DNA of 64,000 bases from Penicillus capitatus. Taxonomy: Eukaryota; Plantae; Chlorophyta. Below the pieces are notes generated by a model. The model searched no databases and was not told the origin of the DNA. It was given only the letters and a program-made list of their open reading frames with translations. This document shows positions 1 to 64,000 of this stretch, piece after piece (position 1 is the stretch's first letter; each line of letters begins with the position of its first letter). The stretch spans positions 1 to 64,000 of the forward strand of contig OZ287712.1 in NCBI GenBank assembly GCA_965649825.1, read 5' to 3'. The translations under genes and the position numbers were made by a program.

Positions 1-184
1 GAGAGATGGAAGCCAAGGACAGTGGACAAGGTCGTCGCAAAGGTTGGCGGACGGCCTCGAAAGTCGCGGCGAAGTCGTCGGCGGCTGCGGGTCGTAACAA
101 TTGAAGCAAAGGGGGGACCCTTGTACCCTCCGGCGGGTCGTAACAATTGAAGCAAAGGGGGGACCCTTGTACCCTCCGGCATAT

Positions 185-3100
185 CGTAACAATTTAACCG
201 TAGCTGAGGATCGTAACAATTTAACCGTAGCTGCGGATCGTAACAATTTAACCGTAGCTGCGGATCGTAACAATTTAACCGTAGCTGCGGATCGTAACAA
301 TTTAACCGTAGCTGCGGATCGTAACAATTTAACCGTAGCTGCGGATCGTAACAATTTAACCGTAGCTGCGGATCGTAACAATTGAAGCAAAGGGGGGACC
401 CTTGTACCCTCCGGCGGGTCGTAACAATTGAAGCAAAGGGGGGACCCTTGTACCCTCCGGCGGGTCGTAACAATTGAAGCAAAGGGGGACCCTTGTTCCC
501 TTCGGCGACCGACGTATGGTGTGCGCTGGAATGCTCGAGCACGTTAGCGCTCCGGGAGGTCGTGCATGTCGGCCAATCCGCTCTCCCTCTGCATGCGGGA
601 TCTTCCTAGAAGTTCTCCATGTGCATCCACGATCAGGTTTGCAGCCGACGTGTTCCGCAGGTCGGAGGTGTCACGCGGAGGGGAGCCGACGAGCCGAACG
701 GCTGAAACATGTCTGCACGGGACGGTCCTGCATGTCGGCCAAGCCACTCGCCCTCTGCATGCGGGATGTTCCTAGAAGTTCTCCATGTGCTCGTCCGGGG
801 CCAAGTCTGCCGTCGGTCCGCACACCGGCGACTGTGACTGGCTTGTACGATTGGCCGTCAAATCTATTGGATACACCACTCTGCGCACGGCCGACCGCCC
901 GTTTACCGTCTATCCGCACCTAATGGTGACCACCGACACGTCTTCACGCGCTTGCAACTTTTCGATGCGGAGATCGCCCCCGGCACACGCGCCCCTTTGC
1001 GCTGCAGAGGTGCGAGCGGCACAGAGAGATGGAAGCCAAGGACAGTGGACAAGGTCGTCGCAAAGGTTGGCGGACGGCCTCGAAAGTCGCGGCGAAGTCG
1101 TCGGCGGCTGCGGGTCGTAACAATTGAAGCAAAGGGGGGACCCTTGTACCCTCCGGCATATCGTAACAATTTAACCGTAGCTGAGGATCGTAACAATTTA
1201 ACCGTAGCTGCGGATCGTAACAATTTAACCGTAGCTGCGGATCGTAACAATTTAACCGTAGCTGCGGATCGTAACAATTTAACCGTAGCTGCGGATCGTA
1301 ACAATTTAACCGTAGCTGCGGATCGTAACAATTTAACCGTAGCTGCGGATCGTAACAATTGAAGCAAAGGGGGGACCCTTGTACCCTCCGGCGGGTCGTA
1401 ACAATTGAAGCAAAGGGGGGGACCCTTGTACCCTCCGGCGGGTCGTAACAATTGAAGCAAAGGGGGACCCTTGTTCCCTTCGGCGACCGACGTATGGTGT
1501 GCGCTGGAATGCTCGAGCACGTTAGCGCTCCGGGAGGTCGTGCATGTCGGCCAATCCGCTCTCCCTCTGCATGCGGGATCTTCCTAGAAGTTCTCCATGT
1601 GCATCCACGATCAGGTTTGCAGCCGACGTGTTCCGCAGGTCGGAGGTGTCACGCGGAGGGGAGCCGACGAGCCGAACGGCTGAACATGTCTGCACGGGAC
1701 GGTCCTGCATGTCGGCCAAGCCACTCGCCCTCTGCATGCGGGATGTTCCTAGAAGTTCTCCATGTGCTCGTCCGGGGCCAAGTCTGCCGTCGGTCCGCAC
1801 GCCGGCGACTGTGACTGGCTTGTACGATTGGCCGTCAAATCTATTGGATACACCACTCTGCGCACGGCCGACCGCCCGTTTACCGTCTATCCGCACCTAA
1901 TGGTGACCACCGACACGTCTTCACGCGCTTGCAACTTTTCGATGCGGAGATCGCCCCCGGCACACGCGCCCCTTTGCCTGCAGAGGTGCGAGCGGCACAG
2001 AGAGATGGAAGCCAAGGACAGTGGACAAGGTCGTCGCAAAGGTTGGCGGACGGCCTCGAAAGTCGCGGCGAAGTCGTCGGCGGCTGCGGGTCGTAACAAT
2101 TGAAGCAAAGGGGGGACCCTTGTACCCTCCGGCATATCGTAACAATTTAACCGTAGCTGAGGATCGTAACAATTTAACCGTAGCTGCGGATCGTAACAAT
2201 TTAACCGTAGCTGCGGATCGTAACAATTTAACCGTAGCTGCGGATCGTAACAATTTAACCGTAGCTGCGGATCGTAACAATTTAACCGTAGCTGCGGATC
2301 GTAACAATTTAACCGTAGCTGCGGATCGTAACAATTTAAACCGTAGCTGCGGATCGTAACAATTGAAGCAAAGGGGGGACCCTTGTACCCTCCGGCGGGT
2401 CGTAACAATTGAAGCAAAGGGGGGACCCTTGTACCCTCCGGCGGGTCGTAACAATTGAAGCAAAGGGGGACCCTTGTTCCCTTCGGCGACCGACGTATGG
2501 TGTGCGCTGGAATGCTCGAGCACGTTAGCGCTCCGGGAGGTCGTGCATGTCGGCCAATCCGCTCTCCCTCTGCATGCGGGATCTTCCTAGAAGTTCTCCA
2601 TGTGCATCCACGATCAGGTTTGCAGCCGACGTGTTCCGCAGGTCGGAGGTGTCACGCGGAGGGGAGCCGACGAGCCGAACGGCTGAACATGTCTGCACGG
2701 GACGGTCCTGCATGTCGGCCAAGCCACTCGCCCTCTGCATGCGGGATGTTCCTAGAAGTTCTCCATGTGCTCGTCCGTGGCCAAGTCTGCCGTCGGTCCG
2801 CACGCCGGCGACTGTGACTGGCTTGTACGATTGGCCGTCAAATCTATTGGATACACCACTCTGCGCACGGCCGACCGCCCGTTTACCGTCTATCCGCACC
2901 TAATGGTGACCACCGACACGTCTTCACGCGCTTGCAACTTTTCGATGCGGAGATCGCCCCCGGCACACGCGCCCCTCTGCGCTGCAGAGGTGCGAGCGGC
3001 ACAGAGAGATGGAAGCCAAGGACAGTGGACAAGGTCGTCGCAAAGGTTGGCGGACGGCCTCGAAAGTCGCGGCGAAGTCGTCGGCGGCTGCGGGTCGTAA

Positions 3101-6100
3101 CAATTGAAGCAAAGGGGGGACCCTTGTACCCTCCGGCATATCGTAACAATTTAACCGTAGCTGAGGATCGTAACAATTTAACCGTAGCTGCGGATCGTAA
3201 CAATTTAACCGTAGCTGCGGATCGTAACAATTTAACCGTAGCTGCGGATCGTAACAATTTAACCGTAGCTGCGGATCGTAACAATTTAACCGTAGCTGCG
3301 GATCGTAACAATTGAAGCAAAGGGGGGACCCTTGTACCCTCCGGCGGGTCGTAACAATTGAAGCAAAGGGGGGACCCTTGTACCCTCCGGCGGGTCGTAA
3401 CAATTGAAGCAAAGGGGGACCCTTGTTCCCTTCGGCGACCGACGTATGGTGTGCGCTGGAATGCTCGAGCACGTTAGCGCTCCGGGAGGTCGTGCATGTC
3501 GGCCAATCCGCTCTCCCTCTGCATGCGGGATCTTCCTAGAAGTTCTCCATGTGCATCCACGATCAGGTTTGCAGCCGACGTGTTCCGCAGGTCGGAGGTG
3601 TCACGCGGAGGGGAGCCGACGAGCCGAACGGCTGAACATGTCTGCACGGGACGGTCCTGCATGTCGGCCAAGCCACTCGCCCTCTGCATGCGGGATGTTC
3701 CTAGAAGTTCTCCATGTGCTCGTCCGGGGCCAAGTCTGCCGTCGGTCCGCACGCCGGCGACTGTGACTGGCTTGTACGATTGGCCGTCAAATCTATTGGA
3801 TACACCACTCTGCGCACGGCCGACCGCCCGTTTACCGTCTATCCGCACCTAATGGTGACCACCGACACGTCTTCACGCGCTTGCAACTTTTCGATGCGGA
3901 GATCGCCCCCGGCACACGCGCCCCTTTGCCTGCAGAGGTGCGAGCGGCACAGAGAGATGGAAGCCAAGGACAGTGGACAAGGTCGTCGCAAAGGTTGGCG
4001 GACGGCCTCGAAAGTCGCGGCGAAGTCGTCGGCGGCTGCGGGTCGTAACAATTGAAGCAAAGGGGGGACCCTTGTACCCTCCGGCGGGTCGTAACAATTG
4101 AAGCAAAGGGGGGACCCTTGTACCCTCCGGCATATCGTAACAATTTAACCGTAGCTGAGGATCGTAACAATTTAACCGTAGCTGCGGATCGTAACAATTT
4201 AACCGTAGCTGCGGATCGTAACAATTTAACCGTAGCTGCGGATCGTAACAATTTAACCGTAGCTGCGGATCGTAACAATTTAACCGTAGCTGCGGATCGT
4301 AACAATTTAACCGTAGCTGCGGATCGTAACAATTTAACCGTAGCTGCGGATCGTAACAATTGAAGCAAAGGGGGGACCCTTGTACCCTCCGGCGGGTCGT
4401 AACAATTGAAGCAAAGGGGGGACCCTTGTACCCTCCGGCGGGTCGTAACAATTGAAGCAAAGGGGGACCCTTGTTCCCTTCGGCGACCGACGTATGGTGT
4501 GCGCTGGAATGCTCGAGCACGTTAGCGCTCCGGGAGGTCGTGCATGTCGGCCAATCCGCTCTCCCTCTGCATGCGGGATCTTCCTAGAAGTTCTCCATGT
4601 GCATCCACGATCAGGTTTGCAGCCGACGTGTTCCGCAGGTCGGAGGTGTCACGCGGAGGGGAGCCGACGAGCCGAACGGCTGAACATGTCTGCACGGGAC
4701 GGTCCTGCATGTCGGCCAAGCCACTCGCCCTCTGCATGCGGGATGTTCCTAGAAGTTCTCCATGTGCTCGTCCGTGGCCAAGTCTGCCGTCGGTCCGCAC
4801 GCCGGCGACTGTGACTGGCTTGTACGATTGGCCGTCAAATCTATTGGATACACCACTCTGCGCACGGCCGACCGCCCGTTTACCGTCTATCCGCACCTAA
4901 TGGTGACCACCGACACGTCTTCACGCGCTTGCAACTTTTCGATGCGGAGATCGCCCCCGGCACACGCGCCCCTCTGCGCTGCAGAGGTGCGAGCGGCACA
5001 GAGAGATGGAAGCCAAGGACAGTGGACAAGGTCGTCGCAAAGGTTGGCGGATGGCCTCGAAAGTCGCGGCGAAGTCGTCGGCGGCTGCGGGTCGTAACAA
5101 TTGAAGCAAAGGGGGGACCCTTGTACCCTCCGGCGGGTCGTAACAATTGAAGCAAAGGGGGGACCCTTGTACCCTCCGGCGGATCGTAACAATTTAACCG
5201 TAGCTGAGGATCGTAACAATTTAACCGTAGCTGCGGATCGTAACAATTTAACCGTAGCTGCGGATCGTAACAATTTAACCGTAGCTGCGGATCGTAACAA
5301 TTTAACCGTAGCTGCGGATCGTAACAATTTAACCGTAGCTGCGGATCGTAACAATTTAACCGTAGCTGAGGATCGTAACAATTTAACCGTAGCTGCGGAT
5401 CGTAACAATTTAACCGTAGCTGCGGATCGTAACAATTTAACCGTAGCTGCGGATCGTAACAATTTAACCGTAGCTGAGGATCGTAACAATTTAACCGTAG
5501 CTGAGGATCGTAACAATTGAAGCAAAGGGGGGACCCTTGTACCCTCCGGCGGGTCGTAACAATTGAAGCAAAGGGGGGACCCTTGTTCCCTTCGGCGACC
5601 GACGTATGGTGTGCGCTGGAATGCTCGAGCACGTTAGCGCTCCGGGAGGTCGTGCATGTCGGCCAATCCGCTCTCCCTCTGCATGCGGGATCTTCCTAGA
5701 AGTTCTCCATGTGCATCCACGATCAGGTTTGCAGCCGACGTGTTCCGCAGGTCGGAGGTGTCACGCGGAGGGGAGCCGACGAGCCGAACGGCTGAACATG
5801 TCTGCACGGGACGGTCCTGCATGTCGGCCAAGCCACTCGCCCTCTGCATGCGGGATGTTCCTAGAAGTTCTCCATGTGCTCGTCCGTGGCCAAGTCTGCC
5901 GTCGGTCCGCACGCCGGCGACTGTGACTGGCTTGTACGATTGGCCGTCAAATCTATTGGATACACCACTCTGCGCACGGCCGACCGCCCGTTTACCGTCT
6001 ATCCGCACCTAATGGTGACCACCGACACGTCTTCACGCGCTTGCAACTTTTCGATGCGGAGATCGCCCCCGGCACACGCGCCCCTTTGCGCTGCAGAGGT

Positions 6101-7569
6101 GCGAGCGGCACAGAGAGATGGAAGCCAAGGACAGTGGACAAGGTCGTCGCAAAGGTTGGCGGACGGCCTCGAAAGTCGCGGCGAAGTCGTCGGCGGCTGC
6201 GGGTCGTAACAATTGAAGCAAAGGGGGGACCCTTGTACCCTCCGGCGGGTCGTAACAATTGAAGCAAAGGGGGGACCCTTGTACCCTCCGGCATATCGTA
6301 ACAATTTAACCGTAGCTGAGGATCGTAACAATTTAACCGTAGCTGCGGATCGTAACAATTTAACCGTAGCTGCGGATCGTAACAATTTAACCGTAGCTGC
6401 GGATCGTAACAATTTAACCGTAGCTGCGGATCGTAACAATTTAACCGTAGCTGCGGATCGTAACAATTTAACCGTAGCTGCGGATCGTAACAATTTAACC
6501 GTAGCTGAGGATCGTAACAATTTAACCGTAGCTGCGGATCGTAACAATTTAACCGTAGCTGCGGATCGTAACAATTTAACCGTAGCTGCGGATCGTAACA
6601 ATTTAACCGTAGCTGCGGATCGTAACAATTTAACCGTAGCTGCGGATCGTAACAATTTAACCGTAGCTGCGGATCGTAACAATTTAACCGTAGCTGCGGA
6701 TCGTAACAATTTAACCGTAGCTGCGGATCGTAACAATTTAACCGTAGCTGCGGATCGTAACAATTGAAGCAAAGGGGGGACCCTTGTACCCTCCGGCGGG
6801 TCGTAACAATTGAAGCAAAGGGGGGACCCTTGTACCCTCCGGCGGGTCGTAACAATTGAAGCAAAGGGGGACCCTTGTTCCCTTCGGCGACCGACGTATG
6901 GTGTGCGCTGGAATGCTCGAGCACGTTAGCGCTCCGGGAGGTCGTGCATGTCGGCCAATCCGCTCTCCCTCTGCATGCGGGATCTTCCTAGAAGTTCTCC
7001 ATGTGCATCCACGATCAGGTTTGCAGCCGACGTGTTCCGCAGGTCGGAGGTGTCACGCGGAGGGGAGCCGACGAGCCGAACGGCTGAACATGTCTGCACG
7101 GGACGGTCCTGCATGTCGGCCAAGCCACTCGCCCTCTGCATGCGGGATGTTCCTAGAAGTTCTCCATGTGCTCGTCCGTGGCCAAGTCTGCCGTCGGTCC
7201 GCACGCCGGCGACTGTGACTGGCTTGTACGATTGGCCGTCAAATCTATTGGATACACCACTCCGCGCACGGCCGACCGCCCGTTTACCGTCTATCCGCAC
7301 CTAATGGTGACCACCGACACGTCTTCACGCGCTTGCAACTTTTCGATGCGGAGATCGCCCCCGGCACACGCGCCCCTTTGCGCTGCAGAGGTGCGAGCGG
7401 CACAGAGAGATGGAAGCCAAGGACAGTGGACAAGGTCGTCGCAAAGGTTGGCGGACGGCCTCGAAAGTCGCGGCGAAGTCGTCGGCGGCTGCGGGTCGTA
7501 ACAATTGAAGCAAAGGGGGGACCCTTGTACCCTCCGGCGGATCGTAACAATTTAACCGTAGCTGAGGAT
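185..7569. repeat. Nested 27-bp VNTR (CGTAACAATTTAACCGTAGCTGCGGAT) in blocks of 7, 7, 8, 6, 8, 12, 17 and 1 copies
   Basis: Blocks start at 185, 1162, 2138, 3142, 4136, 5185, 6297 and 7543. Copies were counted from the spacing of CGTAACAATT. There is a GAG/GCG variant and one 1-bp insertion near 2340. Confidence 0.95.
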
Positions 7570-7737
7570 CGTAACAATTATAACCGTAGTTGAGGGTCGT
7601 AACAATTATAACCGTAGTTGAGGGTCGTAACAATTATAACCGTAGTTGAGGGTCGTAACAATTATAACCGTCGTTGAGGGTCGTAACAATTATAACCGTA
7701 GTTGAGGGTCGTAACAATTATAACCGTAGTTGAGGGT
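7570..7737. repeat. 28-bp variant subrepeat (CGTAACAATTATAACCGTAGTTGAGGGT) x6, found only in the terminal unit
   Basis: Copies start at 7570, 7598, 7626, 7654, 7682 and 7710; one has a gtag>gtcg change. Confidence 0.95.
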
Positions 7738-8363
7738 CGTAACAATTGAAGCAAAGGGGGGACCCTTGTACCCTCCGGCGACCGACGGGTGGTGCGAGGA
7801 TGCAAAGCAGAGGGGGGGGCCCTTGTACCCTCCGGCGGATGTGGGTGGACGGGCGTGAAAGCGGTTGACACGGTTAGGCGCGTGTCAATGTCAGTTAAGC
7901 CTATATCCTTAATTAAGGGTCGATACGGTTAAGCGGGTGCGAGGAGGAGAAGGGATACCGAAACAGAGCGACAGAGATTTGTGCTGCACGGAGATTTTGG
8001 CCTTGGCTGCGTTCGTATGTGTCGCGCGGAGGCGCCGAACGAAACGATAACAGCGGAAGTCTTACAAGTAGTCGGAGCAAGGCGTTAACAAGGTGCCAAT
8101 TGTTCATTAAGTACCCCCGTGGCGACGTGACATGCCTATGCAGGTGAGTCACCCTCGCGCCAGAACCAAAGGATAGCGCCTCAGGTGAGTCGGCCTGCGT
8201 CCCCCCAAGACATGAACCCCTCAGAAACGAGGCAGTCACATCGCCAAGCCAGATCTTGGCGACAGTATGTGCTGCAGTGTCGATGGTAAACGGCTCTCGA
8301 CGATCTCGGCCACCAATGCCAAAGGGAGAGTCGAGTATCAGGGCGGCCAGATGAACTCACAGA

Positions 8364-8887
8364 TCAACCGTTGTTTTGTTTCTCAATTCCTCGCAATGAC
8401 ATATCCACTTCCTTTAGTAGACTATCAATGGCCAACGATTCTTCTTTCAGTACCGCAGTCAACTTTTCTGCCTCTTCGAGCGCTTCTTTTGCGTTCGCGA
8501 GGACCTTTTTTCTATAGTTGCCAGCGTAGCCTGTGCTGTCTTGGTCCTGCAATGCTCTTAGTCTTCGTCCCAGATCGGATAGAATGCTTTTCTCAGCGTC
8601 CTCGATTTCTAAAGATAATCTCGGTGCTTCTGTAGCAACCTCGTCGTCCATCGCGCTCGGTGACTTCTTCCCTAAGGCAGAAAACGGTCAAAGTGCGTGC
8701 TGTCGTCGATGACGTACCTACCTAGGATCTCTCCTAGGCAACGCTCGAGGGCGTTGTTAATCTGACCTATGCGGAGTTTTTTTACCAACATCCATTTTCG
8801 GATGAACTGTTTGATGGCGAGGTTTTCGAGTATTTCCTCGTCGATCTCTTCCTTCAGCATGCGTGTAATTCTGTTGGAGATCGACAT
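8364..8887 (-). CDS. Hypothetical helical/coiled-coil protein (~157 aa, 2 exons; 5' end may be truncated)
   Basis: ORFs 8672-8887 and 8364-8651 join in frame via a 50-nt GTAGGT...CTTAG intron (8721-8672), giving ...ERCLGEILG|KKSPSAMDDEVATE... No family recognised. Confidence 0.5.
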
Positions 8888-8889
8888 AC

Positions 8890-9138
8890 AGAGAGATGCG
8901 AGCCAGACAGAGAGAGAGATGCGAGCCAGACAGAGAGAGAGATGCGAGCCAGACAGAGAGAGAGATGCGAGCCAGACAGAGAGAGAGATGCGAGCCAGAC
9001 AGAGAGAGAGATGCGAGCCAGACAGAGAGAGAGATGCGAGCCAGACAGAGAGAGAGATGCGAGCCAGACAGAGAGAGAGATGCGAGCCAGACAGAGAGAG
9101 AGATGCGAGCCAGACAGAGAGAGAGATGCGAGCCAGAC
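8890..9138. repeat. 23-bp GA-rich minisatellite (ATGCGAGCCAGACAGAGAGAGAG) x11
   Basis: ATGCGAGCC recurs every 23 bp from 8896 to 9126. Confidence 0.97.
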
Positions 9139-9142
9139 TTTA

Positions 9143-9300
9143 TAGGCGAAACGCAACGGCGAGCAGTACAGTGCGTTGACCGCTGCACACACTCATCAAG
9201 GCTGATCCGCGCGGTCATCTTGATCCCTCTACACGGATTAGCCTTGATGAGTGTGTGCAGCGGTCAACGCACTGTACTGCTCGCCGTTGCGTTTTGCCTA
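9143..9300. mobile_element. Foldback/MITE-like element or long hairpin (67-bp inverted arms, 24-nt loop, TA at both ends)
   Basis: 9143-9209 is the reverse complement of 9234-9300 with only 2 mismatches, both G.T. The terminal TA dinucleotides could be a TA target-site duplication. Confidence 0.6.
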
Positions 9301-9529
9301 ACAACGATTGACGCGCACACGTCCAGCACGCCACTGTCCGCGTTAATTGCGGCGGATTCGGACAGTCGATTCGTTCCTGGAGGTGTTTCCTGCCAATCCA
9401 TGTCGAAGTTCAAAGCCGATCGGCCCCATGGCGGAAGTTACCGGCCAGTCCAACAGCTGTCACAGATAGATAGCACGTCGGGCAAGGTCGACCACCCCAG
9501 AGGTGTCCATGCGCACGGAATTAGACTCA

Positions 9530-9997
9530 CTAGCACAACTCCTCGTGCTCGAAACTTTCCGCCTCGAACGAAATCTGCCCGTCGATGGTCTGGACGCACG
9601 ACATGCCAGCTCGCTGCTGCATCTGCTCGCAGGATCGACAACGAATGTCGTCGACATCCATCTCGTCCGAAATGCCGTCGGAGAGGTTAACGTCAACAAT
9701 GGGATACTAAACTTGACAGAGTCGACCTTCGAAGACAACTCCGAAGGTCCGACGGCCCGCTGGGATCTCAGCGGTCGAGCGCGCATTGCGAAGTGCGCGT
9801 CCCGAGGGAGAGAAGACGAGTTCGTGATAGTGACCTTTCTCCTGTTCAAAATCGCTCTGCACAGCAACATCATGCGTGATTATCACAAAGACCATCCATT
9901 CATAGAGCTCGTCATCATTGTGTTTATAGTCGTTCGGCAGAGGGACTCCGACTGGGATTGCTAAAGTAAGCGCTTCCAGAACGAGAGTGCGTGTCAC
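9530..9997 (-). pseudogene. Protein-like reading-frame remnant with an internal TAG (9707-9709)
   Basis: The minus frame reads ...TFGVVFEGRLCQV*YPIVDVNLSDGISDEMDVDDIRCRSCEQ... across the stop. The plus-strand ORF looks like its antisense shadow. No homolog recognised. Confidence 0.3.
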
Positions 9998-11399
9998 GAG
10001 AGGAATTCCTTAGTGTCATTCATCGTGACGGCAGTCATGGGACTCTCGGGAAAGTTCTCCGGGAGATATCCATTCGATTGCGAATGGGATGTTGTCTCAT
10101 CTTCACTGTACGTTAGATTCTCGTCCCACGAAAGACCATCGCGTCCCGTTGCTTGAGGATGACTTGCGGACTGTAAAGACAGAAAGAGAATGACGTTGTG
10201 TATGCTGTATGTGAAGCAAAGGAAGACAGACCTTCGAGATCTCTGGCATATCTTTAACAAGGTCACACGCAAGCGCTTGACTGCCCACTTCGACCAGATG
10301 CCGGTCGGCAGTTCGTACAGTAAAATCTTCGTTTTGGCGCGGCGGTCTATCTTCAAATGAGAGATTCCGATTCCGTTAGGGCACTTTCAGGCGTTTGAGG
10401 GTTCGACCCGTCTGAACATAAGGAACATGAGCCATGTGAGAAAATTCTCTCAAACAAGGTGAAAGGCAATAGAGTGATAACTGACGCAAACTTAAATACG
10501 AATCAAGAGCTGTGTCAAACGGATGTAACTGAAAATAAAGGAATTTCTTGATGGATTCGTGGAAAAATAGCAAAGAGAGGTGGGTGCTTAAAGTAGAAAC
10601 GGAACCGTAGCGAACCGGATACGTCCATTTGCGCGAGATGTTCAAGAAGAAACCGAATTCTTTTCTTGCCGTTGAGAGGTCGATGATGGCATAAAGGCAG
10701 CAGGAGATATGCGTTCCTCTTATCGAACAAAAGAGGCGACATTCAGAAAAGACATAAAAGCAATGTGGTGTGGATAGCAAGAGGGTATGCGGGTTGATGA
10801 TATCTCCTAGCGTTAGTAACGATGGGAATAGACCACGCAGAGAACTGGCTGACGGCCGCTGGCGCCAAGCAGGATGCGATAGGGAAAGCAAACGGTGAAG
10901 AATGCGTTGCGTACTTAGGCGTTCAGAGAAAGGACAAAGAGAAATCCACGACATCGGAATGTTCACCTGTGACGTTACAGCGTAATGTCGCGGGGGTTGA
11001 AGTGTGACTGCTGACTGTCTCTGCTCTTCGACTTGTCCCTTCGCTGTTCACATGTATCGAATCATTCAACCAACCGCCCGTTCGCAATGGTTTGCCCATG
11101 TTTGAGTCGTTTTCCTCTTCGGCTATGACGGTCTTCTCTGGAAAATTATTAGCCAGCCATTCGACGAGATCTACATCGGAATCGATAATGTCGCCGTCGA
11201 AGTGGGAATCTTCGTCAGCATCGCCAACAGAAATCTGCGGAGAGTATGAAGTGGCGGCCATGTAACGCCGGGAATAGATAGCGCCTTCTGACTGACTGTG
11301 CTCGATCTCATCCATATCATCTGCGTAGAACAAAGTGCGCGTCTGAGAGAATCCAGTTTTCAACAAGAGCCATTGGACGACATCTGTCTCCAGAGAAGC

Positions 11400-11557
11400 T
11401 GATGGACTGAAACGCCGGCAAGTCAGAGACTAGTCTGCAGAATCGAAGACATCGAACAATTAATCATTAATCCGCGTTCGCCCGCCGTTTCTCTGCCTCC
11501 GCCTCGCATCCGCATGCGCGCCGACGGCGTCCGCCGTTCCGCGCCGCGCGCACGACA
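11400..11557 (+). repeat. 5' LTR (158 bp)
   Basis: Direct repeat of 12736-12895; the first 130 bp are identical. Confidence 0.93.
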
Positions 11558-12735
11558 GTCTGGTTTCGGAGCGTCGTAGGCGTTCTTCTACTGCTGCTGG
11601 TGGAAAGCGAAGCCGTTCCGTGCAGACTAGCCACCGACCGCACGGACAAACATTACAAACACATCCGACTCTGTGTCGTCCGTGTCCGCGCCTCAGATGC
11701 CTCCAGTTGAGGTCCCTGGACCGGCACAAGTACGGATGGTATGTGACGATGCCTTTGTCTGCGGTGGTTGACTCCGCTGACCGCATCTCAGCTTCGCCGA
11801 GGGTTTCGTCGATGCGACTGCGTCGTCGCTCACAGCCTTCGTGAAGTTGCGGTGGTCAGTCTCACAGCGGCATGTGGTGCTGCGGCGTAAATCTGGAAAC
11901 ATGGGGTCGATTTCGGCGAAGTTCGGTCGCCAGTCAGTCGTGCAGTTGTTTCGGAACAATCGGCAGTGGATGTCGTTTTCGTCCGAGCAAACGTCGACCG
12001 AGACGCATCGACTGACGGATCAGATATGCCGACTGGGAGTACAGATAGCCGGAAGTCGAGGAAGGCAGCTACGGGAAACGTCAATTGCGCGGAGACGACG
12101 CCGACTGCAGTAGCATCGGCTCTGGAACACTCGTGTACTAAGCAGTAACACATTCAGTATGCCGATGACCTGCCAATAGGCGGGCCATCTGCAAGCGATC
12201 GTGACGCAAATCTGGATTCGTTTCGCAGAGCGAACTATCTGCCATGCTCGTGTACTGTCACTCAATCGAAGACCGCAACTTCTGGGATACGAAGACGCAG
12301 CGGACGCGCTACGTCTCGATCATCTGACAACAGAAGGTCGCATGGTGATCGAGAAAGCGCATTGCGTGCATTGGTGTACATCAGAATCTCAGCCATCTGA
12401 CGAGTGGCGATGGGTAACTGATGCTCAAGATGCGGAAGAGTTCGATCAATTCTGCCGGTCAGTGCATGGATTCAAGACAATACGACAGACGAGTCTCCTC
12501 TACGATTGATCTATGCAGATAATGCGCAGGTGTTTTGTGGATCTGCCGTATCGACATGGTGTGAAGAACAGGACGTGTCACACCTCACGTCTGGGGTTTA
12601 TAGTCCACAATCCAATGGCCTAATTGAACGCAGTATTCAGACGATCAGCGATCGGAGAAGAAGACAGCTGAAGGGTCTTGTTACTCAAGCAGAATTCGCA
12701 TCTACTCGACGACGGTGAAGTTGCGCAGGGAAGAG

Positions 12736-12895
12736 TGATGGACTGAAACGCCGGCAAGTCAGAGACTAGTCTGCAGAATCGAAGACATCGAACAATTAAT
12801 CATTAATCCGCGTTCGCCCGCCGTTTCTCTGCCTCCGCCTCGCATCCGCATGCGCGCCGACGGCGCCCGGCGCACCGCGCCGCGCGCGCACGACA
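12736..12895 (+). repeat. 3' LTR (160 bp)
   Basis: Direct repeat of 11400-11557, preceded by the PPT and followed by the TSD. Confidence 0.93.
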
Positions 12896-13084
12896 GAAGC
12901 AATGGAGACATCACCCATCAAATTCTCCCTTCTGCTGAGAGGCGTCGTGGGTTGGACATCGACGGGGGAGATCCACGGCAATGAAAGACGTGCTGACCGT
13001 TCGCTCTCCGCCGGGTAAGTGGTCGCAGTATGGCGATCAGCATTAAAGGGTCTCCAATCCCGCCGGGAAAAGTAACCGAAACTC

Positions 13085-14090
13085 TCAGAGCGTCACTCGT
13101 CCTGTCTCTGTGTCCCACAAATGAATGTTACAGTTGTAACCTGTGCTGAGAAATTTCCGGCCGCCATTACTGAAGAAAATATCGCGTACACCCTAGACAC
13201 ATCGTCCCCTCTTGTCATCCACAAGGCTCAGGATGCATTCTTGCAGTACTCTGGAGTGACCCAGATAGGTGTATACATTTGCCGGAATTGAAGACGTCCC
13301 AGATTTTGACACGGCCGTCCATGCCTGCAGAGAGGATCAGATGACCAGAAGACGGGAAGAACTAAATGGCATTGACGCCCTTTATGTGACCCGACCAGGA
13401 ATGCACCCATCTCTTTGGCAAATAACAGAACTCATTGTCCTTCTTCTTATCTTTGGTTGGATCCAGCCACTTGCCTTTCTCTTCTTCTTTGCCGTGAAAA
13501 TTGCTCTTGATGATAATCTCACCACTCTGTTTCAGCTTCTTCGCCGCCTTCGCTTCATTGATCTTCTCCAAACAGGCTCTCTGCTCTTTGATCAGCTCAT
13601 TCGTGGTCACTTCTTTCTTGGCCATGGCTGAGAGTGCGTAATCTGAAAAGGCTGTGTGGGATCGAATGAAGCCATACGAGCCTGTTTGGTCTCTTCTTTA
13701 GCCCGCTTTTCTTATGCTGTTTTCTCTTCCTCTGCGCACTGGAAGCATCCATCGTAAACACAGACTCCCCTACAAGACAATCATGTCATGCGCGTCTCTG
13801 TACATCCGTCAGGAATACACACCGAAATTCTTCTCCCATGCTTTCTTGTCACGGATGATGGTCTTTCTTGTCGGGTCCATTGCATAACCGAGACTAAATT
13901 TGTCACAGTCAGTCCAAGAGATGTGACAGCTGTGCACTCTTATGGGATCTGTGAAATGTCATGTACTGCTCATCAAATACATGTGGTCGAGATGAGTGTC
14001 CTCCACAGCTCCTTGCCTGTCCAATGATTCTGTAACCCAACCCTAATGGATCTCTGTTCATCTAGAGGATTGGGTCCTATGAATGACAGC
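13085..14090 (-). pseudogene. CDC40: Truncated CDC40/PRP17 (WD40 splicing factor) pseudogene
   Basis: Motifs [71 protein letters not shown] and [18 protein letters not shown]...WDTETG. In-frame TAG at 13362-13364. Homology stops after about 2 WD repeats. Confidence 0.85.
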
Positions 14091-14341
14091 ATTTATCTCA
14101 CACTTTCGAACAAAGTGTGAGAGAACATACCATAGACTGGGGCTATCAGGTCTTTGTACTTGGGATTCGTCTGCGGCTTCCTGGACGCCGGATCTTTGAC
14201 AGCAGCATCATCTTTTCGAGACTTGTGCGGCACAGCACAACGACATACCTTGAAACTCTCGCGTCAGACTTGTTTGTGCGATTTCCGTTTCCACAGGTGT
14301 GAGACCTGTGCAAGGAGTTAGTGGGGTAAGGGACCACCTGA

Positions 14342-15407
14342 ATAAGAAATGAAAGCGAGAAACACATCAACGGCGCCCGGTTCCGGTCCCGGTTCCGGTC
14401 CCGGTCTAAGAATGGGACAAAATGTGCGTTACCGCGGTCACGATCACCGTCGTACAAAAAAGGGTCTGTCTTCATGCAACGGACTCTCGCGTGGCATCCT
14501 GCAACACTCTACACGGCGTTTCGACGAAACCAGACATGGAGAATTGAAGCAAAGCCTGGATCGAGGCTGCGGCCTCGGGATCGCCGGGAACGAGACACAG
14601 TGTTCTCGCCTCCGTTTCCAGAAATGGTCAAGCCCGGAGAGCGCCCCGAGGATATCGTCGGGATTAAACAGCTTGTCAACGATGCAGACCTCGTGATCGA
14701 ACCAGAAAAGGAACGGATTCTTCTAGACGGTCCACTTCCAGGCAGCTTCCGCCTCTTCTCCTTCCACGAATCCGTTGATGTCTATGTCGCCCAGAACGAC
14801 GCAGGACAGTCGAATACGGCCCAGACATATCTCTACGATCGAGATGCTCAAGCAGAATCAAATGCAGCGGCATCCTTCACGGACGAGATTCCTGAAGATG
14901 ATCCATCAAAAGCAGTCGTCGAGAAACTGCAATCTGACGTCCAGTTTTTGCGTCATCTAGTAAGTCTAGATTCTCCTCTATGCTTTTCTCACTGAATGCT
15001 GCAGGTTTTGGATTTAACATCCAGTCTCGAACAAAGCGAACGTACACACGAACTGAGAGATCAAGCGGATCAAGTGATCAAAGATGAACTGTGCTCTTAT
15101 GAGCGATCCAAGAAAAGAGAGGGACTGCAAGGAGTCAAAGCTAAGACTGATTACATCGCGCGCCCAGTCAGCTTTATAGCCCTAGCGTCCGCGGACCGCT
15201 GTCATGTCAAGCAGCGGACAGCCTGTCCGGTCCGCGGGGCCGCAACCGTTATCACGTACCCGTCACATACTCGAAGGGTTGTTCAAGAAAATGGGCTTGA
15301 TTAAGAATATTGATGACGAAATAAAGAGGGACACGAAGATTATAGAAGCGAGAATCTTAAAAACTGTGCACACAATAGAGGAGTACTTCGGCAACATTGG
15401 ACTGTAA
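14342..15407 (+). CDS. Hypothetical multi-exon protein (coiled-coil C-terminus); structure uncertain
   Basis: Successive plus-strand ORFs 14474-14995, 14996-15304 and 15204-15407 with acidic/helical composition and candidate short introns. No family recognised. Confidence 0.35.
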
Positions 15408-16016
15408 GCCTGGAGGGCGTCTGTGAGCGACAGACGCTCGCGACAGAGACGGATGGGACATAATGATAGAAGATAAATTGTCGCGAAAAACGACAGAGCG
15501 TCCGTTTAAAAAAGTTTCGCTAGGGTTTTGTGTTTCGCCGCGATTTTTGCGTTCGCGGTGCAAATAGCACAGCGTCTTGCTGAAAAAATGTAACCACGCC
15601 GCGATCTTCTCGTCGGTATCGTTCGCGTCGGTAGGGATCGACCACCCTATAAGATACTGTCCCTTGTCGACGACATTGCATAGACGTTGCAGATCTAGTT
15701 CTAGTCTTTCACGAACTTGAAAAGTTCTACACCAATCGGCTCTCTTATGAGAATTCCTTGAACATCCATCCCAAACTAAAACACTGCGATCATGTTTACA
15801 AGCAAGTAAAGTACAATATCTCCCCGTGCATCCAGGTAACAACACCCTTCTCTAGAATGTTGGATGTTATTGGCAGTCGGGAAGGTTATCTGTCGTGTTT
15901 GGTATTTGAGCTCGGCCAAGACACTGAGAACCACATCCTGATCTTCGAGATGTTAGCAGACCCACAAAACTAACGTGTGCTTTGAGATGTGCAGTTCTGG
16001 CAGAGAGATTTGAGAA

Positions 16017-17330
16017 CTAGATTTCGATCTTGCTGGATTTCTTCCACCGAATGCAATGCATCTCTCGTGTCGTATTTTGATCTAGTACCAATGATGGTGC
16101 CGGTGTTCTAATCGACTGCAGAGTAGGTTGGCGGTTGAGATCCGTAGTCATCTGTGTCAAAGAGGACGTAACAAAGTCGATAAAGCCAGCACATGGTGTG
16201 AGACAACGACCATCTGCCAGATGAAGAAGGTAGCTTAGTCTTGCCATGTGCAGCTTAATGGAGAAAGTAATGCTCTCACCGTCACAATGCACTGCACTGG
16301 TTGATCCAAAGAACTTGGGATGGACCTAGCACTTTTCTGTCTTCCATATGACCGAAGCCGAAGGCATCACTCTTCCGGGATCACTTCGCAGAAGGGCACG
16401 GGCATTGATGCCTTGGAATGCAAAAGTGGAGACGTCACAGATTCGATGCTGCTGTTGAGAACAGCGTCCCTGTCCCATTCGAGATATGTTCCATTGAATC
16501 CGTGTGCTTCTAAAGTCCTCCAGATGTGGATTCGGCGTTCTCAAATGTGAGATCCTTGGCACTGTGTGTGAAGAGAGGAAGTATAAGGCAGCCATACATC
16601 TCACAACAACAGCTGCAGGTTCTGCATGTCCCAGACGGGATTTGCTACTGATCAGTGTGACGCCTTCTGAAGTGCGCATGGCGTCAGAGAAGACGCCGGA
16701 AATGGCTCCAAGTTCAATAGGGTCGCTAAACCCGGTTCCAGTTCGATGAACAGACACGCCTGTCACTTCATCAGCCGTGAGATTGGCAGTCTGGAGTGCC
16801 TCTCTGGCTACGGACTGTTGAGAAGGCCCATTGGGTGCCGTCAAGAAACTCGATCTGCCATCTTGATTAAAGTGATGCTTCTTAGATAGCCCAGTATTGT
16901 TTATCTGCTTCATAGGAATCCAGTGCCGGAAGGAACGACGCACAAGCTTCTGCACGAACATACCCATCTGCAGCTGCATCCAGTATCTTGCAACGGCCTT
17001 CGCTCGACAGCATTTCCGTTTTGTAAAATGCGACAGGCGTGTGAGGACTCAATAGAAGATTGATGCCTGCATTGATAGCTGCTGGGTATCTCTGTGTCGT
17101 TAATAACCTCATGGCCATGTGCAGAGAGACTAAGAAGAAGAGCATGCGACATCTGCGGTAAAGGCCGGGCCCCTTAATCCATATGTATAAGACAATCGCC
17201 CTGATGTCACACTTATGGCCCCTCTGGTGGCACCACAGTCCGAGATCTGCCTTCCGTTGTATTTGAGTTGAAGTTTATCATAGTCCATTGAAGAACAACG
17301 ACAACATTTATCACGTTTTAACTGTGATAT
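16017..17330 (-). pseudogene. Type I polyketide synthase fragment (KS followed by a DH-like segment, no AT); frameshifted
   Basis: GRLSYTYGLRGP..DVACSSS, GRCK.LDAAADGYVRAEAC, NQDGRSSFLTAPNGPSQQ, HRTGT..DPIE, SKSRLGHAEPAA and FAFQG.NA; DH-like HLADGRCLTP. 1-nt deletion at ~17130 and further frameshifts. Confidence 0.9.
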
Positions 17331-17765
17331 GCACGTTGCCATGCCGCATCGGCGTTGCGTCAGATGTGGTAAAGAACGAATCCTGCTGTCAGCTAAGAAG
17401 CGATCGAGATCATTGTTGCTTAGATCTCTCAAGCCTATTTTTCGCATTAGTCGTATCACAGATGGCGTTAAGATCTTCTCCGTGCGAATACTCCGAGAGT
17501 TGTAATGTCAGCGACGTGCCGTGTAGTGAATGAACATAACCCCCAAACATGCTCTTTAAACTGCTGTTTTGTTTTGCTAGAGTAAATCAGCTAACGCCAT
17601 GGGTGGCATTGCAGTTAAGTAGACCATGTGCATGAGACACACGCAGACAAACAACAGGCACAAATGAGTGTACGATTTCATCTGGACTTTGGACAAGTTC
17701 CCCCCGAGTTGGCTCAGCAAAGACAGAAGCTGGCAAGAATCGAACCAGATCAACAAGAAGAACCA

Positions 17766-18310
17766 TCAGGCAGAGACATTGATTTGCTTAGTACCAGAAG
17801 ATTTAAAATCAGGATTGCATTCGTAATACCCATTATTTGGTTTCAAAACGCTGACAAACCAGTACCTTTGAAGACTGACCCCATCCCATCTAAACTGAAG
17901 AATCCCGAAGTGTCCTCTCGACGTCGTCTTGATGTAGCCTCCCGTCAAGAATTGAGTCGTCGGAGAATAGTAAAAGTCGAAAGTGTTATTGAGGCTTTTC
18001 ATCACTCCTGCAAGAAATCTCGGTCACGATTTCTCAGAATAGAGGATCTACCTGAGTATCTCAAGCTAACAGAGTCATCCAGAGTGAGCTCCAGACGTGC
18101 CTCGTCGTGTTTTCCGCTTGGCACGTCCTCGGCATTATACCAATACGTACAAATGTAAGTTCCTTCGGGAACCCTGTCGACTGGGAACGGCTTCGCCTCG
18201 GCCGTTCCACAGAAAACACTGGTGAAGCAGAGGACAGCAACTGAAATAAAACAATACACCGAGCATTGGATCTAGAAAAGTCGCAAACCTGCCAGACTTG
18301 TCGCTTTCAT
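17766..18310 (-). pseudogene. Small secreted orphan protein gene with a premature TAG at codon 13 (or an unrecognised start)
   Basis: TATATAAA at 18401-18394 and ATG at 18310. Reads MKATSLAGLRLF*IQCSVYCFISVAVLCFTSVFCGTAEA|KPFP (signal-like). A 44-nt GT-AG intron joins LRYSG to VMKSLNN in frame. Confidence 0.45.
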
Positions 18311-21024
18311 GTTGGACACCACGCAGAAGAACTTGATTTCGTTAACCGGGTAGGATGAGAACAGAACTTGCAAAAAACATTGTGCAACAGCGCTTTATAT
18401 ATTTCATCTGCATGGAAGCAAATCAGGTAACGTTTACAACGCCGAGTTTAGTTTACTACTTTGGGCGCCTATGTCAGCGCAGCGAGAGGCAAAGAGCTTC
18501 CTTCGGCAGTACCAAGAAACAGACATGATCCGCGTGATCGTGTCGGTCACCGTAATGGTGTGACGGCATTTGTGATCCTTAAAAAACAGCACGGGAGAGC
18601 AAAACATGGGCCGAAATTATCGACGGTTTGCAGCACAGCACGCGAAGGTTTTTGAAACCCCAACACCTCTCGCCGAGGATTACCTTGAAATCCGTCTGTC
18701 GAGATGAAGAATGACGTTATAGTCACATAAAATGGTTTTTCGTCGACTACAGCGGTCGGCTGTAGTTTGCGTGGCCTTCTTTATCGTTTTTTTGTGTCTG
18801 TTTGTGATAAGAGCAGGTTTGGCAGTATTTCTTACTTCTTTCTAGTCACCAGTTTCCTAGCGATGAACAAGACGGACCGCTTCCGTCGGAACATCTTTTA
18901 GTCGAAGAACCTTTTCTTCGACTAAACCACTTTTCATCAAGTACCGCGTCGTGCTGTCAAAGACCTATCAGATCTTGTTTTCCCGACACAATGAGGTGGC
19001 AACCACTACATCAGTCTGTGGTTCAGTTCAAGTGCTTCTGACTGATTAGGCGTCCGATACTGAATGATGGGTCGGTCATCTGTAACCATGGCCATACGCA
19101 GTGTAGTTACCCCATCGTCGTCGATCGTGTCGAATTCGTATCGTTCTGCCTTCATCTGCTGACTTGGTACATCCAAAAGTGCTAGTTCACTTTAATTGCA
19201 GACGATGTTAGTTCATAAAGCCAATTCAATTTGAGCAGGGCATTCACAAGTGATGACTCCACGCTATTGCAATTCTCGTCCTTCTACCCGGTAACGAACA
19301 CAAACACCAAGACAGATCGCGGTCGTTGAAAGTGCATTGCCGGATCGATCATGTCTCTTAAATCATCATCCCCGAGGGTGAGTGATCTGACGCAGCGCAA
19401 CCAATTTCGCTACTCCACCTCATCTCTTCACTGTGCCGAGTATATTCTGTTTCATCGGAATGATTTACCGCCAGGTGTCGATCAGCTTCTCCCTTCCCAT
19501 CATCTAGTTCGGTGTGTATAGTTCTACAGATGAATCGTATGTTGAGGTCTCTGTTGTAACATTCGAACTCACTCTTCGATCGAAGAAACATTTCGGCTCT
19601 TCGGGATTTCGGTACGTGCCATGACACAATCGTCAGGCTTCAGTCCACCGTATGCATTTCCGTAGAGGTCCCTCAAATCAGAATGCACGCAAGCGCGACC
19701 ACCGTTGAGTCGTTGTGGATACAGAAGACGTAAGTTCAGAGTCGCCGGTAAAGCAATGGATAATTTCTTCTATTCTGTTCGGTGCAACTTGGATTCATTC
19801 ATTGCATTGACGATTGGCACCTTCTGTGCGCCATTCGAATGCATCAGCTTCACAAAAGAAAATTTGTTAAATTCGTCATATTCGTAATCGAACATTCTAT
19901 TCTGGTGTCGCGTGCTGCTTCGTCGACTTTCTCGTCTGGTAATGCTTTTTTGAATAGATTTGCAACCGACTATATGAGAAGACACTACATGCTCAGACTG
20001 CAGCCGGAACGGGATCTTGCGAGACGTATTCAAATGAGAACGAAGACGTCGACAACAGTGAGATATAACACCTGAGACTGGTGGAAGGATATAGATCCCG
20101 AAATGCAAAGAGAGCAATCCCGCGGTGATTCAGTGATGGGATTGTCGTCGTTCCGTTTTTTGCATTTGAAGTTGCCACCACTGCGGAAATCTTCCTTTGA
20201 AACCACTGCGTCTCCCAAAGAAAAATGTTGACGCTTTCACGTTACAGAGATTCACTCATCGCAATCTTCTGTTCGAGTCTCTTTTCCGGCACATTAGCGT
20301 GGTCAAAAGCATAACACCTTGAGGATGTATCATTTTTCCAGCGAATCTAAATCCTCTTAGAGATCCCGTACCAATGAAAACATCATCCGATGCTCAAAAG
20401 CGATAGAAAGAACGACTTGTCTTCAGATAAGTTTAAGAATACCTGTTTCTTTCTCGACGCCGGGAACAAATTAAAGTACGAGGAAAGACGCAAAAAGGCA
20501 AAGTTTTCTCGAGATTTCAGATTCGGTAGTTGTTAAAAGCGTCGCGCCTGTCACCGGGATACACGTTTGTTTTGGCTCATGTCGCTCGGTTACGCACCCT
20601 CCCTTTACTTATGGACTCTTTCGCCTAAGAGCGCGTCGTCCTCCGAAGCTGATGCCACTTCCTTATTATCTAGTCAGTAAGCACCTTCCGCCCGCTTTAG
20701 TCTCTCGTCGATTTCGCCGTCACGTCAAATGCTGCTTAATCGCGTCTCCGACTAAGCCTGACTGCAAGCCAGCCTTCTCTTTTGCTTTTTCCAAAACAAA
20801 TCTACTATGCAAGGGTAGTTAGCCACAGTCAGCACTTGCTTTCATTTATGCGTACCATATGCAAGTTATCCAACAAACCGCAGACACGTGCAGCTGCCAT
20901 GCAGGTAACAATCTCAGTTGCCGTGCAGCTGCGTGTTCGGCGGCAAAGATATAAACAGCGAATGTTGGTAGGTTAGAAACAACTACAACGCGCTTTCTCT
21001 GTCATCATCCCCAAACGTTGCAAT

Positions 21025-21628
21025 ATGAAACAAGTTGTTGTCCTTGTTCTGGTTTTGTTCGTTGCTGGAACGGAGTTTCCTATTTGCGGTACGTCGACAC
21101 AGCCTACGCTGCTGCGTCGCCTTTATGATAAGCGCGGAGAGTCCGCGGAGTGTCGTTGACAACTTCGCCTATTCGATGAAGAGGGGCCTTAGATGAAAAT
21201 CCTCAAGGAGAACGGCCATCTTTTATTTGATCACTACAACGGACGTGCTGGGTTTCTTCTCTTTCTAACCGGCGTTGTTCCCTTCAGGCGCGCAGTCTGA
21301 TATCGAATGCACTCCAAATCCCTGTGCTTCCGCCGGGTGCCCTGGCAACCCACAAGCCATCTGCTATCTCAGTCTTCGTGGGGATACGATTTTCATCCGC
21401 GACGGAAGAATCGTCCTCGACTGCAGTACATCAGCATTCGTTATACGAGAGAGAGGCTCGACTGTGTTCCCTTTAGGTGTTATGAGTGCATCGATTCAGC
21501 CGGCAGCTGCTGATGTTGTTCCTATAGTTAGCAATCCTCCGCAGGTAACGCCCATTCCTGGAGTTCCCCCTCCTCCTGTCGATCCTGACGACAACGTTGC
21601 TGTCAATTCTCCTGGAAGCGGGCGTTAG
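21025..21628 (+). pseudogene. Secreted Cys-rich/Pro-rich protein gene, probably degenerate
   Basis: Signal-like MKQVVVLVLVLFVAG. The 3' exon encodes ECTPNPCASAGCPGNPQAICYLSLRGD... with a Pro-rich tail. The middle has in-frame stops and no clean splice path. Confidence 0.4.
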
Positions 21629-23451
21629 AAACAAGGTGCATGAAGATGAGTACAATTCGAATCACGACGGTTTACGCTTTACAATACCCCATAACGGTTA
21701 CTCTTTAGGACTCACTCGAAAGCGGATTGGGACTGCCAGAAGAATGCCCATCTCCGAAAAGATGTGACTTGCGTTGACAGTTTTGGACACGTATTAAATA
21801 AAGTTTCAGATCGAACGAACGCGAACCTTTCCTGTCCCGATCTAAGCGACATATCCATTTCTCTTTTCTGCACCATACGGACATCTCTTGGTCGGTTCAG
21901 CATCGAAACGCTAGGATATGCGGTTGTGAGATTCGGTACTTCTTAAGACAGATACGTGGCCCTTCTGACGACCATTCGGTGTCGAGAGAAGTCACGTCGA
22001 TAGCAGCAGAACACTCGCCTCACGCGAAAACTGCATTTCGGAGTTCAGTTCGAGCAACCAAACTGCTTAAATGAGGTAGGTTATTAAAAAAGAGTCGCCC
22101 TCTGCAGACTTAATCAAGACAGGATCTCAAAAGATCTCTATAGAGTCGAAGTCGTCTTCTTGGGATCATACTTCGAATCTCCCAAAGCGGCATAGCAGTC
22201 CCTTCACGCACAACAGACAGAATCTTCAAAGTTTCAGCGAACAGTTACATTCCTTGTTTGTACTTCTTATTCACAAACAGCATCCGAACATGACCGAACT
22301 TCCGAGATAGTACTGACACCAAATGCTGCAGTCACAAGACAAAAGAGACTGCCAGCAGAAGAGGATGATGAATCTTCCGCCTACTCTTGACTGAGGATAG
22401 CGGAATGGTCTCCATCGAACAGAAAGAATTCTGCCAACTGACGAGTCCACCTCTGTTGTCCGACAGGCGGAGTAGTTCTGTTTCAATCGGGACTTCATTT
22501 CCATACTCCATTTCTGCAAAATACAGAAGACAGGGGTGTGATTCACAGTGTTCCAGATGTCCATCTATCCAGTCGCCAATGATCTGTTGTCCGATCTGTA
22601 TTTCATTATTGGTGTCGCCGGCGAGTGGTCCACTAATCAAACGAGTAATGCTTCTTCGGGTAGGCAGGCCCTCTTCAACTGAACGTTACTTTCGCTAGTC
22701 AAACAGCGCTACAGAAACACCAGATGTGTTGCTGGCCAAAGGGATCTTCCTCTTCACAAGTCGTCTGCAGTACACTGCATTGTGTGACTAAGTCGCACAT
22801 TTCTCATTTAGCGACGAAGGATCGGATTGGTGTGCAGCATAGCAGTTTGGTAAATGTGCACCACTCTAGAGGGAGTGGAGGCAGCAGAGAAGTGAACGTG
22901 CGAACAAACGTTCAAGACCACTGACACGGTGACTTGTGATACAGTAGTCGCCGGATTCGCTTTTGCTCGATAGCCAATCCAACGCGCCCTAGATCAATTC
23001 TCCATAATCCCTTGTAAACAAGGTAAATAAAACAAAAGCTGACAGTCTTCAATGAAGTCTGCCGCACTGAATAGCGAGCTCGAAGGACGAGAAAACCTAG
23101 GTAACCGTCATCTAGAATCGGTATCTTGGCATCGTAGCTCTGTTTTCTTCAGACGACGAAAGGATTTTCGATCGCTTTTGCAAGTTCTCGGACTTGCGTT
23201 GTCGACAACACCGCTGCGCTCAATCTTTTCGGCTTTACGAGGTTCGCCGCCTTCTCTTTACGTCGTCTTTGATGCGCATGTGTGCAATTATGACAGTCAT
23301 TATGTAAACGCACGTTCGCGTAGCCTCTTGCGTCGGCACGGATACCGCGAGAGCTTGAGAGACGTAAACACCAAAACAGACAATAAATGCCGAGTTGAAC
23401 GTTGACAGACTTGGGTAGGTTCAATAGACTGACAAAAATGAGACAGCAAAA

Positions 23452-23860
23452 CTAGATGGTAAGAACGTTGGATCGGCGGAAGCAGTTTCCACCGAGGTAA
23501 TTGCCGTCGGGGATGGATTCATAGTATATTTCCCACTTGACGCAAGCATTATCGCTCTTCCTGAAAGTCCAGGCGTTGCACCTGTTATCTGCAGGAAGAG
23601 AAACGAATGGATGTAAAATGGACACTGTGGCGTTTTCCTTACTGCACTCGCAGGAGTATTTGCAATCGAAAAAGTTCGGCGTGGTGATGCTTTCTATCCA
23701 GTTGCCCCCAGTGACGCGCACGCCATCGACCTCCGGACAGCTCCTCGCCACGGTCTCCTAAACCAGATCGCGATCGGTGAAGCGACACCAGACAAGCAAC
23801 TCGAACGTGGACGGCGACGAAGAGGCAGAACAAGACGAAGAAGTGTTTGCAGGAAGACAT
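23452..23860 (-). CDS. Small secreted PAN/Apple-domain protein (~103 aa, 3 exons)
   Basis: Signal peptide MSSCKHFFVLFCLFVAVHVR. Introns of 43 and 54 nt give ...CPEVDGVRVTGGN...DCKYSCECNNRCNAWTF....ACV, a PAN-type Cys pattern. Confidence 0.65.
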
Positions 23861-26683
23861 GGCTGCAGGAAACGGGTTCAAGGTAGAAGCGCCGACGAAA
23901 ATCAAAATGACAAACCACGCGGATTGCGCGACTCCGCCGTCATTTTAAAGGTTATGGTAGGTTTTGATAGGACTGTACCTGGTCCCGAACCGCGGCTCAA
24001 ACGGATCTTAGGGTCCAAAATGACGGCGCTGTCCTGATGAGCTTCATCTTCGGTTAAGGTATCTACATAAACAGGCAAGAGATAGTATCCGTTTGAACAA
24101 GAACTCAGTAATGAGAAGTGTGTCCACTCACGGAGTGCTTCACAGCCTCTGAGGTTAAGAACAGGACTAGGAGGTGCAAAACAAGTCAGCTTTCAGTTCT
24201 CACTCACGCCCATCGTTCTTGCTTGGTAAGTGTATAGTGATGTGGACAAGGGCTGTCCGTTCAGAGGAAGTAAGATTCTGATATTTGTTTCTTGGTCGTT
24301 TCTAGCTTGATAGGTGCATCAACGAAACCTTCTTGCCTGTTCTCATGCTAACACATGACGATGAGTGTCTCCTGTTGATCGAGCTCTCCACGAGGGAAGA
24401 TGAGTTGCTTCACCGATTTGCGGACTACCTATAGAGTAGTCTCTTCGAGGACCCTGAGAACAAGTCATGAAACAATGCACAGAGGACGACAGTAAGCATA
24501 CCGCAACACGACGAAGAAGCTGTGTTCATCTCTCTTGCTTCTGTTTTTCGTGCCAGTTGTCATTTGACAGAATTCCACAGCCGCCTTTTGTAAACATGAA
24601 TGATTCCTAAACGACAAACATAACACAGGAACCGGACAGCCGATTTCTTACATTAGTTCTTCGACTCGCATGTCTGAAATGTAAAACAATCAAACCTAAA
24701 TCATCGCAGAGTCTTCGGAAAGCGGATAATGGGAATAAGTCTGAAGTCTGTTTTCTGTCACACCCGACCACTAAACACCATCGGTAAGAGCATGATAATC
24801 GAGTTACGGAGTTGGATGTCGGACGATATGACATTGAGATCGACGTATTCGGCCACTCGCTCTCCAGTGAGTTTCCCGACTTCTGCAAACGTCTTAGTTA
24901 CGCGGATTTTATTAGTCGTTGCCGTATGCTGATAGTGTGATCCTCATCGCAACATGTCCAGAGTAAACAGCGATATTTGTGCCATCTACAAAGCCCTTAT
25001 CGGACTCCTAACACTGTCACTGAGTCGGAAAAAAGACCACAAAGGGAGGTGCGACATGTCAGCTTGAACACTTGTATAGTGGTGGGGTGGGTCGAGATGA
25101 TGGAACTGGAGCACTCGTTCTCGTTTTTCAAAGCATCAAGCATTTGGAAACTTGTAGAACTACTTATGAGTAGTCAAAACAGCTCATGTGAGATAAATCG
25201 GCGGTCATCTAACAAACAATAGATAAAGAAAGCTGACGATAGGGAAAGAACAGATCCTTTGCAAGAATACATGTTGCGAATTAATAACGGTCACCGAATA
25301 CATCAAGAAAACTGCCTTGAAGACAGTATATACTTGCATTCAGCATGCAAATAACAACCAGCTTTCGTGTGATGTCAGGAATCGAAACGCCGTGTCTGAA
25401 ACTCCGCAGAAAAACGAATGGAGATGACTTGTATAATAAGTACACCCACAGATCGCCGTAACGCATTAGCAAGGTCGCATGTGCTACTGCTCTGGAGATT
25501 GTTAAGTTTCTGAATTCACCGCAGTACAACGCACACGAATGCACAGGCAGTGTTCGTCACAAAAGTCGGATACTCGTCTTTATGCCGCAACGCCGGTGGA
25601 ATGTCCGGAACAGAAGCACGGATTCCGCAAACAGATCGGTTTCGTGACTGACGAGGGTTTACGTTCAAAGTCGCGATCTCCGCCAGTGAACGGCGCGCTC
25701 TGTCGGCCGCGCAGATGCAACAATAGATTGCTGACTCGGACATCTCTTTGATGCATGTATAAATTTGGACGAACGAACGAACGAACGAACGCGATTGATT
25801 TGACATCGGCCGTTAGTTCAAAGAGGTTTGACGACCTGCTGTATCTGCTCCCTCATACGACCGTTTGGCCGAACCAAATCGACCTCTTTCTTTTCGCATG
25901 CCACAAAGAGTAGTCTTCACCTGATCACATCATCAGACAGCAGTGATAGAAGAATGATTCGGTATTCTGAATTGAAATCAAGATCGAAATCGGTAGACTG
26001 TACTGAACAAGAATAGTCAATAACTAGTGCTTTAGGACTGTCTGGCTTGTCCAAATGAACACTGCCAAACTGCCAGCCGTCTGCGCTACAACGAGGATGT
26101 TCTTACGCATAACGAACGAATACTTTAGCAAAATGGCACTCTCAAACAAACTAGGTGGAACTTCCCTTGAGGGGTGAATCCAACTCCATTCATTCCTCGT
26201 TTTAGAGGTCGCCGACAACAATGAATTCAGATCTCTCGATGTTGATTTTCCTTATCGTCGTCGATAGACATCCACGTTCAACTCTACTATTGTGAAGAAG
26301 AACAAGTCTGGTCCGCGGTCTCTTTTCTGCTGTGTACTCCAAGAGAATGCAATCATAGAAGATTTCTGTTTGAACATGGAGTCAGTCACATGGCTGTTTC
26401 CTTTGCTAAAAACAAGGTTAGGGCTGTTCATATGACAGATCGCTGATCGATCTGGATCCACACAGGCAGATGTGTTCTCCTCGTCAGCAGCGATATTTGG
26501 AGGACATCAGACCTGCTTGTACAGAGATTCTCTTTGTCGCAGCACTGTGGACATCCTGCCTTCTATATAGAAAAGATTATCTTTGACCGAGAGATTGTGT
26601 GTTTGCAATGTCAATGGACTAACAACATGTCTTTCTCCATGGATCCTCACAGACAGAATGTCCCAATAACATGTGTCTTTCGT

Positions 26684-27422
26684 CTAATCGTCACCATCGT
26701 CATCGCCATCACCCCCTCCTTGTTTCGATCTAAGCAACACGCGATGTCTCATTGTTGAGTTTCTGAGAGAGAGACAAACTTTTCAGATCTCCTCTTCACA
26801 CGGCCAGGGCGACCTCCACCAAATGGACTGGTCACAGAGAAATCGATATGCTTTTCGCTGTCGACTCGGACAATAAAGGATGGTATGTTCACAATCTGCT
26901 TCCCCACACTGCAGACCATCATCGGCACACTGCATCGATATTACGATCCCTACCGAATGTGGCGCTGAAAGATCAATACACGTGCATGGTGAATGGATTT
27001 CGCCAATCCTTGTTTGAAGACCAACGTCTGCAAACGTCTCTCCAGGAAATTCTGAGGCGTCAATTCCAACACGTAATCGAGTTTATCCTGATCTTCTTGG
27101 AGAAGACCATAGCGATACATGCGTCTCATCAACGCCCGACCCTCAAAGATACGCTTCGGATCATTCTCATCCAACATGAGCAACGTCCGAGCAGCATTGC
27201 GGATCTTGGACAAGGCCACTTGAACACGCCATAGCTCTCGCTTGTTTTTCAATCCATACTCTCCGACCAGCTTCAACTCAGCATCCAGTCTCTCCTTTTC
27301 AAATGGTCGACGTGGACGCTTTGATACCTTGGTGCCTGAGAGAAGAGGGGATCGTTCAGCAGGGATCACCACGTAGAATCGGGAAACAGCTTACGTCGAC
27401 GGTAGTAGCGGATCTTCGGCAT
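26684..27422 (-). CDS. RPS9: 40S ribosomal protein S9 (uS4), 4 exons
   Basis: [33 protein letters not shown]...[16 protein letters not shown]|[23 protein letters not shown]...[10 protein letters not shown]; acidic tail ends in TAG. Confidence 0.98.
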
Positions 27423-27556
27423 GGTGTCGAGTCAGGCCGAACAGAGCTGGCGGCGTCGAGAGAGATGCGCTGGATGACTGACGATGATGGAAGACGCCTA
27501 TCTAAATCGTCACCATCTTCGGCGTCACATCCTTCCTTCAAGAAGAGATCTCGGAA

Positions 27557-30500
27557 ATGCAGGCAGCACTCAAAAAGTCGCTGCATCACTCCCCGAGGGT
27601 CTTTCTTCGGAAGATGTCTCCTTTCCCTAATGGATTGCATTCTGAGTCGCGAAGATCGCTGCACCGTCAGACCTTTGTAAATGATCATTTCATTCTTCAG
27701 TCAAGAAGACTGCCTTGTGTAGACGACTGCCGTGAGTCAGCGTTCATTCGATCCAGTCCGTGTTGAGAAAGGGATTTCATGGGAACGCAGTAAAGGCTTC
27801 GTCAACGCACTCGGTCGCGGCACCTCGACATTTCAAGACTTCCTGGCGAGCTGGGACCCTCTCTTGCCGTCGAGTGTTTATGTGTCTCTGTCGTAGATTC
27901 CTCAACTGACGGATTATTGGAAGCAAGTTAGCAATGAGACAAAGCTGTCTGCTCAGCTTAAGTATTGGGTCGATCGAGCCAGCATCTACAATCTACTGAG
28001 TGTGGCCGAACGCCAGAAACTGTGCAATGAGGTCGAGTTGCATCTCAAGTCGTCATGTCGCGTCGCATGGAATCTCCCATCGGAATTCGACGGTTGCTAG
28101 GGTGCTGCCAACACAGGAGCTTGATTCCGAGAGCAGACCTTCAAGACCAGTTGTGAAGTATGCTGAGCCTTGTATGGATGTTCTACCAGACTACACACTC
28201 ATTGGCATTGATTTTGAAACGAATGGCCTCGATAGAGAAGGACGATATCAGGTCGTTGAGATGGCGGCGATGAATTTCTCTTCAGGAAACGTGTTTCACT
28301 CTCTGATCAATCCTGGAGAAGGTGTTCGGTGGAATCGCTATGCCGAATCATCTCATGGTGTATCCGAAGACATGGCGGTGAATGACAATGTGCTGTACTG
28401 GGAGGATGTGTGGGATCAGTTTCTCAAATGGTCAGAACTGGAAGCAGAAGCGCAGAGTCTGGTGCTCGTGGCGCACAATGGCTTTGCTTTTGATTTCGAT
28501 ATCATCCTGCGCAAATGTCAGAACCGTATCAAAGAAAAGTGGTTCTACTTGGATTCGCTAAGCTATGCGCACCACTTATCAAAGAAAGGCGTTCTGGATT
28601 CGCCATTTAAACTCAGTTCTTTACGGGAACGCTTTGAGATTCCGCCTTATGGTAACACTCTGATCGGCAAGGTCTTTCCAATTAGCACATCTCTTTGTGA
28701 TTAGGGACGTCACATCAGGCAGATGTTGATGTTGTCGATCTGGGAAGGGTCCTGCATGCACTCTTCCTTCTTGACGGCGGAGGTCCCCAACAGTTGATTG
28801 GTACTAGCATACACAATGGCGAAAATGAATGGTGTCGGAGCTACGAGTCTACGGTTGCGTCACAACAACAGCGACCTCTCTTGATACAGAAACGGCCAAA
28901 TTATCTCAACAAAGATGCAGCACAGTCTGTTTGTCAAGAAATCAAAGAGAAGAGCGAGCCCGTTAGACGCTCCAACAAGTTAACGCAACGGACGAGAAGG
29001 CACACAAAGTCTCCATGTACAGGTCAGTCTCTATTACTTTCTTCAACAAAGGGAGATGAATGGTTTCAGATCGAGGACAACTTTCTCGACTCCTCTGCCA
29101 AGATCTCGAAGAGAAACGTTTCTTTACGCCCAGCATCACAAGAAAATTGAAGAACTCGGGATTCTCAAGTCTCTTGATTGTGCGCTGCTCTCTTCTAAGA
29201 CGGATGTTGCACGAGGCTGTGTTTTTACAGATTCTGAAGCACATACCGCGTGCGTATATTTATATGTCCGATCCGACATCCATGGCCGAAAGTTCGGAGA
29301 CGCCTGTCATGCTCGAAGCAACTGTTTCTCAGTGCAATGTCAGCCTAACAAAAGCTGGCGTTATCATCCAATGGAGATTTCAGCTATTGCATGGTTCAGA
29401 GTCCTGGACGGCGCAGAGCAGTCAATTCTGCGGAAAAACAAACTTAAGTCGGTTTGTCGCTCAAAGCAAAGTCAAGCGGTTTCCAGTCGGTACCGAAGTC
29501 GTCGTTGTCGGGAAGGTCACCTGGTACATCCTCCGCAGAAAACAGTGCGAGATCACACTAAGCCGGCTGATGCATGTCGAATCTCTCAAATCGCACTCAA
29601 TGCTGCCCATTCATCGTGCCAAGAAAGAAATTAAGGCTGAGATGTTTTATGACATTGTCAATAAAGCCATCGATGTAGTGGAACCACTGTCGCATCTCGA
29701 TGTCTATCCATCATCAATTTTCGAGCAATACCAGACAAACAGTTGGCTTAAGGCGCTGTTCACATTGCATCGCCCAACTTCCGATGAAGCTGTTCAGGAA
29801 GCAAAGAACACGATCAAGTTCCACGTACGCTTTCTTTCATCCCAAGCAACCCTGTTTAATCTTCCACTAGGAGATTGTTTGTCTGCACACGTTGCTGCTG
29901 TGCAAAACCAGAGAAACGGCTGCGGCGACCAAGGAGGATGTGTCATTTCCCATCGAGGAAACGCACATGCTTGATGTTTGCCGACAGGCTTTCGGCATGC
30001 CGTTGACAGAAGATCAAAATCGATCCATTCAAGAGATCCTTGAAAGCATGAGTGGAAGAGCACCGATGACCCGGATTCTGCAAGGAGATGTCGGAACGGG
30101 CAAGACCATTGTTGCTCTTATGACCATGTTCAATTGTTACGGGGCAGGTATTGTCTGCTACGCGGGTAGAAGTTGCGTGATGGTGTCTTACAGAATACCA
30201 ATCGGCCTTAGTTGCACCGACAGAAATTTTGGCCCAGCAGCACTACAGTACCCTCGTCGATCTCATTTCAAAATGTCCATCAGAGAGCCAACCGACGGCA
30301 GCTCTCTTGACTTCTTCCACAAAGATGTCAGAAAGAGATGAAGTTCTGGAGCAACTTGCTTCTGGAAAGATCCACTTGTTGGTGGGAACACATTCCCTGT
30401 TCAGCAAGAGTGTCCTCTTTAAGAGACTGGCACTTGTCGTCGTCGATGAACAGCACAAGTTCGGCGTGGATCAAAGACAGAGCATCAGGGCAATGAACGA

Positions 30501-31462
30501 CGTTTCTCCGCATCTGCTGATGATGTCAGCCACTCCCATACCAAGAAGTCTTGCACTGATTGTGTACGGGACAGTTTCCGTTTCCACCATCAGAACCAAC
30601 TTAACAGGGAAGCAAAACGTTGAGACGCACATCGTCTACGAATCGGACAATCAAGGAATCGATGCAATGTACCAGAAAGCGCTGCAAGAAGTAGAAACAG
30701 GCGGTCAGGTGTACATTGTGTTTCCGACCATTGCGCACACTGAAGCTAAAAGACTTGTCGATCTCAAGTCTGCGACCGAACAATACGATATATTGCGGCG
30801 AACCAGATTTGCTGGATGTCAGTGCGGACTCGTACACGGCAGACTATCTGGAGAAGAAAAGAGCGAAGCATTCAAGGCGTTTGCAAGAGGGGAAACACAA
30901 GTGCTCATCTCGACCACAGTGATCGAAGTGGGCATGGATGTCCACAAAGCATCCATGATCATCATCCATCATCCGGAGAGATTCGGACTGGCCCAGTTAC
31001 ACCAATTGAGAGGCCGCGTTGGTCGAGGCAACCGTCCGTCCACGTGCTATCTCGTCCCACCAGGTAAGGACACAGTATCCAGGTCATCGGCGAAATACCT
31101 GCTCGACACTCGCAGATAGAGTGCCTCGGCTGCATATCCTGACAGAAACGTCTGATGGGGAAGCCATTGCGACTGCTGACTTGGCAAATAGGTGAACACG
31201 CACATGTGACCCTTGCTTCGCGGCCGAATGCCATTGTCTGCTGAACAGAGGTCCTGGCGATTTCTTTGGGTCCCGACAGAGCGGATTCCAATCCTGGATG
31301 ACATTTCCCTTGACAGACCTGCTCGCCGATGAAGAGATTGTCACAAAAGCGAAGAATGCCGCCGAGGGTATTCTTAAAACGACAAGCGGAGAGATCCCAG
31401 AGCCGCTTGCGCAGATGATGAAGGCTCAAGGATTCCCTTCACTTGACGACTTTGAAATCTAG
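27557..31462 (+). CDS. RECG: Organellar RecG helicase with N-terminal transit peptide and an inserted DEDDh 3'-5' exonuclease domain
   Basis: N-terminal extension EKGISWERSKGFVNALG. Exonuclease motifs IDFETNG, AHNGFAFDF and HQADVD. Wedge-region HIPRAY. Helicase motifs LQGDVGTGKT, VDEQHKFG, MSATPIPRSLAL, TTVIEVGMDV, ERFGLAQLHQLRGRVGRG and RGPGDFFGSRQSG. Joined by ~47-55-nt introns. Confidence 0.92.
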
Positions 31463-31531
31463 ATCGCATCATTTTGTACTAGACCATCATCCATCATTAC
31501 GTTCTGACGCCGTCGCGGTCTGCTACTTTCA

Positions 31532-32861
31532 ATGCCGAAAAAGAGAAAAAGTGGCGCATCTGTTCCGGCTGATGCCATCTGGTGTTTCTACTGTGACCGG
31601 ACTTTCAAAGACGAAAGTACCCTCGTGACGCACCAGAAAGCCAAACACTATCGGTGTTCCACCTGCAACAAGAAAATGAACACGGCACAAGGACTGCAAG
31701 TGCATTGCGAACAAGTGCACAAAATCAAGTTGACTGGGTAAGAAACGGTAAAGTCACCAGATTGTTCGAACACCACATTCTTAGTCGGTGGACCCGGTTG
31801 CTCGATTCTTTGCTCTTTAATGAACATTCTGTTCACGTAAGCCACTTCTTCGGCTTTGTTCTCTTGCCTGCGTTTCTATTTTTTCTCTTCCCCTTTGATA
31901 CATTGACTAACGTGCACGTTTGGCTATTGCTCCATCTACAGTGTGCCTGGTGCCAAAGAAGGAAGAGAGAACATGCAGATCGAGATCTTTGGAATGGCCG
32001 GTATTCCTTCGGACGTTTATATGGGAGCACCACCAGGTGAACTCTGGTTCAAATGTTCAGTTCTTCCTTTACTGGTTACCTGTTCTGTTGGCAGAGCTGT
32101 TCAGAAAGGCAACAAAACGTCAGGTGATGCTGGGTGCTGCCTTGGTTGATGAGAAAGGCAACTTGCGACCGGACGCAGCGACAAACTCGGCATCTCTGAT
32201 CATGCCATCCATGCTAGTGCCACCTCCACAAACGCTTTTCCAGTTCTATCGCGCAGAGTACCATCATATGAAGACAACAGGAGGTGTATGCCATCTAGGC
32301 CACGTAGAATGGCGGACACCACTCCTGCGAAACCTGTCCAGCCAGCCTCTTATGGTTGTTCATGTCTTTCCCACCAAGAAACTGAGGGGCCCGTCTAGGT
32401 GGTCTTGTTTCGCCAGCGCAAGTGAATGCACTGCAGACCAACGCTTCACTTCTGTTTCCTCAAGGATCCTACGGAGCATCTCAGCCCAAAAACGGTGTAC
32501 TTGTTCAACAGAAGACAATGACTTCTACGCCCAACAACACTGGCACACAGGCGCAAGAGTCAAGCACACAGTCCGCTACGACACCGGGTTCGACGCCAGC
32601 AGCGTCGAGCTTTGTCTTCCCTCAGTCAGGAGGCTTTCCAGGTATCATCTCCGCCTTCAATAGACATCGAGCAACGGATGTGTGTGAAGGCATGTCGACA
32701 CAAACAAACAATCCACGATCACAGTTTGTTTGGAAGAATGAAGAACTGTCTATGGTATGTATGACCTATCACCTATGCTGATTGCCTATCTGTGATATGT
32801 CGTGCAGGAAGAGGCTAGAGCCAAGCTAGCCAAATATGCTTCGCCGAACAACTTAGCCTGA
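31532..32861 (+). CDS. ZNF207: BuGZ/ZNF207/SUF4-type C2H2 zinc-finger protein
   Basis: WCFYCDRTFKDESTLVTHQKAKHYRCSTCNKKMNTAQGLQVHCEQVHK; V..PN/GAKEGR..IEIFGMAGIP; C-terminal VWKNEELSM|EEARAKLAKY. Confidence 0.92.
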
Positions 32862-34687
32862 TGTGCTCGATACTATTCTTTAAACTGAATGCACTAGAAA
32901 TAACAACAGTGAGAGATGTACTTCGAGATACACGACATTGCTGTTATGTTTGTGCAGTTTCTTACTGGACCATCAACAGAAACATTGCGAACAGCAAGCA
33001 AGCAGTATGCGGAGTATTATTCGAAGTGCCTTTTGCTTTGGTGCGAATTTAAGCGCCTCTTACCGCTGTCTGTGAAATGATGCATCATTCAAATGACTGC
33101 TCATCAATTTCAAACAAGGTTGTGCCCGTTGTGAATCCCCACAGTGTACAAGAGCATTGACAAAGTAGGTCCCTAACAGGAGTGTCCACCAGTGAATTCA
33201 TAGAGCTATAGCAACATCCAAGTGCAGAAGAAATCGAGTGTTCCACGCCAGAGATGTCTTAAGTCAGACAGCACACGTTACCTCAGTAACGGACGACTGA
33301 TCAATCTCATTGATGAGTTTGGGATGCGTCATGTCTGACACGAGTCAGCCAAATTAGCAGATTGCATCAATGTTCTTAATGAACACGCGTTGTCTCTGAG
33401 GCGCTGAAGCAGCGTCGTTTCCTTTCGCAGGAGTCTCGCCGAACAGCGGGTTCCCTGTAATCAGCAGCGTAGACACGCTACCAGAATAGTCTTCTGTCTC
33501 TGGACGTGAAACGAAAGGTGCTGGCGAGGGAGATGAGTTGTGCAAGAGGTGAAGACGTGCGTGACTGGAAGACTTATTCGTTTCCATGTTCGACGGCGTG
33601 ATGCTTTGCATCAAAAGCGAGTTATGAACAGTGTCTCTCTGGATATGTGCTTTACAGCAACACCGTTCATATCGACTAAGACAGCAAGAAGAAGAAAGGA
33701 CATAGGGGAAAGAAAACTTCTTAATTACAAAGAAATTAGAGTTAGTCCGGTGCCAGACGCACAAGAGTGGTAGAGTGTCTCTCCTGACGGTGCCACTGAG
33801 ATACATTCCAGACATTACCAAAGGCACACCATGACCCAACGAGACACGCGCGAGTTCGTGGTTGCAAAAGAACTGACTGACCACCCACGGCGACGAAGTA
33901 ATGATTCAGAACAAAGGAGAAAGTCAGCTTCCATAAGTGCAGCATCTGTAAGGTAACGCGATCAAGATTTCCAACCGCACTGACATGTCACGGGCAGGAA
34001 CAATGGTCATCCATCGATTGAGAATGGCTTCTGTAGAAAAGTTGCGCAACGAAATAAAGGACAGCTTACATTCATGTAATGACATCTCTTGTTGGAGCAC
34101 TGACTCCCATGTTCCGCGAACGTGTCAAAACAGAAGTCGAGATGCAATGGAAAACCCCGAAATTGACTCAGACGATGAAAGCGGTTCTGATGTGAGTGAC
34201 TATGTTTTTGATGAAAATGCAGTGGGAAATGCATTATACTATGAAGATGACACGAAGATTGAGTCAGAGGCATATCCAAACACGCACGAATCGCACAGCG
34301 CGTGAGAACATACATGTGAAGTTCTTGATGATGTTAGTATATATTCAGTCCTTGTAACATTTGAACAACAACGCTTACGGCATTGAAGCTCGTTTGTGCT
34401 CCTGCTTTCCGACGCTTGTGGTATTGAAGCTCTTTTCCAGAATTCACTGCTAGATCGGTAATGTCGTCCTCCAAACTACGCGCAGTATTAAGTACGCCAG
34501 TGTTGTGGATGACGCAATCAGCACACTTCCGGTCAGTATTAGACAATTTCATCGGGGGGAGCAGTGTGAAAGTACACCAAATTGAAATAGTCAACAGAGA
34601 AAAGCGCAGAGAACAGTGTTACAGTCTGGCTGTTTGACTTCCGTATTGATACAGCATGAGACCTTATTCGTTTTAATTGTCATCATC

Positions 34688-35732
34688 TTAGATCCCTTCA
34701 CACGCTTCCCTGTGCCGAACTTCCTGAAGGGAATCGAGATGCACGATCAATCCACAAGAACCGCATTGAAGCTCTTTGAGATGCTCCGATATCACGCTTT
34801 GCACAAGATACGGACCCTTCCAAAATGGTGCAAATTTTTCGTCCAGACGACTCATCCGCACGTGGTCTCTGAGCCAAACACTCGCTCCTGGTTGGAGGAG
34901 TAGATGAGAAGGAGAGGATCGACTCTTGACAGCCTTTTCTCGGTGTGCACAAGATTTCTGCCGTGCTTGTGCTCTGCCTTGTCTCTTATCCAATGATACT
35001 TCAGTTTCCGATCGTCCTGTAGCCCAGAGCTTTTCTGGAGGTGCTCTAGTGACATCGTCTGCGGTTTCCCTGATCGTGTGTGGCAGGCTTCAAAAGCTTC
35101 ATCCACGTTGGTCTTCCATTTTCCTCATGCATCATTCGACGTAACCGTCCAATCAGATTTTGATTACATCGTTCGATCTGTCCGTTAGAGTGATGAGCAT
35201 GACCAGGAGCCAGCACACCTCGAATGCCAGCTTCACGAAGAACGATTGGAACTTTTCAGACGTGAAATATGAGGCAGAGTCGGTCAGAAGAACTTTAGGC
35301 GCTCCAACCTCGTCGAAAAGGCGTTGCAAATGACGCTGGGATGTCTTAGTACCTGCACTCTTCGAAGCCGATTTCCACAGGAACTTGGAGAGATGATCCC
35401 TTTAAGAAGATATACTGCACTCCTTCTTCCGCAGGCTTAAGAGGGCCGATAAAATCGACACTCCAAATATCCTTGACGTCGCTGACTTCCTCGAGCACTC
35501 CCATCGGGATGGCGGGTTTTGCTGCCTTGAAGCGTTGGCGTGCAACACAGCCTTCGACATAGGCTTTGACCGCTCTCCAAGTTGCTTGTCCACCCATTGC
35601 TCTCAATCGTTGCATGGTTTTCCGTGCACAGAAGTGACCTTCATGTGCCCTTTCCAGCATACATTGAGGATACAGGCATGTGGCTCTCAGATGAGGCATT
35701 CGAGAGAAGAAGTCTTGCATAATAATCCCCAC
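34688..35732 (-). mobile_element. Degenerate Ty3/gypsy integrase remnant
   Basis: Zn-finger AHEGHF...CVARQRFK (one Cys lost), DFIGPL, VLLTDSASYFTSEKF and C-terminal KFAPFWKGPYLV; stops and frameshifts. No LTRs found. Confidence 0.85.
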
Positions 35733-35986
35733 ATTCGCGGCAGTTGGGGAGAGTTTCTTCCGATTAGCAAGTGCTCATTATTGCGCACGAACGCTCCTTA
35801 CTCCCTTTCATTTAATGTGTATTGGTGCTCGGTGTAGGCGCCGTGGAAAATCATGTATCGACTATTAGAACCTCATTCAAGTTTAACATTATGATTGTTC
35901 TCTTCCCATCCTTCACATCTCAGCGATTCCGTCTGAGAATGAGCTTTCATTATTGACGCCGCCACCTGAAACAACATTCCTTCGAG

Positions 35987-36428
35987 ATGGTCAGTCGCAG
36001 CCCTTCTTGTGATTGTTACTCCACGTGCGAGTTTGCTCTCTAGGCCCGTCGCACAAAGAAGGTCGGCATCGTTGGCAAGTATGGCACACGTTATGGAGCG
36101 AGTCTCCGTAAAATCTGCAAGAAGATCGAAATCAGTCAACACTCCAAATACTTCTGCTCTTTCTGTGGAAAAGTTCGTCGGTCTAACATTCTCGTTATCT
36201 GTTGCTGATCTTCGACGCAGTATGGGTTCAAACGCGTGGCAGTGGGAATCTGGAAGTGCCGGCCCTGTGACAAGACACAAGCGGGTGGGGCATACGTCTT
36301 GAACACGGGTAAATCGATCTCCTCTCTGCAACTACTTTATTCGCCATACTGAGTTTGTGTCCTTGCCAGGCACATCAGTGACAGTCCGCAGTACGATTCG
36401 TCGTTTGCGTGAGCTTCAAGAAAGTTAA
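35987..36428 (+). CDS. RPL37A: 60S ribosomal protein L37a (eL43), 4 exons
   Basis: M|[41 protein letters not shown]|[25 protein letters not shown]...[14 protein letters not shown]. Confidence 0.97.
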
Positions 36429-36487
36429 GCAATGTGTTCAAACAAAAGTGGACTCTTTATTGTAAAAGAAGGCTGTCTTTGCATCTA

Positions 36488-39400
36488 TTACTCTCTGCTT
36501 TCGCGCCCTCTTCTCATGGGAGATTCCTCTGTCTTCAGAAGACTGTGAAATTCGTCATCGGCATCAGAACCCACATTTTCCGCATTTAGATCATCTTGAG
36601 ACATATCCGACATTTCCACCGGACTCGCCCAAGCATCCCTTCTTTCGATACGTCTCCTCGCAGGGGCATCATGATCTGGATATGCGTTCATTGCCTTCGG
36701 CTCTTTCGACGCCTCATCGAGTTCTTTGTCGTACGGAAACTCGGCATCGCTGTCACTAATCGCCATGGTCGTCTCACTCTCTCGCTCTAAACTCAAGATC
36801 ATTCCAATCCACATGAGCATTGAAGATAGATACCTTGACGGAAAGCGTCATCCTCGAGATCAGGTCCTTCATCTGCCGATAACAGATCAGACGTGCGACG
36901 GCTGTCATCGCCGTGGCCTTCATCGTCCGTCAGAGATGCTGCGGTGCATTCAGTGACAACATGAACTTCGAAACACGCCTTCACCTCGTTTGAAAGAATT
37001 TTGTCGGCCTGCCTGAACAGTGGTGTCTGCGAACTCTGCATCGTCTGAGAGTTCAGGCAAAGGAACAAGATCTTCGGTATCCAACTTCGCTCTCCCTTTC
37101 TTCTTCGTGCCTGTCGAATGATTTGTGATGTTCATGTCCTCATCCTCCATGGTGTCTGTATCATCTGAAGTATTGTCTTGCTTAATCAAGTCCCTTCTGC
37201 CATCGTTGAACAGAAACGTCGATTCGTATCCCGTTTGCTCCTTGATTAGATCGTAGAGTAATCTGCATTTGCTCTCTCGATCATTGTGTTGTTTCCAATC
37301 TCCGATATTCACTTTCACAACGTGCCAACCCTGAATGCAATCCGTCCGTTAGAACAGACTGGACACGCGGTCAGATGCGGACAAGAGCTCGTAAAATCCT
37401 TTGTCGGAATCGTGACCGTGTGGGATCAGCGTCCTTTGTCTCGTCTATGACGGGTGCGACAATATCCAGTGCGATGTTGATATCTTCCTCCATCCCGCTT
37501 ACAGATGCTGGTATCACGGCACTCGACAGTTGCAGCGGCACCTGTGTACATCATCTCCATCATGATGAAACGGGGTCGGTCATCGGCACCTTCTCCATAA
37601 TCCACGAATGTTTGCATTCAAAGCCTGCTTCGCCGAGAAGAACCAGAACTTCTGGTGTGATGTCAAAATGCCTGGTCTCGTCTATTGATGCCCGATGGGC
37701 AGCATAACACACTTCTTCCACCTCTCTCGACACGAATTGTGCTGCTTCCTAAAGTAAGAAATCCTATTTCAGATGCGTGCGGTTGTTCGAAACATACCTT
37801 GTTATAGAGAATCTTCAAGGCGATCAGTAGTTTGCAAATATGTTTCCGTTGAGCGACCGATAACTCCGACGGTGCGACAGATGCCAATTTACTCTGACGC
37901 AAAGCTTCTATGACAGGATTGTCGATTTCATCCAATAGACACAATCCATGCACCAGCATGGTTACGTTGCCCACAGCAAACTTTGCGTAATTATCTACGA
38001 AAAAGCGCTTGCATTCTCTGATGGCACCCTCTGGCTTGAAATCAAAATGCGAGCAGGTCAGCAAGAACCCACTCATTTGGTTCGGATTCAGATCTCCTGT
38101 TTTCAGTGCTTCTTGAAAAGATGCACTCAATCGTTCCTTCATGTTGTCTGCAACAGCAAATCCTTCCCAAACAGAGAAGCAGAACTGAGAATACATGTAG
38201 GATTCTGAGAGATTACTCCGCAGAGACGAAAATAACTTAGAAGCTGGGCAGCACTAAATGTCTCCAATCCAGATTCCACCAGCTCTATTGCTTTTCGAGT
38301 AAAAGATACCGGTAATGGAGTGTATGGAATGACCAGCGATCGAAGAAAGCTTAACATGTCGAATGGCGAAAACTCGTCTATCTTAATCTCAGCTGCACCG
38401 CACAGACGTTCGATCAGTCTTCGAGGCTTGAAGACTGGCAATTGACTGAGAGCAAACGCGACGGAAAGCAGTTCCCGTTTTGGAAAGTCATCCATTTTTG
38501 ACTGGACGGCCTCACACAGCAGAGTGAATATAGGCCCCTTAGGTGGTTTGGATCCTGTTAACAATGCGAACCCTGAAGAAAACAATCAAGATACGGAATC
38601 GTCGTCGTCGACAGAGAATCTGACCCATGATGACACCCGTTAACTGTTCTGCTGTCATCTGATTGCTCTGTGGAGCAGCGTGTTCAACGACTCTGTGCAG
38701 AAAACCGTCAAATGGACGCCCATCAATGGAGATCGTTCGAAGTCGAGGACCAAATTGACCCAAAGACCACAACAGGATCGAAACGCTCGCTGGACTCATG
38801 TCATCCAGTAGCCTTTCGGCCTAAACAGAGCGGAATGCCCACGACGTCTTCGATACTTGAACACACTTGTGCCAGCAGGCGGCGGATCAGACCATGGTGC
38901 TTTTCAATGACCCATGCAATCTGTTTCGCTCGATTCGACACAGACACAATGCGATGAAGCATGGTTATCGTGTGCACATCGTTAACCAAATGTGCTTCGC
39001 CGTCCAAGAGTCGGCGATACGAATTCAGCAAACCTACACATACATCGATATCGCCATCGCTATCCCGTGCTCGACTGGAGGCCTTCAAGGATGGAGCGCT
39101 TCTCGATATTGGGAGCAGTTAATGTCAGACTCTGAAGACTCTTCCTGGCATCCAATGCGATGGACATGATGGAGTTGTTCAGCTGAACAGCCCGTCCAGT
39201 GACAGAAGGAGCCATTCTCACAGTTTCTCTGGGATCGGCACGCGCTCCACTCCGATGAAACTGTTCACGGATGACATCACGCAGAAGGCCCAAGATATTC
39301 CATGTACTGTGTTTAACATCGTCCCGCTGGAGACCTCCGACTTCGGCAACTCTTTCAATCTCATTGATGGCTTCGATAGAGAGTCGAGATATCGCTGTGT

Positions 39401-39681
39401 TGATAGGATCCTGATCAGGAATCACTGGCGGAGCTTGATCGTCGCGTAGAGGAGGAAAATTTCTCTCGGCTGAGGCACGCTGTCGAGGACGATTCGGTGC
39501 CCATCGCTGATGCTCCAACCGAGGTTCCGGTATTAATTTCCGCGCAACTTTGGAGGTGTCCTGCACACACCTGTTGGTGAATGTGTGGGATACGATGCAT
39601 CAGAACGACTCAACAGAATAGAGGTCGCCGTATTGACCAGATGAATCTTCCCTGGTACTGTCGAGTCCCGACGATGCGCAT
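36488..39681 (-). CDS. Organelle-targeted FAST/OPR-like helical repeat protein with RAP domain
   Basis: Basic N-terminus MRIVGTRQYQGRFIWSIRRPLF. LNNSIM...TITMLHRI. Helical repeats (SILLWSLGQF, LLSVAFALSQL). RAP-like RILRAL|GWHVVKVNIGDWKQH. Acidic tail. Confidence 0.75.
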
Positions 39682-39826
39682 CGTTTGACGAGGCGAAACT
39701 GCGAACACGTGTCGATCAACGTCGACAGAACGGGAGAACTCGCGGAATTGAAATTACCGCGTAAGAGCACTTGAGTTCCTCTCGCGGCTTACACCGCCGC
39801 AGTAATTGGGAAGAAATCATTCTGGA

Positions 39827-42800
39827 TCATTCAGCGAAGAAATGTCCACTGCGCATGTAACACCCCTCGTCGTGTACAGTGTGCTTAGCATTCTTGCATT
39901 TCAGCCAAGGCTGTGTGTAACGAAAGGGACCTGGGTTCTCTAACAAGAATGGGTGAAATCGACATGGTCCTCGAGAGTCCTGGTCCGTGATGCCACAGCG
40001 AAGGCACTTTGCTGGCCTCTTGACATGACACCTGCATGGCACAACGGAAGACATCCATGTGATTCGCATTGGTTTCGGCTGATCACTTTCTCGGTGGTCG
40101 ATGCCGTCTCCTTGGCTGAGCAATGGAAGTTGCTGAGTCATCTTTCTGCCACGGAGCGGCCAGGAGCTTTCTTGGATGTAAAGAGGACGGAGGACTCTTG
40201 AAGAGATCGTATTCAACATCGAGCTTAATCTCAGGGGAAAGGAAGGGGATGGCGGCATCTCGCTCTGCTTCTGAAGGAGATTCAACTTTCGTCTCTTCCT
40301 CCTCTGTTTCGAATTTTGCCGTCTCCTCTATCTGCGTTTCCTGAGTCTCCTATGATGTAAAGTTCAGGAGTGTTGTTTGGATGTATCTATCTTTGTTTAC
40401 CGGTATGGCATCACGTGTTTTATTATTGTTCTCCTCTGTAGGTTGTATTTTTTTGATACGAGGCGTTTCTTCTTTCTTTTCTTTTCTCAGTGATACAATC
40501 TCACGCTATTAACACAATCACTCTTCAGCGTCGTGCAGTACTTAGAAGACAAAGTTAAAGTGAGAGTTTATTGTTGGCTTCAGGATGTAAATGGTTTCTT
40601 GTTCGCTTAAGCAGTAAGCACAACGAAACTGCACTAGTGGAACGCAATCCAAACTTTCAATCCAACACTTCCACGCCGCGTTGCAGCTGTGATGGCTCCA
40701 TAATCCACATCTCTCGAGAACACTGCCAGGGATGTACTCCCAACACGGTAATTCAGTGTCTTGGCTTTTGTACTCGCCCGACTCGTACGGCCAGCACAGG
40801 CCACTCGAATACCCCGAATCTCCGGCGTTTGTCGATACATTGTCTCCACTTGTGACCAGATGCGTCGAATCGGGATATCTTTTTCAATCAAGTGACAGAT
40901 CATGGATGCCAGTGTGGCGGCACTTGTACAGGGCGTATGTGTCACAAAGGGAAACAACTGAAAAGTGGGATCGACATCCATGCCACGAGCTCTGAGTGCC
41001 AATTGGCGCCGTGCTGCGTGCTGTATAACACACGTTTCTATGTGATCCATGTATTTTCGGCCCAGAACATCTGGTGTATGCATTTTGGTTCCCTGCTCAC
41101 GGCATCTTCGGCTTTCCTCTAGTCTGGACGAAAGCAGAGGACTGAGCAGTGCCAAGGAAACCACTTCCCTCCCAGCACGCACGTCGGCTATCTTCTGTCG
41201 GTCGCGTAAGTGTGCTTGAAGAAGGAGTGCCGTTGTGTCATTCTTCATCCGTGTTCGTCCATTTCTGAGGACTAGAGGCATCGGAATCTGTCGCGAAGCG
41301 GCTTGTTTGGGATCTTGGATCGCGTTCTTCTGTGACGCGTCCACCTCAAAGTGATCCGCATTGCTGTGAAGAAGTAGCAGTGTTCGTGCAGCCGTCGAGC
41401 AGAAAACCTCGGCCTCTGGTTCTACTGCCTTTGTAATCGCAGCTAATGTACGCAGTCGCATGTTGAGAAACGCGGCATGGCCATTTGCTGTCGATAGATG
41501 ATAATGGTCGTAATGCAATGATAGTTATTTGCTATGCGCACTTGGATATCGATCATCTCTTTCTCAATTCTCGCTGTCGTCCTTGCCGTTTCTCTCAATT
41601 CTCTGTTTTCATCTCTCTGCCGTACAGGAAAGAATGCTCACGAGGAGCAGAGTGATAGATGTGGCAGAATCTCTACGAGCTGTTGGATTTCGTGACGCAT
41701 CTTGTCCATGAGGATCTTTGTGCGATGTCTAAAGTGATGAAGCTGATTCTTGTATGCCTCTTTGAGTGCTTGAACCGGAACATCGCCCTGAGCAAATGGT
41801 TCATTTGCAGGGGCTGTCTCCCGACTGTTCGGTTGTCGGATCGAGTTCACTGGATCTGTGTTCGAGGATCGAGGCAGATGCGCCTTCTGCTGCAAAGAGA
41901 GTCCTTACTTCTCTTATAAAATGTGTGACAAGGACACTCACTTGTGCTGTCGGAGAGGAGGAACGTTCGCCTCGCTGCAGGGCCTGTTGTAAATTGGCTA
42001 CCTCTCTTTTGTGTCGCCGTTCCATGTCTTCAATGACCTGCGTCCTTTTCTGATGGAGGATTCTTCTGCGTCTAGCCATCAGCTGACCTTTCTGTAGTGT
42101 TCCCTGATCTCCACAGGAGATGGTGGCGGCAGCTTTTCTGCCCCTTTCTTGCGTGGATTCCTTTGCCCATCGTTATCGGAGACGTCCTGGATGGGCGAGC
42201 GCCCTTCCCTGTGCGATGCGAACTCCTTCCCGCTGCAGCGGTTGACGAGTTGCCGAAATTCTGTCTCCAGCTGACTCCAAACATCGCTCTGTGCTGAAGG
42301 AAGATCCCCTGTTACCACACATCCGATTCTCCAAGGCCACAACGCTTCCTCCTTCTCACCTTGAAGCAGCTGTTCACATTTCTCCGAGTACCGCTCGCAC
42401 GAACGGGAGAGATTTTTTATCTCTTCCGATTCTGCATCAATCACGGACGTTTTCGCCTGCCACTGCGCTTTTGCCATCGCCACTTGAGAGTCGAGATGTC
42501 GCCGTTCCGCATCTCTCAGCGATGCTCTCTCTTGCTCCAGTCGCTGTTGCCGAATGGCCATAGCGCGATGCAGCGCCGCCAATTCAACGGTTCTCTGTCA
42601 TTCCATCCGTCGGTCGGTTCATGACGGCGATAGAGAATGGAGCGTGCATGCCCTGTGCATCTCGATCTGTTCTTCGGTCGCGCACGCGATCTGAATGGAA
42701 GAGGGGAATGGAAAGGCAGAACTACATGAGGTGTGTCGTGGAATATTAAGTTTTTTGCGCTGCTGCACATCTTCAGATTCTTCATCGCCAGTGTGGACGG

Positions 42801-42891
42801 CGAAATTGAATCCGTCGATGTGCTGAGCAAGCGTCATCCAGAACTTATGTATCTCGGCGAGATCGGTCGACAATGGCATGGTCGCATGCAT
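39827..42891 (-). CDS. Multi-exon coiled-coil protein with C-terminal Cys/His-rich segment; proposed host of a 1036-nt intron (41541-40506) containing rps3
   Basis: Coiled-coil exons from 42891 to 41542. Phase-0 junction IEKEMIDIQ|REIVSLRKEKK. Later exons ETQETQIEE... and KCLRCG...CRFHP...WLKCK..H...C...H. The 5' exons (42891-41542) are better supported than the long-intron join. Confidence 0.55.
40634..41461 (-). CDS. rps3: Nuclear, intronless mitochondrial-type ribosomal protein S3 (uS3m)-like
   Basis: C-terminal uS3 signature SAATLASMICHLIEK...IRGIRVACAGR...GSTSLAVFSRDVDYG...TRRGSVGLKVWI*. Single uninterrupted ORF; likely start CAACATG at 41461. Confidence 0.8.
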   Translation of the reverse strand: MRLRTLAAITKAVEPEAEVFCSTAARTLLLLHSNADHFEVDASQKNAIQDPKQAASRQIPMPLVLRNGRTRMKNDTTALLLQAHLRDRQKIADVRAGREVVSLALLSPLLSSRLEESRRCREQGTKMHTPDVLGRKYMDHIETCVIQHAARRQLALRARGMDVDPTFQLFPFVTHTPCTSAATLASMICHLIEKDIPIRRIWSQVETMYRQTPEIRGIRVACAGRTSRASTKAKTLNYRVGSTSLAVFSRDVDYGAITAATRRGSVGLKVWIAFH

Positions 42892-43719
42892 TCATTCAAG
42901 ATCTGAATGACGAGGTGGCGACTGATCTGAGCTGCGATGTAGCGATTCTGATCTAGTTCTTAACACAGAGAGCGTTCTAAGTGTCTGGACAAATAAACCG
43001 AAAAAGAAAAGACATGATTGATTGATTCAGTCAAGAGTCATCGGGTAACATGAGCGTTTGCTGTTGACTTAATCAATGCGACTTTTTCTAGGTGTTGCCT
43101 GATGTACTGCAACTAACTCATCTTTGTTTCGAACAAAAAGAAAACCCCTAGTGATCCGACCAAGTCAGCGACAATAATAAACAAAACAGAGAGTAAAGGC
43201 GCCAGCAATGCATTTCTAGTTTGGCGATTGTGGATGTTGTTGTTATTGTAGTTGTTGTAGTAATGGTTGTTGATGTCTTAACGAAAAAGCAACAGTCTTT
43301 CCATTCTGGTCCTCTTTTTGCTCTCTGTCTGCTGAAACGATTCGTCCATTTGAAGACAGCTGTGCGTTAATCTGGACTAGATGAACAGCAGCAGCACTAA
43401 CGCGATGGATCTCATTGTCTTTGTTTTTTGTTTGTCATCATCGTGTGAATAAGTGAAATCAAATCCTGATTATTGTGCTGGCTGCTGATGGTTCTATCGA
43501 ATGATCGACTGCGCTGGGTGGATGGGTGGACAGGTACAAAAGGAGTGGAGACAATTTTCGTCAAGAAAAACTCAAACCCATCCAAGGAAGCTAGGTCAGG
43601 ATGAACGATAAACAAATCTAAAAGAACACAAACTAGGTATTATTGCTTGATTGATTCATATATGCTGTCAACAATCAATCCGAAGAGAGGAAGTGGAAGA
43701 AGCGGAAGAATAATGCGAT

Positions 43720-44180
43720 AAGATAGATAGATAGATAGATGTTCATCTTCTCTCCTTCGGAACAGTGCTTTCTGTAAATTTTTGCTCACACAGACAGACA
43801 GGCAGACAGATACTACGTAACGTACGCACTCGCTATTGGATTTTCTCGATTGTCACACGATCGCTTCATGATGTTATATGTGTTGTTGTTGTTGACGCCT
43901 TAGTGCAAATCAATCTTCGTTAATGACTTCTAACAAACAAACGAACAAACAAACAAACAAACAAAACAGTCTCTAATGTGGCAGGGATGAAGGTCAGAAA
44001 TGCGTTGCTGTTATTGCTCTGTTGCTCGTAATCCAATGTGTTTGCATGCTTGTTGACTACGCTCGGCCTAAACGATAGCAAAACAAAACCCTAAGACTGC
44101 TTGAACCTGTTTCCTTGACAACAACGGATATATCCTTCGTTGATTGGAAGAAACAAACAAACGAACAAACAAACAAACAG
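43720..44180. repeat. Microsatellites: (GATA)n at ~43720-43740; (CAAA)n with a CGAA interruption at ~43932-43965 and ~44150-44180
   Basis: Directly visible short tandem repeats in a 2-kb non-coding stretch. Confidence 0.8.
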
Positions 44181-44957
44181 GCCAGCCAAGAATTACAGGC
44201 GTCTGTCTCTTTCAAAAGACTTTTCATCTGTTAAAGAAGAAGACACCAGATCAAATGGATAACACAATTCATAAACTTCTTTCCTGGTCAAGGGGATCTC
44301 TAATGCAGATGCGGATGTGGTTGCGTGGCGCAGCATAATCTAAGTCAAAGCCATGAAAAATGCATAGATCTAGAGATGTATGGACATTGACTATGATTGG
44401 ACGGACAGTCACTGTCCTCCCATTCGTGGATTGTCCTCCGATGCCCAGCACCAGAGGGGGTGATGGTGATGGGCAAAAAGGCGCCACCATTTCATGTCTG
44501 TTTCTGCCAAAATGAATGCACAGCTTTATTATCGGATAATGCAAGCAGCAGCAGCACAAAGGAACGAGCAACGAGCAACGATGATGAAAGTAAAATTCTA
44601 GCCTTGTGGTTTGCCTGCTTTCTTATACACAGTACAATGCTAGGATGCATGTCTGGCTGAAATAACGCCTGTAAAAAGCTTCCGAAATCAAAAACGAGCC
44701 AGAAACATAGGCAAACAGAAACACACTGTCATCTTCATTCGCATAAAACTCAGAGTTCTTCTTTTTCAGCTGGAACTGAACTCGATAGACACCTTTTGTC
44801 GTCGTCTTTGTCATAAACAATAAACTCCTCAGAGACTCAAATGTCAGGATGTCAGGATGTCGATGAAAACAGCTAAACCAAAACAATTATATTACGTTTT
44901 TGATGAAAGGAAGGAATGTGCTTTATTGAGAGATGCCACACAGATCGTGTGTGTGTT

Positions 44958-46366
44958 TCAGTTAGACCAGCCAGGATTAGGTGCATCAGAAAAGGTCGTG
45001 CCATCATAGACAGCATGAGGATAATCTTGCTTGACACTTGCGCTCAGTGGCAATCCGTGGGCGTCCATGTCGCCACCCTCTCCGACGATGCCTGTATTCA
45101 ATGACGTGACAGAGTCAATGTGTCCGCCTGGGCTGAAACCACCATAGCCAGAACCGGGGGAGTGTCCAGAAAACGAGCCGAAGTTTTTGACGTCTCCTGT
45201 TGCGCTGCCCATCGGGCCAACGGGTAGGCTGTGTGCCACGGCTGTTGGGCTGTTTCCAGTGCCGGCCAATTCATTCAAAGACGCATGAGGATAGCCATTC
45301 ATATTTGGAAATGTTGTTCCAAGCCCATTCGCTGTGGCATTGGAGAACAACATGTTCCCATACCCTCCATGAAGTCCCGTATATCCAGCTGCAGCAAAAG
45401 CTCCACCACCTGCACCACCACCACCACAGACACCCTCGATCCAAACAGGCAGGCAGGTAGGAGGAGGGGATGCACTTTCGAGGCCTAAGGCCATGTTGCT
45501 TGAAGCTCTCAATCGTGCGCTTCCTGCTCCCACCGGTCGATAGGTGCTCTGCATTCCGGGCAGAACAGCGGGATTCATGCGTCCAGGGGACGGAAACTTC
45601 TGGTAGGCTCGGTTTCCACTGGCATATCCTGTTGGCTGCACTCCCGGAAAGGTTTGCGGATACACATATTCGGCGGGAGTGGGACCGACAAACCCTCTCT
45701 GTTGCAGACCGACAGGACTTCTGGTGACAGCCATCTGGTCGCGAGGCACAGCATGCTTTATTTCAATCTTCTTGTCGTGGAGGGTTTGCATGACTCCATT
45801 CGCAAACACCTTCGCAACAGCGTCTTCTTCTTGAAACGTCACAAATCCGAATCCACGCGGTCGCTTGTTTTCGTGGTCGTACATAACCACCGCATCTTTG
45901 ACGGCGCCGTATTGCTCAAAGTATTCGCGGAATGCTTTCTCGTCGACTGTCGGTGCCAAACCTCCCACGAATATCTTCTTAGAACGCTGCGACCCGGATT
46001 CGTTCGTCTGTTTTTTCGCCTGATGCTCTTCTTTGGGCACGGCTTTCTTCGCCTCGACCTACAACACGTCGAACGAACATACATACCATCTGCCTCGGAG
46101 TTGCTGCCACGAGGGCGACAACGCACTTCTCTTCTGTCTATGGTGTGTGGCTGAAGCACGACTCTGTCAGCGACAGTGGGGTCGTCGAAGACAACGAATC
46201 CAAAGCCCCGTGGTCTGCCTGTGTTCCTGTCGTAGTTCACGAACGCCTCAGTCACGTTGCCGTAGTTCTCGAAATACATTCGGAGCTTCTGGTCGTTTGT
46301 TTCCCAACTGAGGCCACCAACGAACACTTTACATTCCTGCTTGCTGTTCTGGTTACTCGTACTCAT
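44958..46366 (-). CDS. Two-RRM hnRNP A1/Musashi/Hrp1-like RNA-binding protein
   Basis: KVFVGGLSWET...RPRGFGFVVF...HTIDRRE|VEAKKAVP; KKIFVGGLAPT...RPRGFGFVTF...KIEIKHAVPR; Gly/Pro-rich tail. Confidence 0.93.
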
Positions 46367-46624
46367 TTCGGCTCACGAGAAAAGGCAACTACCGCCGAAC
46401 GAACGAACAAACGAACTAAGGACGGCGCCTGTTTTACTGTGCCCTGATAAAACACTGACTTTCTGACTGACTGACTGACTGTCCGCTGGTTCGACAATAA
46501 AAGAACAGAACCGCACGCACTAAAATCGAAATGAAGCAAAGGATGTTCTCCGCCGTTCGTACAGATATTCATGATAAGACGGCACTGCGAATCGACTACT
46601 CTGTGGCGAACATTCCACGTGCAG

Positions 46625-47862
46625 ATGATGCCGTTTGACGAAACCGCCGCGAATCTGCTGCAGCGGCAGTTCGTCCCTTCACTAAGAACCGGCATCCGTG
46701 GCGTGGATGATGAGGGAGGACTGTTTCCCGGACAGATCATCGAGGCCTCTGGGCCTCATGCCTCTGGGAAAACGCAGCTCCTGATGCATGTCAGCCGTCC
46801 ACTAACCGTTTTCTGCATTGCGACTGACTCAACATCTCTGTGCAGATTGCGATGCAATGCATTCTGCCAAAGAGACTAGGCGGGTGGGAAAGTACGACCA
46901 CCATCACCACCCATGCTCCTCTCTATGCATCCACCCATCCTTTGTCAAGGAATCGCTGTGTTCATCGATCTCGATGGGAAATTCGAGAGCCACGTGTTCA
47001 TCTCTGTCCGTTCCTTTTACTCTTAGACGGATAGAGAACAACGAGCGAAGCTTCTGTGTTCTAGGCACTTGAAAAGAGGCTTCAGAAAGCAGAGTGGATC
47101 AGTTCGATATCCAACCATGGAAGTGCATCTGTCATCTCTGACGATGTGCTTTGTCTGTGGCAGACGTCGAAGAAATGAAGACCATGTGCCTGAAACGCTT
47201 CTGCTATGTCGTCAGACGCTTTTCTTGTCTCCTGGCCCACATCTTTGTGACCTGTACCAGATGCGATGCGACAGTTCCTTCGATTTTCTCTCCACTCTCA
47301 GAGTCTTGTCAAGAATCCTGACAGACAAGGCACAATCGATGCCATCCCTTCGGCATCGCTGATGGGTCCCTCGATGCATTCGTAGCTGAAGTCCAACAAG
47401 ATGGGCTGTCTGCTCATCGATAACATCATGGCGTACTGCTGGTCCGACAAGGCACGTGAATACTCCACATCTGGTACGTCCAGTCCTCGATATCGCACAC
47501 ACGTCACATCATCTCCCTGTGCAGATGTGAACGACATGCCCATGACGTTTCCGCGCGTACAGCAGAGCGTATTCGCAGAACTGGAGAAGATCCTCCAGTC
47601 CATGCACATCTTCATCGTCATCAGCAAAAATGCAACAACAGAGGTCAGATACATCTCCTTTTTTCTCACAACTTCCATGCCGAGTAGGTACGAATGGATG
47701 CTAGAGGACTGCCTCAGTGGGACCAGAGAGAGATGGTGCAACATAAACTCCAGGTCGGCGGTGCTTCCGAATCACGCCGTTCTCTTCACAGATCGATTTT
47801 TTCGTCTGGCAGATGTTCTATGCACAGCGGCTGATACTGGTTCCAGTGTTCAACCTGCCTGA
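46625..47862 (+). CDS. XRCC2: RAD51 paralog XRCC2
   Basis: IIEASGPHASGKTQLLMH|IAMQCILPKRLGG...VFIDLDGKF...LLIDNIMAYCWSDK. Confidence 0.85.
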
Positions 47863-48032
47863 CGAGTTACAGAGTACATGGAGATGTGAGGGTCGAGGAG
47901 TCATGGCAAAATGGATGGTAGGCATCCCAAAATCGTGTTACAATCCTCGACAGGCGTTTCATTAGAATTCCGACAGTCCTCATTTCCAATGGGATGGGAT
48001 GTTTCCAGGCTGACTACGGACATGGGTGGTGC

Positions 48033-51000
48033 CTACAGATTGGGCGAATTTTGATCTGCCTGCGGGTTTGCATTGAACATTTCTATGTCAAAGGCTGACT
48101 TGAATTGATGGAGCATCCTCTGAAAGCGCGTCCCTGCTTCTGGCTCTCCGAGTGCTTTTTCGATGGCCACATCCAACATCGGCGTGCCGTACACGCGCTC
48201 CACATTCTTGTAGCTCCAAATCATCCCCGTCGGCCACTGAGCCTGAATCTTCTGCTCCATGATACGAAGCATGTGTGGTCGTTGACTTGTCAGATACGAT
48301 CCATCCAACACAGGCTCTGCATAGCAGTTCTCAACAGAGGGCAAACAGACACAGCCGCGTCGATCTGCTCCGAGAGAGGCAGTGGGATCGTACACCGTCT
48401 GCTTGTACCAAGCCACCAACTGTGCCCACAGGAATTCAGACTTGTACCTCTTGCAATAGACATTCCTCAGTTTCTTCTTTCTCCGGACGGCATTGCTCCC
48501 ATTTGCAAGCTATACACGAGATAGGGGGATATTGACGGAAAGTATTTCTGTGTGTACTTTTGGCAGATCAACATCCGAAAGATCGACAGGAGGGGAGGTG
48601 ACTGCCAGACATCTCCTCCCAGTGACGAAGTACTGTGTGCTTGCCTTCAGAAACAGCAAATCGTGCAGAGCAGCGTGTGCAGGATGTATACCCCTGGGCA
48701 ACACAAACACATGGAGTCATGGTCTCTCTCCATCAGCTGGTTGCTCGCTCGAGCACTTACCTCAGCTTTTCACAGATTTGATGTATTCCATCTCGCGCTT
48801 GACTGGACGTTGTTGGTTGATAGGCAGAGAGAAACTCCACGAAATCCGACAGATGATCCTTGAGTGTCTTTTCTCCGTTTCTCCTACAGGCACATCCGAA
48901 TGATGTGTCAACTAACGGCGGCAGGGAATGAGAGCACGCGTCTGCTGTGTTATCTCGGCATCCCTTTGATGCCAACTTGAAGGCTTCTTCATTTCTGCAT
49001 AGCCTTTCATGATACTCATTCAGGGCTGCCAGCGCTTGGTTCACAACAGAATTCTTGCCGGTCCACAGATACTCAATGATCTCACTCTCCGTGAGGAATC
49101 GCACAGGTGGTCCCTGGTGATACAATCAGCTGCCTGTATGAAAACGAGATGCTTCATGATGGTGTGCCTACCTCATCGTCCTGTTTCCTGAGAAAGTACT
49201 TTGCCTTGTCAAGAGTGATAAAGAGATTCTGGAGTCGATTGGCTTTCACACCATTCGCTTCCACTTCAGCAGAAAACTCTGTGTAACGCTTGTGGTTCTT
49301 CAACAGCTTCGATGGCAATTGGTCGCGTTCATATTCCACAAACTCTACAGGAGTTTACAGAATCGATCCTTGACATCGACATCTCAGAAGCCCCACCTAA
49401 AATGAGCGAAGCCCATTTCGTCAACCAGTCTGGGATCAGCACGTTTGGATCGGATGCAGCTTGAAGAGCATAGATCTTGAATCCATGTTTTCGAAGACGA
49501 GATCGATCTGCGTCTGTTAGTGACTCATGACATGCCCTCAGCAGCAGGGCCGTTCGATCGAGGAATGTGTGTTGCACAGACATCACCTAGATGAGTGCAT
49601 TTCTCGTGAGAGCTCTGAGAGATGCAGACAGGAGTGACATCTCGGAAGGCTGAGCTGTCAGCGTAGTACAGAAAGCTTCCGCGACAGGCAGATGTGCCAC
49701 AGAGACAGATGGCAGCTCTGTACTCCTTTTCGCTCTCTGTGACACAGGAATAGTCCCACGTGAGCTCTTCCCCTTCCTGGATGTCTCGCAGAGTGAAAAG
49801 AGCGTTCGTTACGTGTCCTTCTGTGCAGATAGACACGGTCTGGCAGTTTGGACTGCAAGAATGGCACAATCGAGATGCATAGTTCCCACGATCGGCACTC
49901 TGAAACGCATCCACGTCATTTTGCGACTTCAGATGATGAAGGACACTTGCTTCGACGAAAATTACGCCGTATCCAAGATCGTCTTCACGAGGTCGTTCGA
50001 TTTGGATGTTATAGAAATCTGGGAGATCACTATCGGGATTCAGTTTCTTGATAGCGTCCTGTCGCTCGAACCATCTCCAAGGGGTGTACACTTCTCCAAG
50101 GTACTCCTCGACAAATGTGCCCTTTGGCAATCCACCCGGTCGACAACAGATGATACCCTGGCCCTAATCGACACCAAAGAGACAGAGAGCACTCACGCAT
50201 CGAAAACAGAGAGGGCGTGACAGGAGGACCTTGGGATGGGATCGGAAGTTATCAGTCACATCGGCCAGTTTTTCCAGGCGCTCTTTGTCGATGGTCTTGG
50301 GCGTCCACTCTCTCAGTTCCAGACACTGCATCAGTTGCAGCATTCGATCCGCCGTCTGCGACAATGCCAGATTGCCAATGGCCATTGTCCGCCTTCGAAC
50401 CACTTCCATGGCGCCAAACATATTCCTGCATCAACCCCCCGGCTACCCAAAAATGGCCTCACGCATTCCACGCCATACCATCCCTCGTCTCCCAATGCAT
50501 TGAGTGCTGACAACAGATGTCTCTCAATGAAGCCTGAACGGATATCCCCCTCTGTCGTTTCGAGTGCCATGAGTTCAGGACAGAGTTCCAGACAGTCATA
50601 AAGCAATTTTCTGGTGAAACAATCCAAGCCCCAGACAGAACATTCCTTCACATCTTTGCCCATTCTGCATCGTTCAGGAAACTCCTTCAACCGAATCGCC
50701 GCATGTACAGCTGCAGCCGCCTTTCCCAGCCAGGCACGATCGTCTCCCTGATCCAGGCATCCATCCATTCACCACAGGAAATCCATGCAGACACAAGACA
50801 TACGGTCAGATCCGTTCGGAGGCCTCGGTTCAGTGTATCCTTGTCCACTTGCTCGACGACGTCATTGGCGATCACGTAATCAGTAAAGGATGCGTATGGC
50901 CTGGGTGACCAGGGCACTCGACGCCAATCTCCCTGTCAGATGTTCTAAAACAAGAATCCCCAAATCGAGAGCAATGGAAATACCTGAAAACATGGCTCCA

Positions 51001-51133
51001 TGTTGGCATGGAGCATCTCATACGCCCTCACGATATCGTCTCTTGAGATCTTGATGCCACCATGCACGCCATTCTTCGGTTTACTCTCCGCTGGAATGTC
51101 GTCCGTATGACTCCTTGCATTCCTGTCAGGCAT
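48033..51133 (-). CDS. ATXR3: SDG2/ATXR3-like SET-domain histone methyltransferase
   Basis: FVEEYLGEVYTPWRWFERQDAIKK..PDFYNIQIERP..D..GY..FVEA; NYASRLCHSCSPNC; GEELTWDYSCVTESEKEYRAAICLCGTSACRGSFL; QLVAWYKQT..DP..SL....RGC..LP. Confidence 0.88.
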
Positions 51134-51368
51134 TCATATCTGTGATGGAGCAGTCAGCCATCACTATGGGACGCACGTGGCAACAAGGGCATTGTCCGAA
51201 GACGTTCTCGCTTTCTTGCTGCGTCGCCGTGTCTGCATTTGTCTCTGAGCAATTCCATCTACCGTGCGATGCCTCCATTTAAGCATTAATTGGACAGAAC
51301 GCCCATCATTTCCAGTGACGAGCGTCTCACGTCGTCGTCGTTGCCTTCAGAAAACTGTCATCGGAACG

Positions 51369-52163
51369 ATGGAAGCCAAAGACAAACTGGATATGTCGTT
51401 GGAAGATATCATTAAGCAACACGAACGGCGAGGAGGAGGCGTCCGCGGTCGCCGTCGCGGTGGCGGTGTTTTCAAACCCGTCGCTATTGGGCGCGCTGGG
51501 TTTCGTCGCGGCGGACGGGGTGGCGGACGGGGTACCCGCTTATTAGGAGCTGGGCAGGCCTTTGACGAGCCACTCCTGGATGCCCGTGGCAAGTGGAAGA
51601 AAGACGCATCCACTGCGCCTCCCCGTCGAAGGGCGAGTCAAAGCTTCCAACCCAGACAGCGCCAGAGCTACAGACCCGTCACGATTCCGCAGAGACGGCC
51701 GACCACAGTCGTCTTATCCAATGCACCACCCGAAGACAAACTGTGAGATCTCAGCCGACCGCTGCATCATCATGTCTGAATGCCATGCACAACATAGGTT
51801 CCTGTCCAACCTGGAGTACCGCGTTAGTGAACGTGATCTGCTGGAGCTGTTCTCCCAGATTGGGCCCCTCAGAGGTGTACGTGTGAACTACGATAAAAGG
51901 TGAGACAATGCATGACTGCTGTAAAGCCAGGGTTGCTGCAACACGTGGGTGTCTGTAGCGGACGATCATTGGGAACAGGAGAAGTGACATTTGAAGTGCC
52001 CATTCATGCGACCATTGCCGAACGTCGTTTCAACGGCATCCTTATTGACTCGAAACCGTTAGTCATACAGAAGAGTGGTTCCCTGCAAAGCGGACAGAAC
52101 ACTGGACCGACTAAGCTGTCCTCTGGCATCACAGTAATACCCTATTCATCAGATCGACGCTAA
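51369..52163 (+). CDS. ALY: mRNA export adaptor ALY/THOC4/Yra1 (3' end uncertain, may extend to 52547)
   Basis: KLDMSLEDII; RGG-rich linker; RRM LSNLEYRVSERDLLELFSQIGPLRGVRVNYDK|SGRSLGTGEVTF...RRFNGILIDSKPL. Confidence 0.88.
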
Positions 52164-52574
52164 ATGATTTGTACATCGTACTGTCCCATCCGATTAAAGA
52201 TATTCTCCTGTTGAGTGACGATGATGTTGTGACCCTCCTCGAAGTGTCTTTTTTCACCCGCTGAGTCCTTATCGGGTGTTGTGGGTGTGAAGGTCATGGA
52301 TCCGGACGAGGCACCGCCTGCTGCTGCCGCCGGCGGACGTAAACCTGGAGATATGCATACTGTACAGTCACTCAAATCTGCCGTTGTTGCCACAATTGCC
52401 CCGGAGCACCAATCCTTTGGCGGGAGTAGCACGGCGGGAGGTGGGGGTGGTAGTGGTAGTGCCGTCACCAGTGGCCCCGCAGGTCACCGACTTCGCAGCA
52501 GTATCATGCGCAGCGGAATGTACTCGGATCGAATGGACATTGGATAGAATTGGTATCTTTAAGAGACAAGGTTC

Positions 52575-53006
52575 TCAAGTAGGCTGTCTGGGATCTGCCC
52601 TTTCATCATCACAAAAACGAGACTCGTGTGATTCTGTCTTGAAGACGACGTCTTGGAAGTCCTTCTCCCAGAAACGACGCGCCTCGTCTTTCGTGCGATG
52701 CTGCCAGATGGAAGGCTCTGGGCTTCGTGGGTTCGGTCCTGTGTACAGTCGGGTCTTTCCACCCAAACAGCGCCACATATCTGAAAGAGTGTCCTGACAA
52801 GTATCCAAATCTCCCTCAATGTAGTAGTTCTGCAGTTGGTGTGTGGGAGCTACGAACAAGCGAGACAACGAGTGAGATCACTACTGCACCGGGACACGGC
52901 AGGCAGACTTACTGAAACACCACCACACGGCATCGAAGCGTTTGATACACGACTCTTTCTGGATGGACTCGTGGACGGAGGCAGACGCGTCTTTCTTGTT
53001 TTCCAT
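52575..53006 (-). CDS. DUF3128 / C22orf39 / EMI1-like small protein (2 exons)
   Basis: SCIKRFDAVWWCF|TPTHQLQNYYIEGDLDTC...DMWRCL...IWQHRTKDEARRFW. Confidence 0.8.
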
Positions 53007-53102
53007 GACGAAGGCGTGTTTGGCAATGACGACTCGAAGCAGCAGGATACGTCGTCATCCACTGTCGCATCGGACGATCTGACGCGGCGAGTTTTCTAAG
53101 AG

Positions 53103-54410
53103 ATGACGCTTTCGGCGAGAGAGATGGTCGCTGCGGTGACGGACTGGAACACCGTCGCTGTTTTATGCTTGACGACGGTGATGACTGTCGGAGGCACGCT
53201 TTGGTGGCACCATCCTCGACAACGCGAAACCAGACTGTCGGACTGGCCACGAATTCTTCCCATGTTCCTTCGAGCCTTGACTGGAATGGCGACGAAACCC
53301 AAAAGACTTGATCCAAGCATCACAGAACTGCCTCGACTAAGAGTCCATGCTCTGAACCCCCGTGCCTTCTGCAGATCTGCCTTGTGAAGGTGTCTCTGAA
53401 ACAGCATCGCCCATTAGATATCTCAAAAGTGAAGAGATTCCTACGGTTGATCGGAGAGGATGATGGTGCAGCGAATGGCCAGCCTCATTTGATGTACTTC
53501 ATCGTCGAATCGTTCCGTTTTTGCATCTTCCTCCTGACGCACCCACTCTTTCCGTTGTCCACAATGGGAGCCCTTCTGCTGAAACACACTTCTGAACAAC
53601 TCGAAGACTGCACGTGCAAGACACCACTACACTTCATGTTTGTTGACGACACCTGCTTTGACGGAAGAAGATGCCGATGGAAGAAATCCTGCTGCTCAGG
53701 TGCGAGCTGCTTCCCGCAATACGGAGAACGCCGAAGGGTGACATGGAAGTGGATGTCGTCAACCGAGCGTACAGAGAAGGCAAGGCCGATTGGACGATGA
53801 GAACGACCGAGACGTCTTTTCAAATCTCTTTGTGGCAGATGGGGTGCTTGTGTGGAAAAGCACCACGACGGTGATCTTCATCGACCCAAACCGCAGACGG
53901 CAAACATCCTCATCCATCAAGACACAGATCTCGGATCTCCCTCAGGTCTGTGTGAGGAGAAAGGAAAGACGAGAGATCAGGTGACTGGCCTAGGAGATCA
54001 AGGGAGACCTCGTGAGCCTGCTGGATCTCCCTAAGAACGCAGGTCGGCGGTACGGCTGTTTGAATGGAGACCTCAATCCGATTCATCTCTGGTCTTGGAG
54101 TGCCCGGCCCTTTGGATTCAAACAGCCCATTGCCCATGCCCTCTACCTCATGGCACTGTCTCTTTCAAAATTGCAATCAACAAGACGACAGCTGCCTTCG
54201 TCTGGCCAGTCCCCCGGAACCCAGTCCAAAAGACTCAGCGCGAGGAGACTCGCCGCCGAATGCAGAAGACCGGCACTCCTCCTTTCACAGCTTGTGCTCA
54301 TGAAGCAGAATTCGAAGGAAGAGGAGGAGGACGGTGACATCCATTTCTGTCTGACGACTGCTGATCGTCGTAAACATGTGTTGATGGGTACTGTTACATG
54401 GACCACCTGA
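53103..54410 (+). CDS. MaoC-like (hotdog-fold) acyl dehydratase with N-terminal hydrophobic anchor
   Basis: GRRYGCLNGDLNPIHLWSWSARPFGFKQPIAHA matches the MaoC hydratase motif D.NPIH; HPLFPLSTMGALL segment; multi-exon. Confidence 0.75.
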
Positions 54411-54638
54411 TTGAATGAGACTTGGCCGAATTGTCATTCATTTCCCAACGTTGACACGATCACCGCGTCGAGTCCGAGAAGTTCGACGTCCTCTTCTGAC
54501 GAATTCTGGTCCTGCTGTAGTCTGACATCGTCCTTCAGCGTTATCGGTTTTCCATCTTCGCCACGTCGCTCGCAGACGACAGAGACAACGCCAACCGAAA
54601 CACAGCAACATCCAGAAAGAGCACCGAACTCACCAGAA

Positions 54639-57419
54639 ATGTATCGACCACGACAGGGCGGCATATCGCATTATGGCAGTGGGGCTGGCAGCCTGTACGG
54701 AGCTGGACCGTCAGGGAGTATCTATGGAAACGGCTCAAAAGGACACGGGCGCAACAAGGAAGAGCGTACACTCTCGGTCACGTTTACTCGAGGAGATGGG
54801 GATAAAGTACACAGACAAACAACCCTGTCTATATGCAGGCAGCATCCAAGTCCATGTTCTGTGCGTCCAGCATTGCAATGGCATTCAAGCACTGCGCATT
54901 CACAATGGGAATCTGTATTCGGCATCGAGAGATTCGACGATTAAGAGATGGGGATTGCGGGATGATCATCTCCCTGTCCTGCGTGGGAGTTTTGAAGGGC
55001 ACTGCGACTGGGTCAACGATATCACATTCGTTGAGCAGTACTTGGCATCGGCATCGTCCGATGGGACAGTCAAACTATGGAGGTCAGAAAAGAGAACGTG
55101 CATTCTGACCCTGACAGATCACACGGACTACGTCTCCTGTCTGGCAAGTGCACCCGGACACTCAATTCTCACTTCAGCCGGGCTCAGATCTGAGATCTTT
55201 CTCTACGACCTGGAGGTGGGAGATACGTCTCATGGCCGATGGCGCTTACCATGGTGTGGTTGGTCTGTCTAGCACGATCTGAGAACGACGCGAAAACTGT
55301 TTCCGCCTGAGGATGCTTCGGACAAAGGCAGTGTTTACTCATTGGTCATGGATCCGGATGCACGTCTCATTGCTGCGGGTTCGACTGATGCTGTCATCCG
55401 ACTCTTCGACATTCGCGAAGCCATGAAGATCATGAAACTCAAAGTTGACGCTCACTCTTGCATCCCCTTCGCGTGTTCATGTGGATCTAGGGACACACTG
55501 AGAATGTAAGGTGTCTGGCAATGAATGCAGATGGAACCCGATTGCTTTCTGGATCCTCTGATCATTCTATCAAACTGTGGGATCTGCGCCATCAGCGATG
55601 TGTACAAGTGTGCATGCATCTCAATGGTATGACCGGGTGTTTGTGAGTCAGGCATTGCTTGCTGTCTAGACCTTCCACGTTCACAGCGACTCTGTATGGA
55701 CGATTTTGACGACAGACAACTTCGACGTCGTCGTCAGTGGAGGTCGAGACAAATGCGTTTTCAAGACGAACCTGGCCACCCGTACCAGCGAACTCCTTTT
55801 CAATGAGGACGAACCCATTGCACACATGGTCTGTCGATCGATTGTGCTACAGAGAGTGAGTGATGTGACATGTGTGTGATATCTCAGGCACGTGGATCAG
55901 AGAATGCACTCTGGGTGGCCACGGCATCATCATCTATCAAGAAGTGGAATGTCACATCGGGTCTGTCAGGAGACTTCAATATATGGACAGCCATGGAAAC
56001 AACCAACAGGGCTGTACCAGGTCGCGCCTTCTTGATTGCAGGAACATCGGGTCGCCGCAGTCTGGAGACTGTCACCAATCTGCCCCCTCTGCAGAATCGC
56101 CCTTCTCAAATCATAGAGGGTCTTCCAGCCATCGTCGAACACGCTGTACTTAATAATCATCGTCGCATCTTGACCAGAGATCGTTCTGGGAACGTCTCTC
56201 TTTGGGACGTGACCACCGGATGCGAAATAGAGCAGTATGGAAAGATCGATTTTCAACAAAAAGTCGAGGAACTGTATGAATTTGCAAGTGTACCTCGGTG
56301 GTTCTCAACTGGTGCGTACCACTCATCATCTCTGTCCATCGTCAATACAAGTCTGTCGGTGCAGATAAGCGTCTAGGACAGCTCACCTTGGTTTTGAAAT
56401 ATCCTCAATGCTACGAAGCAGAGTTCTATGCCGTGGATCTGGGTGTCGATGCCCCGGAAGACAAGAGACTCAACTATGGCGAGTGTATGTTGAAAGGGCT
56501 CTTTGGACGTTGGGCGATGGAATGTGGTCTGCCTCTGCGAGAGGATGCTGATACCATCGATGTGTGGGGAACAGATTGGATCGACAGAAAAAAGAAGAGA
56601 GTCGCCAGTTTTCGATTCTGGGACGACCCTCGTGTCAGAAGTCTGTGCCCGATCCCTTCACGACTCGATCTGCCGTGATGCCTCTTCAGTTTTTGTGTCC
56701 AGTACAAAGAAATCGACAGAACCGTGGAAACTGTGTGTCTCTGATATCAACGGTCGTGCGAGTGAGACAGGTGAACTCGCCGAATGGATCACAGACTGCG
56801 TTCTGCGAAATCGCATTGCTCAAATCCGAGATCTGAAGTGCTCCTTCCATCTTGTACCTTATGATGTAGGAGTGACGACCACGAGTCTATGGCAGATGGC
56901 CTCTTTATGGTGTGCCCTTAGGAATCCGTTCCACGAATAAGCCAAAGCAGACTGAATGCTCCGCGCATTCTGCAAGTTCGAAAGGTCTTGGGACAAAGCT
57001 GTTGGTTGGTTGGGGCACTTGTGTATTGACGGTCTGGTCTGTAGGTGGCGCAATATCTCAAACAGAAATTGGCAGATCTGGATCCTCCGTTTCCTGTGCA
57101 CATCATTCCGTATGATGTGGATCCGAATGAGAGTCAGGCGGATTCCGAAGACACCAGTAGCATTCCCGATGAGATGGATCTCGATGTTCCCGAAGTTGAG
57201 CTCCTTTGCCATGGAGAAGTGAGAACGGAATGTTGAATGCACTCCTCTTACAGCCGGACTTCTGTTTTGCATTAGGCCGTCCCCTTTTGGATGAGTCTAT
57301 CTGCCATTCATGAGTATCTGTGGAAGTCCGCTCAAGATCTCCAGTTTCAGTATCGTATACGAACAGATATCCCTGCGCCTGCCCCACAACTCATCCCGCG
57401 CAAGACGCAAACTACATAG
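54639..57419 (+). CDS. WDR48: WD40-repeat deubiquitinase cofactor WDR48/UAF1 (plant LRS1 type)
   Basis: GDK|HCNGIQAL...[13 protein letters not shown]; [11 protein letters not shown]; [12 protein letters not shown]; HTDYVSCLA; GHTENVR; [13 protein letters not shown]; VPRWFS; [12 protein letters not shown]; C-terminal [12 protein letters not shown]...LQFQY. Confidence 0.93.
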
Positions 57420-57493
57420 ACAATTCTGTAAATGCACGTGCATTGACACGCTAAGTACAGTTGTTCTGTCGCTCATCGTCACGTTGCACAAAG

Positions 57494-58533
57494 TTACATC
57501 AGAGCATTTGGCTGAGGAAAATGCCCTGGCATAAGAAAATGATCTGGCCCGTAGTTGAATAGAAGCTCTTGTCCAGCAATGAGTGACTGCATCGTAATCA
57601 CCACGGCGAAAGGGAATCCAAATACATAGGCCGACTGAACTGTGGTATTCTCCGGTGCGACAAGCTGTGGGGGATCTAGATCATCCGTCGAGAACCTGAG
57701 CTTCTCTCCATTCAAATAGGGATCCCTATAACCACACTCGGAAACACAGGCAAATACTCTGTTGACCATACAACTGAACTGGATGCTCCGTGGCGATCCG
57801 AGGGTCATTGATCAGGCCGCCAGGACTATTGTAGCCATACGGCGAGATATCCAACGGCACGGTTTCCTGTCTGCCTGTAGCTGGATTCACAATGTGGAGA
57901 TCCGTTTCCATCATATAACGCCTGAGCTCGCATTCCCATTCCTGGACAGTACGTGTCCAGTTCTTCCGAGGATTCCGTACCAGATTGTAATCCGTGACGT
58001 ACCTACACGCTGCACAGTGCGTCAGTCAATCAAGTGGCAAACAAGAGACCGTGGCAAGATCAGTCCTCGATAAACACCCAGCACCGTGTCCATTTCGATG
58101 AATTTCCTCGCCCGTACACCATTCTGTCCCCTCAGTTTAACCCGTGGATCGGTGTCGGGGATTTTGAAGATCTCACAGAGATCCATCCTGCGGAGCAGCT
58201 GACTGAGCAAAAGGCATGCGCTTCTGACACCTGCCTGAAGTCTAGACGTCGAGGGAGATATATCTCAAGACCGAGAGCGTTGCTGTAGATGAGATTGGAT
58301 GAATGGAATCGCTTGGCGTCTTCTATGAGGTCCATCAACTGTTCAGTAGCTTTTTGATTCACGGCGTTCGATTTTGTTGGCTTGAAGACGATTGGAATTT
58401 TGTCCAGCCGTTCGCATTTGCGGTACTTTCGGTGGACCATATTTCTGAAGGCCTGCATCAATCCTTCCGTCAAGAAGCAGCCAAGGACAGGGTCCTCAGC
58501 CACTCGGATACCTATGGAAGCTTTCCGGGACAC
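57494..58533 (-). CDS. SET-domain protein (divergent; start uncertain)
   Basis: GQNGVRARKFIEMDTVLGVYRG; GGLINDPR; ITMQSLIAGQELLFNYGPDHF. Confidence 0.7.
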
Positions 58534-58570
58534 TCAAATCAGGAGAGTGTCGAGAGAACTTGGAAAGACG

Positions 58571-61500
58571 ATGTCACCGTCTTCTTCTCGAGCGGCGACA
58601 TCTCGCCGATCACCAACTTCGTCCAGTATACGACGAAAGAAGGAAAGTCCTTCACTCTCCATTTCGTCGTCGGTGCAATTCTGCCGATGTCAACGCTAAT
58701 GAAATGTCATGTCCATGTCATCTGCGTCCATCACTGCAGTCGTCGCGCAATGGAGAGTACTTCAAGCGAGATTTCCGACGTCGAGATGGGACACACGTGC
58801 ATGCAACGTGCCATGGACGTCGAGCGTCACATTCTAACTGAATACAAAGCAGAACTTGACAGGCGAGACCAAGATCTGAAAGAAAGAGAAGATGCACTCG
58901 CACAAAGAGAACGCCGTCACATCACACATGGAGAAACACTCACGGCGTCGAGAGTGCGTCGTTTCCATATTCCCTCCGTCTGCTTAAGAGGAGAAAGCCA
59001 CGCAGGCAGAAGAGCTTAAAGACCGGGAAAGGCCGACGGAGAGACGCTTGGTGTGCGATGCATCTCCGCGAAACTTCGAGAAGAAAGAGCGCATACTGCG
59101 CCAGAGACTTGAAGATCTGCAACAAAATGAAAACGCATTAAAGCGTCGGGAAGAGACTTCGAATCTTGTACACGACGAGGTCTCTGCGATGATGGAATCG
59201 CTGAGTCAGTCTCTCAACCAACTGGCGTCGGACCAAGCGACGCTGGCAAAGCAGAAGTCGGATTTCAAGAAAGACGTTCAAGTGTGGCCCGCCCCATGCC
59301 GTGCTGAAGATGTTGATCGTGAGGGTGATGGATGTGCAGACGCACACGGATTGGTTTCGTGGAAAAGAAGAAGGATTGCTCGAAGAGATTCAGGAAGTCG
59401 AGAAGGAATGTCAGAAGAGAAGACATGAACTGTTCGCCTGTGAGCACGAGAGCAATCAAACACTCAAATCCCTCGAGGCCGCGATCGAAGAGGCCAGACA
59501 AGAAAGACGACGAGACGAGCAGGAACTCAAAGAAACGCAACAGAAGCTGAAGACTTTAAAAACGAAAGTTGTCTGGATGGATGGCATCGGATCGTTCGGT
59601 GATGTGCGTGTTCGTTCGTAGGCGAGTGAAGAAGAGACGAACAGTCGCCGACTGGCTACCTCGGTTAAAGAATCGAAAGAAGAACTCAGAAGAGTGAAGC
59701 AAACGACTGAGAAGACGATTGAAGCTGGAAGACAAGATGTGCAAGAGATCAAAAAGCACGTAGATGCTCTGACGGTCGAAGTGGATCAGTTGTCGAAGAA
59801 GCGCGACGCACTTCACATTCAGATCCAGAAAGAGAGTTTTCAACACGAACAGGACACCCAAGTATAAACGATCTTTGAATCGTGATGGTGGTTGGCAGCT
59901 TCCAGCAGCGTCATGAGGCAATGCTGAAGAGAAAAGCGAGTGACTTTGAATCGGAGCAGAAAAGAACGCGTCAGGAACTCGAGGAGTTGATTTCTCGACA
60001 CGAGATGAAGATGACGCAGTGGCAACAGTACACGCGAGAAGAAGATACCAGACATCAGATGATAAAGAACCAAATGGAAACGGAGCAAACACGGTCACAC
60101 ATTTGAGCGCTCAGATGAAGTGTGACGAGAGACCTCTAGGCTGAAGCAGATGAATGGGCAGTTGGAAAAACGCGAACACGAAGTAGCTGTTTCGATGGAG
60201 GCTCACGAGAAGGAGTGGATAACGGCAAGAGAGGAGATTGAACGTGAAGCGTCTTTGCTGAAACGGCAGATGGAAGCTCTTCAAGAAGAGAGATTTTCAA
60301 TGCAACAGAAGGAACATGAACTGGAGATGGAGAGAAGGGAGATTCATGCAATCAAACTTCGTCTTGAATCGGAAGCAGCTGCACACATCCAAGTGCGTGG
60401 TCTCTGATTTCGGTTAGTGCGTGGAATCGCTGTTTTCCATCGCTATAGGAGAAAGAAAGCGTTCTGCGGGATTGGGAGACTCATCTCGTAAAGAGAGAAA
60501 AGGAATTCGAGAAAATGAAAGATGAAGAGATGTGTAAAATCGCCGGAAGAGATCAAGATGTGGCACGCAGATTGCAGGCTTTGGATGTCGAACGTGCAGA
60601 TCTCGAAGAGGCGGAGTGTGCCTTTAATAAGGTAAGGAAAGAAAATCATCAAGCATGTCTTATGTGTTGCATGCACAGTATCAAATCTCCAAGGAAGCGG
60701 AACTGGGTGCACGAGAAAAGCGGCTGCAGGCCACGCAGACTGAACAGGAAGAGCGAGCTAAATCTCTTCAGGAGATGAAAGAAAGATGCACCTCGGCTAT
60801 GAAGCAGCTCGAAGTGAGCGAAGAGGCGTCCGAGCGAAGCAAAACGGAGGTGGGTCCGGCTATCCCGTCACATCATCGCAAGTTCCCGGAGCTTCCTTGT
60901 TCAGCTAAGGGCATCCCTCCGCGAGGCAGCGGTGCTGAAGGAGGATGCCAGTGCGGTGAAAATGAGGTATGAAGAAAAGGTTCGGGATATTGAAGAGAAA
61001 GAGCAAGCCGTTGTCGAGTTGGAAAAACAGATCTCCGACAAAACTGCTCAATTGAATCAAGCGTCAGAGGTGATGCGAACTGCCATCGCTTTGAACGTTT
61101 CCTCCGACTGACGAAAGAGGTCTAGGATGTCCAGCTGCGAGAGAATCAGGCTGAACAGAGAGAAAAGAAGACGCAGAGCAGGATACAAAAGCTGAATGAA
61201 CAGCAGAGCCGATTGAAGGATCGAGAAAAGGAATTGGAATCGCTGTCCCGACAGGCAGAAAACAAGAGAAAAGAATCTTGCAAGGAGGCAAGAACACTGA
61301 AAGAAGAAACTCGGATTGCGCTCGCTGCCAAAAAGTATGACGAGTCCTGTCGTTTTGCTGGAAGTGAGAGAGTTTGGACACAGAGCCCTTGTCGATATCG
61401 AAAAGGCATTGGCCGAGAAAGAAAACAAGCTTCACGAAACATGGAAGAACATTTCCTTACAGTTACGCTCCTCTCATCACGGCATGGAAGACGATAAGGA

Positions 61501-64000
61501 GAACGTCGAAATAGATCTGAAGCTTCTGGTAGTCCATCTTGTTTCACTTCATAGCGAACGCATGGTCTGTACCCCTTAGGAGAACAGTGCTTGCATTCAA
61601 GATGTTCACTGCTGGATGCCCGAGTCAGATGTTGATAAGAGGTTGAATGTGGAGCACATCATTCGAATAATGGAACAGAAACGAGCGCTTCTCGTTCAAA
61701 AAGAAACCACGCTGCAACACTGTTTCATTATGCTTCAGTCTCAGATCGCCAAGGCTGTGCATCAGCGTCGATCTCTCCTGCAGCAAAGGAAAGAGATAGC
61801 TCAAGAGAAGAACGAACTCAAACGACTGGCCGAGCAGCACAAAGGAAAAGAAAGGGCGTTGAAAGTACAATCGGTAGAACTAGAATCTCAGAAGGCAGAA
61901 GTCAACGTCCTGAAGATGAATGTGAACGAAACCCAGAAGAGTTTCCAGGTGACGACGGTTTTGTGTCGAGAAATACACGCGGACCTCTCCTTTCTGATAA
62001 AGGAGATGCAGCAACAACTGTTTGAGGAGAAAGAGAGGTTGGCGAGTGCCCAAGTGGATTTTCGTTCCGAGATACAAATGTATCAGATTCAAAAGGAGTC
62101 CTTCGATCGACAGTGTGAAGATCTCGACAAGAAAAAAGACGATCTCGACCAACGAGAGCAAACGCTGGCACAGAAGATGGATGATATGCGAGAGAAGAAT
62201 CATTCCCTCTGTATAAGAGAGGCAGAGGTGGAAGCACAACACTCCGAAAATGAAAGAGAGAGGATGAGGACTGAGAAGGAGGCCAGTCGAGTCGAACAAC
62301 GATTGGCGATGGCGGATCAGCTCAAACGCGAAGAAGAGAAGCTGTGCAAGGACAAGGCTTCTTTTCAGAAACAGAAGGAAGATCTCGAAGGCCGGTGGCG
62401 TGAATTGAAGACGAAGGAGGTCGAACTGCAGAACCAGTGCAACGATCTCATCAGAACAAAGAAGGAAATTGAGGAAGGGCAGAAGACCCTCAAGAATCTC
62501 CCAAAGAGTCTGAAGGACTTGGAGAAACGCAAGGCGGAGATCAAGGACCTCGTGAGTCCCATCACTCATCTGTTCGCCTGCCTGAACACCATCTCCCTCC
62601 ACAGGAGAAGAAGTTATCGGAATCCAGATATGCGACAGATAAATCACGAAGCGCTTTGCGTGAAGAAGAAGAAAAAATGCAAAAGATCAAAGAAACGTTC
62701 ATGCAAGAGAGGAGTGCTTTCGAAGAACGTGTTAGATCGCATCACGAAAGGATCGAGATCAGCGTCAAGGAAGTCGACGCCAAAAACGAGCAGTTGAATG
62801 AAGAGAAAAGCGTTCTCGTCCGAGATAAAAATCAGTTCGAGTGCGTCTGTCGTGTTTCGCCTGTATGTCCATATGCATTCCCCTCTTCTTCTTTGACAGG
62901 CTAGAAAAGCAAAAGTCCATCGGCGAGCTTCGTCATCTTGAGTACGTCTTGCAGAAAGGCGTCGAGAATTTGGATGGCCGCGAAGCACAGATCGCAAAGC
63001 AAGAATGTGAACTTGAAAGGCAAAGAACGGAGTTGGAGCAGATGAGAGTTGATGCAAGAGCCTCTGAAGAGTCTGCAGCGTCATTGAGATTAGATCTCCA
63101 AGAGAAGAAGAAAGTGGGTGGCCGCGTTCAGAAGGCAATGCATTCATTTATCTTCATCTTGGCTTTGTAGGCGTTAGAACTCGAACAGCTCCAAATAAAC
63201 GAAGAGCGGAGAATGGCAGATGAGCGCATCGACGAAGAAATCAACAAGATTCGACAGAATGCCGAGTTTGAGATCTCAAAGATCGAACAGCAGAAACGCG
63301 AACTGGAGATACTGACAGTCGAAGCCAAAAAGGTGTTTGTCCTTTGCCTGAAGCGCACGATCAAGTCATTGTAGGCAAAAGAAGAGGCGAATGAACATAT
63401 CAAGGAGGCAGATATGCGATGCAGAGAGGAGAGACAAAACATCAAGATGCAAGAAGAACTTCTCAAACAAAAAGAAGCACATCTCGTAAGTCATCTTCTG
63501 TCTGCATATATACTCAACCGTGATCACACACTGCATTGGATGCTATTTTATAATGCTATTGAATCTGCAATCTGCGATGGACTCCAGTTCCATCGGTGCT
63601 TCTTTTCAGGAAATGATGAGACACCGACAGAAGACGCATCCCTCTCAACAACATACAAGATGTCCCCTACGTTGATTTGGTTGACGTTTCCTAGAGGAAC
63701 TTGTCTAACGAACCGCAAATGAATGCAGCTAATAAACATGACATGGAAAAGTCAAATCGTATCTTTCGGGATAGTCTTTTGTTAGGCACAGTAATCTAAA
63801 CAGCCTGAGTTCTGTTTTCATTTGCCAAGTCTCATATTCAAGCGTGCTAAGCTCTCTTTCTGTTTTGGATTAGGAAGAGGATCGTTTAGATGTCGATAGA
63901 GTTCATACAGAGGTGGAATCCTCCAAAAGGGAAATAGCAAATAAGCTCCGGCACATCGAAGAACTAGAGAAGACAGCTTCCGACACTGCTTCGACTGCCA
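58571..64000 (+). CDS. Very long multi-exon E/K/Q/R-rich coiled-coil protein, runs off the window
   Basis: Continuous heptad-rich exons (e.g. 61616-62797) separated by ~50-60-nt GT-AG introns. No globular domain recognised. Confidence 0.8.

Follow-up and report, generated by a model that had tools for sequence, protein, structure and literature searches.

Results

An rps3 gene between two exon sets on the same strand

We analysed a window of 64,000 nt from Penicillus capitatus (contig OZ287712.1), which is nuclear DNA of a siphonous green alga of the order Bryopsidales that stands nearer to Caulerpa than to Bryopsis and Ostreobium. On the minus strand, from 42891 to 39827, lies a 10-exon gene (the host gene) predicted to encode a 519 aa protein whose N-terminal part is a coiled coil and whose C-terminus carries a Cys/His domain. 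Its exons fall into two sets, and between them, on the same strand, is a complete rps3 gene (Table 1). A preliminary description, made from the letters alone, had proposed that rps3 sits in an intron of this gene; all of its coordinates hold, i.e. those of the rps3 ORF, the donor at 41541, the acceptor at 40506 and the 1036-nt gap. An Rfam scan of 39500-45000 returned no match above threshold.

Table 1. Features of the rps3/host locus (minus strand; / marks an exon boundary).
Feature	Position	Strand	Remarks
Host exon 1a (tentative)	42769..42891	-	MHATMPL...GDEESED; start codon at 42891; ORF, then donor GAT/GTGCAG
Host exon 1b	42652..42690	-	IACATEEQIEMHR; GC-AG intron 42651-42595 follows
Host exon 2 (coiled coil)	42360..42594	-	ends ...ERYSEKCEQLLQ; phase-1 donor; 90% aa identity with L001
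Host exon 3	42088..42293	-	motif W.QLE.EF.QL extends the profile match past a 66-nt intron
Host exon 4	41942..42037	-	VIEDMERRHKREVANLQ...
Host exon 5	41677..41889	-	...ALKEAYKNQLHHFRHR...EIQQL
Host exon 6	41542..41616	-	RDENRELRETARTTARIEKEMIDIQ; phase-0 end, without stop codon
Oversized host intron (seventh)	40506..41541	-	1036 nt, GTGCGC...TTAATAG; contains the entire rps3 gene
Spacer, donor to rps3 ATG	41462..41541	-	80 nt; AG at 41489-41488; two upstream ATGs
rps3 (uS3, mitochondrial type), intronless	40634..41461	-	275 aa + stop
Spacer, rps3 stop to acceptor	40506..40633	-	128 nt; AATAAA at 40572-40567
Host exon 7	40401..40505	-	REIVSLRKEKKEET...; reading frame opens directly at the acceptor
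Host exon 8 (acidic linker)	40087..40349	-	...LDVEYDLFKSPPSSLHPRKLL...; ends in phase 2, likewise in L006
Host exon 9 (C-terminal Cys/His domain + stop codon)	39827..40031	-	CLRCG...CRFHP...W.KC...H...GCY...H
Likely host poly(A) signal TGTAA	39789..39793	-	34 nt past the host stop codon; same pattern in L001

The rps3 product was recognized by Pfam Ribosomal_S3_C (PF00189; 7e-11, 42.9 bits versus a cut-off of 34.1, residues 189-272) and, in its C-terminal half only (positions 110-203 of 212), by TIGR01009 of NCBIfam at 2.6e-11 and 43.7 bits, below the curated cut-off of 114.5 bits. It matched uS3 chains in the PDB at 5e-10; uS3m chains of the plant, Polytomella and Chlamydomonas mitoribosomes gave 8e-9 to 8e-7, as against 3e-5 for the uS3c chain, and the similarity to VAR1 (PF05316) was weak (8e-5, below cut-off). 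No KH domain was matched in the N-terminal part by Pfam or NCBIfam, and conservation of residues 1-170 is confined to the algal orthologues; in mitochondrial uS3m the N-terminal half is commonly divergent. The orthologues have a common start and measure 262-275 aa (268-275 aa and intronless on DNA loci, 262 aa in the Caulerpa lentillifera gene model), with the ATG and Arg2 invariant in seven of seven. Comparison with the locus of the sister species (L001) gave a dN/dS of 0.18 for rps3. A scan of JGI metagenomes with the rps3 alignment yielded 192 pattern matches, none of which was confirmed.

The mtDNAs of Bryopsis and Ostreobium encode rps3 (PMC6944098 Table 3; PMC11852573). The mtDNA of Caulerpa lentillifera yielded no ribosomal-protein genes (PMC6944098), and Caulerpa carries a nuclear rps3 copy. 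We consider it highly likely that the nested gene is a mitochondrial rps3 relocated to the nucleus. The weak VAR1 match, the uS3m matches and the presence of rps3 in bryopsidalean plastid DNA (PMC11852573) are the grounds on which the protein may tentatively be assigned to the mitochondrion rather than the plastid.

The two exon sets belong to one protein family

An exhaustive representative search recovered 71 homologues of the Cys/His domain (best 3.6e-22), and all nine invariant residues (C9, R11, C12, C23, H26, P27, C45, C57 and H63) are present in the window protein; exon 9 is the only match to the domain profile in the window. The domain was modelled at a pLDDT of 89.8, and a Foldseek search of the model against the PDB gave no match. 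The family spans Archaeplastida, combines a coiled coil with the C-terminal Cys/His domain and has no known function; we found no Pfam domain or PDB fold match for it, and nothing that points to mitochondria. The preliminary description had asked whether homologues contain both halves. They do: the long homologues, from Bryopsis (GMH42266.1) and Ostreobium (CAD7694983.1) through Cymbomonas and Volvox to Mesostigma and Cyanophora, are single polypeptides with both parts.

The upstream half was compared with a profile built from 13 N-terminal regions from which the Cys/His domain had been excluded. It scored 35.0 bits (reversed sequence, -16; shuffles, ≤ 3), with two collinear stretches matched at iE 9e-8 and 2e-4; when the whole window was scanned in six frames, exon 2 was the only match (iE 8e-7). 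Without exon 1b the upstream half scored 23.5 bits instead of 35.0, and the junction that follows this exon, EMHR/RTVELAAL, fits the family motif and coincides with an Ostreobium intron (HIELHK/RVVELASV). Exon 1a has 91% aa identity with its counterpart in L001, the changes being mainly at third positions; its tentative join to exon 1b is based solely on a polypyrimidine tract and a CAG.

In word-indexed protein searches, the joined host protein returned 7027 candidates, none of them significant, this coiled-coil, low-complexity query having probably swamped the index; the downstream half returned two, neither of them significant. At 519 aa the host protein is about 35% shorter than its relatives in Bryopsis (780 aa) and Ostreobium (813 aa); it may represent a paralogue of their gene and not the orthologue.

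The host gene is predicted to be spliced across rps3

Exon 6 reads ...IEKEMIDIQ up to 41542, where GTGCGC follows. On the other side of rps3, the frame of exon 7 is closed upstream by TAA and TAG immediately ahead of the acceptor, no ATG occurs from the rps3 stop to 40506, and the downstream 189 aa contain a single Met, nine residues from the C-terminus, which bears out the proposal that the downstream exons lack a usable start codon. The gap that splicing would remove is ∼18 times the median of the eight other host introns (50, 51, 52, 55, 57, 60, 66 and 78 nt), and the insert occupies about 80% of it.

In the sister species (L001, L002), the same exon boundaries yield an intact joined ORF. 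Indels relative to L001 are multiples of 3 nt in exons (3 nt in exon 7; 30 nt and 3 nt in exon 8) and 1-5 nt in introns and spacers, and all nine splice-site pairs of the host gene are kept. No frameshift or stop interrupts the host in four assemblies of the two species, nor in a more distant relative (L006). With dS about 0.4, dN/dS of the host gene is 0.26 overall, 0.22 in the upstream half, 0.32 in the downstream half and 0.14 in the Cys/His domain; both halves are under purifying selection. The donor of the oversized intron is retained in L001, exon 6 before it has 96% aa identity, and the acceptor together with the preceding 18 nt is 100% conserved.

The layout of donor, rps3 and acceptor recurs in L006, the kind of evidence from relatives that the preliminary description had called for. 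Here a phase-0 donor lies 49 nt before the rps3 ATG and the homologous phase-0 acceptor, recognizably retained as TTGTGTGACTAG/TGTGAAGTC, lies 93 nt past the stop, giving an intron counterpart of 955 nt. The exon 6 homologue reads TEENAQLKSEL...NQDLK/GTAGCA, the exon 7 homologue CEVESLRRECRENRE, and the counterpart of exon 8 DLDVEEDLFRSPPASIHPRKLL. The spliced L006 product aligns collinearly with the window protein across the junction (score 138 versus 45 ± 7 for shuffles), and in both the hydrophobic residues at -2, +3 and +6 about the junction preserve the heptad register. In five of five lineages the downstream frame opens precisely at an AG. Because the ORF is intact in L001/L002 and the same architecture is found in L006, the nested layout is more than chance. 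That the exon sets on either side of rps3 are one gene, joined in phase 0 as first proposed, is supported by these comparisons.

Two shorter ORFs were considered as independent small genes and rejected. A continuous 152-aa ORF (40285-39827) is broken in L001 by a 4-nt indel in the 55-nt intron that precedes exon 9; the ATG at 40069 that would open an 80-aa ORF is missing from L001, where that frame is also broken.

Spacers and signals around rps3

The spacer upstream of rps3 is 86% identical to that of L001, with one 5-nt indel; the downstream spacer is 74% identical, with indels of 1-3 nt, and its AATAAA is retained. UGUAA is the poly(A) signal of chlorophytes (PMC1868727). The minus strand from 44193 to 39789 holds a single TGTAA, the one behind the host gene, and thus none occurs in the 128 nt between the rps3 stop and the acceptor. 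Both spacers offer very little room for a promoter and a terminator. The missing TGTAA downstream and the two upstream ATGs are awkward for a simple independent rps3 mRNA.

We found no conserved acceptor that would fuse host exons in frame to rps3. Two routes from host exons into the intron were considered and discarded: reading through from exon 6 into the intron, where the 5-nt indel alters the frame in L001, and joining the phase-1 donor of exon 2 to the acceptor at 41488, a host-rps3 chimera that exists on paper in the window and L001 and for which L006 has no acceptor.

The locus in other Bryopsidales

The host genes of Bryopsis and Ostreobium contain no rps3, and the position of the host intron matches neither of the two nearest introns in these genes. 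With rps3 still encoded in the mtDNA of both genera, these uninterrupted hosts agree with the earlier proposal that an organellar gene was transferred into a nuclear host. Three Caulerpa-like loci (L005, L009 and L010) show a downstream part that forms an ORF of 81-103 aa; this ORF begins at an ATG of its own, ∼79 nt past the rps3 stop, and a TGTAA is found in between. A further locus, L003, has rps3 in the same synteny (RRM gene, rps3, next gene) without host exons or Cys/His domain; neither tblastn nor two family profiles detected host remnants. In L003, rps3 follows at ∼257 nt the same conserved blocks that in the window stand upstream of the host start.

Discussion

Expression and origin of the nested gene

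rps3 is very probably nested in an intron that is spliced from the host transcript. Taken as a whole, the arrangement that we propose, a relocated mitochondrial rps3 with a start site of its own nested in a working host gene, is likely; that transcription of rps3 starts separately within the intron is, as a component of it, an evenly balanced proposition. The preliminary description had suggested alternative splicing or polyadenylation, or an overlapping bicistronic message, as routes of expression, and a separate intronic start site would fit better than these.

Judging from the comparisons, the polymerase would read through the whole of rps3 to make the host mRNA, and the spliceosome would join 41542 to 40505. 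rps3 is most likely carried on an mRNA of its own, with a 5' end in the 80-nt spacer or the host exon next to it on the upstream side; its 3' end may fall in the stretch from the rps3 stop to the acceptor, where the AATAAA is present, or at the poly(A) site of the host. Its protein would begin at the conserved ATG and bear its own N-terminal import signal. We suggest that a copy of rps3 entered the host gene in a common ancestor of L006 and the window species, probably shared with the Caulerpa-like species as well, and that the L003 lineage later retained rps3 and lost the host exons. The presence of rps3 minus host exons in L003 indicates that expression of rps3 is possible in the absence of the host frame.

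Alternatively, one promoter could give two products, the host transcript being either spliced to host mRNA or, with the intron kept or after a cut within it, turned into an rps3-bearing mRNA from which rps3 is translated by reinitiation or internal entry. Spacers of only 49-128 nt, a minus strand that resembles one transcription unit in being free of TGTAA from 44193 to 39793, and the L003 rps3 placed behind the same conserved upstream blocks are all in keeping with such an arrangement, which has precedents in rps14 within sdh2 (PMC1543663) and in green-algal polycistronic mRNAs (PMC7896298, PMC11892635). We nevertheless regard it as unlikely. rps3 would be translated behind an ORF of ∼330 codons with many AUGs, which leaky scanning of the algal type would not get past; the frame into the intron is not conserved, no in-frame acceptor is conserved either (L006 lacks an AG ahead of the rps3 ATG altogether), and the rps3 start codon is invariant.

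A historical form of the same idea, which we rate as somewhat less probable still, is that rps3 never gained a promoter: one transcript from the host promoter would then supply two unrelated proteins, depending on whether the intron is spliced out or else kept or cut, the insertion would have created the intron, and L003 would be the resolved end state. Creation of the intron by the insertion is suggested because its position matches neither of the nearest Bryopsis and Ostreobium introns. If the promoter were indeed shared, these loci would record, as a natural series, how a gene transferred from an organelle first borrows a nuclear transcription unit and afterwards makes it its own.

The donor at 41541 might also be used with the AG at 41489-41488 to remove 54 nt, as the preliminary description had pointed out, which would give a truncated host isoform that gains QMAMPRFSTCDCVH and stops at 41445-41443. 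The AG, the frame and the stop, just inside rps3, are all there, the intron would fit the local size norm, and the AG is kept in L001 (intron of 59 nt, tail of 14 aa); this much of the earlier suggestion stands, and such an isoform is compatible with the nested gene proposed above. It has no counterpart in L006, however, which offers no usable acceptor AG between donor and rps3 ATG. Conservation of the stop is uninformative because rps3 codons 5-6 hold it in place, and the 14-aa tail differs at five positions between the sister species, against 96% identity in the preceding exon. The product would moreover be devoid of the conserved C-terminal domain, and we think it improbable that it is made.

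Three tandem genes (coiled coil, rps3 and a small Cys/His protein) unspliced across rps3 would agree with gene callers, which list the pieces separately, and with the Caulerpa-like loci, where the downstream ORF has its own ATG with TGTAA ahead of it. For the window, L001 and L006 such a division is very improbable: the upstream part has no stop and the downstream part no start codon, homologues carry both halves in one protein, and the downstream frame begins exactly at an AG in all five lineages. That the host was broken by the insertion and is decaying, as its reduced length and its complete loss in L003 might suggest, is scarcely credible against its low dN/dS (overall and in the Cys/His domain), uninterrupted frame and fully retained splice sites.

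Significance

It has long been asked how genes that leave organelles come to be expressed from a nuclear location, and landing sites observed at an informative stage are few. The loci described here form a comparative series within one order: rps3 is mitochondrial and the host uninterrupted in Bryopsis and Ostreobium, rps3 is nested in the window species, the sister species and L006, and it stands alone in the same place in L003. With ordinary gene prediction, a nested gene on the same strand may be overlooked or its host split in two; in line with this, our rps3 search retrieved no protein from the annotated Bryopsis and Ostreobium genomes and only one Caulerpa model.

Comparison with known systems

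The nearest parallel is rps14 in an intron of nuclear sdh2 of grasses (Figueroa et al., 1999; Kubo et al., 1999; reviewed in PMC1543663). There, as here by comparison of relatives, a transferred mitochondrial ribosomal-protein gene occupies, on the same strand, a spliceosomal intron of a nuclear gene that was already there, the host product is still made by splicing the insert out, and the arrangement is shared by related species. In the grasses, however, rps14 lacks its own start; alternative splicing joins it in frame to exon 1 of sdh2, so that it shares the mitochondrial presequence of SDH2. By contrast, rps3 has its own invariant ATG and no conserved in-frame acceptor, the host frame, if continued by way of the acceptor at 41488, does not match that of rps3, and nothing marks the present host as a mitochondrial protein. 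The lineage is also a different one, a chlorophyte alga, and the insert makes up most of the intron. The rps3 case thus differs from rps14/sdh2 in having no shared first exon and no borrowed host exon or presequence, and for that reason it tests whether an intron can be of use just as a transcribed, open landing place.

Green-algal polycistronic loci (PMC7896298; PMC11892635) likewise have packed same-strand ORFs in a layout conserved between species, and their inter-ORF distances resemble the ∼79 nt that separate rps3 from the downstream ORF in L005 and L009. Both ORFs of such loci are on one mature mRNA, and ribosomes reach the second by leaky scanning, the first ORF being short. The window sequence is unlike this: the rps3 ORF is within an intron, and the ORF upstream of it is long and rich in AUGs.

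Nested genes of animals (Drosophila, mammals) are whole genes with their own transcripts in host introns, most described cases being on the opposite strand and in long introns. Unlike most of them, rps3 is on the same strand, nearly fills a small intron and is of organellar origin. In a chlorarachniophyte, a spliceosomal intron described by Curtis and Archibald in 2010 is said to derive from mitochondrial DNA that acts as non-functional filler. The rps3 locus shares with it the use of organelle-derived DNA as nuclear intron sequence and differs in that the insert appears to be a working gene.

Exons on both sides of rps3 very probably form one host gene

We verified the exon-intron structure around rps3 base by base. 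Host exon 6, on the minus strand, finishes ...IEKEMIDIQ at 41542 and is followed by GTGCGC; coding resumes at 40505 directly after TTAATAG. The intervening 1036 nt comprise rps3 with 80 nt ahead of its ATG and 128 nt past its stop codon. The donor, acceptor and gap of the preliminary description were thus borne out, and the alternative AG it noted at 41488 and the host-frame stop at 41445-41443 are both present. The remaining eight host introns measure 50-78 nt, and the gene has one intron per 100-250 nt. The intron between exons 1b and 2 is of the GC-AG type (AGG/GCATGC...GACAG/AGA); its GC donor is also found in L001, a locus of the sister species, and the Ostreobium orthologue is interrupted by an intron at this same protein position.

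Coordinates of rps3 and of associated features
Feature	Locus	Position	Strand	Basis
rps3 ORF, 275 codons	window	41461-40634	minus	ORF reading
Cys/His domain (host last exon)	window	39830-40030	minus	
GC-AG intron	window	42651-42595	minus	
Conserved non-coding blocks	window	44996-43071	minus	
Conserved non-coding blocks	L003	4468-5744		
TGTAA-free stretch	window	44193-39793	minus	
TGTAA-free stretch	L001	3287-7645		
Shrunken downstream ORF, Cys/His domain only (81-103 aa)	L005	875-1198		
Shrunken downstream ORF, Cys/His domain only (81-103 aa)	L009	394-783		
Shrunken downstream ORF, Cys/His domain only (81-103 aa)	L010	236-625		

The upstream half of the host has no stop codon ahead of the exon 6 donor, and the downstream half has no start: the 128-nt spacer lacks an ATG, and the sole Met of 189 residues lies near the C-terminus. 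The sister species carries an intact host ORF with the same boundaries. Exonic indels between the two come in multiples of three (3, 3, 15 and 30 nt), those of introns and spacers measure 1-5 nt, and at dS ∼0.4 the dN/dS values are 0.22 (upstream half), 0.32 (downstream half) and 0.14 (last exon). The same build recurs in L006, an independent scaffold of metagenomic origin whose species is more distant. The L006 coiled-coil exon finishes ...STNQDLK/GTAGCA 49 nt ahead of the rps3 ATG, and its acceptor, GTGTGACTAG/TGTGAAGTCGAGTCTTTGAGA, lies 93 nt past the rps3 stop and is visibly homologous to that of the window, GTGTTAATAG/CGTGAGATTGTATCACTGAGA. The spliced L006 product is collinear with host residues 305-451 across the junction, scoring 138 versus 45 ± 7 (maximum 73) for shuffled sequences. 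In both species the junction is in phase 0, and the heptad register continues across it through hydrophobic residues at -2, +3 and +6. Judged from these sequences, the exon sets flanking rps3 are very likely one gene with rps3 inside its spliced intron.

Searching exhaustively with the final host exon, we recovered 71 homologues with nine invariant residues (CxRC...CxxHP...C...C...H). Each of the long homologues is one polypeptide, 650-1265 aa in length; their sources are Bryopsis sp. KO-2023 (GMH42266.1), Ostreobium quekettii (CAD7694983.1), Cymbomonas, Mesostigma, Volvox africanus and Cyanophora. A profile of the N-terminal regions of 13 long homologues, with the Cys/His domain removed, matched the upstream half at 23.5 bits, and at 35.0 bits after addition of exons 1a and 1b (reversed sequence, -14 to -16; 300-500 shuffles, ≤ 8); when all six frames of the window were searched, exon 2 was the sole match (iE 8e-7). 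Homologues therefore hold both halves, a point the preliminary description had proposed to check. Word-indexed protein searches with the joined host protein or the downstream half gave no significant match, nor did a JGI metagenome scan with the rps3 alignment give a confirmed one.

Conservation of the Cys/His domain extends from glaucophytes to green algae. We found no Pfam family for it and no fold match in the PDB, and its AlphaFold model is confident (pLDDT 89.8); this uncharacterised domain probably binds zinc.

A nuclear rps3 and its relatives

The last 85 residues of the rps3 protein match Pfam PF00189 (ribosomal protein S3 C-terminal domain; 7e-11, above the curated cut-off), and the same C-terminal half is matched by the NCBIfam bacterial S3 model. 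There is also a weak Pfam match to mitochondrial VAR1. Among solved structures, bacterial uS3 and uS3m of the plant, Polytomella and Chlamydomonas mitoribosomes were retrieved (5e-10 to 8e-7). We tentatively infer a mitochondrial destination for the protein. A collection of 5.8 billion proteins held seven relatives, one being a Caulerpa lentillifera gene model.

L004 is from the window's own species (99.5% identical), while L001 and L002 represent its sister species (87% identity across 11 kb). The rps3 sequences of the more distant L006, L005 and L003 are 57-67% identical. An unrooted tree groups the window species first with L001 and next with L006; a second group comprises L005, the L009-like protein and Caulerpa, and L003 stands apart.

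L003, a 58-kb contig, has the window's neighbours: a gene for an RRM protein lies upstream, the AISKLANEAV gene downstream. In this region of L003 (4506-7200) we found no host exons on either side of rps3, and the contig lacks the Cys/His domain. The simplest reading of this synteny would be that L003 lost the host exons and retained rps3, although the unrooted tree allows others. About 10 collinear non-coding blocks are common to both loci, extending in the window from the RRM-gene stop to 180 nt ahead of the host ATG, and in L003 ending 257 nt ahead of the rps3 ATG. They may represent a long 3' UTR, serve as promoter or leader, or encode an unknown RNA; a search of this region against Rfam gave no match. 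Over window positions 43300-42892 the identity to the sister species is 97%, above every coding exon here.

In the Caulerpa-like L005, L009 and L010, whose contigs end before the region where upstream host exons could lie, the downstream frame opens at an AG 51-56 nt past the rps3 stop. The shrunken ORF has its own ATG and starts ∼79 nt past that stop, with a TGTAA (22-27 nt past the stop) in between.

The host-protein genes of Bryopsis (L007) and Ostreobium (L008) have no rps3 inside, and the mtDNA of Ostreobium quekettii and Bryopsis hypnoides encodes rps3 (PMC6944098 Table 3; PMC11852573). Bryopsis mitochondrial rps3 has three organellar introns, whereas the nuclear gene is intronless wherever DNA was read (window, L001, L003, L005 and L006). 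In its Cys/His domain the window resembles the Caulerpa-like sequences (60-62% identity) more than Bryopsis (43-48%) or Ostreobium (40-43%). These observations would agree with a transfer of rps3 into the nuclear genome on the Caulerpa side of this order. In the best alignment, the big intron falls between two introns that Bryopsis and Ostreobium have in common, one after residues 454/456 and the other after 499/501, and coincides with neither; within this coiled coil the alignment is uncertain by 15-20 residues.

Elsewhere in the window, positions 1-7750 and 8883-9138 form a higher-order tandem array (period ∼1 kb) of 27-nt (ATCGTAACAATTTAACCGTAGCTGCGG) and 46-nt units, 93-99% identical, followed by a separate 23-nt repeat; the array end is the most GC-rich part (55-58%). 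At the right end (58000-64000) GC skew and AT skew are both strongly positive, reaching 0.18 and 0.26, respectively.

Expression of rps3

On sequence grounds, we give even chances to rps3 having a start site of its own. Awkward for a simple independent gene are the short spacers, two upstream ATGs within the 80-nt spacer and the lack of TGTAA, the chlorophyte poly(A) signal (PMC1868727), over 4.4 kb, where ∼2.4 are expected by chance. This stretch begins just past a TGTAA ∼720-760 nt downstream of the RRM-gene stop, the next one lies 34 nt past the host stop, and L001 shows the same pattern, which no more than hints at a single transcription unit. A promoter shared by host and rps3 seems rather unlikely. 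L001 retains the AATAAA that the window has at 40572-40567. The proposed borrowing of a host exon by alternative splicing, or a bicistronic message, is disfavoured because the host frame that passes through 41488 differs from that of rps3, L006 has no acceptor whatever ahead of the rps3 ATG, the host frame read on into the intron is not conserved, the rps3 start codon is invariant among orthologues, and ∼330 host codons precede rps3 for any scanning ribosome.

Comparison with known systems

This locus does not match the polycistronic loci of green algae (PMC7896298, PMC11892635). The closest known case is grass rps14 in an sdh2 intron, where alternative splicing attaches exon 1 of sdh2, presequence included, to rps14 (PMC1543663). 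We looked for this defining mechanism here and did not find it; what the two loci have in common is the nesting of one gene in another and the retention of host function.
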